A stretch of DNA of 64,000 bases. Origin: Candidatus Latescibacterota bacterium (lineage in GTDB: Bacteria > Latescibacterota > UBA2968). The notes below the pieces were generated by a model, which was given only the letters and a program-made list of their open reading frames with translations, searched no databases and had not been told where the DNA came from. Position numbers and translations under genes: made by a program. Below, in pieces: positions 1-64,000 of this stretch (position 1 is the first letter of the stretch; each line of letters opens with the position of its first letter). The DNA lies in assembly GCA_965198115.1 (NCBI GenBank), contig OZ240241.1:2336001-2400000 (forward strand). Direction: 5' to 3'.

Positions 1-747
1 GTTCACTTCGTCATCCTGGACGTCGTTCGATACTTCGAGCCCACCGACGAACATCCCGCCAACTGGCACGCGTTAGCCGACGAGGCAATGTTGTCGTGGC
101 TCGAGGACGATCTGTCCGGTGTCGATCACAGCACACCCCTTATCGTGGTTAGCCACATTGCTCTGTCGACGACGTTTCCTTTCCGCCACGGCCAGAAACC
201 CGGAATGGACTTTCCCACGAATGAGGTCGTCAACACCGATCGAATCCTGGCACTGCTCGAACCATTCTCGAACGTCGCCACGCTCCACGGTCACGATCAC
301 GAGAACTGTCGTCACTTTGCCGGTCACATCGAGGTGATGACCACCGCAGCAGTCGCTGGGAATTGGTGGAAGAACGGACTCGACAGCCGAACGGCTCACG
401 GTCGCGAACCACAGGGCTATCGGCTCATCGATATCGACAACGGAACCATCACTAGCATATACGTCCCCTATTCATCCGATCCGGAACTGACGGCGGAGTA
501 CGAGCGTCGCCTGGAATCGGGTCGACGCTTCATCAACGTCTTCGATGCATCGCCCCGCACGACCGTCGAGCTCGACGGAACAGGGCTTCTCGACCCCATT
601 GACCCGCTCGCTAAATCCTCGATCGGTTTGGGTGCGCATCTCTATGAGCTGCCCCTCGGGTTCGATCAGAAGCAAGTCGATGCTCGCGTCACTTTCGAAG
701 ATGGCCGTGTTCACGAACTGACCCTCGAGTGTGTGGAAGTGGAATGA
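1..747 (+). CDS. Calcineurin-like metallophosphoesterase, 5' partial (runs off window start)
   Basis: Frame 1 is open from base 1 (VHFVILDVV...); motifs LIVVSH and LHGHDHEN, then GYRLIDID. Confidence 0.75.
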   Translation, partial: VHFVILDVVRYFEPTDEHPANWHALADEAMLSWLEDDLSGVDHSTPLIVVSHIALSTTFPFRHGQKPGMDFPTNEVVNTDRILALLEPFSNVATLHGHDHENCRHFAGHIEVMTTAAVAGNWWKNGLDSRTAHGREPQGYRLIDIDNGTITSIYVPYSSDPELTAEYERRLESGRRFINVFDASPRTTVELDGTGLLDPIDPLAKSSIGLGAHLYELPLGFDQKQVDARVTFEDGRVHELTLECVEVE

Positions 748-1619
748 GTGAACCGATCCGGACTCGCGTGAACGAGGATGGATACATCGTTGCCCGAAAC
801 GTCCTTTCCGATCGCGAAATCGAAATGATGCAGGCAGAGATGGATGCGATGATCACCTCTTCTCCGATCGATTCCGCTACGCCCACCGATTGGAACGGCC
901 GCGCCGACGATCATCCCGAGGACTTCTCCTTCGACTGCGGGGACGACGGATCACCGATTCTGAAGAGGATCAGCAATCAGCTTGCTCGATCCCGGGTGAT
1001 GCGCACGGTCTATGGGAATCCCAATCTCCTGGCGCTTGTTGAGGAGGTATACGGTCGATCGTTCGTCCCATTCGCCGAATCGATCGTCATCAAGCTTCCA
1101 GAAAACGGATCCGCTTTCGCCTACCACCAGGACGGGAAGCGCTACGACATCCAGGACCGTGGACTAAATCTCGGTATCTACCTGCACCCATCGACCCAGG
1201 ACAACGGGTGCCTCCGAGTCGTTCCCGGATCACACCTGAATGGACTGATCGACGTCCATTCCCTTGCGGAAAACCACGGCCCGATCTTGCCCGACAACGT
1301 TCCCGTAGAAGCAGAGACCGGTGACATCACTATTCACGACCGTAGCGTGATTCACGGATCGTTGCCCAACTCATCCCCGGATCTTCGTATCACTATCTAT
1401 TTTGGATTCCACAAGCTTGAATCCGTCGAATCGATCCACGACGAAGAGCACATCCGAAAGCGAGCTCAGGTCGTAAGTCTTTGCATCCGCGAAAGACAGG
1501 CATCCGGAGAGTTTGTAGACGAGAAGCCCTACGAATACGCTCTGTCGGGGTTCGCCCCTTCACCCGACACAGACGACGAAATCGAAACGGTGCTGCGAGC
1601 ACCAGCACTTGGGATCTGA
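744..1619 (+). CDS. Phytanoyl-CoA dioxygenase (PhyH) family Fe(II)/2OG oxygenase
   Basis: ATGA overlap with upstream stop; EDGYIV, YHQD, NGCLRVVPGSH, distal HGS and R. Confidence 0.85.
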   Translation: MSEPIRTRVNEDGYIVARNVLSDREIEMMQAEMDAMITSSPIDSATPTDWNGRADDHPEDFSFDCGDDGSPILKRISNQLARSRVMRTVYGNPNLLALVEEVYGRSFVPFAESIVIKLPENGSAFAYHQDGKRYDIQDRGLNLGIYLHPSTQDNGCLRVVPGSHLNGLIDVHSLAENHGPILPDNVPVEAETGDITIHDRSVIHGSLPNSSPDLRITIYFGFHKLESVESIHDEEHIRKRAQVVSLCIRERQASGEFVDEKPYEYALSGFAPSPDTDDEIETVLRAPALGI

Positions 1620-1635
1620 GAGCGGGAGGTCGACA

Positions 1636-2487
1636 TTGAGTCACGGAATCAATCAGAAACGGAAACAGTTCGAGCGAGATGGCTTCTACATCTTCAAGAG
1701 TATTCTCGACACCCAGATGATCTACGACCTCAACGAACTCTGCGACGAGATCCTGGCTCAGCAGGAACCCGATTACTTCGAGATGCACCGTACGACTGGC
1801 AGTATGATCCTGATCGACTACGAGATGGCCTATCAGCACCGCCTGATGGGTGATTTCATCGCGCACGCCAATGTGTTGGACGCCCTCGGCCAACTGGGCT
1901 TCGACGATCCGAAATTCGGCCACGGACGAATCATCACGAAACCTCCGCACAGCCCGCCCCTCTTCTGGCACGAGGACGGTCGCTTCTGGAACGACCCCGT
2001 CAGCTACACAACACAGCCGATTCAGGTCTTCCTGATGTACTACCTCGTCGACACGACCCCCGAAAACGGCTGTCTCCGCGTCGTACCTGGCTCGCACTTG
2101 AAGCGCCATCCCCTTCACGACCAGATATCTGAAAGCCACACGGATGAGCTCAGAACGTATGCGAATCCTGACGATCCCGGTTTCTCCCACGTAGATGACG
2201 AAATCGACGTGCCGGTCAAGGCGGGCGACCTCGTCGTCGGCTACGGCAGCCTGCTCCACGCCTCTCACGCGAACAAGTCGGAATTGCGACGCACCGTACT
2301 CACGATGTGGTACTATCCCGATTACGTGAACCTGCCTGAACGTACTCAGGTGACTGTCGCCACATCGGAGAAACGCAGCCCGCCACCGAGCGACGAACCG
2401 ATTCCCGAACTCGAGGCACTCAGGATCGAGTATCACGGAAACGCGGAACCGATCGAGATCGAATGGGTACCGAAGGGCTTGAAGTAA
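1636..2487 (+). CDS. PhyH family dioxygenase
   Basis: GGAGG then TTG start; FERDGF, WHED, ENGCLRVVPGSH, LLHASHAN...RR. Confidence 0.85.
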   Translation: MSHGINQKRKQFERDGFYIFKSILDTQMIYDLNELCDEILAQQEPDYFEMHRTTGSMILIDYEMAYQHRLMGDFIAHANVLDALGQLGFDDPKFGHGRIITKPPHSPPLFWHEDGRFWNDPVSYTTQPIQVFLMYYLVDTTPENGCLRVVPGSHLKRHPLHDQISESHTDELRTYANPDDPGFSHVDDEIDVPVKAGDLVVGYGSLLHASHANKSELRRTVLTMWYYPDYVNLPERTQVTVATSEKRSPPPSDEPIPELEALRIEYHGNAEPIEIEWVPKGLK

Positions 2488-2498
2488 GCGAGAAAAAT

Positions 2499-2858
2499 AT
2501 GACTGGAGCAGATTGGAAAATCACCGCCACGCGACCGGTGTTGATCGTCTCCGACATTACGAAAGCGATCGAATTCTACATTCGAATTGGCTTTGAGGAG
2601 GCTTTCCGGAACGACATCGTCTACGCCGTGATGAGAATGGGCGACTTCACGCTCCATCTTGGAACGCATATGGAATACGAGGGAGCCGGTCAGTCACAAG
2701 CCGTGATCGAGATCGAAGGTGTTGAAGCGTACTATGCGTTCTGCCGGCAGCAAGGCGTCGAGATCGAGCGGGAACTACAGGAGCAGTTCTACGGAATGGT
2801 TGACTTCAGACTAAGGGATCCCGACGGCAACGTCATTACCTTCGGCGAGAAGCGTTAG
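2499..2858 (+). CDS. VOC/glyoxalase/bleomycin-resistance family protein
   Basis: VSDITKAIEFY...GF and YGMVDFRLRDPDGNVITFG. Confidence 0.85.
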   Translation: MTGADWKITATRPVLIVSDITKAIEFYIRIGFEEAFRNDIVYAVMRMGDFTLHLGTHMEYEGAGQSQAVIEIEGVEAYYAFCRQQGVEIERELQEQFYGMVDFRLRDPDGNVITFGEKR

Positions 2859-2865
2859 CTCAGAT

Positions 2866-3222
2866 ATGATCAAGTATATGTGTTCTCTTCTCGTCGACGG
2901 GAAACGATGGGTTTGGGATGTCGAGCGTCTGTGGCGCATCACAGCGGATATTCCCGTCAAACGAGTGGCCATCGACGACCTGGAGTGCCTGGACAGAGAT
3001 GGTTGGTTCGGGACGCACACGGTCCCCACCCTCCGCAACATCGCCGACCACTGCCAGCGTGCCCTCGAGAGCGATCTCTCACGTCCCATCATCCTGAACG
3101 CCGACGGCAGCCTGATGGACGGCGGCCACCGAATCCTGAAAGCCCTCCTCGAAGGACGCACCACCATCGACGCCGTTCGGTTCGAAACAATACCCGAACC
3201 CGACGAGATCAGAGATGAGTGA
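2866..3222 (+). CDS. Small stand-alone ParB/Srx N-terminal-like protein
   Basis: PIILNADGSLMDGGHRILKA motif. Confidence 0.55.
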   Translation: MIKYMCSLLVDGKRWVWDVERLWRITADIPVKRVAIDDLECLDRDGWFGTHTVPTLRNIADHCQRALESDLSRPIILNADGSLMDGGHRILKALLEGRTTIDAVRFETIPEPDEIRDE

Positions 3223-3375
3223 ACCACGACCCGTCTGCGGTCAGAGACCCTTTCCACCCACAAAGGGGCGAAGCCGTCTCTCCGCCCACAGCCGACCGCC
3301 CACAGCCTGCCCGCCGAAACGACGAAGTCGCGTAGAGGGGTACACCGTCTACCCCCTTAGAATGGGGTCCAAGGT

Positions 3376-5508
3376 ATGACGATCACGCCCTCGAACTACG
3401 AGCATCTATCACCGCACGGTGATCTCGACTCGGTGCTCGGGCGTTCAATTGCGCATCTCTTGGAGATTCCCAAAGAACGGCTTTTCGCCGATTTCAATCG
3501 TAAGCCCGGAAGCTGGGCGTACGGCGGTGATTTCGTCTCCCGCTGGCTGGACGGGTTCGCACACTACCAGAGGATGCCCGACTATCGCGACCTGGACAGC
3601 GGGATTCTGGACGTAGCCGAGCGGATCATTGCTTTCCAGTCGCCGGACGGATTCTTCGGGAAGAACTACATCGTCAACGAATACACCGGCACACTTCAGG
3701 TCGCGGAGGCGCTTCTCGGGGTCTACGACACGTTTTCCTACCAGCCCGCATTGGAAAGTGCTGGAAGAGCCCTCGATTTCTTCTACGAATACGTGCTGCC
3801 GGTGGGTAGGGGCACGATCGAACCCGAGGCGGATCCGTTCGCAGCTCCGGTGAAAAGGCAGCGAACGAAGATTCTCCCGGACGCAGCCGTACCGATGATC
3901 TTCGGATATCGCTACTTCTATGGGATCCAGGCGTTCTCCCGCTACTTCGAGATCACCGGTGATCGGCGCGGCTTGGACTATGTCTCGAACGTCTTTTCAG
4001 AATGCGATGTCTTCGGACCGTGCGATGACTACGAGCGGATCACGGGCAACCTGCACGTGCTCATCCATATCTACCGCGGGCTTCTCGCCTTCGGGCACTG
4101 CACTCAGGATGCAGAGGTGCTCGCGAAGGTTGTCGAATTCTGGGAGTGGGTGAAGGAGACGAAGTCCTGGATCTCCGGCGGTATTCAGGAATGGCTCATC
4201 GCCACCACATCTTCGGAAACGACGATAGAGGACAACGACGCGCTCTTCTACACGGGAGAGAAGCAGGGACGAGACAAGATCGACGAGACGTGTACGGTAT
4301 CCGACTGGATGATGCTCGGTTTCGATCTCTACCGAGCCACTGGCGAGAGTCGCTTCTTGGATACCGGAGAGCGCACGTTCGTGGATCACCACCGTTTCGA
4401 TTTCGCGGCGAACGGAGGATGGTGCGGTCACCGCGGGCTCTGGGGTGACACCGGGAGTGTGTGGGATTGCTGCTGTTCCCATCACGGACCACGCTGCCTC
4501 GTCGATGCACTGCGGTATGCCGCTGTGTCCGTCGATGAAGAGGCTGTGGTCAACCTCTACGTTCCCGTGGAAACGCGTGTCGAAACGAAGACCGGGGTCG
4601 CCCACGTGACCATCGATCCCGAAGCGGACGGCTCGGGGGCGACCATCACATTCGGCGAGCAGACCCGGGGCGAGTTTTCGTTACGTCTCCGATGCCCTGA
4701 ATGGAGCGATGGACTCAGGGTCGATGGACAAACCGCGACACGGGGCTCCCACCTCAGCGTTGCCGAGAAATGGGCGCCCGGTAGGAGCATTCGCGTCCAC
4801 TTCGACGCGCGCAACGAGCTACAGATCTGCACCCGGGGCCCCGGGATCTGCATCGGATCGGCGGGTCGTGCCGTAGCCGCGCTACGTCACGGTCCCTACA
4901 CATACGCCCTTCGCGATGCCGATGTGGGTGACTTCGGATTGACATCGGAGCGGGTACGCATTGAGCGATCGTCCAACCCTGAGTTTCAGAAGCTTCACCT
5001 GAGCGTGCCGGAAGCCGTCGATACGCTGATCACGCACCACGACGGTGCCCCTACGCTGACATTCAGGATATTCGTCGATGACGAGCTCGTCTACGCCGGG
5101 GAACGGCGAAGTTTCGTGGAAGTGCCGCTGACCGGCGCAAGCGAAGTCATTCTCGAAACCAGTTCCGGTTCTTCGGACGTCTCTCCGGCGCTCGGGCGCT
5201 GGCACAACTGCCGCGTACTCACTGCCGACGGCAACATCACCTTTCTCGATACGACCTCGCCGAACGGTGGAGATCAGTTTCTCCGGCGAATCTATTTCAG
5301 AGAAGAAACGAAAGCCAGCGAGTGGCATCCCGATGGCAGTGTGACCGCCGACATCCACGACGATGTAGGCACCGCGCAGTCCGTCCGACTCGTTCCTCTG
5401 GTACAGATCGAAAACGAGCTCGAGGACCCTAACTACGACCTCGGGGGTACCGTGCTGCCGTTTCTCAAACCAGTGGCCTTCCGGGCAATGCTTCCGCTGC
5501 TCGAATAG
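3376..5508 (+). CDS. GH127/GH146-like beta-L-arabinofuranosidase domain protein with probable NPCBM-like C-terminal module
   Basis: DETC and WDCCC motifs, VNLYVP, LRLRCPEW, GPYTYA. Confidence 0.75.
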   Translation: MTITPSNYEHLSPHGDLDSVLGRSIAHLLEIPKERLFADFNRKPGSWAYGGDFVSRWLDGFAHYQRMPDYRDLDSGILDVAERIIAFQSPDGFFGKNYIVNEYTGTLQVAEALLGVYDTFSYQPALESAGRALDFFYEYVLPVGRGTIEPEADPFAAPVKRQRTKILPDAAVPMIFGYRYFYGIQAFSRYFEITGDRRGLDYVSNVFSECDVFGPCDDYERITGNLHVLIHIYRGLLAFGHCTQDAEVLAKVVEFWEWVKETKSWISGGIQEWLIATTSSETTIEDNDALFYTGEKQGRDKIDETCTVSDWMMLGFDLYRATGESRFLDTGERTFVDHHRFDFAANGGWCGHRGLWGDTGSVWDCCCSHHGPRCLVDALRYAAVSVDEEAVVNLYVPVETRVETKTGVAHVTIDPEADGSGATITFGEQTRGEFSLRLRCPEWSDGLRVDGQTATRGSHLSVAEKWAPGRSIRVHFDARNELQICTRGPGICIGSAGRAVAALRHGPYTYALRDADVGDFGLTSERVRIERSSNPEFQKLHLSVPEAVDTLITHHDGAPTLTFRIFVDDELVYAGERRSFVEVPLTGASEVILETSSGSSDVSPALGRWHNCRVLTADGNITFLDTTSPNGGDQFLRRIYFREETKASEWHPDGSVTADIHDDVGTAQSVRLVPLVQIENELEDPNYDLGGTVLPFLKPVAFRAMLPLLE

Positions 5509-5642
5509 CGTGGATCACGACCGACGCCGTTCGGTTTGGAAATGCTCGAACCCGATGAAGTCAGGGATAAGCAACTTTCACTCGCGTAAGGACGTGACCA
5601 CTCTTCCCGCCCACCGCCGACAGCCCACAGTCGTAGCAGTAC

Positions 5643-5685
5643 ATCCTGAGCACCTCGACTACGCTCGGCACAGGCTCCGTCGAAG
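5643..5685. repeat. REP-like palindromic intergenic element (CTCGACT-CGCTC family)
   Basis: GAGCACCTCGACTACGCTCGGCACAGGC, nearly identical to the copy at ~17905. Confidence 0.6.
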
Positions 5686-5715
5686 CTGCTCCCACCGTAC
5701 ACCCTCTTAAACTCA

Positions 5716-6570
5716 ATGCTCGATTCAACTCCCAACCTCGTCTCCGTCCACGGCGGCCACAGCGGCCAGTTCTGCAGCCACGCCGAGGATACGCTCGAAG
5801 AGATTGTTAGAACCTATATCGACAAAGGTTTCGCGTGGTTCGGCATCACCGAACACGTCCCACCCCTGTCCGATCGTTTCATGTTTCCGGAAGAAATCGA
5901 GGAAGGGCTGACCGCCGAACGAATGCGCAGTCGCTTCGAGGAATACTTCTCCGTCGCCCGGGATCTTCAGAAGCGGTACACGGGTTCGATTCGGATTCTG
6001 GTCGGGTTCGAGACGGAAGGCTACACGGGATTCGAAGACCACGTCACCAGCCTGAGGGAGCACTACAAGCCTGACTACATCGTCGGGTCCGTACACCACG
6101 TACACGATATCCCCATCGACGGATCGAAAGAGAGCTATCAAGAGGCCATCGGGCTGTCGGGAAGCATCGAAAATCTCTACTGTGAATACTTCGATCGACA
6201 ACTGATCCTGTTGGATGCTCTGAGTCCCGAAGTTGTCGGCCACTTCGACCTGATTCGAATCCACGATCCCGGATATCCTGATCGTCTCGAAACACTCGAA
6301 ATCAAAGACAGGATTCTCCGCAATCTGGAGAAGGTCCGAGAACTGGGATCGATCCTCGACTTCAATGTCCGCGCGTTCGAAAAGGGCGCGACGGAACCCT
6401 ATGTTGCTCCCTCGATTCTCGAATTGGCTCTCGACCTGGCGATCCCGTGCGTTCCGGGCGATGACTCCCACGGCGTCGCCGGTGTTGGCCTCCACGTGCA
6501 AAAGGGCATCGCCATTCTGAAGGAACACGGTTTCTCAACCGATTGGCCCACACCGGGTCGTATCCACTGA
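5716..6570 (+). CDS. hisK: Histidinol-phosphatase, PHP family (HisJ/HisK)
   Basis: SVHGGHSGQFCSHA, GITEH, GSVHH, GHFDLI, GDDSH. Confidence 0.85.
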   Translation: MLDSTPNLVSVHGGHSGQFCSHAEDTLEEIVRTYIDKGFAWFGITEHVPPLSDRFMFPEEIEEGLTAERMRSRFEEYFSVARDLQKRYTGSIRILVGFETEGYTGFEDHVTSLREHYKPDYIVGSVHHVHDIPIDGSKESYQEAIGLSGSIENLYCEYFDRQLILLDALSPEVVGHFDLIRIHDPGYPDRLETLEIKDRILRNLEKVRELGSILDFNVRAFEKGATEPYVAPSILELALDLAIPCVPGDDSHGVAGVGLHVQKGIAILKEHGFSTDWPTPGRIH

Positions 6571-6616
6571 GAGGACCGCGTTTTCCTGACTTCTGACCTC
6601 CGACCGCTCTTCTCTT

Positions 6617-6705
6617 ATGTCACCACAGGAACTCGCCCGGCATCTTCGTGATATCCACACGTCTGCTGACGCCTACCGACCAGAATTACCGCACGTCGTC
6701 GAGGG
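6617..6705 (+). pseudogene. 5' fragment (~29 codons) of a GNAT-like gene, paralog of 9711
   Basis: LARHLRDIHTSADAYRPELPHVVE vs LARTLRDIHTTADAYRPDLPRVVE at 9711; similarity ends abruptly. Confidence 0.7.
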
Positions 6706-6870
6706 GGGTTACATCGGATGGGCAGGCGTGACGGAGAACTACAGAGGATCCCAGTTATTTTTCGGATCGAAAATGTTGGAGCTGCTTTACGGTTCCTTGC
6801 AGGGCGATTGCGTTGGCGAGCACCCCACTTGAGGAAGGTGCAGTAAACTGATTTCAACAAGAGGAAGAGA

Positions 6871-7965
6871 GTGAGTCAGCAGACCAGATCGAACATCCTG
6901 AAGATCCTGGAAGTCATCGTAACCCTCTATCTGTTCCTGCTCAGCATCAAACTACTGGGGCACTCGTTCAAGCTGTTCGGCAGGGGCTTTGCGGAAGGAA
7001 TGATCGAGTTTACGTCTGATCCGATCGTGGGTCTGATGACAGGCATTGTGGCCACAAGTCTGATTCAGAGCTCCTCCACGACGACTTCCATCGTGGTAAG
7101 TCTGGTGGCTGGCGGCGCGCTTTCTCTCAATACCGCCATTCCCATCATTATGGGAGCGAACATCGGGACCACGATTACCAACACGTTGGTCTCCATCGGC
7201 CACATCACGCACCGCCTGGAGTTCAGACGCGCGTTCTCGGCTAGTGTCGTCCACGACTTTTTCAACATCTGCGCGGTGATCCTGTTTTTTCCCATCGAAT
7301 TGAAGTTCCACCTGGTCGCAAAGATTGCTACCGGCCTGGAGAAGTCGTTTTCCGGAGCCGGGGGAATGAAATTGTTCAACCCGCTCAAGGCAGTTCTCGA
7401 TCCAGTCATCAAATCGGTCACCCACCTGTTCTCTGCTGTCCCGTATTCGAACATCGTCCTGATGGTGTTTTCAATCGTGCTCATGTTCGCGGCTCTGAGC
7501 TTCCTGATCCGAACCATCAGATCCCTGGTTTTGGAGAAGATCGAAATGATCATTCAAAACTACCTGTTCAGGAACGATGTCCTGGCTCTCGTTCTGGGGT
7601 TGTTGATGACCGCCGTCGTACAGAGCAGTTCGATCACGACTTCCCTCATCATCCCTCTGGCCGGGGCGGGTTTGGTAACGATCCGGCAGATTTTCCCCTA
7701 CACCTTGGGCTCGAATCTGGGAACGACGATGACGGCCATTCTGGCGGCGATGGCCACGCAGAATCACATCGCCGTAACAGTCGCTTTCTCTCATCTCTGC
7801 TTCAACATTCTGGGAATGGCTATCTTTTATCCTTTGAGGTCCATTCCCATCCGCCTGGCTGAGTTTGTGGGTGGGAAAGCGAGCGAATCGAAGAGAAATC
7901 TGGTGTCCTTCATCGTGATCTACATCTTGCTGCATTTTATCCCGATAGTTTTCGTCGTAATCTGA
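6871..7965 (+). CDS. nptA: Na+/Pi cotransporter (NptA/SLC34 family)
   Basis: Two QSSS signature repeats, GANIGTT/GSNLGTT, HDFFN; GAGGA RBS. Confidence 0.9.
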   Translation: MSQQTRSNILKILEVIVTLYLFLLSIKLLGHSFKLFGRGFAEGMIEFTSDPIVGLMTGIVATSLIQSSSTTTSIVVSLVAGGALSLNTAIPIIMGANIGTTITNTLVSIGHITHRLEFRRAFSASVVHDFFNICAVILFFPIELKFHLVAKIATGLEKSFSGAGGMKLFNPLKAVLDPVIKSVTHLFSAVPYSNIVLMVFSIVLMFAALSFLIRTIRSLVLEKIEMIIQNYLFRNDVLALVLGLLMTAVVQSSSITTSLIIPLAGAGLVTIRQIFPYTLGSNLGTTMTAILAAMATQNHIAVTVAFSHLCFNILGMAIFYPLRSIPIRLAEFVGGKASESKRNLVSFIVIYILLHFIPIVFVVI

Positions 7966-7993
7966 TGATAGAAATTTGAGACGAGGTGAGACG

Positions 7994-8659
7994 ATGTGGA
8001 AAAACCTGATCAAGATCTGGCGAACGGATAACCTCCTCAATGACGCCTGGGGCGAATCCTTCCAGATGCTCCAGATCGACCAGGAAATGTTCCTGGAGGC
8101 GGTCCGGGTCCTGCGGGAAACGGACGGTGCGACGGAGAGCGCAGGCATTCTGAGAATGGATGCGAAGGTTGATGCGTACGAGCAGGAAGTGCGAAGAAAA
8201 CTCATGACACACTGTTCCGTTCAGGGACCGTCGGAAATGCCCCAGAGTATGGTTCTGGTTACGCTTGTGATCGATCTGGAGCGCATAGGGGACTACGTCA
8301 AGAACATCGTGAATCTGGCTGTCAACCATCCTCGCAGACTGGAGGGGGGGCATTTGGAAGGGGATCTGCGGCGTGTGGAAGAAGCGGTGAAACATAATTT
8401 CGTCCGCACCAGGGAATGCCTGGACCCTCCCGATGAGGAGTTGGCGTCGGAGATCCTGGAAGAAACGAAGTGGATAAGTCGAGTGTGCGACGATAGTCTG
8501 ATGAGCCTGGTCAAGGAGGAGGAAGCCGGCATAGCTTCCGGGCAGGCCGTTTCTCTGGCGCTGTATTTTCGTTGGCTGAAACGAATCAATTCGCACCTGG
8601 GTGACATCGCAACAAGTGTGGTATACCCCTTCGACCGGATCGGTTTCAAACCCAAATAA
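7994..8659 (+). CDS. phoU: PhoU domain protein
   Basis: DLERIGDYVKNI and LKRINSHLGDIA repeats; GAGGTG RBS. Confidence 0.85.
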   Translation: MWKNLIKIWRTDNLLNDAWGESFQMLQIDQEMFLEAVRVLRETDGATESAGILRMDAKVDAYEQEVRRKLMTHCSVQGPSEMPQSMVLVTLVIDLERIGDYVKNIVNLAVNHPRRLEGGHLEGDLRRVEEAVKHNFVRTRECLDPPDEELASEILEETKWISRVCDDSLMSLVKEEEAGIASGQAVSLALYFRWLKRINSHLGDIATSVVYPFDRIGFKPK

Positions 8660-9043
8660 CCGATGCTCTTCAGCTCCTACCCCTGAATCAATCGTCAACG
8701 CCACGAGAATCTTTTCACCATCTGGAGACAGCCAGCAGATCGGAGAACGATGAGCAGCCTACGAATAGCCGGCATCTTGACGGTCCCCGTTCGTGATGGT
8801 GACTACAAAAACCGCAACTACCTTCGCGCTCCACGAAGTCGAATTCCAAGAAGCCGTCCTGCGGGAAGCCTGATCCGCCAAGGAGATACGGGCCAGGGTG
8901 AGCAGCTATCTCGACTATCTCACGACCCCGAGTGATGTCCTGAAGACCAGGACGTTCGAAGTCGTTCAAGTCGCACTGAACCGATACGGTATCATGATGC
9001 TCAGATAGAAGAGATCCACGAATCCAGCATTGCCCTGATTGGC

Positions 9044-9348
9044 GTGATCAAATTGCGTATCACCCCAAGGAAAGGTGAAGGGATGTATCTTTTGAGCATC
9101 CACTGCCGCCTGCCCTATTGGGGCGTGAATACGTCACGCGAATCCATAGAGTCCTATCTGGATTGGCTGCTCTACCTGCGACAGGAAAGCGAATTTACCG
9201 TCCAGGACCCCCTGCCGAACGCAAAGGGAGACCTGGTCACCGAAGTCCCGATCGGTGTGGCTGATGAGGAACCTCTTTTCGCCATCCTGCACCGATGGCT
9301 CGATGGTGAGGACCTTCCCGACGGGGGCAAGGACCACCTGGAACGGTC
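9044..9348 (+). pseudogene. Hypothetical protein whose 3' end is fused to a hisJ remnant
   Basis: ORF 9044-9421 runs out of frame into hisJ-like DNA from ~9349. Confidence 0.35.
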
Positions 9349-9575
9349 GGATCGATCTTCGATTTCAACGTCCGCGCCTTCGAGAAGGGTGCTTCAGAAC
9401 CTTACGTTGCACCCTCGATAAATTGAAGTGTTACGGGACCTCGGGATCGCGTGCGTACCAGGCGATGACTCCCACCGTATTGCCGGTGTTGGCCTCCACG
9501 CGGAAAAGGGGATCACCATCCTAAAAAAGCGCGGTTTCCCAACGGACTGGCCGGTTCCGGGTCATCGATCCATGA
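9349..9575 (+). pseudogene. Diverged 3' fragment of a second histidinol-phosphatase gene
   Basis: SIFDFNVRAFEKGASEPYVAPSI, frameshift, then DLGIACVPGDDSHRIAGVGLH; matches 6346-6570. Confidence 0.85.
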
Positions 9576-9637
9576 ATGGTCGTTCTGATGTACGACGAAA
9601 GTTCTCCAGACGGAATCAACGCGTTATCCAATAACCG

Positions 9638-9667
9638 ACACTTCGACTCCGCTCAGTGTGACGGTGT
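9638..9667. repeat. REP-like element
   Basis: ACACTTCGACTCCGCTCAGTGTGACGGTGT, identical 30-mer at 16062-16091. Confidence 0.75.
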
Positions 9668-9710
9668 CTTGCTGCTGAACTCCTGAACACTGCGGTTACC
9701 GGGCCCCGCT

Positions 9711-10129
9711 GTGACACCACTGATCCTCGCCAGAACCCTCCGCGACATCCACACGACGGCTGATGCATACCGGCCAGACCTACCCCGGGTCGTCGAGGAC
9801 ATCGGCGACGCCTACGTTACCCTAGATTCCACCAATGACTCTCGCTATCCATTCGCGAACCTGAACGCCGTTCACTTCCTGGGCTGCACGGAATCCGTGG
9901 TATTGGACGATGTGGACAAGGCTGTTGTGCTGTTCGTCGAGGCGGGCTGTCCTCATTTCTTCCTCTGGCTGAGTCCTTCCGACCAAATTGAGTCGATCAG
10001 GAGTTGGTTGCCCGAACGCGGATTCAAGCCGTTCAAAGGCACAGGCTATCCAACGCTGCTCCGTACTGCCGAGCCTATGGAGCCCCACGATACGACATTG
10101 GAAGTGAGGCCACTGACATCCTCGGATGC
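9711..10129 (+). pseudogene. GNAT-like protein N-terminal half, 3' truncated
   Basis: FFLWLSP...SWLPERGF...LEVRPL, then an abrupt switch to ABC ATPase DNA. Confidence 0.55.
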
Positions 10130-10387
10130 TTGCTCCTGGATGAAGCCACGTCCGCGCTCGATGCCCTTTCCGAACAGCAGATCAAGGAAGCCATAGAGAC
10201 CGTCCGACGGGATCGCACCACCATCGTCATCGCCCATCGACTCTCCACGATCCAACACGCCGACCGTATCCTCGTGCTCGAAGACAACGGCAGCGTCGTC
10301 GAAATCGGCACAAAGGCAGAGCTGCTTTCCCGAGATGGACTCTTCCGAAAATTCTGGGACGCTCAGTCTCTTGATGATCTGTCATAG
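10130..10387 (+). pseudogene. C-terminal fragment of an ABC exporter ATP-binding domain (MsbA-like)
   Basis: [11 protein letters not shown] (Walker B/D-loop) and [17 protein letters not shown]; no Walker A. Confidence 0.85.
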
Positions 10388-10498
10388 CCCGGTTTCGCAG
10401 CATCACATGCCCGGGGTATCGAAGCACCGCAGCAGGCAGTACTTTACCAACATCCACTGAAGTGGGCACCCAATCTGCTGATCATTCTTCGACAACGT

Positions 10499-13400
10499 GT
10501 GATGCTCAAAATCTCACTCATCGTGCTCTCTGCCTGTATTGCGTGGCCCTCGTTTTCTCTTGGACAGGAAGTTGACTCCTTGGCCGCGATGGGAACGGTC
10601 CTGCGGGCGGGAGCCGGGACTCGCGTGCGGGCAGGCAGGGGATTTCGAAAACAGGACTTTCACACGTTCAGCGTGTCCGACGGACTCCCCGTCTCGCTGA
10701 TCCTCAGCGGCACCAGAGACTCGGCTGGAAACCTATGGTTCGGAACGCTACTCGAAGGGGCCGTTCGGTTCGACGGAGAATGGTTTACCCAGTACACCTC
10801 GCGGGATGGATTGAGCGGTCTCGAAAGTTCCATCGAGACGATTTATGAGGATCGCGAAGGCAGGATGTGGTTTGGGACACGGGAGCACGGTGTGAGTTGT
10901 TTCGACGGGCATCGGTTTGTAAACGCCACGGTCGACGACGGGCTGCTGAGCAACACTGTTCGGTCGATCCTCCAAGACCGGAACGGGAATCATTGGATCT
11001 GTCACGACAAGGGCGTCAGCCAATTTTATGGCGGCTCCTGGAGAACCTTCACCGTGGAGAACGGTCTCCCGCACGCGTTCATCCGGGACATCCTGGAGAG
11101 GCAGGATGGTCGTTTGCTGGTCGCCACGGGCGACGGGTTGGCGGAATTCGACGGCGAAGAATTCAGGCGAGTGGCTTTCCGTAGCCTTCCCTCCAAGCAA
11201 ATTCGTGTTCTGTTCGAGGACAACGAGCATCGCCTGTGGATTGGAACGAATCGAGGCGTTGCAGTCGCTGATAGCACAGACGTCAAGATCTATGACAGAC
11301 AAGGCGGTCTGGTACACAACCATATCGAAACCATTTCCCAGGATAGCGAGGGGAACATTTGGGTCGGCACCTCCGGAGGCGTAAGTCGGTACGCAGGTGG
11401 AAACCTTCACAACTTTACTGAGAAGGACGGCCTTCCACACGGGGATGTCCTAGCAGTCGTCGAAGACAACGGCGGCGCAATCTGGATCGCAACGGATGGC
11501 GGCGGGATCTGTCGGTACGATGGCAGACGGATTCGCAACTTCACTCAGGAAGCAGAAGGACTGCCGGACCACTGGTTCTGGTGCGCTCTGCAGGCCCGTT
11601 CCGGCAACATCTGGTTCGGGACACGGGAGAGCGGACTTGTCCGATACGATGGGCACCGATTCTCCGTCGTAACCGAACACGATGGTCTGGCTTCAAACGA
11701 CGTCTTCAGACTGCTGGAGGATTCCGACGGGGACCTCTGGATCGCGAACGGCGCAGGTGGTGCATCTTATTTCGGGCTCTATCCGGGTTTCTCAACGGTG
11801 AAACTATAGAATGACAAGGTCATAGATCGTTCCCTACGCTTGGTTGTGTGTGTAGGACAATCAAAGCGAAGGGGGTGCGACCTATGACCGGGAGCAGATT
11901 ACTATCGAAACTGCTGAGATTCAAGGGGTTCCGTGTTGTCAGCTGGTGGTTTGAGGGGAGAAGCTGTTTCGTCATCGCCGTAAAGCCACATAAGAATGGT
12001 TGTTGTTGTCTGGAGTGCGGCCGTCGAGGTAAAATCGTCCGCACAATGCCCCATCCGCGTCGGTGGCGTGACATTCCGGTGTGCGGGTGGAGGGTCTGGC
12101 TTCTCTACCATCCTCGGGAGATTCGGTGTCCTACCCACGGTCGTGTGGTCGAGGAGATTCCGTGGGCGGAGCGGTTGCGCTACTGCCAGACCATGACGCA
12201 GAAGGCGGCGTCCGAGTTACTGCGCATCTCTGCCTCGACGCTGTCGGATCTCCGTCACCGATCCATCACGCGGCTTCGTGAAGGTCATCGTATCCGAGGG
12301 CTCAAAACCATCGGGATCGACGAGATCTCCTACGCCAAGCGTCACAGGTACGCCACGCTCGTTTACGATCTGGACCGCTCCTGCGTGGTGTGGGTTGGCC
12401 GCGGCAGGGCGCGTAAAACGATCGATCGGTTCTTCACAGAGGCTCTCAGTCCCTACCGGAGATCCAAGATCGAGTGGGCCTGCTGCGACATGAGCGAAGC
12501 TTACATCGGAGCCATCCAGGAACACTGTCCGAATGCCAAGCTGGTCCTCGATCGCTTTCACATCGTCAAGGCTCTCAATGCCGCCGTTGACGAGGTCCGT
12601 AAGGACCAGTGGCGTAAAGCTGCCCCGGATGAGCGCAAAGCCATGAAGGGCCTCCGATGGCTCCTCTACCGGCACTCAGCGACACGCTCCAGAGGGGATA
12701 CTCGGACACTCAAAGCACTGGAGAAGGCGAACTACCGAATCTATAGAGCCTGGAGACTCAAGGACGAGTTCGAGCAGTTCTGGGAATACAAAGCGCCCTG
12801 GGCTGCCGAACGCTTCCTGAAATGCTGGACGACGTCCGCACTCAGAAGTCGACTTGAACCCCTGCGAAAGTTCGTCAGGACCCTGCGACAGCACTTCTTC
12901 GGCGTCCTCGCATTCGTGAACACGCGTCTTACCAACGCCATCGCCGAAGGCCTCAACCGAATCGTCCAAATCGTCAAGAACCGAGCCAGCGGATTCCGCA
13001 CACTCGACGCATTCAACGATATGATCTTCCTTACCGTCGGAGACATAAACATCCCTGAGCAGATTCCGAAGAGGTTCCGCACACGCTAACCGCGCCCCCA
13101 TGCCAGGAACCACGGCACCTTCACCCACTTCAGCTCGTTGAGAGATCCGGATATAGCCTTATTTCGACGGTGCGACTTTTCGACCGGTTGAAGGGATCGA
13201 TGTTGCCTGGAGTGTCTGGGAAGATCAAGCCGGGCGTATTCTGTTCGGAGGGCCCGTCGCCGGCAATATCCAGATTCTGGACGGAGATAAGATCTCCGAC
13301 TTTACCGTGATTCCTCAAGCAATTGTTTGGTCGATACTCGAGGATTCAGTGGGACGCGTATGGGTTGGAACGGGTGGAGGTGGCGCCGTTCGATACGATA

Positions 13401-14948
13401 GTGATCGCTTCGAGAGATTCAACCGGATGGCCGAGGATAAGATCAGAACGGGCCGCGCGCTCTTGGAGGATCGCGCTGGAAACGTGTGGATTGGGACACG
13501 CAAAAGGGGTCGTCAGATTCGATGGAAAACGCATCACATCGTACGGTGTCCGCGATGGCCTCGTCGGGAATTGGGTTGAAGATATCGAAGAGGATAGTCG
13601 CGGAAACCTTTGGTTCGCCACGGCGGGAGGTGGCATAAGTCTATTCGATGGACTGGTGTTTCAGAAATTTCAACGCCAGGACGGTCTGGTCAGCGATTTG
13701 GTAACAGGAATAACTGAAGATCGGAGGGGAAACATCTGGATTACGACTGGGGGTGGCATCACAAGATACAGGCCTTCCACTGGAGCACCTGGCATCGCGT
13801 TGACCGATGTGATCTCGGACAGGAGATACGGTCCAGTTACAGAATTGAACCTGCCGGTAACCCAGACCTATCTGGCCTTCGAGTTCAGTGGGAGAAGTCT
13901 GTCGATGCATTGGGAGGCGATCGCCTACGTTTACCAACTGGAGGGCGCAGACGAGAAGTGGAAGACCACGCGTTTGCAAAGAGTCGAGTACTCAGATCTG
14001 CCAGAGGGGCAATATACGTTCAAAGTTAAGGCCGTGGACCGTGACCTCAACTACTCGGAGATTCCGGCCACCGTGAGTATTTCGATCCGCCCTTCCTACG
14101 AGCAGATTGCCTGGAAGGGTGGTCTGGCGGTTGTAGGACTTGGTCTGATTCTCACGGCCCTCTACGGATACCGGAAGCAGAGAGAGCTTCGCCGCATCGA
14201 ACTGCTCCGAGTCGAACAGATGGAACAGGAACTTCAGACCGCCCACGATATGCAGATGAGTTTGATGCCCAAAGAACGTCCCACGCTTGCCGGCTTCAGC
14301 GTGGCTGGCGTCTGTGTTCCTGCGAGCCACGTCGGCGGAGATTTCTGGCAGTATTTCCTGAAAGAGGACAAGCTGGCCGTCTGCCTCGCAGATGTAACCG
14401 GCAAGGCGATGGAGGCCGCCATTCCAGTGGTCATGTTTTCCGGCATCCTCGAAAGTGAAATACAACACGGGATCGACCCTCGATCCCTTTTCTCTCGCCT
14501 GAATCGAACGCTATCAGGGACACTCGATAGTCGCACGTTCGTGTGCTTTGCGATGGGTGAGATCGATCTCTCAACCCGAGTTCTGCGCCTGTGCAATGCC
14601 GCTTGTCCTTATCCCTATCACTATAACGCCCAAGAGGACGAGATTCGCGAAATTCAAGCAGATTCCTACCCTCTTGGTATTCGTTCGGACACAGCTTACG
14701 ACACGGTAGAAGTTCAGCTTCAGGGATCGGACTATTTGGTCTTCGTGTCGGACGGGATCACCGAAACCGAAAACGCCGATGGTGAGATCTTTGGTTACGA
14801 CCGTACCACGGCCAGCATTCTGGAGGTGTGCCGGACAGGATCAACACCTGAGACGGTCATCGAAGGAATCCTCGAGGATGTGAACGCCTTCAAGGGAAGC
14901 GCGATCCATAGTGACGATATGACCTGCGTTGTTCTGAAAACAGAATGA
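10499..14948 (+). pseudogene. Signal peptide + two-component regulator beta-propeller repeats + Y_Y_Y + TM + SpoIIE/RsbU PP2C phosphatase; split by ISL3 and frameshifted near 13505
   Basis: Repeated DxxGxxWxGT units; YSDLPEGQYTFKVKA; VGGDF, DVTGK, SDG, DDMT; frame rejoins across the IS target duplication. Confidence 0.9.
11775..13158 (+). mobile_element. ISL3-family IS, copy 1 (36-bp internal deletion); transposase ORF 11848-13089
   Basis: IRs GGCTCTATCCGGGTTTCTCAACG / CGTTGAGAGATCCGGATATAGCC; 8-bp TSD TTATTTCG; IGIDE, CDM, LDRFH, TNAIAEGLN. Confidence 0.95.
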
Positions 14949-14984
14949 GAGCCTGTATTCTGCCGCCGCTGGGGCACCAATCTT

Positions 14985-15325
14985 GAGGATGGTAGAGAAG
15001 CCAGACCCTCCACCCGCACACCGGAATGTCACGCCACCGACGCGGATGGGGCATTGTGCGGACGATTTTACCTCGACGGCCGCACTCCGGACAACAACAA
15101 CCATTCTTATGTGGCTTTACGGCGATGACGAAACAGCTTCTCCCCTCAAACCACCAGCTGACAACACGGAACCCCTTGAATCTCAGCAGTTTCGATAGTA
15201 ATCTGCTCCCGGTCATAGGTCGCACCCCCTTCGCTTTGATTGTCCTACACACACAACCAAGCGTAGGGAACGATCTATGACCTTGTCATTCTATAGTTTC
15301 ACCGTTGAGAAACCCGGATAGAGCC
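14985..15325 (-). mobile_element. ISL3 copy 2, left 341 bp only
   Basis: Reverse complement of the IS left end; identity stops at 14985. Confidence 0.95.
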
Positions 15326-16025
15326 TGTTAAAATGGATGATTGTGAAATCTCCTGCCTCGGCCACCGCGTCGAACGTCGTCCCGCTCCCCATCCCGCTCG
15401 TCGTCACGAGCAGATCGGGCCCTGCTTCCTTTGTCACGCCGATCAGCTCCACCTGACCCTCGTTTGACCGCAACCACTCCCCTTCCTGCCAGTTCGCGTA
15501 GCCCGCGTGCGCAAACTCGTTCGCGATCTCCATCGCCACGTGCGTGTAGCCTTGTGTCACCACCCATCCAGTCGCGTTCTCAACCGCCGTTCGCAACGTC
15601 TGCCGATCGCCGAGCGCTCGCGGGTAACTGTGCTGTCGCTGGTAGAAACAGCTCAGGATGATCGCACAGCCGTTGTCGTCCGCAGCCTCGATCACTCGTG
15701 CAATCCGGTCAAGGTAGCCGTTTCGCAGCGACCCATCCGCATTGAAAGCAGAATTGACCGCCCCTTCGTAGTTCGGCGCTCCCCCCTGCAAGCTGATCGT
15801 GAAAGCCCGAACCCCGTGCGCCGCGTACTCCGGAATCCGGGCAACAAACCGGTCCGTGTTCGCCTCCGGATCGAATCCTGCCATCACATCCGGCACATCC
15901 CCGCGATCGTCCTCGAACACGCAATTCACCATCCGCACGTTCGTCAGCAGACCCTCCGCCGGACTTCCCGGATGGATTACCTCCCCATCGAACAGCCAGT
16001 TCATCCCGTCGATCGATATCCGCAT
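15326..16025 (-). pseudogene. Glycoside-hydrolase-like (clan GH-A type) protein truncated by ISL3
   Basis: GVRAFTISLQGG, EIANE; C-terminal LYPGFSTVKL is IS-derived. Confidence 0.6.
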
Positions 16026-16061
16026 TGCAGATTCTTTCTACTTGGTGAGTCGTGATTACCC

Positions 16062-16091
16062 ACACTTCGACTCCGCTCAGTGTGACGGTGT
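16062..16091. repeat. REP-like element
   Basis: Identical to 9638-9667. Confidence 0.75.
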
Positions 16092-16190
16092 GTTTTGGAC
16101 AGTCAACGGTAAAAGCATGGTTCTCGGGCGACCTTATCGGAGCCATCTCTGCCCAAGAATCCTGTACAGTTGTTCATCGAAGGGCCGTTC

Positions 16191-16218
16191 GGAGCCTGTC
16201 CTGAGCCCAGTCGAAGGG
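16191..16218. repeat. REP-like element (inverted orientation)
   Basis: GGAGCCTGTCCTGAGCCCAGTCGAAGGG, similar to 29436-29462. Confidence 0.6.
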
Positions 16219-16278
16219 TGTTCTCTGTGTGCTCAGTGGTAGGCTTCGGGCCCCTCTCGTGCTACATTGGGGCCACCT

Positions 16279-17865
16279 ATGATCACCCTCATCCACTCCG
16301 GACGCATCATCGACGGTACCGGCAATCCGTGGTATCACGGCGACGTCCTCCTCGACGATGGCCGCATCGCCGCCATCGAACCGCTCGGCAAGATACCGCA
16401 CACATCCGTCGATGACGTCATCGACGCGACCGGCCACGTCGTCTGCCCCGGCTTCATCGATATCCAGAGCCACTCGATCGTCCCCCTGATGCGGGATGGG
16501 CGATGCCTGTCGAAGATCACGCAGGGCATCACGACAGAGATTATGGGCGAAGCCTGGACGCCTGCACCGGTCGGCGCTGACTCCGCGCTCTCGAGCCGGA
16601 TCCCTGAGGACTGGAGGGACAGGGCCCGTAGCTGGACACGGTTCGGCGATTGGCTCGACGCGATGGTCAAGGCGGGCGTCTCGCCTAACGTAGGTTCCTT
16701 CCTCGGCGGCGGCACGTTGCGTTCTCTCGCGATGGGAATGCGAATGGACGAGCCAACCGATGGAGAGTTGAGCACGATGCGTCGGGTGATGGCCGAATCG
16801 ATGGAAGACGGCGCCTTCGGACCGTCCTACGCCCTTATCTATCCGCCCGACACTTACACCAACACAGACGAAATCGTCGAAATCTGCAAGGTCGCATCGG
16901 AGTCCGGCGGTGTTTACATCACCCATATGCGGTCGGAGGCGGACGAAATCTTAGAAGCGCTCCATGAAGCGATCGAGATCGGTAAACGGGCCGACCTGCC
17001 CGTCGAGATATACCACCTCAAAGCCGTCGGCGAGAGCAACTACGGCAAGATACATCAAGTCATAGAACGGATCGAGACGGCGCGTGCGGATGGCTAGGAC
17101 GTCACGGCCGATATGTATCCCTATCCCGCCAGCGGGACCGGACTCGCCACCGTGTTGCCCACCTGGGTGTCCGCGGACGGCAAGTTTTTCGACAACCTCA
17201 GCGATCCCGAAGTGCGCGAAAAGATCGTCACCGAGACCCGTGACGTGGTCGGCGAAATCCCCCGACGCCCCGACCAGATCGCCCCCGTTGCATTCAAGAA
17301 ACCGGAGAACCAGCAGTACATCGGGAAACGACTCGACGAAATCGCCAAGATGCGCGGTCAGGATTGGGTCAATGCAACCATCGATCTGCTACTCTCCGAA
17401 CACGACCGCATCTTCACCATCTACCACACGATGTCCGAAGACAACGTGCGGCTGCAGCTTCAACTCCCGTGGGTCAAGATCTCGACCGACGCAGGCGGTG
17501 TGGATCCGAAATGGGCAAAAGCGGAAGGTCCCCTTCATCCACGCGCCTACGGAACCTACCCTCGCGTCCTGGGTCATTATACGCGCGACGAGGAACTGAT
17601 GTCCCTCGAGGAATGCATACGGAAGATGACATCTTCCGTCGCGAACCGCCTGTCCCTCTGGGATCGCGGTCGACTTCAGCCCGGCTGTTGGGCCGACGTG
17701 CTTATCCTCGATCCCGACACCGTCATCGACCGGGCCACCTTCCAGGACACGCACGAGCTCTCCGTCGGCATTCGCGACGTCTTCGTCAACGGCACTCGCG
17801 TCCTCAACGATGGCGAACACACAGGCGCCACCCCCGGAACGTTCCTGAAGGGCCCAGGCGCTTGA
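16279..17865 (+). pseudogene. N-acyl-D-amino-acid deacylase (D-aminoacylase) with one in-frame TAG at 17095-17097
   Basis: [44 protein letters not shown]; both ORFs share one frame. Confidence 0.9.
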
Positions 17866-17896
17866 GCAGATCTTTCGCAATGGGGACTTGCAGGGG

Positions 17897-17945
17897 TCAC
17901 TTCGAGCACCTCGACTTCGCTCGGCACAGGCACCGTCAGAAATCA
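17897..17945. repeat. REP-like element
   Basis: GTCACTTCGAGCACCTCGACTTCGCTCGGCACAGGC. Confidence 0.6.
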
Positions 17946-17970
17946 CTGATAGAAAGGCCAACTTACTGAG

Positions 17971-19020
17971 ATGAGACGCGTTACTCGTACAGGCGGTCCC
18001 CTCGTTGAGGGTCTGGCGAGGCCAGGCGGTCACTCGCATACCCAGTCCTTCCTCACCCAGAAGTACTTCGAGTTAGAACGACGGCTCGCCTACCCTCAGA
18101 CTAAAAAGAAAGAAGCCTGGCAACAGTGGCGACGGAAACTTCGTCACGCGTTGAAGAAAACATTGTGTCTCGACAAGCTGGGCCCTATACCAAATCCTCG
18201 ACCGACCGTGACTGAAACGGTCCAGTGCAAGGGTTACCAAAGACAAAAAATCACCTACGAAACGCTCCCTGGTAACCGTGTCTCCGCGTATCTTCTCCTT
18301 CCTGAATCGCCAGCTCCACACCCCGCCGTCATCTGTCCACACGGCCACGTGACAGGCGCAAAGGACAACGTCGTCGGTCTGACCGATCCTCTGGGCGTTG
18401 CCTACGCACACGAACTCGCGTTGCGAGGCGTGGTCACGCTGGCGCCGGACAACGCGTTCATGGGAGAGCGAGACCGGGGGGACGAACGCAACGGCAATCG
18501 CGTCTCTGGATGCTCGACTGGGTGGGCTCGTCTGAACCAGATGGGGCTCGATCTCACCGGTTTTCGCATCTTCGACCTGATCGCCGGGCTGAATCTCCTA
18601 TGCGATCACCCTGGTGTGGACGCTCGCCACATCGGGTGCGCCGGCCTTTCCGGCGGATGCTGGCTTTCGCAGGTTCTGACCGCGTTGGACCGTCGGATCA
18701 AGGGCGTCATCCTGAGCGGATTCTTCACGACCTTCGTCCAGACGACGTGGCACGAGCACTGTGTATGCCATCATCCCTTCGGCATCGGCCTGTTCTGCGA
18801 TATGCCGGACCTGTCCGCGCTCATCGCACCGCGTCCTCAGTTCGTCGAGTCCGGTATCTCCGATAAACCGTATCCCCACGAGCCGGCCTATTCGATGGTG
18901 AAGAAAGCTTACGTCCTGAACGGCGCCCCAGATCACCTACAGCTCCATCGATACCGAGGCGGTCATATGTTCAACGGCAAGAAATCCATCCCCTGGCTTG
19001 TCGAACAATTGAGTCAGTAG
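17971..19020 (+). CDS. Alpha/beta hydrolase (dienelactone hydrolase/acetylxylan esterase-like)
   Basis: PAVICPHGH, nucleophile elbow GLSGG, LIAPRP, GGH. Confidence 0.85.
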   Translation: MRRVTRTGGPLVEGLARPGGHSHTQSFLTQKYFELERRLAYPQTKKKEAWQQWRRKLRHALKKTLCLDKLGPIPNPRPTVTETVQCKGYQRQKITYETLPGNRVSAYLLLPESPAPHPAVICPHGHVTGAKDNVVGLTDPLGVAYAHELALRGVVTLAPDNAFMGERDRGDERNGNRVSGCSTGWARLNQMGLDLTGFRIFDLIAGLNLLCDHPGVDARHIGCAGLSGGCWLSQVLTALDRRIKGVILSGFFTTFVQTTWHEHCVCHHPFGIGLFCDMPDLSALIAPRPQFVESGISDKPYPHEPAYSMVKKAYVLNGAPDHLQLHRYRGGHMFNGKKSIPWLVEQLSQ

Positions 19021-19047
19021 TTACCCTTCACAGAAAGAGAGCACGGG

Positions 19048-19073
19048 GTCACTTCGAGCGGAGTCGAGAAGTC
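19048..19073. repeat. REP-like element
   Basis: GTCACTTCGAGCGGAGTCGAGAAGTC; core is the reverse complement of CTCGACTCCGCTC. Confidence 0.6.
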
Positions 19074-19089
19074 CCCCTTGGAGCGGAAG

Positions 19090-19938
19090 ATGCCCAAACA
19101 ACGAACGATGAAAACACGCGTGGGTGCGGTCCAACTCATCTCGAACGAGCAAGACGTCGATGGCAACATCGAGCGATCACTCGCCTACTGCGATCGAGCC
19201 GCGCATCGTGGCGTGCAAATCCTCTGTTTTCCGGAAGGAGCCAGCACCGGCTTCGATTGGGTCAGGGGCGAAAGAGTGTCCGATTGTCCTTACGCCGAAC
19301 CCGTCCCAGGCCCGATCATGAAGAGGTTCGAGGCAAAGGCTGCCGAAACAGGGATGTACATCATCTACGGTGTCGCCGAGCGCCCGAAGGGATCCAGGAA
19401 GATTTACAACACGGCCTTTCTTGTCGGCCCGAAGGAGGGTTATCTGGGAAGACATCGAAAGGTCTTTTCCGAGAAAGTTTTCGGAAACGGTACCGACGCA
19501 AATGTCTTCGACACGCGTTATGGCAGAATCGGCATCTTCATCTGCGCCGATATGCGATCCCCCGAATTATCGCGCCTTCTCGTCCTCAAGGGTGCCCACA
19601 TCCTCTTCCAACCGACCAACTACTTTCATCCCGACGGCGTCGACATCGCCAACCGCTACCGCGGCAAGTGCACGGCTCAGAGATCCCGCGCGATGGACAA
19701 CGGCGTCCACCTGGTCATCGCCAACGCCGGACGCACCGAATACGTCAACAACAGCCGCATCATCGCGCCCGGCGGACAGGGCCCTGAGCCCAAGCTCGCC
19801 TACGCCACGCACCACGAGCAGCTCCTCGTCGCCGACATCACCTACAATCTCCGGGACAACAAAGCCCGCACCGCCGCAAAGCGCGCTCCCTGGCTCTTCA
19901 GGGAACTCGCTGGAGAAATGCGTCGCGCCGCTCGTTGA
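19090..19938 (+). CDS. Carbon-nitrogen hydrolase (nitrilase/amidase superfamily)
   Basis: Triad motifs FPE, HRK, ICAD; IYNTA. Confidence 0.9.
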   Translation: MPKQRTMKTRVGAVQLISNEQDVDGNIERSLAYCDRAAHRGVQILCFPEGASTGFDWVRGERVSDCPYAEPVPGPIMKRFEAKAAETGMYIIYGVAERPKGSRKIYNTAFLVGPKEGYLGRHRKVFSEKVFGNGTDANVFDTRYGRIGIFICADMRSPELSRLLVLKGAHILFQPTNYFHPDGVDIANRYRGKCTAQRSRAMDNGVHLVIANAGRTEYVNNSRIIAPGGQGPEPKLAYATHHEQLLVADITYNLRDNKARTAAKRAPWLFRELAGEMRRAAR

Positions 19939-20025
19939 TATGAGATTCCCTGTAGGTAAATACGATACGATTGCCACGCCTGCTCTCCCCGTCGCCCGCT
20001 CGCCCCGTCCCCCGTTCAGCCTTTC

Positions 20026-21948
20026 ATGACTAAACGCTCTTTCGCCATCGGCCTCTTCCTCTCCGTCCTAGCCGCCGTCTGGCCAGCCTGGTCGGAATAC
20101 ATCATCCACTCCTCCCGCGCCGACTACGGTCACCTGTCCGCGGCAATCCTGATCCCGTTTCTGGCTCTGATCGCGATCAACAGTCGTTTTACCAGGATGG
20201 GTGGTGGCCTGAATGCATCCGAGCTCATCGTCATCGTCGCGATGGGAATGATTGCATCCATCGCGCAGGGCGAGTGGGTCATCGGATATCTTTTCAGCAC
20301 CATCACCTCGCCCACCTATTTCGCGACCGTCGAAAACGGGTGGGAAGAAACCCTCCTTTCTACGGTCCCTCAGTGGTCCATCATCGCCGATAAGGCGGTA
20401 GCTACCGGCTTTTACGAGAGTCTCCCCTACGGCGCCGACTTTCCCTGGGCAGCCTGGGGGCCACCTTTGCTGTGGTGGGGTGGGTTCTTCGTCGCCTTCT
20501 TCCTCGCCAATCTCTGCGTCGTCGTCATTTTCCGCCGTCAGTGGACAGACTACGAGCGCCTCCCCTTTCCCATCGCCGCGGGTCTCCTCGAAATCACCGG
20601 TCAAGGCGAGGAACGTGGGACGCTCACCATCCTCGCCAGGAATCGCCTGTTCTGGATCGGGTTCGGCATCCTCTTCTTCATCTTTGGTTGGGACCAGGTC
20701 GCCTGGTTCAGCGAGTTGATGCCCGAGTTCGAACCTCAGCGCGATCGCCAGATTAACCTCATGCGAGATTTTCCTTTCCTTCGCTTCAGCCCGAACCCGA
20801 TGGCGATGACCTTCTGCTGGTTCGTCAAATCGGAAGTCCTCTTCAGCATATGGGTCTTCCATCTGTTGATGGTTCTACAGGTAGGCGTAATGAACCGGCT
20901 GGGATACGAGATGGGCTCGCCAGAACCCCTCACCTCATTCAATCCCGCGATCGGATGGCAAAGCTTCGGGGGTCTGCTCGTCTTCGTCCTGTGGGGGCTA
21001 TGGGTCGCTCGACACCATCTAGCCGCTGTATTGCGACAGGCATTCCTGAACAGGAAAGAAATCGATGACTCGACCGAACTGATGTCCTACCGCAGTGCCG
21101 TCTTCCTCTTCCTGGCGTGTGGGGGATTCTCGGGAGCATTCTTGTGGCGCTGTGGGCTCTCCCTCGGTCCGCTCCTCCTCTTCTGGCTGACGACGATGGT
21201 CCTCTATCTCGGGTTCGCACGCATCATTGTCGAAACGGGACTCGTCTTTCTTCGGGTCCCCATTTCCGGACACGACGCCGCTTGGAACCTCTTCGGCATC
21301 CAGGGAATCGACCCGGCAAGCGCGGTGGCGCTCAGTCTGGCCTACAGCTTCTTCGCCGACGGTAAGACACTGTTTATCACGACCGCTGCCCACATTCCGC
21401 GCCTTGGGGTGTCCCTCGACCGAAAGGGCCGACGGCGTTTACCCGGAGCCGTAACCCTTGCTCTCGTCGCCGGCCTGATCGCGGTGGGCGCCTTCACCAT
21501 CTACCACGGAAACTACGGGGTGGGTACGCTGAACTTTGCAAGCCCCAGCTACAACGGAGGTAACGCGAGCTTCATTTGGGGTCTCCACGCGAGTCGCATC
21601 AGAGCCGCCAGTCTGGAAGCAGATTGGACACGACTCGTCTGGCTACTGGTCGGCGCCATCTTCACGGTGTGTCTCTACAGCATTCGCTACCGCTTCCCCC
21701 GGTTTGGACTGCACCCGATCGGTTTCGCCATCTCCGGATCGGACATCCTCCGGACCGGATTCACTTCTGTTTTGCTCGTTTGGTTGGCCAAGGACCTCGT
21801 CTTCCGATTCGGCGGCCTGGATCGCTACAGACGCACCACACCCTTCGTGATGGGCGGATTCATCGGCTACCTCACCGCCGTCGCCACTGGGATCATCGTC
21901 GACGCGATTTGGTATCCGGGCAAAGGCCACCAGCTCCACGGCTGGTAG
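20026..21948 (+). CDS. 640-aa polytopic membrane protein, putative transporter (DUF6785/DUF6784-like), paralog 1
   Basis: Many hydrophobic segments; QWxDxERLPFP, RIIVETG, LHPIGF. Confidence 0.85.
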   Translation: MTKRSFAIGLFLSVLAAVWPAWSEYIIHSSRADYGHLSAAILIPFLALIAINSRFTRMGGGLNASELIVIVAMGMIASIAQGEWVIGYLFSTITSPTYFATVENGWEETLLSTVPQWSIIADKAVATGFYESLPYGADFPWAAWGPPLLWWGGFFVAFFLANLCVVVIFRRQWTDYERLPFPIAAGLLEITGQGEERGTLTILARNRLFWIGFGILFFIFGWDQVAWFSELMPEFEPQRDRQINLMRDFPFLRFSPNPMAMTFCWFVKSEVLFSIWVFHLLMVLQVGVMNRLGYEMGSPEPLTSFNPAIGWQSFGGLLVFVLWGLWVARHHLAAVLRQAFLNRKEIDDSTELMSYRSAVFLFLACGGFSGAFLWRCGLSLGPLLLFWLTTMVLYLGFARIIVETGLVFLRVPISGHDAAWNLFGIQGIDPASAVALSLAYSFFADGKTLFITTAAHIPRLGVSLDRKGRRRLPGAVTLALVAGLIAVGAFTIYHGNYGVGTLNFASPSYNGGNASFIWGLHASRIRAASLEADWTRLVWLLVGAIFTVCLYSIRYRFPRFGLHPIGFAISGSDILRTGFTSVLLVWLAKDLVFRFGGLDRYRRTTPFVMGGFIGYLTAVATGIIVDAIWYPGKGHQLHGW

Positions 21949-22132
21949 ATTCTCAGCGTGTCCCGCATCTCACCGAATTGCACAGGACGATCGTGGACAC
22001 ACATTACTCTGGCCTACAGATGATCCACGTCGCAAACCAAATGAGACAGTGTCTCAGCCAAAGCCAGCGCGTGTCCCTTGCCACGCCTGCTCCCCCCGTC
22101 TCCCGCTCGCCCCATCCCTCGCTCGGCTTTTC

Positions 22133-24055
22133 ATGACCAAACGAGCCTTCATCCTCGGCCTCCTCCTCTCGATCGTTGCCGCCATCTGGCCCGCCTGGTC
22201 CGAGTACATCATCCGATCCTCCCGCGCCGACTACGCCCAGCTTTCGGTCGCGATCCTCATCCCTTTCCTCGTCCTGATCGTCGTCAACAGCACCCTCTCC
22301 AGGAAGGGGCGAGGGTTGGCCGCTTCGGAGCTGATCCTGATCGTCTCGATGGGTATGATCGCCGCCCTCGCACAAGGCGAATGGGTCGTGGGTTTTTTCC
22401 TCGGGACCATAACGTCACCCGCCTACTTCGCCACCGCCGAGAACGGCTGGGCCGAGGCCCTGCTCACGACCATTCCCCGGTGGTCGATCATCGCCGATCG
22501 GCACGCAGCGACAGGCTTCTACGAAGGCCTGCCTTTCAGGGCTGCTTTCCCGTGGTCGGACTGGTGGCCCCCGCTCCTGTGGTGGAGTGGGTTCCTCCTG
22601 GCCTTTTTCCTCGCCAACCTGTGTGTCGTCGTCATCTTTCGGCGACAATGGATGGATTACGAACGTCTCCCTTACCCGATCGCCGTCGGCCTCCTGGAAA
22701 TGACCGGCCAGGGAGAAGAACGTGGCACCCTCACCCTCCTCTTTCGAAGCCGCCTGTTCTGGATCGGCTATGGCATTACTGCATTCTTCTTCATCTGGGA
22801 CCAGGTGGCCTGGTTCAGTGAACTCCTGCCCGAGATCGACCCCCAGCGCGACCGCATCATCACCCTCGCCAAGGGGTTTCCCGACCTACGATTCAGCCCG
22901 AACCCGATGGCGATGGCCTTTTCGTGGTTCGTTAGGTCGGAAGTGCTCTTCAGCATCTGGGCATTCCACCTTCTGATGGTGTTGCAGGTGGGCATCATGA
23001 CCCGATTCGGTCTGGAGATGGGTGCGTTTGACCCGTGGGACTCTTTCCACGTCGGAGTAGGATGGCAGAGCTTCGGAGGTCTCATCGTGTTCGTGGCGTG
23101 GGGACTGTGGATCGCGCGTGATCATCTTGCCGCCGTCATTCGCCAGGCCTTCTGGAGGACGAACGAAATCGACGATACCGAAGAACTGATGTCTTATCGA
23201 ACCGCCGTCTTCCTGTTCATCGCCAGCGCTCTCTTCAGTGGCACCTTTCTCTGGCAGTGTGGCCTCTCTCTAGGCCCTCTCCTGACCTTCTGGGGTGCAA
23301 CGGTCGTCTTCTACCTCGGCTTCGCGCGTATCATCGTTGAAACGGGGCTCGTCTTCCTGCGTACCCCGATCACCAGCCAAGCTTTTACGTGGCGTCTCTT
23401 CGGAATCCCTGGCATCGACCCCGCCAGTGCCACGGCGCTGGGTTTGACTTTCACGTTCTTTGCTGACGGCAAGACTCTATTCATCACCACCCTCGCCCAC
23501 ATTCCGCGTCTTGGTCTCGCCGTGGACCGCGAGGAACGCCGGCGTCTTCCGGCAGCGGTTACGACCGCACTCATCGCTGGGTTGGTTGCCGTGGGCACTT
23601 ACACCATCTACCACGGCTATTATGGGGTGGGCACGCTCAACTTCGCGAGTCCAAGCTATAACGGCGGCAATGCGGACGGCGCGTGGGGTATCACCGCCGC
23701 GCGCATCCGGAGCAGCGGCATGAAGACTGACTGGAGACGCATCATTTTTTTGATCGCTGGAGCAGTCTTCACCGCCTGTCTATACGGTATTCGATATCGA
23801 TTCCCTCGCTTCAGCCTGAACCCCATCGGGTTCGCAATCTCCGGCTCGAACATTCTACGAAGCGGGATCACCTCGGTCTTCCTCATCTGGTTGGCCAAGA
23901 ACCTCATCATTGGCCTCGGCGGTCCGGAGCGTTACAGACGCGCGACCCCCTTCATTATGGGAATGCTCCTGGGCTACCTCACCGCGATCACTACCGGCAT
24001 CGTCGTGGACGCCATCTGGTTTCCAGGCAAAGGCCACCAGCTCCACGGCTGGTAG
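22133..24055 (+). CDS. 640-aa polytopic membrane protein, paralog 2
   Basis: ATG chosen by alignment (MTKRAF); 1923 nt, colinear with paralog 1. Confidence 0.85.
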   Translation: MTKRAFILGLLLSIVAAIWPAWSEYIIRSSRADYAQLSVAILIPFLVLIVVNSTLSRKGRGLAASELILIVSMGMIAALAQGEWVVGFFLGTITSPAYFATAENGWAEALLTTIPRWSIIADRHAATGFYEGLPFRAAFPWSDWWPPLLWWSGFLLAFFLANLCVVVIFRRQWMDYERLPYPIAVGLLEMTGQGEERGTLTLLFRSRLFWIGYGITAFFFIWDQVAWFSELLPEIDPQRDRIITLAKGFPDLRFSPNPMAMAFSWFVRSEVLFSIWAFHLLMVLQVGIMTRFGLEMGAFDPWDSFHVGVGWQSFGGLIVFVAWGLWIARDHLAAVIRQAFWRTNEIDDTEELMSYRTAVFLFIASALFSGTFLWQCGLSLGPLLTFWGATVVFYLGFARIIVETGLVFLRTPITSQAFTWRLFGIPGIDPASATALGLTFTFFADGKTLFITTLAHIPRLGLAVDREERRRLPAAVTTALIAGLVAVGTYTIYHGYYGVGTLNFASPSYNGGNADGAWGITAARIRSSGMKTDWRRIIFLIAGAVFTACLYGIRYRFPRFSLNPIGFAISGSNILRSGITSVFLIWLAKNLIIGLGGPERYRRATPFIMGMLLGYLTAITTGIVVDAIWFPGKGHQLHGW

Positions 24056-24304
24056 ATCTTCGACGCAGAATACCAACAGGAGCTAATGACAACCGAGGTC
24101 GATGACAATAAGACACCTTCAGAAGCGGCTGTTCGAAGTCGGAGACTTCTCCCACAGAACCCAAAAGGGCGAAGCCCGTCTATCCCGTCCACTGTCTACC
24201 GTCCACCGTCCACTTATTGCAGCCGGGAGGCTACTCCTACCCAATCGAAGGTGCGAAGGCCGCATTTCTGCCGACCGCCCACCGCCCTCCGCCGACAGCT
24301 TTTT

Positions 24305-24344
24305 CTCCCCTGCTCCCGGGCTCCCCTGCTCCCCTGCTCCCCTG
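24305..24344. repeat. CTCCCCTG octamer tandem repeat; G-quadruplex-type motif on the minus strand
   Basis: Five C3-C4 tracts at 8-nt spacing, ending just before the ATG at 24352. Confidence 0.75.
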
Positions 24345-24351
24345 CAGTTCT

Positions 24352-26274
24352 ATGACTAAACGCGCCTTCCTCCTCGGCCTCTTTCTCTCCATCCTTGCCG
24401 CCGTCTGGCCTGCCTGGTCGGAGTACATTCTACGTTCCTCCCGAGCCGACTACGGCCACCTCTCGGCTGCGATCCTGATTCCTTTCCTCGCCCTTCTCGC
24501 GATTAACAGCCGATTTGCGAAGGTTGGCCGCGGTCTGAATGCACCGGAGCTGATTCTCATCGTTTCGATGGGGATGATCGCCTCGCTCGCCCAGGGCGAA
24601 TGGATCGCCGGATACTGGCTCGGCACGATCGCGGCCCCAGCCTACTTCGCCACGGTCGAGAACGGATGGATGGAGGCCCTGCTCCCGACTGTCCCGAGGT
24701 GGTCGGTCATCGCCGATCGACAGGTAGCAGCGGGATTCTACGAGGGGTTGCCCTTCGGCGCGGAATTCCCGTGGGCAGCGTGGTGGCCGCCGTTACTGTG
24801 GTGGACCGGCTTCTTCGTCGCCTTCTCCATCGCCAACCTTTGCGTCGTCATCATCTTCAGAAAACAGTGGATGGACCACGAGCGCCTGCCCTACCCCATC
24901 GCCGTCGCCTTGCTTGAGATGACCGGCCAGAACAGCGACCGCGGCTCGCTCACATCCCTCTTCCGTAACCGTCTTTACTGGATCGGTTTCGGCATCACTT
25001 TCTTCCTCTATGGGTGGGATCAGCTGGCCTGGTTTAGCGAACTGCTACCCAGGATCAATCCTCAAAGCGATAGAGTCATCTATCTGATGAAGGATTACCC
25101 CTACCTGCGTTTCAGTCCGAACCCGATGGCAATGGCGTTTTCCTGGTTCGTCAAATCGGACGTCCTCTTCAGCATCTGGGCCTTCCATCTCTTGATGGTC
25201 CTGCAGGTGGGAATTATGAACCGGTTCGGCTATGAAATGGGCTCACACGATATGCTAGCTTCGTTCCACCCCGCGATCGGATGGGAGAGCTTCGGCGGCC
25301 TCACGGTATTCGTTGGGTGGGGCGTCTGGATCGCCCGTCACCATCTGAGGGCTGTGATCCGACAAGCGGTTCGAAACACGAACGAGTTGGACGATTCCGA
25401 GGAGTTGATGTCCTACCGAGCAGCATTCTGGCTGTTCATCGTCTGTGGGCTCTTCAGTTTCGCATTTTTTCTGCACTGCGGTCTTTCATTCGGTCCCTCA
25501 GTTGCGTTCTGGCTCGCCACGGTCGTGCTCTACCTCGGCTTTGCGCGTATGATCGTGGAGACGGGTCTTGTCTACCTCCGAACGCCCATCACCGGCCAGG
25601 CCTTTGCCTGGCATATTCTCGGAAGCACAGGGATCAGCAACGCCAGCGCCACGGCGTTGTCATTGACCTACACGTTCATAGCCGACGCAAAGGTCCTCTT
25701 CATCACGACCCTTGCGCACATCCCCCGGCTTGGCCTCGCCGTCAGTATCAAGGATCGTCGTCGCCTGCCGGCGGCGGTCACGAGTGCCCTCGTCGCAGGA
25801 CTGGTCGCCGTCACTGCCTTCACCCTCTACCACGGCTATTACGTAATGGGGACGATCAACTTCAACAGTCCCAGTTACAGCGGCAGCAACGCCAGCGGTG
25901 TGTGGGGCATCACCGCGTCCCGTATCCGGGCGGCAAACGTGGCGACCGACTGGAAGCGAATCACCTGGTTCCTCGTCGGCGCAGCCTTCACGGCCGGTCT
26001 GTATGCGATCCGCTATCGTTACCCGCGTCTGGCTCTCCATCCGATCGGCTTCACAATCACTGGATCCAACGTCCTGCGAACAGTCGTCTCCTCTGTCTTC
26101 ATCGTCTGGCTCGCCAAGGTCCTGGTCATCGGACTGGGCGGTCCCGAGCGATACCGACGAGCCACGCCCTTCATCATGGGCAGCCTGATCGGCTACCTCG
26201 CCGCCATCGCCACCGGCATCGTTGTCGACGCCATCTGGTTTCCCGGCAAGGGTCACCTGCTCCACGGATTCTAG
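24352..26274 (+). CDS. 640-aa polytopic membrane protein, paralog 3
   Basis: MTKRAF start; 1923 nt, colinear with paralogs 1 and 2. Confidence 0.85.
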   Translation: MTKRAFLLGLFLSILAAVWPAWSEYILRSSRADYGHLSAAILIPFLALLAINSRFAKVGRGLNAPELILIVSMGMIASLAQGEWIAGYWLGTIAAPAYFATVENGWMEALLPTVPRWSVIADRQVAAGFYEGLPFGAEFPWAAWWPPLLWWTGFFVAFSIANLCVVIIFRKQWMDHERLPYPIAVALLEMTGQNSDRGSLTSLFRNRLYWIGFGITFFLYGWDQLAWFSELLPRINPQSDRVIYLMKDYPYLRFSPNPMAMAFSWFVKSDVLFSIWAFHLLMVLQVGIMNRFGYEMGSHDMLASFHPAIGWESFGGLTVFVGWGVWIARHHLRAVIRQAVRNTNELDDSEELMSYRAAFWLFIVCGLFSFAFFLHCGLSFGPSVAFWLATVVLYLGFARMIVETGLVYLRTPITGQAFAWHILGSTGISNASATALSLTYTFIADAKVLFITTLAHIPRLGLAVSIKDRRRLPAAVTSALVAGLVAVTAFTLYHGYYVMGTINFNSPSYSGSNASGVWGITASRIRAANVATDWKRITWFLVGAAFTAGLYAIRYRYPRLALHPIGFTITGSNVLRTVVSSVFIVWLAKVLVIGLGGPERYRRATPFIMGSLIGYLAAIATGIVVDAIWFPGKGHLLHGF

Positions 26275-26345
26275 GGCCACCCTCTCTGGACATTCGACAT
26301 TGGGCGTTCGACATTGGACATTCGTGGCGTCCACACCTTCCTTTC

Positions 26346-26385
26346 AACAACGAAATTTCATTGTTACAACCGATAATTCGTTGTA
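26346..26385. promoter_or_regulatory. Putative operator: adjacent inverted repeats in AT-rich intergenic DNA
   Basis: AACAA-N10-TTGTT and TACAAC-N9-GTTGTA upstream of the 26488-28142 genes. Confidence 0.35.
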
Positions 26386-26487
26386 TGGAACCTTCCAAGT
26401 CGCACGCCATCACCGACAGAATAGATCATTAACTGTCTGTTTTTAACTAAAAAATATCCTGACCAGCTCGATGGGCACGAAATTTGA

Positions 26488-27153
26488 TTGTTGTTCGGTC
26501 AACGCGAACGAATCCGACGGAAACCAAGGAGAAGGAAAAGCGCATTCACACCAGCCGTCAAGGCCATCCAGACTCAAAAGGGATCGAGATCCTCTTACGC
26601 GAAAGTCGAAGAAAGTGGGGGTTGGAATGACGAAATCACGTCCGGCCTCGAGACCTTCCTGACCGACCTGGACATGTTCTACTTCGGCACGGCGAACCCA
26701 GAGGGACAACCCTACATCCAGTATCGCGGGGGCAAGCCGGGATTTCTGAAGGTCGTCGGCCGCCGGGCCCTGGCCTTCGCCGATTTCCGCGGCAACCGCC
26801 AGTACATCTCCGTCGGCAACCTCAGCGAAAACCCGAAGGCTTTCATTTTCCTGATCGATTACGCCCACAGCCGTCGCATCAAAATCTGGGGCACCGCAAG
26901 AGTCGTCGAAGACGATCCCGAGCTCCTCGAGCGCCTCACCGACGACGACTATCCTGGGAAGGTCGAGCGCGCCATCGTCTTCACGATCGAAGCCTGGGAC
27001 ATCAATTGTCCCCAACACATTCACAAACGCGTACTCGAATCGGACGTCGCACCCATCATTGAAGACCTACAGGCTCAGATTCAGGTGCTTCAACGAAAGC
27101 TGGAGAAATACAAACTGACAGAGGAAATGGAGAGCGTCGCGGCGATGGCGTGA
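26488..27153 (+). CDS. Pyridoxamine 5'-phosphate oxidase-related FMN-binding protein (start uncertain)
   Basis: AFTPAVKAIQ, PYIQYRGGKPGFL, FADFRGNRQYISVGNL, WDINCPQHI. Confidence 0.85.
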   Translation: MLFGQRERIRRKPRRRKSAFTPAVKAIQTQKGSRSSYAKVEESGGWNDEITSGLETFLTDLDMFYFGTANPEGQPYIQYRGGKPGFLKVVGRRALAFADFRGNRQYISVGNLSENPKAFIFLIDYAHSRRIKIWGTARVVEDDPELLERLTDDDYPGKVERAIVFTIEAWDINCPQHIHKRVLESDVAPIIEDLQAQIQVLQRKLEKYKLTEEMESVAAMA

Positions 27154-27189
27154 GGATCACGAACATCGTTCAATCGATCGGAGCACACG

Positions 27190-27660
27190 ATGAATCTCAT
27201 ACAACTGCAATTCACGACGAACAACCGGCTGGTCGGAAGTGTTCGTTTAATGCTCGCTCTCATCTTCCTGATGACAGGCCCCATGAAGCTCCTCGTCCCA
27301 AGTCTGGCCGAGGCCTGGACAGGCCAACTGTTGGCGGCTCAACTTCCGTTTTATGAATTGGCACGGTGGACGGTACCCTTCCTTGAGCTTGTCCTCGGCG
27401 TGTTTCTGGCAATCGGTCTGTTCGTGCGACCTGCAGTATTCGTGGTGACAGGCATCATGATCGTAGCCACCTATGTGCACGTGATCGTCGACGACCCGTC
27501 TCTTTTCCCACTTCAGCCCAGCGAGCCCATTGTCCCCATCCTGGTCATCCTGGGCAGCGTCTACCTCCTGTGGCGGGGCGCTGGTGCCTGGAGCAAAGAC
27601 CTGAAATCAACGCATATCAATCGTCCGTTTACACACCCGGTTCGTAAGGAGGTAACGTGA
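27190..27660 (+). CDS. DoxX family membrane protein
   Basis: RLMLALIF...K, ELVLGVFLAIG, GAGAWSKD. Confidence 0.8.
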   Translation: MNLIQLQFTTNNRLVGSVRLMLALIFLMTGPMKLLVPSLAEAWTGQLLAAQLPFYELARWTVPFLELVLGVFLAIGLFVRPAVFVVTGIMIVATYVHVIVDDPSLFPLQPSEPIVPILVILGSVYLLWRGAGAWSKDLKSTHINRPFTHPVRKEVT

Positions 27661-28142
27661 TGGATGCTCAAGCGATCTTTGGTCTTCAGTTCATCCTCAG
27701 TCTGATCGTGATCGGTTTGCTCACAAAGTGGATGTGGATCCCGAAACTCAACCAGCAGGACCACAATACGACGCTCTTCTCACTCACCATCCCCCACGCA
27801 TTTCGCCACATCGGGTTGGTGTTCCTCGTCCCAGGTGTCGTGGACCAACCGCTTCCCGAAGATTTCTCGATTCCGGCCGCGTATGGCGATCTGGCTGCTG
27901 GAATCCTCGCATTGCTGGCGCTCATCGCGTTACGAGGGAACTGGTCGGTCGCGATCGCGGCAGTCTGGTTGTTCAACGTGGTCGGCACTGTCGATCTACT
28001 CAACGCCCTGCGCCACCTCGATGTCGGCCCACTCTTCGGCTCGACTTGGTACATCCCGACGATGCTCGTCCCGTTGCTCCTGATCACCCATTTTCTGATT
28101 TTCGCCCGGCTGCTCAAACCGCAAGCATCCCCCACCAGCTGA
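27657..28142 (+). CDS. Conserved-looking hypothetical membrane protein
   Basis: HAFRHIGLVFL, AYGDL, FNVVGTVDLL; overlaps upstream stop; AAGGAGG RBS. Confidence 0.75.
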   Translation: MMDAQAIFGLQFILSLIVIGLLTKWMWIPKLNQQDHNTTLFSLTIPHAFRHIGLVFLVPGVVDQPLPEDFSIPAAYGDLAAGILALLALIALRGNWSVAIAAVWLFNVVGTVDLLNALRHLDVGPLFGSTWYIPTMLVPLLLITHFLIFARLLKPQASPTS

Positions 28143-28267
28143 GGGAAACATCCCAATACTCGATATCGATTTTCGATTTTCGATACCCAACCCACTTGAC
28201 CCTTACAGGTTCAGGCAGCATCCTACCCCGCCGTCTTGTGCCTTTTTGTCTTCGTGTTAGGGTTTGC

Positions 28268-29389
28268 ATGATCATCGATAGCCACGCTTACTGCTTCCAA
28301 CCCGGCGACTCCCTCGCCGGTCATCCGACGGTCGAGGAACACCTCGCCTGGGCTCAGACCGCGCAGACGCGCCATCACCAGCCCGCCTTCCGCATACGCG
28401 ACCGTGCCCCTGGCTCCTCGGAAGTCCTCGGACCCGAGACACCGATGGACTGGTCCGGCCTGCCCGACGTCAACTTTCGCATCGATCGCGAGAAGGGTCG
28501 TGTCGTCTGGACGGTCGATGGCGAGGACTACACGAAGCACTTCTATCCCCCCAACCTCCGAAATCTCGAGTTCACACCGCATAGTCTCATCTCGGAAATG
28601 GACTACGCGCGTGTCGACTACGCCTTCATCCATACCAACCCGATGCTCGGTCGCGATGCTGCCTTCCTAGCCGAATGCATCAGGCTCTATCCCGACCGCC
28701 TGGGTTCGATGGCGCCGGTCGACGAGTGGAGAATCCTATCCGACACCGACGCGGTTATCGCCGAAATGCAGACCGCAATACGCACACACAGCCTCCACGC
28801 CCTCAAGTTCAACACCCGGGGCGCGTTTCACGCGAACACGATGCCCTGGGACGACGGCCCTTACCGACCTTTCTGGGAGGCTTTCGTCGAGCTGGGTGTG
28901 CCCGTCTTCTTCACGCTCGGCTGCGGTCCGAACACACCCGCCGGTGCGTCAACAGGGCCTCAGTTTACCCAGGGCTACATCGATGAGCAGCGCATCCTCA
29001 TCGACTGGATGAACCGCTATCCCGACACGATCTGCAGCATCACCCACGGCTTCCCCTGGCGCGTCTTCGTCGAAGGCGACAGCATCACGTTGCCCGACAA
29101 CGTCTGGATCCCCTTTGAGAATTCGAAACTCAGTCTCGAGGTCTGCTTCCCCGTCCGCATCGGCGACCTGTTCGAGTTCCCCTATCACGAAGTCCATCCA
29201 ACACTCGAAGCAATGGTCCGCCACATCGGCTCCGATCGCCTCCTGTGGGGCACCGATATGCCCTTCCAGAACCGCTTCTGCACGTATCGCCAGTCCCGTC
29301 AATGGATCGAGAAATACTGCGCCTTCCTGACCGACGAAGACCGCGCGAACATCATGGGCAACACCTGCGCCCGAATCCTGGGGTTATAG
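28268..29389 (+). CDS. Amidohydrolase_2 family protein
   Basis: MIIDSHAY start, THG, DRLLWGTDMP, IMGNTCARI. Confidence 0.85.
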   Translation: MIIDSHAYCFQPGDSLAGHPTVEEHLAWAQTAQTRHHQPAFRIRDRAPGSSEVLGPETPMDWSGLPDVNFRIDREKGRVVWTVDGEDYTKHFYPPNLRNLEFTPHSLISEMDYARVDYAFIHTNPMLGRDAAFLAECIRLYPDRLGSMAPVDEWRILSDTDAVIAEMQTAIRTHSLHALKFNTRGAFHANTMPWDDGPYRPFWEAFVELGVPVFFTLGCGPNTPAGASTGPQFTQGYIDEQRILIDWMNRYPDTICSITHGFPWRVFVEGDSITLPDNVWIPFENSKLSLEVCFPVRIGDLFEFPYHEVHPTLEAMVRHIGSDRLLWGTDMPFQNRFCTYRQSRQWIEKYCAFLTDEDRANIMGNTCARILGL

Positions 29390-29435
29390 TTGGAAACCGT
29401 TGCGCGCAACCAACGTCACCCCGGTGTGCTTCTTT

Positions 29436-29602
29436 GGAGCCTGTCCCGAGCGCAGTCGAGGGAGGGCCCATTTTCTGCACGCGATCACAATCTCCATTGT
29501 GTGCAAAGTGGATCCCGGCCTAAAGCTTGCCGGGATGACAATGCCTGCTTGGCTTTGGTCACGGATCACTTGCCTGCCCACCGTAGCCTTAGCGAAGGTG
29601 GG
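29436..29602. repeat. Cluster of three different palindromic intergenic elements
   Basis: GCCTGTCCCGAGCGCAGTCGAGGG; GGATCCCGGCCTAAAGCTTGCCGGGATGAC; CCCACCGTAGCCTTAGCGAAGGTGGG (related copy at 50242-50274). Confidence 0.6.
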
Positions 29603-29624
29603 TCAATGATCACGGGTCATTGAA

Positions 29625-30590
29625 ATGGCTTCTCTATCTATCGCCGTAATCGGCGCCGGCAACATCGCCCAGCAGCACCTCCCTGTCCTTCGTGCGCTCC
29701 CGGAGTGCGACCTCGTCTCTCTCGTCGACACCAACGCCGACACCCTCGCAGAATCAGCCGATCGCTTCGACGTCCCAAACCGCTGCACGTCGGTCGACGA
29801 TCTACTCGACCAGAACCGTCCCGACGCCGTCTTCGTCCTCGTCAGCGTCCTGCACGTGGCCGATGTCGTCACCCGCTTCCTGACCGAGAGAATTCCCACG
29901 TTTACCGAAAAGCCCCCGGGTCTCTACACGCGTCAAACCCGCGCTCTTGCCAAACTGGCTCAGGAAAGGGGCACACCGGCGATGGTCGGCGTCAACCGCC
30001 GCTTCTACAGCACCCTCACCGAGGGCCGTCATAAGCTTCTCGACGAAGGGCCCGTGCGAAGCGTCACCGTCGACGCTCACGAGGACATCGATCGACTACG
30101 CACGGGAACCAAGTTTCCGCCCGAAGTCATCGCCCGATGGAGCGCCGCCAACGGAATCCACGCGCTCGACTTGCTCCGTTACTTCGGTGGAGATGTGGCG
30201 AAAGTCGAATCCGTTCAACAAATCGTGGAAGGCCCGATGCCGGACGGGGTGACTGCCACGCTCGAATTCGAAAACGGCGCACACGGCCGCGCGTCAATGG
30301 ACTGGTTCGCGCCCGGCGATCATCGCTTCGAAGTGCGTACCACAGCTGCTACACTCACATCCAATCGTGGTTACAGCACCGTCCTCCTCCGTCGTCGCGC
30401 CAAGGATCCGGAAGAGATTGCACTCAGCGACATCGACCGACAATTCAAAGCCGGCTTCTATCGTCAGGACCAGACCTTCCTGCGATCGGTTATCGACGGC
30501 GTACCCTTTCCCGATCCCGCTTGCACACTCGATGACGCAGTCAAAACGATGGAAATGATCGACGCCATTTGTGGTCACACAGAGGCTTGA
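29625..30590 (+). CDS. Gfo/Idh/MocA oxidoreductase
   Basis: IGAGNIA, EKP, GVNRRF, GIHALD. Confidence 0.9.
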   Translation: MASLSIAVIGAGNIAQQHLPVLRALPECDLVSLVDTNADTLAESADRFDVPNRCTSVDDLLDQNRPDAVFVLVSVLHVADVVTRFLTERIPTFTEKPPGLYTRQTRALAKLAQERGTPAMVGVNRRFYSTLTEGRHKLLDEGPVRSVTVDAHEDIDRLRTGTKFPPEVIARWSAANGIHALDLLRYFGGDVAKVESVQQIVEGPMPDGVTATLEFENGAHGRASMDWFAPGDHRFEVRTTAATLTSNRGYSTVLLRRRAKDPEEIALSDIDRQFKAGFYRQDQTFLRSVIDGVPFPDPACTLDDAVKTMEMIDAICGHTEA

Positions 30591-30663
30591 TAATGGCCCG
30601 CCTTCTTTGGTCAGGTGTCACTGGTCATCGGTCACTGCGCCCTCAGTACATCTAAGTTTTATT

Positions 30664-30699
30664 TAACAAAAGAGGCGCCCCCTCCATCCTGGGCGCCTC
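30664..30699 (-). terminator. Intrinsic terminator for the minus-strand sigma4-like gene
   Basis: 9-bp stem GAGGCGCCC/GGGCGCCTC followed by TTTTGTT on the minus strand. Confidence 0.65.
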
Positions 30700-30723
30700 G
30701 ACCTTCTCGAACGTTCGGCCCTA

Positions 30724-31120
30724 CTACGGCGGCCATTGAATGTCTCTCGCCGCACACACCTTTCTTAGCTTCTTCAGCGCCCCACCGACCGCTTTCCCAT
30801 CTCTTTGCTTTCCGTAGAGGTGCTCGCTCACGACCTACTGCGAATCTGCAATTGTTCTCCAATCTGGCGCTGGTTCATCTCGGCGAAGTAGTAGAGCTCG
30901 ACGACTTCTCGCTGCCGATCGGTCAACACCTCTGTAATCACCGCTTCGAGTTCTCGTCGCATCGCACGTGCGTGCTCGTGGCGCGCGTGACGGTCGTCGA
31001 GATCCTCATCCGACTCGTAAAACGGGTGATCCTGGGTCGTGAATCTCCGCCACCCCGCATCGCTCAGGGTAACCTCCCAGAAATCCGGAACTTGGATGTA
31101 CGTGTGTCCGTATCGTCGCG
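30724..31120 (-). pseudogene. Small sigma-70 region-4-type HTH protein (frameshift + nonsense); absent from ORF track
   Basis: Manual translation: DFWEV...EVLTDRQREVVELYYFAEMNQRQIGEQLQI, shift, SQ*VVSEHLYGKQRDGKAVGGALKKLRK. Confidence 0.75.
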
Positions 31121-31190
31121 GATCTCGACGGTCTCCTCGATCTCCGGCAAGCCGGCCAACACAAAGAGCGGAAAACTTGGGACGCTGCGC

Positions 31191-32659
31191 TCAGCGTTCA
31201 ATAAGGGACCCAAGGACCGACTCCGGAAACTCGATCATCACCAATCCTCTTGCAGCGGCACCCAATCCCCACCCGTTCGCCTGCCACTGGGGATAGGCAA
31301 CCATCGGTTGTGGAATGCCGTCGAGTAGAAAGTCGACAGGTTCCATCGAACCCGTCCCGAGGTAAACGAAAGCCTGCTGCAAGGTAACAAGCCGCCAACG
31401 GCTTGCTGTGACTCTTTCCACGAACGGGCTTCGAACGAATCGATACAACAAGGTTCCGAACATCCTCGAAAACGTCCCCACGACCCGAGGAATACGGCCC
31501 CAAGCGTAAGAATCGCCTCGCGCGCCGTCTCGGGCTCTTTCGATAGGCTCAGACAGAGGTGCCGGAGGGTCTCGTCACAGCTGGACCGGGCAGCGAGCGC
31601 CAGACCACGCAGGGCCGAGGCCCGAACCGCTCCGTTCTTCGCCTTACACAGATCCGACAGAAGTCCGACGGTATCGTCGTCGTCCTTGCCCTTCATCGCG
31701 TGCCCCAGGCAGATCGAAGCCACACGTTGAGTGGGGACATCGCCCGTCTTCGCCAGATTCGACAGATCGGGCACCAACGCGTCATCGCCAACACCGTCAA
31801 AACAGCAAGGCGCAAGGCGCAGCATACTATGGGTGGCGGCGCGAGTCCCTCGGACCCGCAGCATCCCCTCGAACGGAGCCATCCCCCGTCCCTCGCCTGC
31901 CAGGGAGAGCGAGCGCACGGCACTGCGATGTCTGAACTTGTGCGAGAAGCGATTCCGGTCCGAATCGATCTGGTCCGGGACCAACGCACGGTCAAGCAGA
32001 TCTTTGCAGATACGATCGAACCACGCTACGTCTGCCCCCTGCGCTAGCTGGCTGATCAGAGCCAGAGCCGGCATTCGACTGCGATCGGGCCACGCCATTT
32101 CCAGAACGAGATCGTAGACATCCTCGGTCGGGGACCCCGCGTAGACCGACGCAACCGCGTTGGCGATCTCCTCGTCCGAAGGACTCGGTGCCACTTGACT
32201 CACGGCCTTCAGCTTCTCGAGAATCCTCTCGTCCGCCCGTCCTCTCGCCGCCTTACCGATCGCGTGGACAGCCTGCTTCCGAATGAAAAAGCTCTTGCTG
32301 TCGAGATAAGGTCCCAGAGTATCCAGAATGACTCGGGCCGATGACCCTGTGACAGCCGCGGCCACAACGTTCACTGCTCGGTCCTTCAGATACAGATCCG
32401 GATTGTGCGTGAAATAGGTCAATGCGTCCAAAGCGCGTGCGCCCCGACCCTCGAAAACATCACACGCGACACTGATCGCCCGGTTACGGGTGCGCGCATT
32501 ACTCAGATAGGGATAAAGATACTCGAGCGCCCGCGGATCTCCCGTCCGACGGAATCGAACCGTCACATAGTCTGCCCAGATGGCGTTGGCCAGACCTTGC
32601 CGGTTCAGCGCGTCCCAGGTTCTCGACTGCTCTTCCAGATTCTTCCAGAGATCGTTCAT
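31191..32659 (-). pseudogene. Alpha-solenoid HEAT/proteasome-cyclosome-like repeat protein with two 3' frameshifts
   Basis: Repeats VASVYAGS, LGHAMKG, LALAARSSCD, LGAVFLGS, then in shifted frames GRGDVFED and FVYLGTGS. Confidence 0.7.
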
Positions 32660-32930
32660 GAGTGACCCGCCAAAAAGATGCGTGACGCGCCATTCCATTG
32701 TAGGGGGCGCAATGACCGCGGCCCGTGCGCCATTCCATCCGCAGGGAGCGCGCCACGCAAAGGAGATATTGAATTGTTCGTCGTCCCGCCTTGTCGTGCG
32801 TGTTCTATCCTTACACACTTTCACAGGCACTCTCACCGAAAATTCCGGTGGAGAACGATTCTCTGTTCCGGACAGCGTGCCCAAGCTAAATTGCCGCTTC
32901 TCTCTGGTCACTTGTCAATGGTCAATAACC

Positions 32931-33761
32931 GTGTCTCTCACCATCCACTTCATAGGCGTTTCGGGCTCCAGAGTCGGCCCGGGTGAAGAAACCGCCAGTT
33001 ACGTCGTCAATGGTTCCATCCTGATCGACACCGGTTGAAATGCGGCCGTCTCGATGCAGGAAGTGGGCATCCAGCCGACCGACATCGACACACTGTTCGT
33101 GACTCACTGCCATCAGGACCACATTCTCGGACTGCCAGGCTTGTTCTTCGCGAACAGCCGTCGCCGCCAGACACGGCCCGATGCACCCGATCTCCACATC
33201 TACGGTCCGCTCGACCTGCCACTCAGTGTCGAAGGCGCCAAAGCGCTTCTCCGTTCGAAGCAATACCCTCAGTGCGTCCCCGATCATCAGGTGACGCTGG
33301 TCTATCCTGGCGAATCTGTCGAAATCGGTGACCTGAAAGTCGACGTGGGTCGAGCCTTCCACCCGCTCGACGCCAGAGCCTATCGGTTCACCGACACAGC
33401 GACCGGCGGCTGCATCGTCTTCACGGGGGATACGGCCTATCACGAATACCTGCCTGAATTCGCCAGAAGATGCGACGTTCTGGTACACGAAGCCTCCTCG
33501 ACCCCCGATACCGAACTGTCATCCAGACAGCGCGTTCTCCACTCGACGCCACAGGACGCAGCAAGGGTCGCCAACGAAGCCAGCGTGGGCGAACTCGTCA
33601 TCGTGCACACCGCAGCCGAGAATCGCAAGGCCATCATCGATCGCGCAAAGGCCGACTTCCCCAACTCCGAATTGGGAATCAAAGGAGCCAGACTGGACAT
33701 CTGGGGCCCCGGTGAGACCGAATGGACCCATCCTCAAACGAAGCACGTTGAGGCGCCATAG
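32931..33761 (+). pseudogene. MBL-fold metallohydrolase (RNase Z-like) with one in-frame TGA at 33036-33038
   Basis: LIDTG*NAA, THCHQDH, FTGDT, LVHEA, HSTP. Confidence 0.85.
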
Positions 33762-33796
33762 TCATTCTGGTCATGGGTCAATGGTCAATGAGTTAG

Positions 33797-34234
33797 CTTC
33801 CTCCACCCTGTGTCATCTTTGAGACCGACATCCTCGGACCGACCAGACGGACTTTCGACACGAATCGGGCCTTCTGGGAATACGTCGTCTTTCTTTGCGC
33901 GAAGCTCTCACAAAGCGGTCGGCCCGTCGTCCTCTGCGGCTGGGTCAACCAGAGCCAGGTCGAGTCCAGCAAGGATCTGCGCTATTTTTCTGTGGCCAAC
34001 TATCTCATTCTGACTTGTGACGAGGACGGCCAAGTCGAGCGCTTACGAGGCCGATACCCTCGCACGCTCAAGAATCTCCCATCCGACGAAAACATCACCG
34101 GGGCCCTCAACGGCAACCGCATCATCACCCCGGGAGGCTACGAACACGATACCGCCACAGTCCTCGAAACAACGCATCACACCATCGATCAGACGCTAGC
34201 CCAGGCAGAACGCTGGATCACGGATCGTTTGTAG
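33797..34234 (+). pseudogene. 5'-truncated nucleoside/nucleotide kinase-like gene
   Basis: Open frame ..FETDIL..SQSGRPVVLCG..LTCDED..ERLRGR..LETT; no start codon or P-loop. Confidence 0.5.
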
Positions 34235-34341
34235 TAATCTCCAATTCCAATTCCCCCCAAGTCTACGTATCCTACACGCCATCCCAGACTTACCCTCGTG
34301 CCTTCGCGTCTTCGAGCCTTTGTGTCTTGGTGGTTTGAGTC

Positions 34342-35361
34342 TTAGGCGATCGTTTCCAGCATATCGTGCGTCACTTGGTGGAGCTGCTCTTCCCCCGCGA
34401 AGTAGCGACGGAGTTCTTCTGCCGCCATCTCCCCGACGCGATATGTCTGGGGACCCGCGATATGGGGAGTGAGAACAACGTTGGGAAGGGTTCGTAGTGG
34501 GTTTTCGGGCTCGGCCGGTTCCGGGTCCGTCACATCGATCAACGCGAAGAAACGGCCCTTCTGCAGTTCTTCGATAAGCGCCGCTTCATCGATGTTTGCG
34601 CCGCGAGACGTATTCACGAACACCGCGTCGTCTTTCATCAGCTTGAAGTGTGTCCCGTTCCACATATGACGTGTCGCATCCAACCTCGGAGCGTGACACG
34701 TCACGACATCCGATTCTCTTGCCATCGTTTCGAGGTCTACGAGCTCCGCACCGAACGCCTTCGCTTGCTCCTCCGAAACGAACGGATCGTAGAGCAGAAG
34801 GCGTGGTTTGTACGGTTGCAGAAGGCGCATCACGCGCCGGCCCACGTGGCTTGCGCTGATCACGCCGACGGTCTGGCGATGGAGTGTCCTTGGCCGCAAC
34901 GGGGGGTTACTGACCCTCCACAGGTCCGGCTGATCGTTCATCGCCATCTGTCGCATATACGGAAGGACACGTCTGAGGCCGATCGTGATCAACCCCATCG
35001 TGTACTCGGCCACATCGTCCGCGATCGCCGCAGCAGCACTCGTGATGACGATACCCTTCTCGTAAGCTTCCGCGCAGATCTTGCTTTTCACCGATCCGGC
35101 TGCGTGCGACCAGATCTTGAGTCCCGTCACTTTCTCGACCACGGCCAGGGACAACTGCACACTCACACCACCGGTCGTCCAGCTCGCCATCACACCGTCT
35201 ATCCCGACAAGGAAATCGGCGACTTCCTCGTCGTCCAAATCCCGATCCTCCCGATTCACCTTCACGTCGGCGAAACTCTGGAGCATCTCGAGGTCTTCCT
35301 GCCGCAGAATCAGCTCCTGGAGAGACTTTCTAACGAGAATGGCGATCTGAGGTCGTGTCAT
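34342..35361 (-). CDS. D-2-hydroxyacid dehydrogenase family
   Basis: HAAGSVK, VAEY, YDP, FVNTSRG, DVTDPEP, LTPHIAG. Confidence 0.9.
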   Translation of the reverse strand: MTRPQIAILVRKSLQELILRQEDLEMLQSFADVKVNREDRDLDDEEVADFLVGIDGVMASWTTGGVSVQLSLAVVEKVTGLKIWSHAAGSVKSKICAEAYEKGIVITSAAAAIADDVAEYTMGLITIGLRRVLPYMRQMAMNDQPDLWRVSNPPLRPRTLHRQTVGVISASHVGRRVMRLLQPYKPRLLLYDPFVSEEQAKAFGAELVDLETMARESDVVTCHAPRLDATRHMWNGTHFKLMKDDAVFVNTSRGANIDEAALIEELQKGRFFALIDVTDPEPAEPENPLRTLPNVVLTPHIAGPQTYRVGEMAAEELRRYFAGEEQLHQVTHDMLETIA

Positions 35362-35401
35362 TCTGGCTTCCGTTTGTGATTTCGATGAGAATTGACGCTT
35401 T

Positions 35402-36196
35402 CTACACCGGTTTCAGATACTCTCCGGGAATACGCGACCCTTCGTACTCCGCATCCGAATCACGTTTGGCGATCACCTCAGGAATCTCACCCTCCCAATT
35501 GGCGGGTATGGTGTCGGTCGGTCGCCTGTGCCAGGCCAGGATGAGCGTCCTCCGCTCATCCGTCTTATTCCCATCGGCCGAGTGTAGAACACGCGCGTCA
35601 CCCAGCACCAGGGAGCCGGCCTTAACAGGTACGTAGATTTGCTCAGGATCGTCCCCGAACATAATCGGATGATCCTCCTCGATGAAGCGGGCGCCCTGCT
35701 CGTGGGCGGGAACGAGCCTGTCGTGAAGGGGAATGCGTCTGTGATGCGTGCCTGGAATGACTTTCAGGCAACCGTTCTCGGGCGTGGTGTCTGTCAGGTA
35801 ATAGTTGAGGAAGATGATCTGCGGCCAGGGAGATATGGTCAGCGGATCGTTCCACTGCATCCAGTCCTGGTGCCAGTAGAGTGGTAGGCCGTGCGCCTCT
35901 TTCGTCAGGATGATGACACTGCCGCTCGTCTTGAAGTCTCCGAAACCCAGTTCCTCGAGCGCACGATACGAGGGCTCCCAGGACAATAGCTTGTCGATCA
36001 CGGAATTGTCTTCCCGCTTCACGCCGATGTGTTGACCCTGGTAGACAAGATCGGGTGGTTCTTCGTGATTGGCGATGAGCCGCTCCGTTTCATCCCGCAT
36101 TTCCTGCAGGAAATCCTCCGTCACGATATCATCGATTACGCAGAATCCATCTCGCAGCATCTGCTCCCGTGTCTCTTTTACTTTCTCCGGTGTCAC
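35402..36196 (-). CDS. PhyH family dioxygenase
   Basis: RDGF, WHQD, ENGCLKVIPGTH, VLHSADGN..RR; close paralog of 1636-2487. Confidence 0.9.
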   Translation of the reverse strand: MTPEKVKETREQMLRDGFCVIDDIVTEDFLQEMRDETERLIANHEEPPDLVYQGQHIGVKREDNSVIDKLLSWEPSYRALEELGFGDFKTSGSVIILTKEAHGLPLYWHQDWMQWNDPLTISPWPQIIFLNYYLTDTTPENGCLKVIPGTHHRRIPLHDRLVPAHEQGARFIEEDHPIMFGDDPEQIYVPVKAGSLVLGDARVLHSADGNKTDERRTLILAWHRRPTDTIPANWEGEIPEVIAKRDSDAEYEGSRIPGEYLKPV

Positions 36197-36258
36197 GTTC
36201 CTCTCCTGGTTTCTAGAATCGTTTTCCTATGGTTGAACCCTGACGACTGGCGCTGGCC

Positions 36259-37359
36259 TCAGGCCGCGCTTCCCATCCTTTTGATCAGAGGATGGCGCCG
36301 ATCCTCCAGGGGAAGATAGGCGCGTGCTTTCGTGAAATGTGACTCGTAGGCGGCGCTCACGCACTGGATCGACGTGATCGCATTGGGTCCTCCCAGCTCG
36401 GGCGTTTCACCCGCCTGAAGCGACTCCACCATATGTTTCACGCTCCAGATCGGATGACCGCTGCCCCACGTCTCTCCGCCGATGACGAACGCCGCCGGGT
36501 CGATTTCAACGCACTCCCAAGCCGCACCTCCCTCCACGAAGAAAGCATCCGAGGGGCAATACCACATCTCCCACCGCTCGATCTTGATCTGGCCCATCGT
36601 ACCCAGTAAGTGAGGACTGTGAAGATAGCCATTCAGTTCCTCTCGCCGATACAACTCCACAACACCCGATACGCCGTTCGGTCCACCCAGGTGAACCAGC
36701 ATCGTGTCGCCGGCGACCATTCCGTTGTCCCGACGGTCGGTTGTGCACAGTTCGCTGCTGTGAACGATGTCCTCGACCCCAACCTCGTGACCTTCATAGG
36801 TCATCTGGGCGTGAACCCATTCGACACCCCGGGCGAAGAAATCCATCTCGTCGAAGTAGTGGACACCCATCTCCATGAGCTCGAACCCTGCCGCACGCCC
36901 TTTACCCACTTCGCGGATCGAACGGAACTGACCGATGCGTCCTTCCTCGATCCACTCGCGTACAAGACGATACAGCGGGCTGAACCGGTACTGATGGCTG
37001 ACCGCCAGCTCGACCTCCGCTTCCGCACAGGCGGCGATCATCGTGTCGGCCGTCTCCAAATCGACCGACAGAGGCTTCTCGCACAAGACGTTGATCCCTG
37101 CCCTCGCGGCGGCGATCGTCACGGGCGCGTGAAGCGGTGCGTGAGTACAGACACTCACGAGATCCAAGTTGGCCGAGGCAAACATCTCCTCGTAGTCCGT
37201 GTATCTGTTGGATACGCCGTGTTCGTCGGCCCGCTTGTCGAGCGCCTCCTGATTGATATCGCAGATCGCTGTGAAGTCGACGCTACTCAGGCAAGAATAA
37301 GCCGATGCGTGGTACCTGCTGATCCCCCCACAACCAACGATTCCCACTTTTAATGACAA
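36259..37359 (-). CDS. Gfo/Idh/MocA oxidoreductase
   Basis: GGAGG RBS then TTG; VGCGGIS, CEKP, HQYRF, GVHYFD. Confidence 0.9.
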   Translation of the reverse strand: MSLKVGIVGCGGISRYHASAYSCLSSVDFTAICDINQEALDKRADEHGVSNRYTDYEEMFASANLDLVSVCTHAPLHAPVTIAAARAGINVLCEKPLSVDLETADTMIAACAEAEVELAVSHQYRFSPLYRLVREWIEEGRIGQFRSIREVGKGRAAGFELMEMGVHYFDEMDFFARGVEWVHAQMTYEGHEVGVEDIVHSSELCTTDRRDNGMVAGDTMLVHLGGPNGVSGVVELYRREELNGYLHSPHLLGTMGQIKIERWEMWYCPSDAFFVEGGAAWECVEIDPAAFVIGGETWGSGHPIWSVKHMVESLQAGETPELGGPNAITSIQCVSAAYESHFTKARAYLPLEDRRHPLIKRMGSAA

Positions 37360-37532
37360 ATCGAGCCTCCCTGTTGGTGTAGGACGAAACGCGAGGCTAC
37401 ATGATAGCACGCTTGGCTCCGGAATCCCATTCGGTCGAAGATCCTCCCGAGCGGCCGGTCTTGACACCGCCTCGAGGCTGTCGTAACAAATAGTCGCGGT
37501 TGTTCCTTTCAGAGTCCTGTTTCGGAGCCAGG

Positions 37533-40529
37533 ATGACCCTCCGATCGAACGTTGTAAAGATGTCGGTTCTGCTCGCTTTCTCTGCAGGCTACACTCGTGG
37601 CGAAGTGCGCCTGCCCGCACTCTTTTCGGATGGAATGGTACTACAGCGAGAGCAGGAGATTCCTGTCTGGGGGTTCGGTCGGCCGGGAGAAACCATTAGG
37701 TTCGGCTCGGTGACCATTCGGCCAGCGGGGTAGCCGATAGCCTGGGGACCTGGTCCGTTCATCTGCCTCAGTTGCCCGCCGGTGGGCCGCTGGAGATCGA
37801 GGTCGCAGGGAGCGGATCCACAATCGTCGTTAGGAATGTACTCGTCGGGGACGTCTGGGTCTGCTCCGGTCAATCGAACATGCGATTGCCGGTCCAGAGG
37901 TCCTCACACGCGGCCTCAGAGGTTGCGAGTTCGGCCAATCCTTCGATTCGTCTGTTTACCGTTGGACAAAGAGTTTCAAAAGAGCCGCTACGCGACACGG
38001 ACGCTATCTGGTTGGAATGCGAGCCTCGGAACGTCGCAACCTTTTCTGCGGTAGCCTATTACTGGCTCTATCCGGGTTTCTCAACGGTGAAACTATAGAA
38101 TGACAAGGTCATAGATCGTTCCCTACGCTTGGTTGTGTGTGTAGGACAATCAAAGCGAAGGGGGTGCGACCTATGACCGGGAGCAGATTACTATCGAAAC
38201 TGCTGAAATTCAAGGGGTTCCGTGTTGTCAGCTGGTGGTTTGAGGGGAGGAGCTGCGTCGTCATCGCCGTAAAGCCACATAAGAATGGTTGTTGTTGTCC
38301 GGAGTGCGGCCGTCGAGGTAAAATCGTCCGCACAATGCCCCATCCGCGTCGGTGGCGTGACATTCCGGTGTGCGGGTGGAGGGTCTGGCTTCTCTACCAT
38401 CCTCGGGAGATTCGGTGTCCTACCCACGGTCGTGTGGTCGAGGAGATTCCGTGGGCGGAGCGGTTCTCTCGGGTGACGTATCGCTTCGAGTATGCCATGC
38501 TGCGCTACTGCCAGACCATGACGCAGAAGGCGGCGTCCGAGTTACTGCGCATCTCTGCCTCGACGCTGTCGGATCTCCTTCACCGATCCATCACGCGGCT
38601 TCGTGAAGGTCATCGTATCCGAGGGCTCAAAACCATCGGGATCGACGAGATCTCCTACGCCAAGCGTCACAGGTACGCCACGCTCGTTTACGATCTGGAC
38701 CGCTCCTGCGTGGTGTGGGTTGGCCGCGGCAGGGCGCGTAAAACGATCGATCGGTTCTTCACAGAGGCTCTCAGTCCCTACCGGAGATCCAAGATCGAGT
38801 GGGCCTGCTGCGACATGAGCGAAGCTTACATCGGAGCCATCCAGGAACACTGTCCGAATGCCAAGCTGGTCCTCGATCGCTTTCACATCGTCAAGGCTCT
38901 CAATGCCGCCGTTGACGAGGTCCGTAAGGACCAGTGGCGTAAAGCTGCCCCGGATGAGCGCAAAGCCATGAAGGGCCTCCGATGGCTCCTCTACCGGCAC
39001 TCAGCGACACGCTCCAGAGGGGATACTCGGACACTCAAAGCACTGGAGAAGGCGAACTACCGAATCTATAGAGCCTGGAGACTCAAGGACGAGTTCGAGC
39101 AGTTCTGGGAATACAAAGCGCCCTGGGCTGCCGAACGCTTCCTGAAATGCTGGACGACGTCCGCACTCAGAAGTCGACTTGAACCCCTGCGAAAGTTCGT
39201 CAGGACCCTGCGACAGCACTTCTTCGGCGTCCTCGCATTCGTGAACACGCGTCTTACCAACGCCATCGCCGAAGGCCTCAACCGAATCGTCCAAATCGTC
39301 AAGAACCGAGCCAGCGGATTCCGCACACTCGACGCATTCAACGATATGATCTTCCTTACCGTCGGAGACATAAACATCCCTGAGCAGATTCCGAAGAGGT
39401 TCCGCACACGCTAACCGCGCCCCCATGCCAGGAACCACGGCACCTTCACCCACTTCATCTCGTTGAGAGATCCGGATATAGCCCTATTACTTTGGGCGCG
39501 ATCTGCACCAGGCTTTGAATGTGCCGATCGGGCTCATTCACGCATCCTGGGACGGCGCTCCGATCGAGCCTTGGATAAGACTTGAAACACTACAACAAGC
39601 GGGTGAAATCGTTGACTCTCGCCTGAGAGACTGGGATCTTCGCCTTCATGGATATCCGGCGAAGTTGGCAGACTATGTGGTGAAGCTGGACCAGTGGAAG
39701 GAAACCGCGGAGACCGAAAGGGCCGAAGGCCGAATTCCGCCACACCCCCCCAATAAACCGTTGGGCCCCAATTCTCCCTATAGACCCGGGGCCTCTACCA
39801 AGGCATGGTTGCTCCTCTTGTGCCGTTCGGAATCCGGGGCGCCATTTTTTATCATGGTGAAGCGAACACTTCCTGAGCTTTTCAATCGGGACGCTCTTCC
39901 CGATGCTAATTCGAGACTGGCGAGAAGCCTGGGGTCAGGGTGACTTTCCGTTTCTGTTCGTCCAGCTTCCTAATTTCAATCTTCGCGTGGACGGCTGGAA
40001 GGGCGTGGTGATCGAGCGAGATCCAGGCGAGAGCGAATGGGCGGAGCTGCGTGAGGCTCAGGCACTGGCACTCTCAGAACCCAACACCGGAATGGTCGTT
40101 ACCACGGACATCGGCGACCCCAACAACATTCATCCTGCAAACAAACGGGATGTGGGGAAGCGACTCGCCCGTATCGCACTCGCCAGAGAATACAGGCAAC
40201 CGGTTCAGCATTCCGGTCCCGTTTTCCGCGCAGCCTCCTTCGAGGGGTCGCGGGTTCGGATCGAATTCGATCACGTCGAGTCGGGGCTCGTCTTCCAGAA
40301 GGGTCGAAAGGGATTCGCCATCGCCGGTCCCGACAGTCACTTTATCTGGGCGCACGCGACGATAGAGGGAGACACCGTCATCGTCTGGCACGAGGATGTC
40401 CCCAAACCCATAGCAGTCAGGTATAACTGGGCGAACAATCCGAAAGGAAAACTCTTCAACGAGGCAGGTCTGCCCGCGGCACCATTTCGGACCGACAACT
40501 GGCCGGGTCAAACAATCGAAGCGCGATGA
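37533..40529 (+). pseudogene. Sialate O-acetylesterase (SASA), split by ISL3 and further broken by frameshifts and stops
   Basis: LPALFSDGMVLQR, GDVWVCSGQSNM, FSAVAYY|FGRDL, FLFVQLPNF, ELREAQ, IHPANK, PFRTD. Confidence 0.9.
38064..39483 (+). mobile_element. ISL3 copy 3, full length 1420 bp; transposase 38137-39414
   Basis: Both IRs present; 8-bp TSD CTATTACT; intact 425-aa ORF. Confidence 0.97.
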
Positions 40530-42215
40530 ATTCTCCCCTGACCAGAAAGGAGCTTCCAGTGACGTTTCCTACCAACGAATGGGCGACCGCGACCCTCGAA
40601 GAAGCGGACGTCGATCAGGATGGATTGAAAACGATAAAAGCCTGGCTGGACGATCGCGTTGAGGACCGACGGTATCGCTTCGTGATCGTCAAGGAGGGAA
40701 AGCTCGTCGTCGACTGGAACCACGGAGTCGAGCGAGAGGAACAGCTGTCGGTCGCGTCAACGTGGAAGTCGATGCTGTCGAACGTGCTTGGAATCGTCGT
40801 AGAGGAAGGAAAGCTGCCGTCTGCCGACGCGGAAGTTTACGATTACTGGCCTGTCTATATGGACGTCCCGGATGGGGAGGGCCCAAAGGAGAACCGCTGC
40901 GCGTTCCCCAAGGATCGCCACATCACCTTCCGACAGTTGATCTCGAACAGCTCCGGGTATATGAAGCCGGGAGAACAGCCTGGAACGGTTTTCCACTACC
41001 AGAGTCATGACCTCCGGCAAAGCCGGAGGCTTGAAAACTTGTGAACCGCTCAAAGCGGTTGGAAACCAAGCGCCACCTAAAGGTGGCGATTACCTGAAAA
41101 TGTTGAGCTGGTCGAGACGCCGGTCCTCCCGCTCCTGGTTCTGGATATACTCCCGAACCGTCTGTTCATCCTTGCCAACGGTGGAGACCCAGTAGCCTCT
41201 TGCCCAGAAATGCTGCCCGGTGAAGTTCGACCTGCGTCCCAGATAGTTCCGAGCAATGTGAATCGCACTCTTTCCTTTGATGAACCCTACCGTCTGAGCT
41301 ACTGAGTGCTTCGGCGGGATCGAAATCAACGTGTGCACATGGTCGGATCGCAGGTGACCCTCTTCCACACGGCATTCCTTCTGTGCGGCCAGATCCCGAA
41401 TCACCTCGCCCAGATAGCGACGAATTTCACCATACAACACTTTTCTACGATACTTCCGAACCCAAACAACGTCATACTTGCACTCCCATACCGTGTGACG
41501 TAGACTCCTTACGTTGTTCATTAGAGAGCCTTCCTTCCGTGTGCTTTGAGCGGTCCACGGCAAGGGAGGCTCTTACATATTTCTGGAACTGTCAAACTCT
41601 GGGAGTCTCCCCGGCAGAGCCGGGGGCTTACCAAGGTTTAGTTACGGGATGTGCATCCTGTCGCACGCCCTCGCCAGTCTCTATGGTTACTACGATGTTA
41701 GCGATCCCGAAGGGTCGGACGGGTTCCGCCGATTGCTTCGCGAAAAGCTCGCCGACCCACTCGGTGCCGGTTGGGATTACACGGCAGGCACCCTCGACAA
41801 CCTGCACGACAAAGCAAGACAGAACATCTTCTGCTACGGCACACGGATCCAGACGACCGCCCTCGACCTCGCCCGCGCGGGCTGGCTCTGGTGCAACTAC
41901 GGGAAGTGGAACGACGAACAACTCGTGCCGGAATCGTGGATGCGCGAGTCGACTCAGGTCGCGCCCCACATCAAGCAGCATTGTGATGAGAAGGATTGGC
42001 TCTACGGAAACGGATTCTGGAGTAACTCGGAAGGCAAGCTGTGGCCCGACCTTCCCCGTGACGGTTTCCACTCTTGGGGCGCGGGCGGCCACTACGTCGT
42101 CGTGTTTCCCAGCCAGGAGCTGCTCATCGTGCAGAATCCCGACCCCTTCGGAATCCGCGGAGGCGAAGGAGCGAATCCGGAGTTGATCACCCAGGTTTTC
42201 CGCGCCTGCACGTAG
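40526..42215 (+). pseudogene. Serine hydrolase (beta-lactamase/AmpC-like) interrupted by an IS200/IS605 element
   Basis: STWK (SxxK), ITFRQL, PGTVFHYQS|YGM, DLARAG, YGNGFW, WGAGG. Confidence 0.85.
41004..41640 (-). mobile_element. tnpA: IS200/IS605-family element carrying tnpA only (41090-41521)
   Basis: Y1 transposase KYRRK, DHVH, FWARGY, EYIQNQ; subterminal hairpins CCCCGGCTCTGCCGGGG and CCTCCGGCTTTGCCGGAGG; no TSD. Confidence 0.93.
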
Positions 42216-42292
42216 GAATCGGCATTTCACCCACAAACAACGGATCCCTTCGGTCTGATATCGGATATCCGTTCTCGGATCTCGGATAGATT

Positions 42293-42313
42293 GTGGCCCC
42301 GGGGCCACTTTTT
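42293..42313 (+). terminator. Putative intrinsic terminator
   Basis: GTGGCC-CCGG-GGCCAC followed by TTTTT. Confidence 0.5.
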
Positions 42314-42473
42314 CAATGGAGCAAGAATCGTGGCAGACATAGACTGACCTACTTCGACATTCGACGTTCGATGTTGGACATTGGTCATTCGAAGTAGGGG
42401 GAATGCCCAATGTCCAACGCTCAACTCCGAATTTCGAACGACTCCACAGCCGGACCATATTTTGAGCTATCCA

Positions 42474-44807
42474 TCATCCCCCAAACCGGATCACGAACAG
42501 GACTTCCCTCCCCGGCTGCGGATGGTAGGGCGGAATGAACCCCACAGGATTCCGGATGGTGGGCTGTAGGCTGTCCACAGGTCTGACACCGGAGCCCGAT
42601 TGGCGTCCGACGGTCGCATAATCCTTCCCCAACAGGTTTCTGACGATCAGCTGGGGCTCTACTTTCCTCTCTTTGAGGAGGTTCCGCCCCGTCAGCGTCA
42701 GATGAATTGTCGTGAACCCGTCCAGATATCCGTCAGGATTCGACTCGGTCACGTAATCGTAGCCGGCCACGGCAACGCTGGCTGGCGTTTTTGGTTGAAA
42801 GTAGCTGTTCGAGGCCGGTGCTTTCGTCCTCCCACGCCAGTTCAGACGCGCGTTCACATTCAGGCGATTTGCCAGCAGGATATTGACGCCCGCATTGATC
42901 TTGTGTGCGGAGATGTTGTCGAGCTCGCCGTCTTCGCCCCGGGTGTAGGAATAGTTCGCGTATCCGAACGTCTCTCTCCCAAGCTGAAAATCACCACTCA
43001 ACGTCAGTCCGTAGATGTCTGCCGTGCCTGTGTTTTGGTAAAAGTCGAGGAGCTGGCTCTGAGGTCCGATCGGAAACCGAGTCGGATCGGGGTTTGGCGC
43101 GACCACGATCAGGTCCTTGAGATGACTGTAAAAGGGATTGACTCTCAGGTAGGCCTTTCCTTCCACTCGATAGTTCAACTCGCCTTCCACCGTATAGATC
43201 TGTTCAGGATCGAGATCCTCGTTCCCCCTGAATTCGTCGAACTGTTCGAAGACGGTCGGCGATTTGAAAGCCTCACCGTAAATGAGCTTGAGTCCGAATC
43301 CTTCCGGGGGGCTGCGCACGAGTCCGACACGCGGGTTGAACACGTGGCCGTATTCGTCGTCCGCATCGAATCGAATGCCACCCGACAGGGTGAAGTGGGA
43401 TCCGAAATCAACCTCGTCCTGAACGTAGAGCGCTGCGTTTTGAGAAAAGAACACGGGCTGAACCGACGGTAGCTCCGACGGCCACGTGAAAGGGATGATC
43501 GTCGACTTGGAATCCTGTTCAGGTCCGAAGGAAATGCCGTTGTATTGCTTGATCTCCTGTTCGACCTGCAGCCCCAGGACAAGCTTGTGACGTTCGCCCG
43601 AGTCGACATTGATCTGCTGCTCGAAACCGGTGACGAAACCCTCGCCGTGGTAGCCCTTCTTCTTGTCCTGCACCGGTGGATCGACACCGTTCGAGACGCT
43701 CTGGTATTGATAGGTATACGTAAACCCCGTTTCGGGAAGGAGACGATCGCTGCGGAAATAAGCACGGGAGGTCGACACCAGCTCTGGCGTCAGGTCGAAC
43801 GAGAAACCCGCATATCCACCGTAGCCACGGTGATGCGCTCGAAACTCGATCCCCGGAGTATTCGAGAAATACTCATAGGCCACGACCTCGCTCCCCAAGC
43901 CCTCGTCGCGATCCCAAAGCGTGAAGCCCATCTCGAAGCCGTTCCGTTCGAGCCTTCCTCTCAGAAAGATGTTGTCGATGTCGTTCCCGAAGCCGTCAGG
44001 AAGGGGCTTCCTCGCGCCGCCGGACAGTCGATCGTTCGCAATGTTCCCGTACTCCGATGTGAACACTGAGTCCGGCTCAAAATTGCCCTGAAAGAATCCT
44101 GCTGGATCGAACCGGCCAACACCGCGATCCCCATCCGTCCTGTACCATCGTCCCGCCAACTGCAGGCTCAATCCGCTCGCGAACGTGTAGGCGATCATCG
44201 CTTCGGGCGCGACGGTCTTGTGGTTGGACATCAGGACGTGAGCGTCGGTGACCAACCCCGGGCCCCCCAACGAGGGCTTTCGTGTGATGACATTGACAAT
44301 GCCCGCGTAGGCATTGGCTCCGTAAAGCGACGAACCCGGACCCGCGATCACCTCGATCCGATCCACGTCGAGAAAGGCGAAGTCGAATCCTACGCTGCGG
44401 ACCCAGCCGTTGGACACGTCGTTTCGGATGATGCCGTCGACCATAATCAGCACTTTTGTCTGACCCACGTCGCCGATCCCGCGAAACAGGAAATGCGCCG
44501 GGAACTCTCCGGCAGGTTGTCCAATCGTGAAATCAAACCCCGGTACGTCCCGCAGGACCTCATCCAAAGTCCGGTAGCCACGACGCCGAATCATTTCCCT
44601 CGTCACCACCGTCACATTGGCGGGTGCTTCCAGTGCTGTCTGCCCCCTGCGCGCTGGTGTCACGACTTCCATCTCGACCAGCGTGGAAAGCTCCAGGTCC
44701 AATAGCTCATCGATGCTTTGGGCGCTCAGATTCAGCGGCATCGCGAAAACGAAGCTCACGAGAGAAAGTCCAAACCCTCTCGCCCAAAGGGCGTTTCTAT
44801 GACTCAT
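42474..44807 (-). CDS. TonB-dependent receptor
   Basis: Signal peptide; plug motifs APANVTVVT, VPGF, MVDG, RIEVIAGPGSSLYG; DLDPE; terminal PGRE..IRF. Confidence 0.92.
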   Translation of the reverse strand: MSHRNALWARGFGLSLVSFVFAMPLNLSAQSIDELLDLELSTLVEMEVVTPARRGQTALEAPANVTVVTREMIRRRGYRTLDEVLRDVPGFDFTIGQPAGEFPAHFLFRGIGDVGQTKVLIMVDGIIRNDVSNGWVRSVGFDFAFLDVDRIEVIAGPGSSLYGANAYAGIVNVITRKPSLGGPGLVTDAHVLMSNHKTVAPEAMIAYTFASGLSLQLAGRWYRTDGDRGVGRFDPAGFFQGNFEPDSVFTSEYGNIANDRLSGGARKPLPDGFGNDIDNIFLRGRLERNGFEMGFTLWDRDEGLGSEVVAYEYFSNTPGIEFRAHHRGYGGYAGFSFDLTPELVSTSRAYFRSDRLLPETGFTYTYQYQSVSNGVDPPVQDKKKGYHGEGFVTGFEQQINVDSGERHKLVLGLQVEQEIKQYNGISFGPEQDSKSTIIPFTWPSELPSVQPVFFSQNAALYVQDEVDFGSHFTLSGGIRFDADDEYGHVFNPRVGLVRSPPEGFGLKLIYGEAFKSPTVFEQFDEFRGNEDLDPEQIYTVEGELNYRVEGKAYLRVNPFYSHLKDLIVVAPNPDPTRFPIGPQSQLLDFYQNTGTADIYGLTLSGDFQLGRETFGYANYSYTRGEDGELDNISAHKINAGVNILLANRLNVNARLNWRGRTKAPASNSYFQPKTPASVAVAGYDYVTESNPDGYLDGFTTIHLTLTGRNLLKERKVEPQLIVRNLLGKDYATVGRQSGSGVRPVDSLQPTIRNPVGFIPPYHPQPGREVLFVIRFGG

Positions 44808-45087
44808 TCAGAATGACCTCAAAGCACCTTTACGATTACGACGAGCAGCCCTCGATCGAGTCGATTCCTGGATTAGCCCAGACGAAGCCTCAATATAACT
44901 TGGCACGTGGGCTGTTACCCGAGGTTTGACCGTTTTGTAAGGGATTCCGGAACGGCCGCCCTGCGTTTGGGGACACACGGGCAAACCCGACACATCGTAA
45001 ACTTGGCCACTCTGTGGCTCTGTTTATATTCTCTGCCCGAGCGCAGTCACGAACCACGATCGTTCCAACACCCGATGGAGAAAAGCG

Positions 45088-46158
45088 ATGCCGGATAAAG
45101 TAAAGTTAGGCTTCATAGGCGCCGGCTGGTGGGCGACGAGCAACCATATGCCTGTCCTATCGGCTCGAGACGACGTGGAGCTTGTCGGTGTGTGCCGTCT
45201 GGGCGCCGTCGAACTCGAGGAGGTCAAGGATCGATTCGGATTCGGCTACGCCACCGAGGACTATCGCGACCTGTTGGGTCATTGTGAGTTGGACGGTGTC
45301 GTCGTGGCCTCACCGCATACGTTGCACCACGAACACGCCCTCGCGGCCCTTGACGCCGGTCTGCACGTGATGTGCGAGAAACCAATGACCACGCGGGCAA
45401 GCCACGCCCGGGAACTCGTCGACCGAGCGCAGCGGGCAGATCGCCACCTGCTGGTCCCGTATGGCTGGCATTACAAGACCTTCGTCCAGCGCGCGAAGAC
45501 CCTGTTGGATGACGGGGCCGTCGGCACGATCGAGTATGCACTCTGTCATATGGCCTCCCCCATCCGCACGCTCCTCTCGGGCCAGGAGTTCGACGTCACC
45601 CAGGACAGCGGCGGATCAGAACCCGGCGTCTTTGGGCCGGACGTCACCACGTGGGCTGACCCGGTAAAGGCCGAAGGGGGCTACGGTCACGCACAGATCT
45701 CGCACTCGTCCGGGATGCTGTTCTGGCTCACGGGTCTGCGCGCTGAATCGGTCTTCGCCGTCATGACGGGACCGGGAGCAGAAGTCGAGCTCTACGACGC
45801 AATGACCGTACGCTTCGAAGGCGGTGGCATCGGCACCTTCTCCGGCGCTGGTAGCGTGCCTATCGGTCACGGCTTTCAGGTTGATCTACGCATCTTCGGC
45901 GACGAGGGGATGCTTCTGCTCGATTGTGAGCGTGCGCGGATGGAGCTCGTCCGACACGACGGTAAATCGGAATCGCTCGATCTGGAAGCAGACGAAGGGG
46001 CCTACGATTGTTCGGGTCCGCCGGCCAATTTCGTGGAACTCATCACGGGCGCATCGGTCGTGAATTTCGCTCCGGGCGAGGCGGCAATGCGTGGGGTCGA
46101 GGTGCTCGATGCGGCATATCGGTCGGCGAGGTCCGGGAAAGAGGAAGTGGTAGGATAG
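45088..46158 (+). CDS. Gfo/Idh/MocA oxidoreductase
   Basis: IGAGWWA, HVMCEKP, AAYRSA. Confidence 0.9.
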   Translation: MPDKVKLGFIGAGWWATSNHMPVLSARDDVELVGVCRLGAVELEEVKDRFGFGYATEDYRDLLGHCELDGVVVASPHTLHHEHALAALDAGLHVMCEKPMTTRASHARELVDRAQRADRHLLVPYGWHYKTFVQRAKTLLDDGAVGTIEYALCHMASPIRTLLSGQEFDVTQDSGGSEPGVFGPDVTTWADPVKAEGGYGHAQISHSSGMLFWLTGLRAESVFAVMTGPGAEVELYDAMTVRFEGGGIGTFSGAGSVPIGHGFQVDLRIFGDEGMLLLDCERARMELVRHDGKSESLDLEADEGAYDCSGPPANFVELITGASVVNFAPGEAAMRGVEVLDAAYRSARSGKEEVVG

Positions 46159-46217
46159 AGGGTGCGATGATCGACTAAACCGCTGGTCAAACTGAATACG
46201 GCTCGTGTCTGTCCTAT

Positions 46218-46886
46218 TCAGTTTTCATCCGCCTCCCTCAGCACCTCCTCCCGACTCTTGGCGTTCGACGTAACGAGGTCATCGGGAAGATGTTCCGTAT
46301 CCAGAAGTCGCAAAACCTCGAACGAGCTACCGAACACGAACGAGCTCAGAACGCAGTTCCAGCCACGCCTTCCGTGGTTCAGATGGTCCGGAGCGAATCG
46401 CTTCAGAACGTAACGGTGCACGCCGCTAACCGACGCGCCGTGACCCACCAGTAGCGCGTCGCCCTCGTCTGCGCTCACGATATCGACCAGGGGCGCGACC
46501 CTTGCTTCGATATTCTCCGGCGTCTCGATCTCTGACGTCCACCACGGTTCTGGCAACGCCTTCCTGTCATCGACCCGAGCATAGCGTGCCGCCAGCTCAT
46601 CGAGCGTCAAACCAAGAAACGCCTCCATCTGTCCTTCACGAATCACGTACTCCCGCATCTCGGCAGCGGCGACCACGGGAACGTCCACCACGTTCGCCAC
46701 GATCTGGGACGTCTCGACGGTTCGCAGATAGGGGGAACTGTAGATCGTCCCATTGAACCCCGTCGCTTTCAGCTTTTCCCCCAGCAATCGTGCTTGCTCG
46801 CGGCCAACACCGCTCAGGTACGGGTCTCCAACTGGATGATCCGTCTTCTGATCCACCTGACCGTGTCGTGTCACGTGAAGAATCAT
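46218..46886 (-). CDS. Histidine phosphatase (phosphoglycerate mutase-like)
   Basis: RHG, SSPYLRT, LVGHG. Confidence 0.88.
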   Translation of the reverse strand: MILHVTRHGQVDQKTDHPVGDPYLSGVGREQARLLGEKLKATGFNGTIYSSPYLRTVETSQIVANVVDVPVVAAAEMREYVIREGQMEAFLGLTLDELAARYARVDDRKALPEPWWTSEIETPENIEARVAPLVDIVSADEGDALLVGHGASVSGVHRYVLKRFAPDHLNHGRRGWNCVLSSFVFGSSFEVLRLLDTEHLPDDLVTSNAKSREEVLREADEN

Positions 46887-46981
46887 TCGGTTTCCTTTTG
46901 GATGGCCATAGAAAACGGCTTGCCAGGATCCTCATAGCAAGCCGCTTCGACAGCCGTCCGGCGATCACACTTCTGGTAGAG

Positions 46982-47788
46982 TCACGCCACCGGGACAGCA
47001 GGATTATACTCGATGCGTCGAAGGAACCGCTCGCCCACGTCGTAGTCCGGCTGATCCGACACGAAGCGCCACTGCTTGATGCGCTGCATCAACTCGTAGC
47101 GGGACTCGTTGCCTTCCCATCCGTGGCGTGTCGACAGGATTTTCCCGATTTCCGGGTCGTCCAGGTCTGAGGTGTCGAAGTGGCGCACCTGAGGCTTCGT
47201 CGGATTCAACCGCATTTTATACATATACCGATCCTGATCAGTGTGGTTGCTCCGAGCGCCGTGCCAGACGCGCGTGTTCCACACATACATCGTCCCCGCT
47301 GGGCACACCGCCCAGATCTTCCCCTTGATGTGCTGGTATCCCCGGATCTCCCCCGTTCGTACGTTTCGAAAGTGGGTGCCTGGAACCAGGAACGTTCCAC
47401 CCATCTCGTTCGGTGTATCCACGGGAAAAAATGACAGCTGGATATCATAGTAGTTCTCGCGGAAGTCGATGACCGAATCCTGATGCATATCCGGTCCCTT
47501 CATCTGCCCTGCCCTCATCAGATGGGCGGCGTGGTGATCGTAAAGTGGATCCGGTCCCACAAGCGAATGGATCAGACCCTTCACCTCCGGCAGCCTGAAC
47601 ACATCCCCTAGAGCTGTCCCTTTCGGCCACGTCTCTTCGAACGGCGTACCCACCGCCAGATATCCTCTGTTGTTCGTCATCTCCTCGCGACACGCCTCGC
47701 ACAGATCCTTCGGCACCATATCCTCGAACCTCAGATAGCCCGAGGCCACGAAATGCGCCATCTCCTTCGACGTGATCAGGTGATCCAT
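46982..47788 (-). CDS. PhyH family dioxygenase
   Basis: ASGYL, MHQD, GGTFLVPGTH, WHGARSN. Confidence 0.85.
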   Translation of the reverse strand: MDHLITSKEMAHFVASGYLRFEDMVPKDLCEACREEMTNNRGYLAVGTPFEETWPKGTALGDVFRLPEVKGLIHSLVGPDPLYDHHAAHLMRAGQMKGPDMHQDSVIDFRENYYDIQLSFFPVDTPNEMGGTFLVPGTHFRNVRTGEIRGYQHIKGKIWAVCPAGTMYVWNTRVWHGARSNHTDQDRYMYKMRLNPTKPQVRHFDTSDLDDPEIGKILSTRHGWEGNESRYELMQRIKQWRFVSDQPDYDVGERFLRRIEYNPAVPVA

Positions 47789-48081
47789 CAACCATCCTCC
47801 TCTTCCTGTCGTTCGTTGAACCTCTGCAGCACCGTCTGGTAGGGCAGTGGCCCGAGTTCATACCCGTCCTTTTCTGAGCGATGCTTCAACTCACCCATCT
47901 GAATGACCTGCCACCCATCGCGCATCGCGGCCAACGCGTTTTCATACGGGGGCTCGTCCTCCTCGACCAGATCCTGAATCCCCGTTCCCTTCGAGGCCTC
48001 GTATCTCGCCCAGGCAACGGGTTCCACGTCGAGGGCAGGCGACGTTTGAAAGAGTACCAGAATATCCTGAACCGCGGGCAT
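47788..48081 (-). CDS. Small hypothetical protein coupled to the PhyH gene
   Basis: 97 aa, PYENALAAMRDGWQVIQ; stop overlaps next start. Confidence 0.7.
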   Translation of the reverse strand: MPAVQDILVLFQTSPALDVEPVAWARYEASKGTGIQDLVEEDEPPYENALAAMRDGWQVIQMGELKHRSEKDGYELGPLPYQTVLQRFNERQEEEDG

Positions 48082-48187
48082 ACAAATCCTTCAATAAGAT
48101 GTGAAGGCCGCGTGGAATGAACAGCGCGGTTTTTGAACAAGATTAGGCAGATAATCTAACAAAGAGAACAGGCACTACTTTCTTAAA

Positions 48188-49107
48188 TCACGCACCATAC
48201 ACCATCCGAGCATTCCCGCCAAGGATCAGCTCACGATCGTGGACCTCGAGGTAGCTGATATGCTTCTGCATCAATCGCAGAAAAGCAGGGTAGCTCTGGT
48301 GCTTTAACGTGCCCGGCTGATCGGTGCCCCAAAGGATCTTTCTCGGACCAACCGTATCGATCGCCTGCCTAAGGTACCGCTCGGCCGATGGATACGGGAA
48401 ATCCTCCTCCCAATCCGGCAGCGAGGAAACGTCGAACCAGACGTTCGGAAGTGTGCCGAGCGCAATCTGGTCCTCCCACATTTTCCATCTCTCGGGATCG
48501 CCCTCCTCCGCCCATTTTCTGGGTTGACCGAGATGTGCGATCACGATCTTGAGTTCAGCATACTTGTGAGCGATCCGTCGAACGGCATCCGTCTGATACG
48601 AAGGTTGCTCGGCCGAGCCGAGATCCAGTACTAATGGAACACGGGCACGGAGGACCGATTTCCATAGCCAGGCGATCGCGTCGTCATTAAGGCACGCGCC
48701 CGGGTGGATACCCGACAACCCCGTCTTTTGCGAAAACTCGATCTTGACCGCGCAAAACCGTCCCGTTTCGAGCAACCGCTCGAATTCAGGACGATAGTCT
48801 GGCCGCCAAGGGTCCGCGTGCAACGCTCCGAGGAGCCGGTTCGGGTACCTGTCCAGCGCCTCGAGAACGTAGGCGTTGCACTCGCCGTAAAACGTCCCCT
48901 GCAACAGCACAGCCTTGTCCACACCCGCCCAATCGAGATGCGAGATCAACATCTCGGGCGTGTACTCGGTGCGCTCGTTGTAGGCTGGGAACAATCGCAC
49001 CGTCTCCTCGCCGACCTTGATGTTCCCATACCCGGCGCTACCGGTTCTCCCATCCCCAATGACACCGTTCACAACGGGGAAAATGTGGCATGGGCATCAA
49101 CGATCAC
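48188..49107 (-). pseudogene. Amidohydrolase_2 family with a frameshift at codon ~8
   Basis: GTG-IVDAHA then a missing C (GCCACATT vs expected GCCCACATT); IAHLG, ILWGTDQP, GGNA. Confidence 0.8.
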
Positions 49108-49272
49108 TTAACCATCCGTCAGTTCTACCCTTCGTCGATTATGCGCCGGGAGCTGGCGCTTCTCACTTCTTGTTTGAAGTCTCCTCCGCGGCTACCGATT
49201 CACGAACGATCCACCCATCGTTCGTGTCTTTCCAGGTTCTCTTCGCGTCTTCGTGTCTTCGTGGTTCAAGCT

Positions 49273-50184
49273 TTATCGTGCATAGCCATCCGAATGATCC
49301 CCACGCCAGTCCGGCAGATAGCCTTCCTTCGCGTCGAATCCATACGATGGACCGATCTGGTTCTCCGTCCGCCACGGCCAACCCTGTCCGCCGATCACAC
49401 GAAAGTCGTCTCCCTTCCCACAAAGCCAGTAGTACATATGGGCGGCATAACGAGCCAGATTGTGACCACCGAAGTACGCCGTGCGGGGGTCGAAATCGGG
49501 TTCGACGATCCAGTCGCGTGTGGGGACGACGGTGCGCCAGTAGCTGTACTTCAGCATATGACGCAATCCCGTCGCAGTGGACGTTCCACGACGGTGCATG
49601 ATGCTTTGATGGTGGATGCCCAGGGTACCCGCCGGACCTTCGGACAGAACAGCGTTCGTGGGTTCCTTGTCCCGGCTCTCGCGGATGTGCGTGCTCGGCA
49701 CAAGCTCCGTTGGTCCCAGCTCGGCCGGCGTGTCTTGCGGGAAGTAGAAGACCTCGACGCAATTGAGCTCGGGACCAAAAACATGATCCGCATCGTGATG
49801 CCAGCCCTGCGCTTCCTGGGGGCACTCGACGCGGTGATGACTCACGAGCACGGGCAACCCCACGCTCTTGCCCAGTAGCGACCGTATGGCGCCCGTCACT
49901 TCAGCATTCAGAAGCACGTGCTCGATGAACCAATCCTCCAGAAAAATCGTACTCGGCTCGTGCGAAGCCCGGATGCGTTCGAGATCCGCCTCCGTCATTC
50001 CCTCTGGAATCCACGAAGGGTTCGCGGGAACCTTTCCTTCCAGGTAATCGCGCGTGCGCCGGTTGATCTCGTCGGGCACGACACCTGGCAGGAGCAGATG
50101 TCCTTCCCGGCAGAAATCGAGAACCTGCGAATCGGTGAGCGTTGGCTCGCAATCAAAAGTCCGCTTTTTCTTGTCGTATTCCAT
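49273..50184 (-). CDS. PhyH family dioxygenase
   Basis: REGHL, WHHD, GPTELVPSTH, MHRR. Confidence 0.85.
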   Translation of the reverse strand: MEYDKKKRTFDCEPTLTDSQVLDFCREGHLLLPGVVPDEINRRTRDYLEGKVPANPSWIPEGMTEADLERIRASHEPSTIFLEDWFIEHVLLNAEVTGAIRSLLGKSVGLPVLVSHHRVECPQEAQGWHHDADHVFGPELNCVEVFYFPQDTPAELGPTELVPSTHIRESRDKEPTNAVLSEGPAGTLGIHHQSIMHRRGTSTATGLRHMLKYSYWRTVVPTRDWIVEPDFDPRTAYFGGHNLARYAAHMYYWLCGKGDDFRVIGGQGWPWRTENQIGPSYGFDAKEGYLPDWRGDHSDGYAR

Positions 50185-50303
50185 GCAATCTCTTTCACCG
50201 AGAGGATAGTTTGCCTTGTCTTACCTGACGTCTGACGCATGCCCACCGTAGCCGCATTCTGCGGCGAAGGTGGGACTGACAACTCAGCGGCCAACCGGCC
50301 GCG

Positions 50304-51296
50304 CTACCATCGAATGATCGTTCCGACGATCGACTTATCCCCTTCGTCCAACCGCCTGTAGACCTCGGGCAGCTCGTGCCAGTCGAAGGTATGCGTCAAC
50401 ATCGGAGCAATCTTCAGCTGGCGGCGGGCGAGCAGGTCGATCGTCAGCCCGAACGAACGGTTCCGAGACCATCGATCGTGTTCGGGCGGGAAGGCATACG
50501 TCGTGACGATACGCAGACGCTTGCCCAAGAATGGATGTCCTACCGGATTGAAATGCGGATGTTCGGTGTGGCGGGCGACAATCACCAACGTGCCATCGGT
50601 GCGAGTCACTTCCATCGCCGTGCGGATTCCCGCCCAATTGGAGGCCGCCTCGCAGGTCACGTCCGCCCCGTCGTCGTCGAACAGCTCGACGACCCGAGCG
50701 ACGGCATCCTCCTCCTCAGGGCTGACCGCCAACCGGGCGCCCATCTCACGCGCGATCCCCAGACGCGTCGGATCCGGTTCCACTACGGCGATCCGCATTC
50801 CGAACGCCGCGCCGTAGGCCGTTGCCGACAGCCCGATCATTCCCTGCCCCACGACCGCGAGGTTGCCCCCCACCGGGGGATCGCCCTGACGAATGCCCTG
50901 GTGCGACACCTCGATGATATTCAGCATGACCGCCTCTTCATCGGGTATCGCATCGGGCAGTCGTAGCACGGCACCTGCAGCCACAGCGGCGTATTCCTTG
51001 TGCGGTTCGGGGACGAACACCCGCTCACCGACCGCTAAATTCTCGACCTCCGACCCGACCTCGACGACCTCCCCAACCATCGAATAGCCGTTCTCGGTGG
51101 GCAACTCGAACGGCACCGTCTCGTGCATGAAGCGTCCCCCATCGTCCACGGCGATCCCTCGATAGACCCGTATCTCCGTACCGGCACTGATCGCCGTGAT
51201 TCTGGCCTTCACCACGACACCGTCGGGAGGACACGCCGGCATCTCCACGTCTTCGAATTCAGCCTGGCGGGGCCCCGTAATCACGAGTCGCTTCAT
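50304..51296 (-). CDS. MDR (zinc-binding alcohol dehydrogenase-like) oxidoreductase
   Basis: ISAGTE, GYSMVGEVVEVG, GQGMIG. Confidence 0.88.
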   Translation of the reverse strand: MKRLVITGPRQAEFEDVEMPACPPDGVVVKARITAISAGTEIRVYRGIAVDDGGRFMHETVPFELPTENGYSMVGEVVEVGSEVENLAVGERVFVPEPHKEYAAVAAGAVLRLPDAIPDEEAVMLNIIEVSHQGIRQGDPPVGGNLAVVGQGMIGLSATAYGAAFGMRIAVVEPDPTRLGIAREMGARLAVSPEEEDAVARVVELFDDDGADVTCEAASNWAGIRTAMEVTRTDGTLVIVARHTEHPHFNPVGHPFLGKRLRIVTTYAFPPEHDRWSRNRSFGLTIDLLARRQLKIAPMLTHTFDWHELPEVYRRLDEGDKSIVGTIIRW

Positions 51297-51470
51297 CAAT
51301 TCTCCTGTTCAATCCGAGTCAGTGCACAGTGTAGGTGAGCCAGGGTTTCCATCGAGTCGATCCACAGAAAATGGCTCACGCATTGGATGCGCAAGCCATT
51401 TCGTCCTCGGTAGATGGGAGGTGTGCTCCGGCTGTCCCCCGAGGTCTACACCCTTAGCGCGACAGGATGG

Positions 51471-52955
51471 CTACTCGGCTGCGATGCTGTATCCCCGAGC
51501 AAACTCGAGGAAATCCGCGAAGTCCACAGTCCCATCTGCATTCGTGTCGGCTGCAGACGAAAACCCGGCCTGTCCGCGCAACGTATTGAAACTCCCTGCG
51601 AAGGCAAGGAAGTCCCCGAAATCGACCGTCCCATCGCCTAAAACGTCAGCGAGCAATTCGGGCAGTTTAGCGTGGAAGGAATGAACGTGGCGTGTGCCGT
51701 CGGGGGACTGTGTCTGATAGAGCCCTTCGAGAAAGGGTGCACCGAAGACGGACGCTCGTGAGGCAGCGAGGAACACACGAGATGACGTGTAATCACCGGT
51801 CTCCGGGCGAACCCCGAGCGACGCTGGCGAGCCGAGGCGTCTTCCATCCTCGGCGACCCGTTCCACGACCAGATCGTCATCCAGCACGCGCACGATGAAT
51901 AGGACGCCATTCGGCGCCTCCCAGAGACGACCTTCGTTGGCCCAACCATCCGAAGAGAATCCGACGTGCGTCAACGGACCTCCGGGAGGTCCAAAAGCAT
52001 GCATGAGCGCCGAGATGGCTGACTCGTTCTCCCGTTCCTGAAACCTGTAGAGAATATGGACATCACCATCTTGGTCGATCAGCATGTCGTCGTTGTGGGC
52101 CCACCCTGTCGTGGCCTGCACGTCGACGATGTTCAGGGTCTCATACGGCTCGTTCAGCAGATCTGGAGAATAGTAATACTCGAGGGTTCTGAACACGAAG
52201 GTGAAGCTTTCTCCCGCGGCGACCTTTTCCGCGTCGATAATGTCCTGGGTACTGAACACGTGCGCTTCCCGATCGCGCAGGGCGACGAAGGGATAGGTGT
52301 GCCGATCGACGTTCGAGGGTGAGTCCGGACGGTCGGCAAACTCGACGATCGTCCCCTGTTGCCACGTCTCGGAGCCCTGTTGTAGATAGCCGTATCGATG
52401 GTTTGGCCACGCCGATGGCACAACCAGAAGGTCACCTGAAGTGTTTGTTGCAGCGCCGGCGTAAGGCCAGAGATCGTCGTAGCCGACGTCGGCTATTTCC
52501 TCAAAGGGATCGCTCGACTCCGAGTCCGGATCGAAGCGCAGGTGATTGCACACGCCATCGAGCCAGGCGAATACGTGGACCCGATCCTGTTCGTCCACCA
52601 GCAGGCTCGGAGGTTGATTGAGCATCTTGGATTCCGAACTCAGGTAAATGCGTTTCCAATTATCTCCGTTCAGCTCATAAAGAGCCCATTGCTGCTGATG
52701 GTCTTCGTCCCACGGCTGCAGCAGGCCGGCATAAACACGAGATCCGGCTCGGACGATGATTGGTTGATGGTATCCCCAGAAGACCGGTGTATTCCCGGAG
52801 AACTGGGCAACTATCGTAATCGACCTCGTTTCAACCTCCCAGTCTGATGCATCCACATCGATAGGAGTCAGCGCGATCCAACAGATCGGTAGCAACAGCA
52901 CACCAAGCATTGTGAAGCGGGGTTTAGACGAAATCCTCCGAAAAGTAGAAGACAT
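51471..52955 (-). CDS. Secreted BNR/propeller-like protein with C-terminal paired EF-hand/dockerin-like module (start uncertain)
   Basis: Signal peptide; DVLGDGTVDFGDFLAF and DTNADGTVDFADFLEF. Confidence 0.75.
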   Translation of the reverse strand: MSSTFRRISSKPRFTMLGVLLLPICWIALTPIDVDASDWEVETRSITIVAQFSGNTPVFWGYHQPIIVRAGSRVYAGLLQPWDEDHQQQWALYELNGDNWKRIYLSSESKMLNQPPSLLVDEQDRVHVFAWLDGVCNHLRFDPDSESSDPFEEIADVGYDDLWPYAGAATNTSGDLLVVPSAWPNHRYGYLQQGSETWQQGTIVEFADRPDSPSNVDRHTYPFVALRDREAHVFSTQDIIDAEKVAAGESFTFVFRTLEYYYSPDLLNEPYETLNIVDVQATTGWAHNDDMLIDQDGDVHILYRFQERENESAISALMHAFGPPGGPLTHVGFSSDGWANEGRLWEAPNGVLFIVRVLDDDLVVERVAEDGRRLGSPASLGVRPETGDYTSSRVFLAASRASVFGAPFLEGLYQTQSPDGTRHVHSFHAKLPELLADVLGDGTVDFGDFLAFAGSFNTLRGQAGFSSAADTNADGTVDFADFLEFARGYSIAAE

Positions 52956-53332
52956 CGTCTTTGATGGAAGCTTTCTCGTCAGCATTTTTTCGCTAGCATT
53001 CTGCAAGTCACAAGATTCCTCGGTTCGCCTCTTGAGGGTGATGAGGCTAATGTAATCTCCTTGAGACAATATCTGTATGCAGAGGGCACCGAACAACGAG
53101 CGCTCAAGATCGCAAAAATGAGTCAAGAGTTCCTATCTTGGACAGCAGAATCAACCTGCGCGGGCATTAGCCTTGACGGGTTCCGGAATCCCGCCCAAGT
53201 TCACGAGGTTGCCCGGTTGCAGGCTTGGAAGATGCACGGAGTCCAGGTCGGAATGAGTCTAATTTCACAACCACAGCTTCTCGAAAAAAGATCCAGTCTT
53301 GCCTTCGCCTGCGGAGGAAACGGAGGAGAAAT

Positions 53333-53731
53333 ATGCTCGTACTGATCACATACACGGCACGGAGGAAGCAGCTCCCGCAACCGATCACACCGCGGGAGGT
53401 GGCGGAGCGGCTGGTTAACCTCGTAGGCGAAGGCGATCGGCGGAATTACCGCTTCAGGTGGGCGGGTATCCTTGCTCAGTGCTCTACAATCGCCGACGCA
53501 GAGTCCTTGAGGGATCGTTTGAACAGCCTCCGTGCCCAGCTAAGCGCGAATCCTGACGGCTCCAACGGTGCCTTCGACTACGCGATGGTCCTGCTCAAGG
53601 ACAGGTTGGGATGGGACTTCTTCCCTGATCCACTGGATCAACGAAGTGATTGGCCGAATCGTCCGGATCTGACGGATCTGACGGATCTGACGGATCTGAC
53701 GGATCTGACGGATCTTCTACAAAACGGATGA
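53333..53731 (+). CDS. Hypothetical protein, possibly a remnant, with a DLT repeat tail
   Basis: GGAGGAG RBS before ATG 53333; stop overlaps ATG 53728. Confidence 0.4.
   Translation: MLVLITYTARRKQLPQPITPREVAERLVNLVGEGDRRNYRFRWAGILAQCSTIADAESLRDRLNSLRAQLSANPDGSNGAFDYAMVLLKDRLGWDFFPDPLDQRSDWPNRPDLTDLTDLTDLTDLTDLLQNG
53664..53715. repeat. 9-bp tandem repeat (CGGATCTGA) x5.8
   Basis: Perfect copies read directly from the sequence. Confidence 0.95.
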
Positions 53732-55760
53732 GACGAGAAAAAATAACTATCAAGAACCTAAGTGCATGGGTTCATAAATATTATTACGTATGTTCTGAAC
53801 ATTATTTGTAGCTTATGTTCTCCTTCAAAAGGAGGAGAACAATGCCAAGACGTTCGCCTTATGTGGTGCTACTGTCTGAGAAGGAACGGGTCGACCTCGA
53901 GCGAATGGCTGGACAATATACGTTATCGTATTATCAAGTGATCCGATCGAAAATCGTGCTTCTCGCCGCCGAGGGATTATCCAACAAGATTATCGCCCAA
54001 CGGTTGGATGTCCCGCGTCCGATCGTAAGCAAATGGCGTAAGCGCTTTTTCGAAGAGCGTCTTTCGGGACTCGAAGATAGATCTCGTCCCGGGCGCCCGC
54101 CCGGTTTTCCCCCCCTCAGGTGGTCGTTCAGATCAAGGCGCTGGCGTGTGAACTACCGAGCGAGAGCGGGATACCGCTCTCGCGGTTCAGCTGTTCCGAG
54201 ATTGCCGCCGAGGCAGTGCAAAGGGGCTTCGTTGCCAAGATCAGCGGCGCCACTGTCTGGCGCTGGTTGAACGAGGACGCGATTCGTCCTTGGTATCATC
54301 GCTCCTGGATTTTCCCACGGGACCCGGACTTCCAAACCAAAGCAGGTAGAGTCCTTGATCTGTATCACCGCCAATGGCAAGGAAAGCCTTTAGGGCCGAG
54401 GGAATATGTACTTTCTGCCGACGAAAAGACCAGTATTCAAGCACGAGCTCGCAAGCACGTTACCCTACCGCCAGCCTCGAACAGAGCGGCACGCGTTGAA
54501 ACACGAATACGAGCGGAAAGGAGCCCTGGCCTATCTGGCTGTTCTCGACGTGCACAATGGTCGAATCTTCGGTCTCTGTGAGTCTTCTTCGGGTATCGAG
54601 CCCTTCAACCGGCTCCTGAGCCTGATCATGAGCCGGAAACCCTATTGCTCGGCAAAGAAAGTCTACCTCATCGTGGATAATGGCTCCTCGCACCGAGGGC
54701 AAACATGCATCGACCGTATCCAGGGGAAGTGGCCAAACATCCACCCCGTTCACCTTCCGATCCACGCAAGCTGGCTCAATCAGATCGAGATCTACTTCTC
54801 GATCCTCAAACGCAAGGCTCTGACACCTATCGAATTTGCATCGCTCGAAGAGCTTGAGGCAAGAATCCTCGGTTTTCAGGAACGCTACGGACGTATCGCC
54901 ACACCCTTCAAATGGAAGTTCACACGAACAGATCTCGCGGAGATGATCGACAAACTCAGGTTCTACGATACGCCCTTGGCAAAGTCTGCTTAGAATACGT
55001 CACCGTATTTGAGAACAGGAGTACTAAGGACAATCGGCACAACACTTCTAATTCTTGGAGCAATGCTCTTCGACAGTCCGGGCAGGGCGGATGAGTTCGA
55101 TTACCCGGACGAGGAAGAGATCCCGGATCTGTCCGGATCTGGCGGGAAACTCGACAAGAAGGCTGCGGTAAATCTGATCCCGGAACAGAGAGCCCTTGAA
55201 TTCCTCGAGCGCTCGACCATCGCCTATGGCACTCCGGTGGGGCTGGGCGGAGCAGAGAAACTGGTGTTCGAAGCGGAGATCGCCACCCACCTGCACTTTT
55301 TCAGCAACCTTCGTCGCCAGGCGGAGCATGGGGAACCCTTCGCCTGGGGCGCGCTGTTTTCGTTTCTACCCCACCTTCGCATGTACAATACGTCTTCCAA
55401 TCCCGTCAAAATGCCTTCTTACAAGCCTCGCGTAGGTCTTCAGCTCTTCTGGTTCCCAAAGAACAGCAATACTAAATCAGTGAAGTTGCTCGGCGCGATG
55501 CTGGCAGTCGGGCATTATTCGAACGGCCAATCAGGATACACTTATGTCACCGGCGTCCCCGACACGGACCCGATCTGTTGCCGAACGAACAGTCTGGTTG
55601 AGAATCTCGATCTTGCGAAGGAGCTCAATCGTCGGAGTGGAGGTTTTTCCACGAACTACGTAAGTCTGCAAGTCGGTCTGAGGTGGATGATTCTGGACGA
55701 CAACAGAATCCCCCGGCAGTCCGTATCTCTCGTTCTGAGACCGATGTTCCGCCTTAAAAA
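53728..55760 (+). pseudogene. Outer-membrane phospholipase A-like protein; IS630 in the signal peptide, 3' end lost at ISL3
   Basis: MRREKITIKNL|RTIGTTLLILGAML rejoins in frame; SSNPVKMPSYKP and GHYSNGQ (HxSNG). Confidence 0.65.
53761..55024 (+). mobile_element. IS630-family element; transposase in three pieces (53842-54993)
   Basis: TA duplication; imperfect ~31-bp IRs; KWRKRF..GLEDRSRPGRP, TTTTCCCCCCC slip site, SADEK, HEYER, VDN, HASWLNQIEIYF; extra frameshift ~54500. Confidence 0.9.
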
Positions 55761-57180
55761 GGCTCTATCCGGGTTTCTCAACGGTGAAACTATAGAATGA
55801 CAAGGTCATAGATCGTTCCCTACGCTTGGTTGTGTGTGTAGGACAATCAAAGCGAAGGGGGTGCGACCTATGACCGGGAGCAGATTACTATCGAAACTGC
55901 TGAGATTCAAGGGGTTCCGTGTTGTCAGCTGGTGGTTTGAGGGGAGAAGCTGCTTCGTCATCGCCGTAAAGCCACATAAGAATGGTTGTTGTTGTCCGGA
56001 GTGCGGCCGTCGAGGTAAAATCGTCCGCACAATGCCCCATCCGCGTCGGTGGCGTGACATTCCGGTGTGCGGGTGGAGGGTCTGGCTTCTCTACCATCCT
56101 CGGGAGATTCGGTGTCCTACCCACGGTCGTGTGGTCGAGGAGATTCCGTGGGCGGAGCGGTTCTCTCGGGTGACGTATCGCTTCGAGTATGCCATGCTGC
56201 GCTACTGCCAGACCATGACGCAGAAGGCGGCGTCCGAGTTACTGCGCATCTCTGCCTCGACGCTGTCGGATCTCCTTCACCGATCCATCACGCGGCTTCG
56301 TGAAGGTCATCGTATCCGAGGGCTCAAAACCATCGGGATCGACGAGATCTCCTACGCCAAGCGTCACAGGTACGCCACGCTCGTTTACGATCTGGACCGC
56401 TCCTGCGTGGTGTGGGTTGGCCGCGGCAGGGCGCGTAAAACGATCGATCGGTTCTTCACAGAGGCTCTCAGTCCCTACCGGAGATCCAAGATCGAGTGGG
56501 CCTGCTGCGACATGAGCGAAGCTTACATCGGAGCCATCCAGGAACACTGTCCGAATGCCAAGCTGGTCCTCGATCGCTTTCACATCGTCAAGGCTCTCAA
56601 TGCCGCCGTTGACGAGGTCCGTAAGGACCAGTGGCGTAAAGCTGCCCCGGATGAGCGCAAAGCCATGAAGGGCCTCCGATGGCTCCTCTACCGGCACTCA
56701 GCGACACGCTCCAGAGGGGATACTCGGACACTCAAAGCACTGGAGAAGGCGAACTACCGAATCTATAGAGCCTGGAGACTCAAGGACGAGTTCGAGCAGT
56801 TCTGGGAATACAAAGCGCCCTGGGCTGCCGAACGCTTCCTGAAATGCTGGACGACGTCCGCACTCAGAAGTCGACTTGAACCCCTGCGAAAGTTCGTCAG
56901 GACCCTGCGACAGCACTTCTTCGGCGTCCTCGCATTCGTGAACACGCGTCTTACCAACGCCATCGCCGAAGGCCTCAACCGAATCGTCCAAATCGTCAAG
57001 AACCGAGCCAGCGGATTCCGCACACTCGACGCATTCAACGATATGATCTTCCTTACCGTCGGAGACATAAACATCCCTGAGCAGATTCCGAAGAGGTTCC
57101 GCACACGCTAACCGCGCCCCCATGCCAGGAACCACGGCACCTTCACCCACTTCATCTCGTTGAGAGATCCGGATATAGCC
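55761..57180 (+). mobile_element. ISL3 copy 4, full length 1420 bp; transposase 55834-57111; no TSD
   Basis: Both IRs present; flanks CTTAAAAA and TTTTTTTC differ. Confidence 0.97.
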
Positions 57181-57448
57181 TTTTTTTCTCCCACACGGAC
57201 TCGAACAGGTCGAACTGACCGGTGTCGGTGCGCGGGTGGTTGACGGCGGGGCGAATCGTTTTGATGGCGACACGCCGCTGATACAGATCCCGGAACAATC
57301 GAATGGCGCTGGTGGTGATGGTCGCGATGTCGACTGTGGGGTGTGGCCAGTGCGTGGTTTTTTGTGTGGTGCGATTGTCCGTGTAAGTCAGCACGCAGGT
57401 GAGGTGATGCGTCTGGACGTTTTCCATTCGCAGGGCGTGACAGATTTT
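57181..57448 (-). pseudogene. C-terminal (little finger) fragment of a Y-family DNA polymerase (DinB-like)
   Basis: KICHALR...LTYTD...AIRLF...RRVAIK...QFDLF (clamp-binding-like motif). Confidence 0.65.
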
Positions 57449-57738
57449 ACCGTCAGCGCGGATTGCTGCCCCGCCCAGTTCTTGAGTCCGGGATTTAACC
57501 CCCAGTCCCGCCACCAGTCGAGTTCGACGCCGGCGAAGCGGAGTCTGTCCTCTGTCTCTTCAAGAGATGCTTCCGCCAGACGGTCGAGCGCCGCCGAGAG
57601 ATCCGGAGTCACAAAGCGGAATCGATCGTTCGACTCGAACCCGGTCTTTAGTCTCCGGTTTGCGCGCCAGGCGAGATGCGCCAATCCGGCACACGCGAAT
57701 ACTTCTCCGGGATTGCGGGGATCGATGTGCCACTCCAT
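57449..57738 (-). pseudogene. 5' fragment of type I-G (I-U) Cas8g/Csb3-like gene
   Basis: IDPRNPGEVFACAGLAHLA...LDWW...KNWAGQQS. Confidence 0.65.
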
Positions 57739-57745
57739 TACGCTC

Positions 57746-57799
57746 TCACTTTCCATTGCGACTCGACACGTAGGCATCCGCAGCCTTAAGAAGAGCCTC
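57746..57799 (-). pseudogene. Last 17 codons of a type I-G Cas3-like gene
   Basis: EALLKAADAYVSSRNGK*, directly upstream of the cas8g-like start. Confidence 0.55.
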
Positions 57800-59086
57800 T
57801 TGGGGTTTGCCACGAAATAAGTGCTGCACTTTTCAAGGTAATGATCTTACGCTCGGAGTGTGGACGTCGAAACTCTCCGAACGAAGTATGAAGCCTTGGC
57901 TCCGGTGCTGACGGAACGCACGCGTCGTCTGTGGGCCGCCACGGAAGCCGAAGCGTTGGGTCACGGTGGGATCGCGATTGTGGCTCTGGCGACAGGAATG
58001 TCCAGAGAGCGGATCTTTCGTGGCATTCAGGAGTTGAGGTCGGACGAACCTTTGGACCCGGCTCGCATCCGGCGTCCAGGCGGCGGTCGTAAGCGGAAGG
58101 CCGACACGGACCCGACGCTGTGGCAGGACCTGAATGATCTGGTCGAGCCAACGACTGCGGGGTCGCCTGACGACAATCCTCTGAGATGGACATCGAAGAG
58201 CACTCGCAAACTGGCCGCCGAGTTGCAAGCGATGGGGCATTCGGTGAGCCCCAGGATCGTTGCCAATCTCCTGCACGAACACGATTACACGCTGCAGGCG
58301 AATCGGAAGACAAGGGAGGGATCTGCACACCCGGATCGGGACGCTCAGTTCGTTTACCTCGATGATCGGATTAGCCAGCAGCAGCAGCAGGGCCTTCCCG
58401 TTATCTCGGTGGACACCAAGAAGAAAGAGTTGATCGGCGACTTCAAGAATCCTGGCCGAGAATGGCGACCCAAGGGAGACCCGGAGCGTGTGAAGGTACA
58501 CGATTTCATAGTGCCTGCTCAGGGCAAGGCGATCCCTTATGGAGTGTATGATCTGAGCCGTGATGAAGGCTGGGTAAGTGTCGGTATCGATCACGACACG
58601 GCCAGCTTCGCCGTGAATGCGATCCGAAGTTGGTGGAAGAACATGGGACGGCCCGCCTACGGCACTTCGACGCATCTGCTAATCACGGCGGACGCAGGCG
58701 GCAGCAACGGCGCCAAGACGCGGCTGTGGAAGTGGGAGCTGCAGCGCTTTGCGAATCGCACTGGCCTGACGATCACCGTATGCCACTACCCTCCTGGCAC
58801 TAGTAAGTGGAACAAGATCGAACATCGCCTGTTCTCCTTCATCGCTATGAACTGGCAAGGCAAGCCCCTGGTCAGCCTGGCTGCAACCGTGAATCTCATT
58901 GCCGGAACGACCACTCAAGCCGGTCTCCGAGTACGCTCCGAGATCGACAAGCGACCCTACCCTAACGGGGTCAAGGTGACCGATGAACAGATGACCCAAA
59001 TCGATCTCACTCCGCACGATTTCCACGGCGACTGGAACTACACGATCCGGCCAATGGCTCAACATTGAGATCGACCGTTTATTTAT
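57800..59086 (+). mobile_element. ISAzo13-family element; transposase 57860-59068; right end cut by ISL3 (left boundary approximate)
   Basis: RIRRPGGGRK, LRWTSKS, HPDRDAQF, ISVDTKKKELIG, ADAGGSN, PPGTSKWNKIEHRLF, WNYTI. Confidence 0.92.
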
Positions 59087-60303
59087 GGCTATATCCGGAT
59101 CTCTCAACGAGATGAAGTGGGTGAAGGTGCCGTGGTTCCTGGCATGGGGGCGCGGTTAGAGTGTGCGGAACCTCTTCGGAATCTGCTCAGGGATGTTTAT
59201 GTCTCCGACGGTAAGGAAGATCATATCGTTGAATGCGTCGAGTGTGCGGAATCCGCTGGCTCGGTTCTTGACGATTTGGACGATTCGGTTGAGGCCTTCG
59301 GCGATGGCGTTGGTAAGACGCGTGTTCACGAATGCGAGGACGCCGAAGAAGTGCTGTCGCAGGGTCCTGACGAACTTTCGCAGGGGTTCAAGTCGACTTC
59401 TGAGTGCGGACGTCGTCCAGCATTTCAGGAAGCGTTCGGCAGCCCAGGGCGCTTTGTATTCCCAGAACTGCTCGAACTCGTCCTTGAGTCTCCAGGCTCT
59501 ATAGATTCGGTAGTTCGCCTTCTCCAGTGCTTTGAGTGTCCGAGTATCCCCTCTGGAGCGTGTCGCTGAGTGCCGGTAGAGGAGCCATCGGAGGCCCTTC
59601 ATGGCTTTGCGCTCATCCGGGGCAGCTTTACGCCACTGGTCCTTACGGACCTCGTCAACGGCGGCATTGAGAGCCTTGACGATGTGAAAGCGATCGAGGA
59701 CCAGCTTGGCATTCGGACAGTGTTCCTGGATGGCTCCGATGTAAGCTTCGCTCATGTCGCAGCAGGCCCACTCGATCTTGGATCTCTGGTAGGGACTGAG
59801 AGCCTCTGTGAAGAACCGATCGATCGTTTTACGCGCCCTGCCGCGGCCAACCCACACCACGCAGGAGCGGTCCAGATCGTAAACGAGCGTGGCGTACCTG
59901 TGACGCTTGGCGTAGGAGATCTCGTCGATCCCGATGGTTTTGAGCCCTCGGATACGATGACCTTCACGAAGCCGCGTGATGGATCGGTGAAGGAGATCCG
60001 ACAGCGTCGAGGCAGAGATGCGCAGTAACTCGGACGCCGCCTTCTGCGTCATGGTCTGGCAGTAGCGCAGCATGGCATACTCGAAGCGATACGTCACCCG
60101 AGAGAACCGCTCCGCCCACGGAATCTCCTCGACCACACGACCGTGGGTAGGACACCGAATCTCCCGAGGATGGTAGAGAAGCCAGACCCTCCACCCGCAC
60201 ACCGGAATGTCACGCCACCGACGCGGATGGGGCATTGTGCGGACGATTTTACCTCGACGGCCGCACTCCGGACAACAACAACCATTCTTATGTGGCTTTA
60301 CGG
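59087..60303 (-). mobile_element. ISL3 copy 5, missing the left ~203 bp
   Basis: IRR at 59087; identity ends at 60303. Confidence 0.95.
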
Positions 60304-61013
60304 AGTGGGGCCACGCCCCGGCACACATGCCGGAAGAGCTTCGCCCCTTGTTCCGGCTGGATCATGACAACATTCACTACAAGCCTGGGCGGAAACCGAC
60401 AGACGGCGAGGACAGAGGCGGGACGCTCCACGGCGGCCCTGGCAGCTGGCATATCACGTGTGTGTATGAACTCGAGACGGTCGGACCCAATGACGGGGGC
60501 TTCGGGTGCGTTGTCGGCACACACAAGCCGGCCAATGAGCAGAAACTGCTGGACATCGACGGCGACTGGAAGGCGAACTGGTGCGACACGGAGTGGACGT
60601 CGAAGCTGCCGAACTGGGATGAAGATGTGCCGGTGCACCGCGTCGAGGCCAAGGCCGGGGACTGCATTCTGTTCACTGAGAAGCTCAAACACGGTACGAT
60701 TCCGTGGGCGGGGAGCGACGAGCGCCGCACGCTCTTCTACAAGTACGTTCCTTTCGGCATGCACCACGGCGACGTTGCGTACGACACGAACGACCCCGAA
60801 CTCACCGAGCGACAGAAACGTATCCTGGAGTTCTCGCCGTGCTGGTTTAACGAGCCCCGGGAGGACAAAAACTACTCCGCGAACCCGGCGCTCACAGAGC
60901 TCCATCCGCTGGCGCGTGTGGAGAGCGACCCGAGTGGGTTGCTGCCGGGCATGTCGCCGCCGCGCATCCGGCTGACGGACGAGACCAAGGCGAGGCTGCA
61001 AAGCGCCGGTTGA
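60304..61013 (+). pseudogene. 5'-truncated PhyH family dioxygenase, HGG variant
   Basis: FRLDH, TLHGG, DGGFGCVVGTHK, AGDCILFTE..HGTIPW, RRTLFYKY. Confidence 0.8.
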
Positions 61014-61112
61014 GACTGAGCCCCCCGGGGATGTATAGTCGGCGAGCGTCGTGACAAACGGTAGATGAACCGGCCGTTATCTGTTCGCCTTCGTCGCCAA
61101 AATTTGACAATG

Positions 61113-61150
61113 AAAAGCGCCCTTTCGGGAACAACCGAAGGGGCGCTTCT
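61113..61150. terminator. Hairpin between convergent genes, probable terminator
   Basis: AAGCGCCCTTTCGG / CCGAAGGGGCGCTT stem with a flanking A run. Confidence 0.65.
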
Positions 61151-61309
61151 GTGCTTGAGAGGACAGAGGTCAGACGACAGCAACAGGCAGACGTCTACGC
61201 ACAGCATGCTTCGGAGTCCAGGAGGATGGTGGCATAGGTGCATCGCAACCCAGGACGCGACCCAGCCTTCGCTCGAACAAGGACGAGCTTCAACCGGTAC
61301 TGCCTTTTC

Positions 61310-63313
61310 CTACCACCCGTGTATCCTGTGCCCCCCATCCGGGAAGAACAGGAGATCGACGAGGGTACCCGTACCGAGTCCGGCAACATACCCCACCACA
61401 AGCCCGAAGAAGAACGGCCTCGCCCGGTTGAACAGATCGATGCCGCCGATCCTCATGATCAGGATTTTGGCAGCCCAGACCAGCAGCATGCTGAACGCGT
61501 AGTATTCCGATCCGTTCGAGTCCTGAAACGCGAGGCCGAGGGGATGCACCGGCCACTAGGGAATCCTGTTGTAGAGGACCATCAGGAGCCCCGCTCCAGC
61601 GATTCCACCTAGCCAAACCGTCGTTCTGCCTGGGTTAAACCCCGTCCGATCCGTGTCGATCACGGCAGAGACCATCCTGTGGTAGGTATCCCGATTGGCC
61701 TTGACAAGCCCGCTCAACCCGAGATTCTGCCCGGCGTGTTCGTAACCGAGGTAGATGATCAACAGACAGGAGCCGATGAACGTCGCTGAAAAAACGAGGA
61801 TCACCGTCCACGGAGTCCAGTGGCGTCTTCGGTCGGACCCGAAAAGCCTCAGGTAGTGAGGCAGGGCAGGCCGGGATGCGTTGCCTGCCGAAAAAGGCGT
61901 AGGAGTTGATCGTGCCCATCCCCACGATCTCTTTAGCGGTCATCCCGCGCGTGCCTCCCAACGACAGAATGACATTCCCTCCCTTCTCGGCGACGGGGAA
62001 CAGATAGGCAAAACCCGTCGCGGCCGTGAACTTGGCCAGCGTAAAGTATGCGATGTACATCAGCCCGAGCTGACAGACCGCCATCCACGGTGTCAGACCC
62101 ATCGCGAGAAAGCAACCCAGCAGATAGAGCGTCACCAACGAAAATCCGAGGAGCGCAACCCGATAAGGCATCACGCCGTTGTCACCGGGACCAGGGACAC
62201 CCGTTCTTGCAGCCTGCCAGACGTGCCGCAGATGGTGCCTGGCAATCCAGACCGACCACACGGCCAGAAACACCATCGCACCGTGCGATTCGAGCATGAT
62301 GAACTCCGATTTCGGTTGCCCGATCGTCGCGTTTGTGGCTGAGGAATAGCCGATCGAAACACCCAGTCGGGCCATCACGCCTTCTTTCAGGATCGCAATC
62401 AACCGGAAGAGCCAGAAACTCAGAAGCATGTCCGAGTTACACAGGTAGGTCAGACCGATGACGGGTGGCATCACGCGCAGGTAGACGGCGGGAACATCCG
62501 CCCAACCGGGAGCCCCTTGAGTTCCACCGTGTCGTAGATCGTGATCCGCGGCAATTCCTGCGTAAAGTAGCCCGCAATGTTCCACGCAATGACCAGGAAG
62601 ACGACGAGGAAACCGGCCTGGAACGCACGGTCCTTGAAAACCGGAGGAATCCGTTCCTTCCCATCGAAGCCCTCGGTCAACGCCAGGGCAAACGTGGACA
62701 GCGGAAACGTCAACCGCTCTGCGTCTTCCCATTGACGCTGGAAGACCACGGACAGACATAGTCCGGCGATCACGAGGGCGATTGAAAACGAGAACCACCA
62801 GTAGAGCGGGGCCAACCACCCTGACCATGGGATGCTGGCCCCCTCGGGCAGACCCTCGTAAAAAGCGACGATGACTTCCTTGGAATCCGTCGGATAGCAC
62901 CACCACGGCATCACATCGAACAACACTTCCTCCCACCGGTTCTCCGCCGATGCGTAGTAGACCGGTGAGCTGATGATGCCGCCCCAGTAGGCGAGCCAGC
63001 CACTCGCGGACATCGTTCCCACGATCCACGACAAGCTGTAGATCACGACCAGCTCCCCACCAGACAGCGCGAGTCGAGGAACGATCAGTCGGAGAATCGT
63101 GTTGATCAGAAGCCACGCCACGAACGGGAGCAGCATCGCCATCGGCAGCTGGGATTTCACCAGCGAAGCACCCCCGATGATCAGCCCGGCGTAGTTGCTG
63201 TAGAGATTCAGCAGGACGCCCGTGGCCACACCGAGGACCACGCCTCGGACCGTCAGCGTGGATCGAGTGCTTTCGGGCTGTGGGTATGGGGATATTTCAG
63301 CTTGCGGAGGCAT
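61310..63313 (-). pseudogene. Fourth, divergent DUF6785/6784-like membrane protein with two frameshifts and an in-frame TAG (61556-61558)
   Basis: QWEDAERLTFPL, IP*WPVHPLG, ARPFFFG, HRIHGW; shifts near 62480 and 61865. Confidence 0.85.
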
Positions 63314-63892
63314 CGAGAAGAATCGCGTCTCTCGTGCTAAATGGATGGAATGTCTGGCGTATCACAGCCCAAGATGCGGGGGCGAGAAACGGTGGGCAAG
63401 CCCTCCTCCGCTCGATGGGGCGCGAGCTTCGGCGGGGCAGGCGGGGGTGATGGAGGCGATTACGGGGACTGGAAATGGCAGCGCGGCGACGCTGTCTTTA
63501 GGGGTTCTGCAAAGCAGCCGTCGGCACCCGGCGAGCCGCAATCCCAGATCTCAGTTTTCGAATTCTCAACCGCAGGATGTCTGTGACGAGTGTCGCAGCG
63601 TTCTGGGTTATTCTTGTTGCGTGTCTGTAGATCGCACGATACACTGGAACGGAGCTTGAGATCCCCTTGAATGTGAACGAGTCCACATACTCGACAGCTA
63701 CTTCGTTCTGATTGAGGCTCTGCCGCGTGCTGTCAGCAATGCAGGGGTAACTCCCTCAAGCCGCAAAGCTAGTTCACCGTATCCCCACAATAGTCCCCGT
63801 CCCGAATAAGCACATCACGGGCCCGATGTGCCAAAGCCATCCGCTTCCTGGTGGCGGTCCAGGGCCACGGCTTCGAAGAGGAGTAGTTGAGC

Positions 63893-64000
63893 ATGGAAAA
63901 TTCCAGATTGGACACCTACACCGTGAGCCACTGGAACGAGGCGACGAGCGTGCGCGAGCGCTCAATCCTTACAGCGGAGCAGGAATTCACCTTCGATGCG
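63893..64000 (+). CDS. 5' end of a probable PhyH family gene (runs off window)
   Basis: GAGGAG RBS; ...ILTAEQEFTFDA. Confidence 0.45.
   Translation, partial: MENSRLDTYTVSHWNEATSVRERSILTAEQEFTFDA

Follow-up and report, generated by a model that had tools for sequence, protein, structure and literature searches.

Three tandem DUF6785/DUF6784 paralogs of a Latescibacterota bacterium are predicted OPT/Yellow Stripe-fold transporters and candidate importers of acylated organic acids

Three adjoining paralogs in a Latescibacterota genome, here called A, B and C, are likely (rough probability 0.55) to be separate ion-coupled, elevator-type importers with an OPT fold, which would take up small N- or O-acylated organic acids for deacylation by the hydrolases encoded next to them. 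They lie in a stretch of 64,000 nucleotides that was analyzed as a whole (the window) and that harbors the following features, compared where indicated with the sister species G001:

15291..16004, minus strand: divergent gene with a weak GH5-like match below the cut-off; syntenic in the sister species
16279..17865, plus strand: D-aminoacylase-like amidohydrolase pseudogene (Amidohydro_3) with an in-frame TAG at 17095-17097
17971..19020, plus strand: alpha/beta hydrolase (Abhydrolase_7) with a GxSxG motif, related to putative acetyl esterases
19108..19938 (alternative start 19078), plus strand: nitrilase-superfamily C-N hydrolase with a Glu-Lys-Cys triad
20026..21948, plus strand: paralog A, DUF6785+DUF6784, 640 aa, predicted OPT/YSL-fold transporter
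22133..24055, plus strand: paralog B, 640 aa, 72% identical to A and 85% to its ortholog in the sister species
24352..26274, plus strand: paralog C, 640 aa, 70-72% identical to A and B
26491..27153, plus strand: PNPOx-like flavoprotein, after the last transporter gene here and in the sister species
28268..29389, plus strand: Amidohydro_2 enzyme, syntenic in the sister species (81%)
29625..30590, plus strand: Gfo/Idh/MocA oxidoreductase, syntenic in the sister species (80%)
~61310..63241, minus strand: fourth DUF6785+DUF6784 copy, 27-37% identical to A, with two frameshifts and an in-frame stop

The transporter genes are colinear and intact, as the first-pass annotation had described; each runs for 1923 nt from ATG to TAG without an internal stop, and the products align without gaps at 70-72% pairwise identity. 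The equal length that had been singled out reflects shared ancestry only (copy A of the sister species has 639 aa). The intactness of all three is likewise unremarkable, since they are three of 49 DUF6785 family genes in this genome, which include five tandem arrays and of which 31 genes are intact; three intact copies are expected by chance with a probability of about 0.23-0.24. The proposed domain identity was borne out, as both models match within one chain far above their cut-offs (DUF6785, PF20581: 305-327 bits, cut-off 25; DUF6784, PF20580: 62-65 bits, cut-off 26.4), and A, B and C are full members of these Pfam families, for which Pfam gives no function. A literature search found no paper naming either domain, an NCBIfam scan of the three proteins gave no match and searching PDB sequences with a profile of the family returned nothing relevant. 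Selection between the paralogs, a check suggested along with the annotation, was found to be purifying (dN/dS 0.13-0.15 among paralogs and 0.09-0.10 among orthologs, upper bootstrap limits below 0.20). The fourth copy, correctly recorded as divergent and broken, is unrelated to the triplication. A DUF6785 frame of 980 aa in the sister species carries no additional domain, and its extra length is probably spurious.

A relation to OPT transporters had been suggested from a sequence motif and is supported by the predicted model of paralog A (pLDDT 89.7, pTM 0.90), the one model used for the fold test, which was based on Foldseek and its re-alignment. Two Foldseek matches were obtained at E ≤ 0.001, both to barley YS1 (E 1e-6, TM 0.58-0.63), the only OPT-family member among the structures searched. 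VIA placed residues 1-635 of the model on residues 49-668 of the YS1 chain with a Z score of 21.6 and an rmsd of 4.0 over 540 residues, the next-best fold reaching a Z score of 5.5. A, B and C are thereby predicted to have the OPT/Yellow Stripe core plus scaffold over the whole chain, although PF03169 and TIGR00728 gave no match in them or in the whole genome at E ≤ 0.1. Two distant DUF6785 proteins do exceed the PF03169 cut-off (36.6 and 28.7 bits). When profiles were aligned, a weak but colinear match of 512 columns to canonical bacterial OPT proteins was obtained (probability 2.4%, E 0.019), in which the stretch R-x-Q-W-x-x-x-E-x-L-x-F-P is aligned to OPT LRRxLIVEEKELxYPEG. Atlas neighbours carry automatic names such as peptide transporter or OPT (scores 0.77-0.79), which were taken as a lead only. 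On the basis of the model the triplet is predicted to work like an OPT, and it is filed as a sister branch of the OPT/YSL family (PF03169; TC 2.A.67), not as a PF03169 member.

With barley YS1 (HvYS1; PDB 7WSR/7WST/7WSU; PMC9691689) the triplet shares the predicted whole-chain fold and similar length as well as, in the same order, an N-terminal helix-loop-helix hairpin, a second helix that is interrupted and a C-terminal tail of short length, whereas identity is 9-12%, the triplet is bacterial and its neighbours are catabolic enzymes instead of iron genes. Prokaryotic OPT proteins (PF03169, TIGR00728) were called biochemically uncharacterised in 2011 (PMC3061005), and their genome context also points to organic substrates. 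The same paper places NPG and KIPPR motifs in many, not all, members of the peptide-transporter clade; neither motif occurs in the sequences of A, B or C. In comparison with the prokaryotic OPT proteins, the triplet has an insertion of ~50 residues after TM2, and canonical OPT gives one strong match each in 7 of 81 genomes of the phylum, whereas DUF6785 is present in tens of copies.

By analogy with YS1, a putative substrate pocket may be lined by the hairpin loops 28-38 and 405-416, an unwound TM2 (Q81-G82-E83-W84) and TM9 (D445, K447, T452, H456). Secondary-structure order and conservation, mapped by profile alignments, are compatible with the YS1 site (TM1-H1 and TM8-H6 hairpins, unwound TM2, TM9). 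The residues at these positions hardly vary among the 70 closer homologs, whereas the 44 distant ones have others. The proton-binding residues Asp446, Asp490 and Asp494 of YS1 fall near F408, T452 and H456 in this rough mapping, and neither they nor the DMA-binding residues have clear counterparts in the triplet, where the conserved E403, D445 and H456 are candidate proton-coupling residues. The pocket signature is kept almost in full by all three paralogs, which differ from each other at the pocket rim, so their substrates are likely to overlap. Fixed differences between A and B (64 of 640 positions overall) are densest in loop 293-306 (5/14) and around 405-427 (5/23); these clusters were not counted as evidence because they are too weak after 18 segments. 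If YS1 is a valid guide, the core domain would move as an elevator and import would be coupled to protons or another cation, without an ATPase or binding protein. The earlier observation that no gene for an ABC ATPase or solute-binding protein is adjacent held for the window genes scanned, and none was found among 150 neighbours of other DUF6785 copies in this genome.

Three hydrolase genes (Amidohydro_3, Abhydrolase_7, CN_hydrolase) do precede the triplet on the same strand, as had been annotated, but an intact three-hydrolase system was not confirmed, since the gene for the aminoacylase-like enzyme is disrupted here, in the sister species and in a further genome (G010). The best solved relatives of its product belong to the D-aminoacylase/OngB family (PDB 1M7J, 3GIP, 9KB1; E 1e-75 to 1e-56), and the positions of His220, His250 and the catalytic Asp are kept. 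The Cys/His/His site with HxH and catalytic Asp that marks D-aminoacylases of subtype V was not found in an intact gene; QxH stands in place of HxH and Gly-Glu(-Ala) in place of the Cys ligand, and the same motif variant occurs in 11 intact orthologs among 12 loci. OngB illustrates that the D-aminoacylase fold can also deacetylate an amino-sugar acid (PMC12017989). Readthrough of the TAG was rejected, because TAG serves as the stop codon of A, B and C alike and a sense codon occupies this position in orthologs. A contig of 1475 nt from run X1 shows the same TAG, but it is not independent, as X1 is probably the source sample. Read cover of the gene was not continuous in three independent runs, and such a hole carries no weight. 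The aminoacylase-like step is lost in this strain, and the retention of the transporters despite this loss counts against a link between the two. The C-N hydrolase belongs to the nitrilase superfamily (PF00795 119.6 bits, Glu-Lys-Cys triad in the alignment), and neither it nor the alpha/beta hydrolase has a signal-peptide-like N-terminus. Synteny with the sister species and purifying selection were found for the genes of the esterase, the C-N hydrolase, the Amidohydro_2 enzyme and the oxidoreductase. A sigma-70-like promoter was not found on the plus strand of the locus, where promoter and terminator scans were at chance level.

Recurrent linkage to hydrolases, which had been anticipated, was found for the subfamily of the triplet and not for its own hydrolases. 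With the amide-hydrolase set fixed only after a neighbourhood scan had been viewed, an amide hydrolase lies within two genes in 7/20 subfamily clusters compared to 2/63 distant clusters (Fisher p 5e-4). The p-value rises to 0.017 when four D-aminoacylase-linked clusters are counted as one event (4/17) and to 0.018 with a broader set including peptidases (9/20 vs 11/63). The linked enzymes represent four unrelated folds (D-aminoacylase-like, amidase, formamidase, aspartoacylase-like) and are about 10 times commoner than beside distant subfamilies or in the genome background (3.0% of all genes). The subfamily was delimited at 42% identity or more with a clade support of 1.0; a narrower group defined by identity (49% or more; 7/8 with amide-hydrolase links) was dropped for not forming a clade. 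The counts exclude the cluster of the triplet itself and include L045 once, and of 71 distant clusters they omit three that were not scanned (L135, L116, L246), two whose locus was shared with another row and three whose locus was shared with subfamily genes. Pfam thresholds varied by scan (1e-6, 1e-9, 1e-12) and some proteins were cut at 550-600 aa.

The same survey lends weight to another explanation, possible though clearly less probable, in which OPT-fold importers of plain sugar acids or small carboxylates stand by chance beside these hydrolases in a shuffled, catabolism-rich genome. The other 13/20 subfamily clusters have neighbours such as uronate dehydratase, enolase-like, sulfatase, pectate lyase and PhyH proteins, many of them sugar-acid enzymes, and the closest outside cluster (61%) lacks all of these hydrolases. 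Orthologs of the window hydrolases in other genera do not stand within two genes of DUF6785 (0/12, 0/9 and 0/7, together 0/28, some contigs being short), which speaks against a self-contained conserved module. The Amidohydro_2 enzyme and the oxidoreductase are the conserved genes downstream, and transposases make up 21/150 neighbour genes of other DUF6785 copies and 7 of the 43 window proteins scanned. Against this stand the enrichment of amide hydrolases itself, the amidase or formamidases adjoining 2/4 outside lineages of the triplet's own clade, and the esterase and C-N hydrolase, which have remained in place under selection since this species and its sister diverged. Import of acylated acids is our preferred reading: A, B and C would each work separately, and the neighbouring, probably cytoplasmic, hydrolases would then deacylate the imported acids. 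Gene context suggests N-acyl amino acids or acylated amino-sugar or sugar acids as the substrate class. The N-acyl amino acids or peptides originally proposed are one option, and acylated sugar acids agree no less well with the gene neighbourhoods.

That A, B and C form one obligate hetero-oligomer, as the first-pass annotation had also considered, is improbable. The genes are tandem, co-oriented and all under purifying selection, they are kept together in strains from four other studies, and YS1 is a dimer via its scaffold (PMC9691689), so paralogs could pair. However, the tandem origin predates the split from the sister species, which has A and B only (the next gene follows 250 nt past B on the same contig), and C dates back as far as the ortholog splits of A and B; a species with two copies argues against an obligate complex. 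The closest outside relatives are single genes, the pocket signature is nearly complete in each paralog, and in YS1 each protomer has a site to itself and a monomer may work. The branching order of A, B and C was not settled by the tree, and no window of raised identity indicated gene conversion. A predicted complex of A and B (residues 141-640 each) scored 0.00, which according to the tool is neither for nor against binding.

Quite unlikely, too, is import of metal-chelate complexes as in plant YS1. In its favour, the one structural relative that has been solved transports Fe(III)-phytosiderophore, the prokaryotic members of the OPT family fall on its iron-siderophore side (PMC3061005), and a TonB-dependent receptor gene lies 16 kb downstream, but siderophore and metal-homeostasis families do not stand out among the neighbours scanned, the YS1 ligand residues are not recognisably retained at 9-12% identity, and 49 copies beside varied catabolic enzymes are a better fit to carbon or nitrogen uptake. 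A role as product exporters, sensors or scaffolds is also quite unlikely. The fold alone gives no direction, and genes for histidine kinases, TPR proteins or an FtsX/M28 protein adjoin some family members, but those OPT/YSL proteins that have been characterised act as uptake symporters, A, B and C have no added signalling domain, and the neighbours are mostly degradative enzymes, at this locus without signal-peptide-like N-termini.

The locus is one among many tandem arrays and not a new kind of system. As three natural variants of one pocket, with candidate substrates and partner enzymes adjoining, the triplet is convenient for studies of substrate range and of the elevator mechanism. A wider proposal, to which we give somewhat less than even odds, is that DUF6785+DUF6784 proteins are a hidden sister branch of OPT/Yellow Stripe transporters and have become a main system by which Latescibacterota take up organic nutrients, more numerous than the MFS, sodium:solute and family-5 ABC proteins counted in this genome (30 MFS_1, 11 SSF and 9 SBP_bac_5 matches at E ≤ 1e-10); its subfamilies would have distinct pocket signatures, and that of the triplet (R31/D33/QGEW/D445/K447/H456) would import N-acylated acids. 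If this is true, a prokaryotic transporter with the OPT fold would for the first time have a substrate class open to assay, and should DUF6785 proteins be importers, tens of transporters per genome are missing from reconstructions of Latescibacterota genomes.

The tandem triplet of membrane paralogs is real, is under selection, and encodes transporters with a predicted OPT/YSL fold (the family of barley Yellow Stripe 1, YS1); the cluster around it is conserved at the level of the genus. The first-pass annotation had placed three intact genes of equal length at 20026, 22133 and 24352, and all three were recovered there:

20026-21948, + strand: paralog A, 1923 nt, 640 aa, without internal stops, DUF6785 + DUF6784
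22133-24055, + strand: paralog B, 1923 nt, 640 aa, without internal stops, DUF6785 + DUF6784
24352-26274, + strand: paralog C, 1923 nt, 640 aa, without internal stops, DUF6785 + DUF6784

The three proteins align without gaps at 70-72% pairwise identity and form one clade with full support, and the repeat unit extends ~55 nt 5' of each start codon. The proposed comparison of dN/dS between the paralogs gave 0.13-0.15, far from 1, and orthologs gave 0.09-0.10 (bootstrap upper limits < 0.20; values rough, with dS > 1). In the sister species, gene order is conserved and A and B have orthologs (81% and 85%), while no ortholog of C turned up, either at the locus or among the 47 candidates scored in this 95% complete genome. 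As C predates the ortholog splits of A and B in the tree, its loss in the sister species is the simplest reading. In all four runs from four other studies the three genes lay on single contigs at ~94-96% nucleotide identity, and two of these contigs also include the esterase and C-N hydrolase genes.

To the earlier suggestion of an OPT-like protein, structure prediction gave clear support. An AlphaFold2 model of A, built on a 114-sequence alignment (pLDDT 89.7, pTM 0.90), yielded two Foldseek matches at E <= 0.001, both to YS1 (E 1e-6, probability 1.00, TM 0.58-0.63). Structural re-alignment to 997 chains placed YS1 at Z 21.6 (rmsd 4.0, 540 residues, model 1-635) and the next fold at Z 5.5, which makes the predicted OPT/YSL fold a strong assignment. 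Sequence comparison points to OPT kinship weakly but consistently: a profile search of the genome with Pfam OPT (PF03169) gave no match, alignment to canonical bacterial OPT proteins was colinear over 512 columns but weak (probability 2.4%), and two distant DUF6785 proteins exceeded the PF03169 cut-off. We conclude that the DUF6785+DUF6784 family probably works like OPT, as a sister branch and not as a PF03169 member. In the literature searched, no paper naming DUF6785, DUF6784, PF20581 or PF20580 and nothing relevant joining Latescibacterota with OPT terms was found. Passages of two Latescibacterota genome papers describe other transporters and no OPT (PMC4454575, PMC12993501), passages of a PF03169-based 2026 preprint on YSL origins mention no DUF, and prokaryotic OPT homologues have been described as uncharacterised, probably peptide carriers (PMC3061005).

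In YS1, the core domain holds substrate in a site formed by the TM1-H1 loop, unwound TM2, TM9, H6 and H7; it is proposed to slide, proton-driven, against the scaffold through which the dimer is linked, a functional monomer not being excluded (PMC9691689). For yeast Opt1p a rocker switch was argued in a 2026 review (PMC13642987), so the elevator model is unsettled across the OPT family. From secondary-structure order and profile alignments, the YS1 pocket would correspond to residues 28-38, 81-84, 405-416 and 445-459 of A. Among 70 closer homologs, R31, D33 and D445 are conserved in 69, G82, E83 and H456 in 70 and K447 in 68, and the same positions are mostly different in 44 distant homologs, which is what a subfamily-specific pocket would predict. 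The carboxylate-binding role of YS1 Lys482 may fall to K447. Relative to the subfamily consensus, A is different at residues 416-418; Gln at 36 is seen in B alone.

The triplet is one array of a lineage-wide expansion, as is evident from the many copies and arrays in this genome and the phylum. The single 8.43-Mb contig of the assembly contains 62 PF20581 (DUF6785) matches, against none in 14 control genomes; after fragments were merged by hand, these correspond to 49 genes, of which 31 are intact and 18 are broken. Median identity among intact copies is 34%. Five tandem arrays hold 12 genes in total. Other transporters gave 30 (MFS_1), 11 (SSF) and 9 (SBP_bac_5) matches at E <= 1e-10. Of 81 genomes of the phylum, 73 had detectable members of the family, as did all 61 of the class (first-look candidates, 15-68 per genome with at most 16 scored, exceed gene numbers), and a further triplet occurs in genome G022. 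The intactness of all three copies, earlier taken as notable, has a probability of ~0.23-0.24 by chance given 31 of 49 intact genes. The fourth copy, described as divergent and broken, is indeed both (~61310-63241), its nearest relative being another paralog elsewhere in the genome. Two dispersed copies (G000:C1:3143797 and 5228482) are 98% identical, a recent duplication, and after a distant DUF6785 gene (L033:6986-11560) comes a gene for a 1524-aa protein that contains peptidase M28 and FtsX-like permease domains. Divergent OPT-like proteins with weak PF03169 and no DUF6785 match occur elsewhere in the phylum (L143-L155). At L152 (10-1818 and 1838-3277) one such gene precedes a DUF6785 gene by 20 nt, a better candidate hetero-pair than A, B and C.

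All three hydrolases reported upstream of the triplet were found, in the order Amidohydro_3, Abhydrolase_7 and CN_hydrolase, but an in-frame TAG at 17095-17097 interrupts the D-aminoacylase-like Amidohydro_3 gene (16279-17865). The same bases occur in a 1475-nt contig of run X1, probably the source sample. The counterpart of this gene in the sister species has a deletion and a frameshift and that in G010 has stops; in genus g4, a match was found in 17 of 21 genomes, each of them listed as free of internal stops. The D-aminoacylase-like subfamily with QxH and Gly-Glu replacing HxH and Cys, apparently an uncharacterised metal-site variant, is intact at 11 of 12 ortholog loci (L259-L270). Inspection of the N-termini revealed no hydrophobic stretch in any of the three hydrolases, so hydrolysis would come after uptake: substrate would be imported first and then cleaved by the neighbouring enzymes.

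Short intergenic repeats surround the hydrolase genes (16067-16086, 17900-17940, 19048-19067), at which contigs from other runs are interrupted or align to many places. DoxX and 160-aa membrane-protein genes (27190-28142), between PNPOx-like and Amidohydro_2 genes, were not found at the sister-species locus. Four of seven transposase ORFs in the window are ISL3, one of which (12145-13089) appears to interrupt a beta-propeller/SpoIIE sensor gene (10502-14948). A Na+/phosphate cotransporter (6871-8659) appears divided into membrane and PhoU-domain parts 28 nt apart.

Recurrent linkage to hydrolases held for the subfamily only in part. From fetched loci, 220 full-length homologs were grouped into 93 clusters at 70% identity and two genes per side were scanned; homologs at >=42% identity are monophyletic (34 of 34 tips, support 1.0). 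Eight of 71 distant clusters were dropped: three without a scan (L135, L116, L246), two at the same locus as another row and three at the same locus as subfamily genes; L045 was counted once. An amide hydrolase lay within two genes in 7 of 20 subfamily clusters, the triplet's own left out, vs 2 of 63 distant ones (p 5e-4, for an enzyme set chosen only after the neighbour scan and for related, hence not independent, clusters); as background, at least 3.0% of all genes in the genome have one by local search. The seven linked clusters comprise an amidase, a formamidase pair, an aspartoacylase-like and four D-aminoacylase-like cases, and counting the last four as one event leaves 4 of 17 (p 0.017). 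The remaining 13 adjoin sugar-acid, sulfatase or PhyH genes, and the closest outside cluster has none of these amide hydrolases within two genes. The window's own hydrolases did not follow the pattern: in other genera, no DUF6785 gene lay within two genes of their orthologs (aminoacylase-like 0/12, C-N hydrolase 0/9, esterase 0/7), one of which has a copy ~7 kb off. Among the neighbours of these orthologs are dehydrogenases of the short-chain and zinc types, aldose epimerases and a GDSL esterase. By raw count, PhyH-family dioxygenases are very common, with four in the window (744-2487, 35402-36196, 46982-47788) and 10 among 150 neighbours of other DUF6785 copies (L021-L059).

Family-5 solute-binding protein genes lie directly 3' of some subfamily members (L061:7703-9484, L062:7975-11471, L160:4183-5964, L162:3969-5714). 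These genes may be parts of an ABC system, as ABC permeases lie two genes further on at L061; OPT-fold transport assisted by a binding protein is a possible alternative.

At L070, L172 and L190, a subfamily transporter and a D-aminoacylase-like gene accompany glucosamine-6-phosphate isomerase-family, acetate kinase or SelA-like genes, sets which look like an N-acetyl amino-sugar acid pathway. OngB, of D-aminoacylase-type fold, is able to deacetylate an amino-sugar acid (PMC12017989). Given these gene sets and the OngB activity, acylated sugar acids are as plausible a substrate as N-acyl amino acids. The triplet likely imports small organic acids, and that these are acylated compounds processed by the neighbouring enzymes is a moderately supported guess, to which we give a probability of about 0.55.
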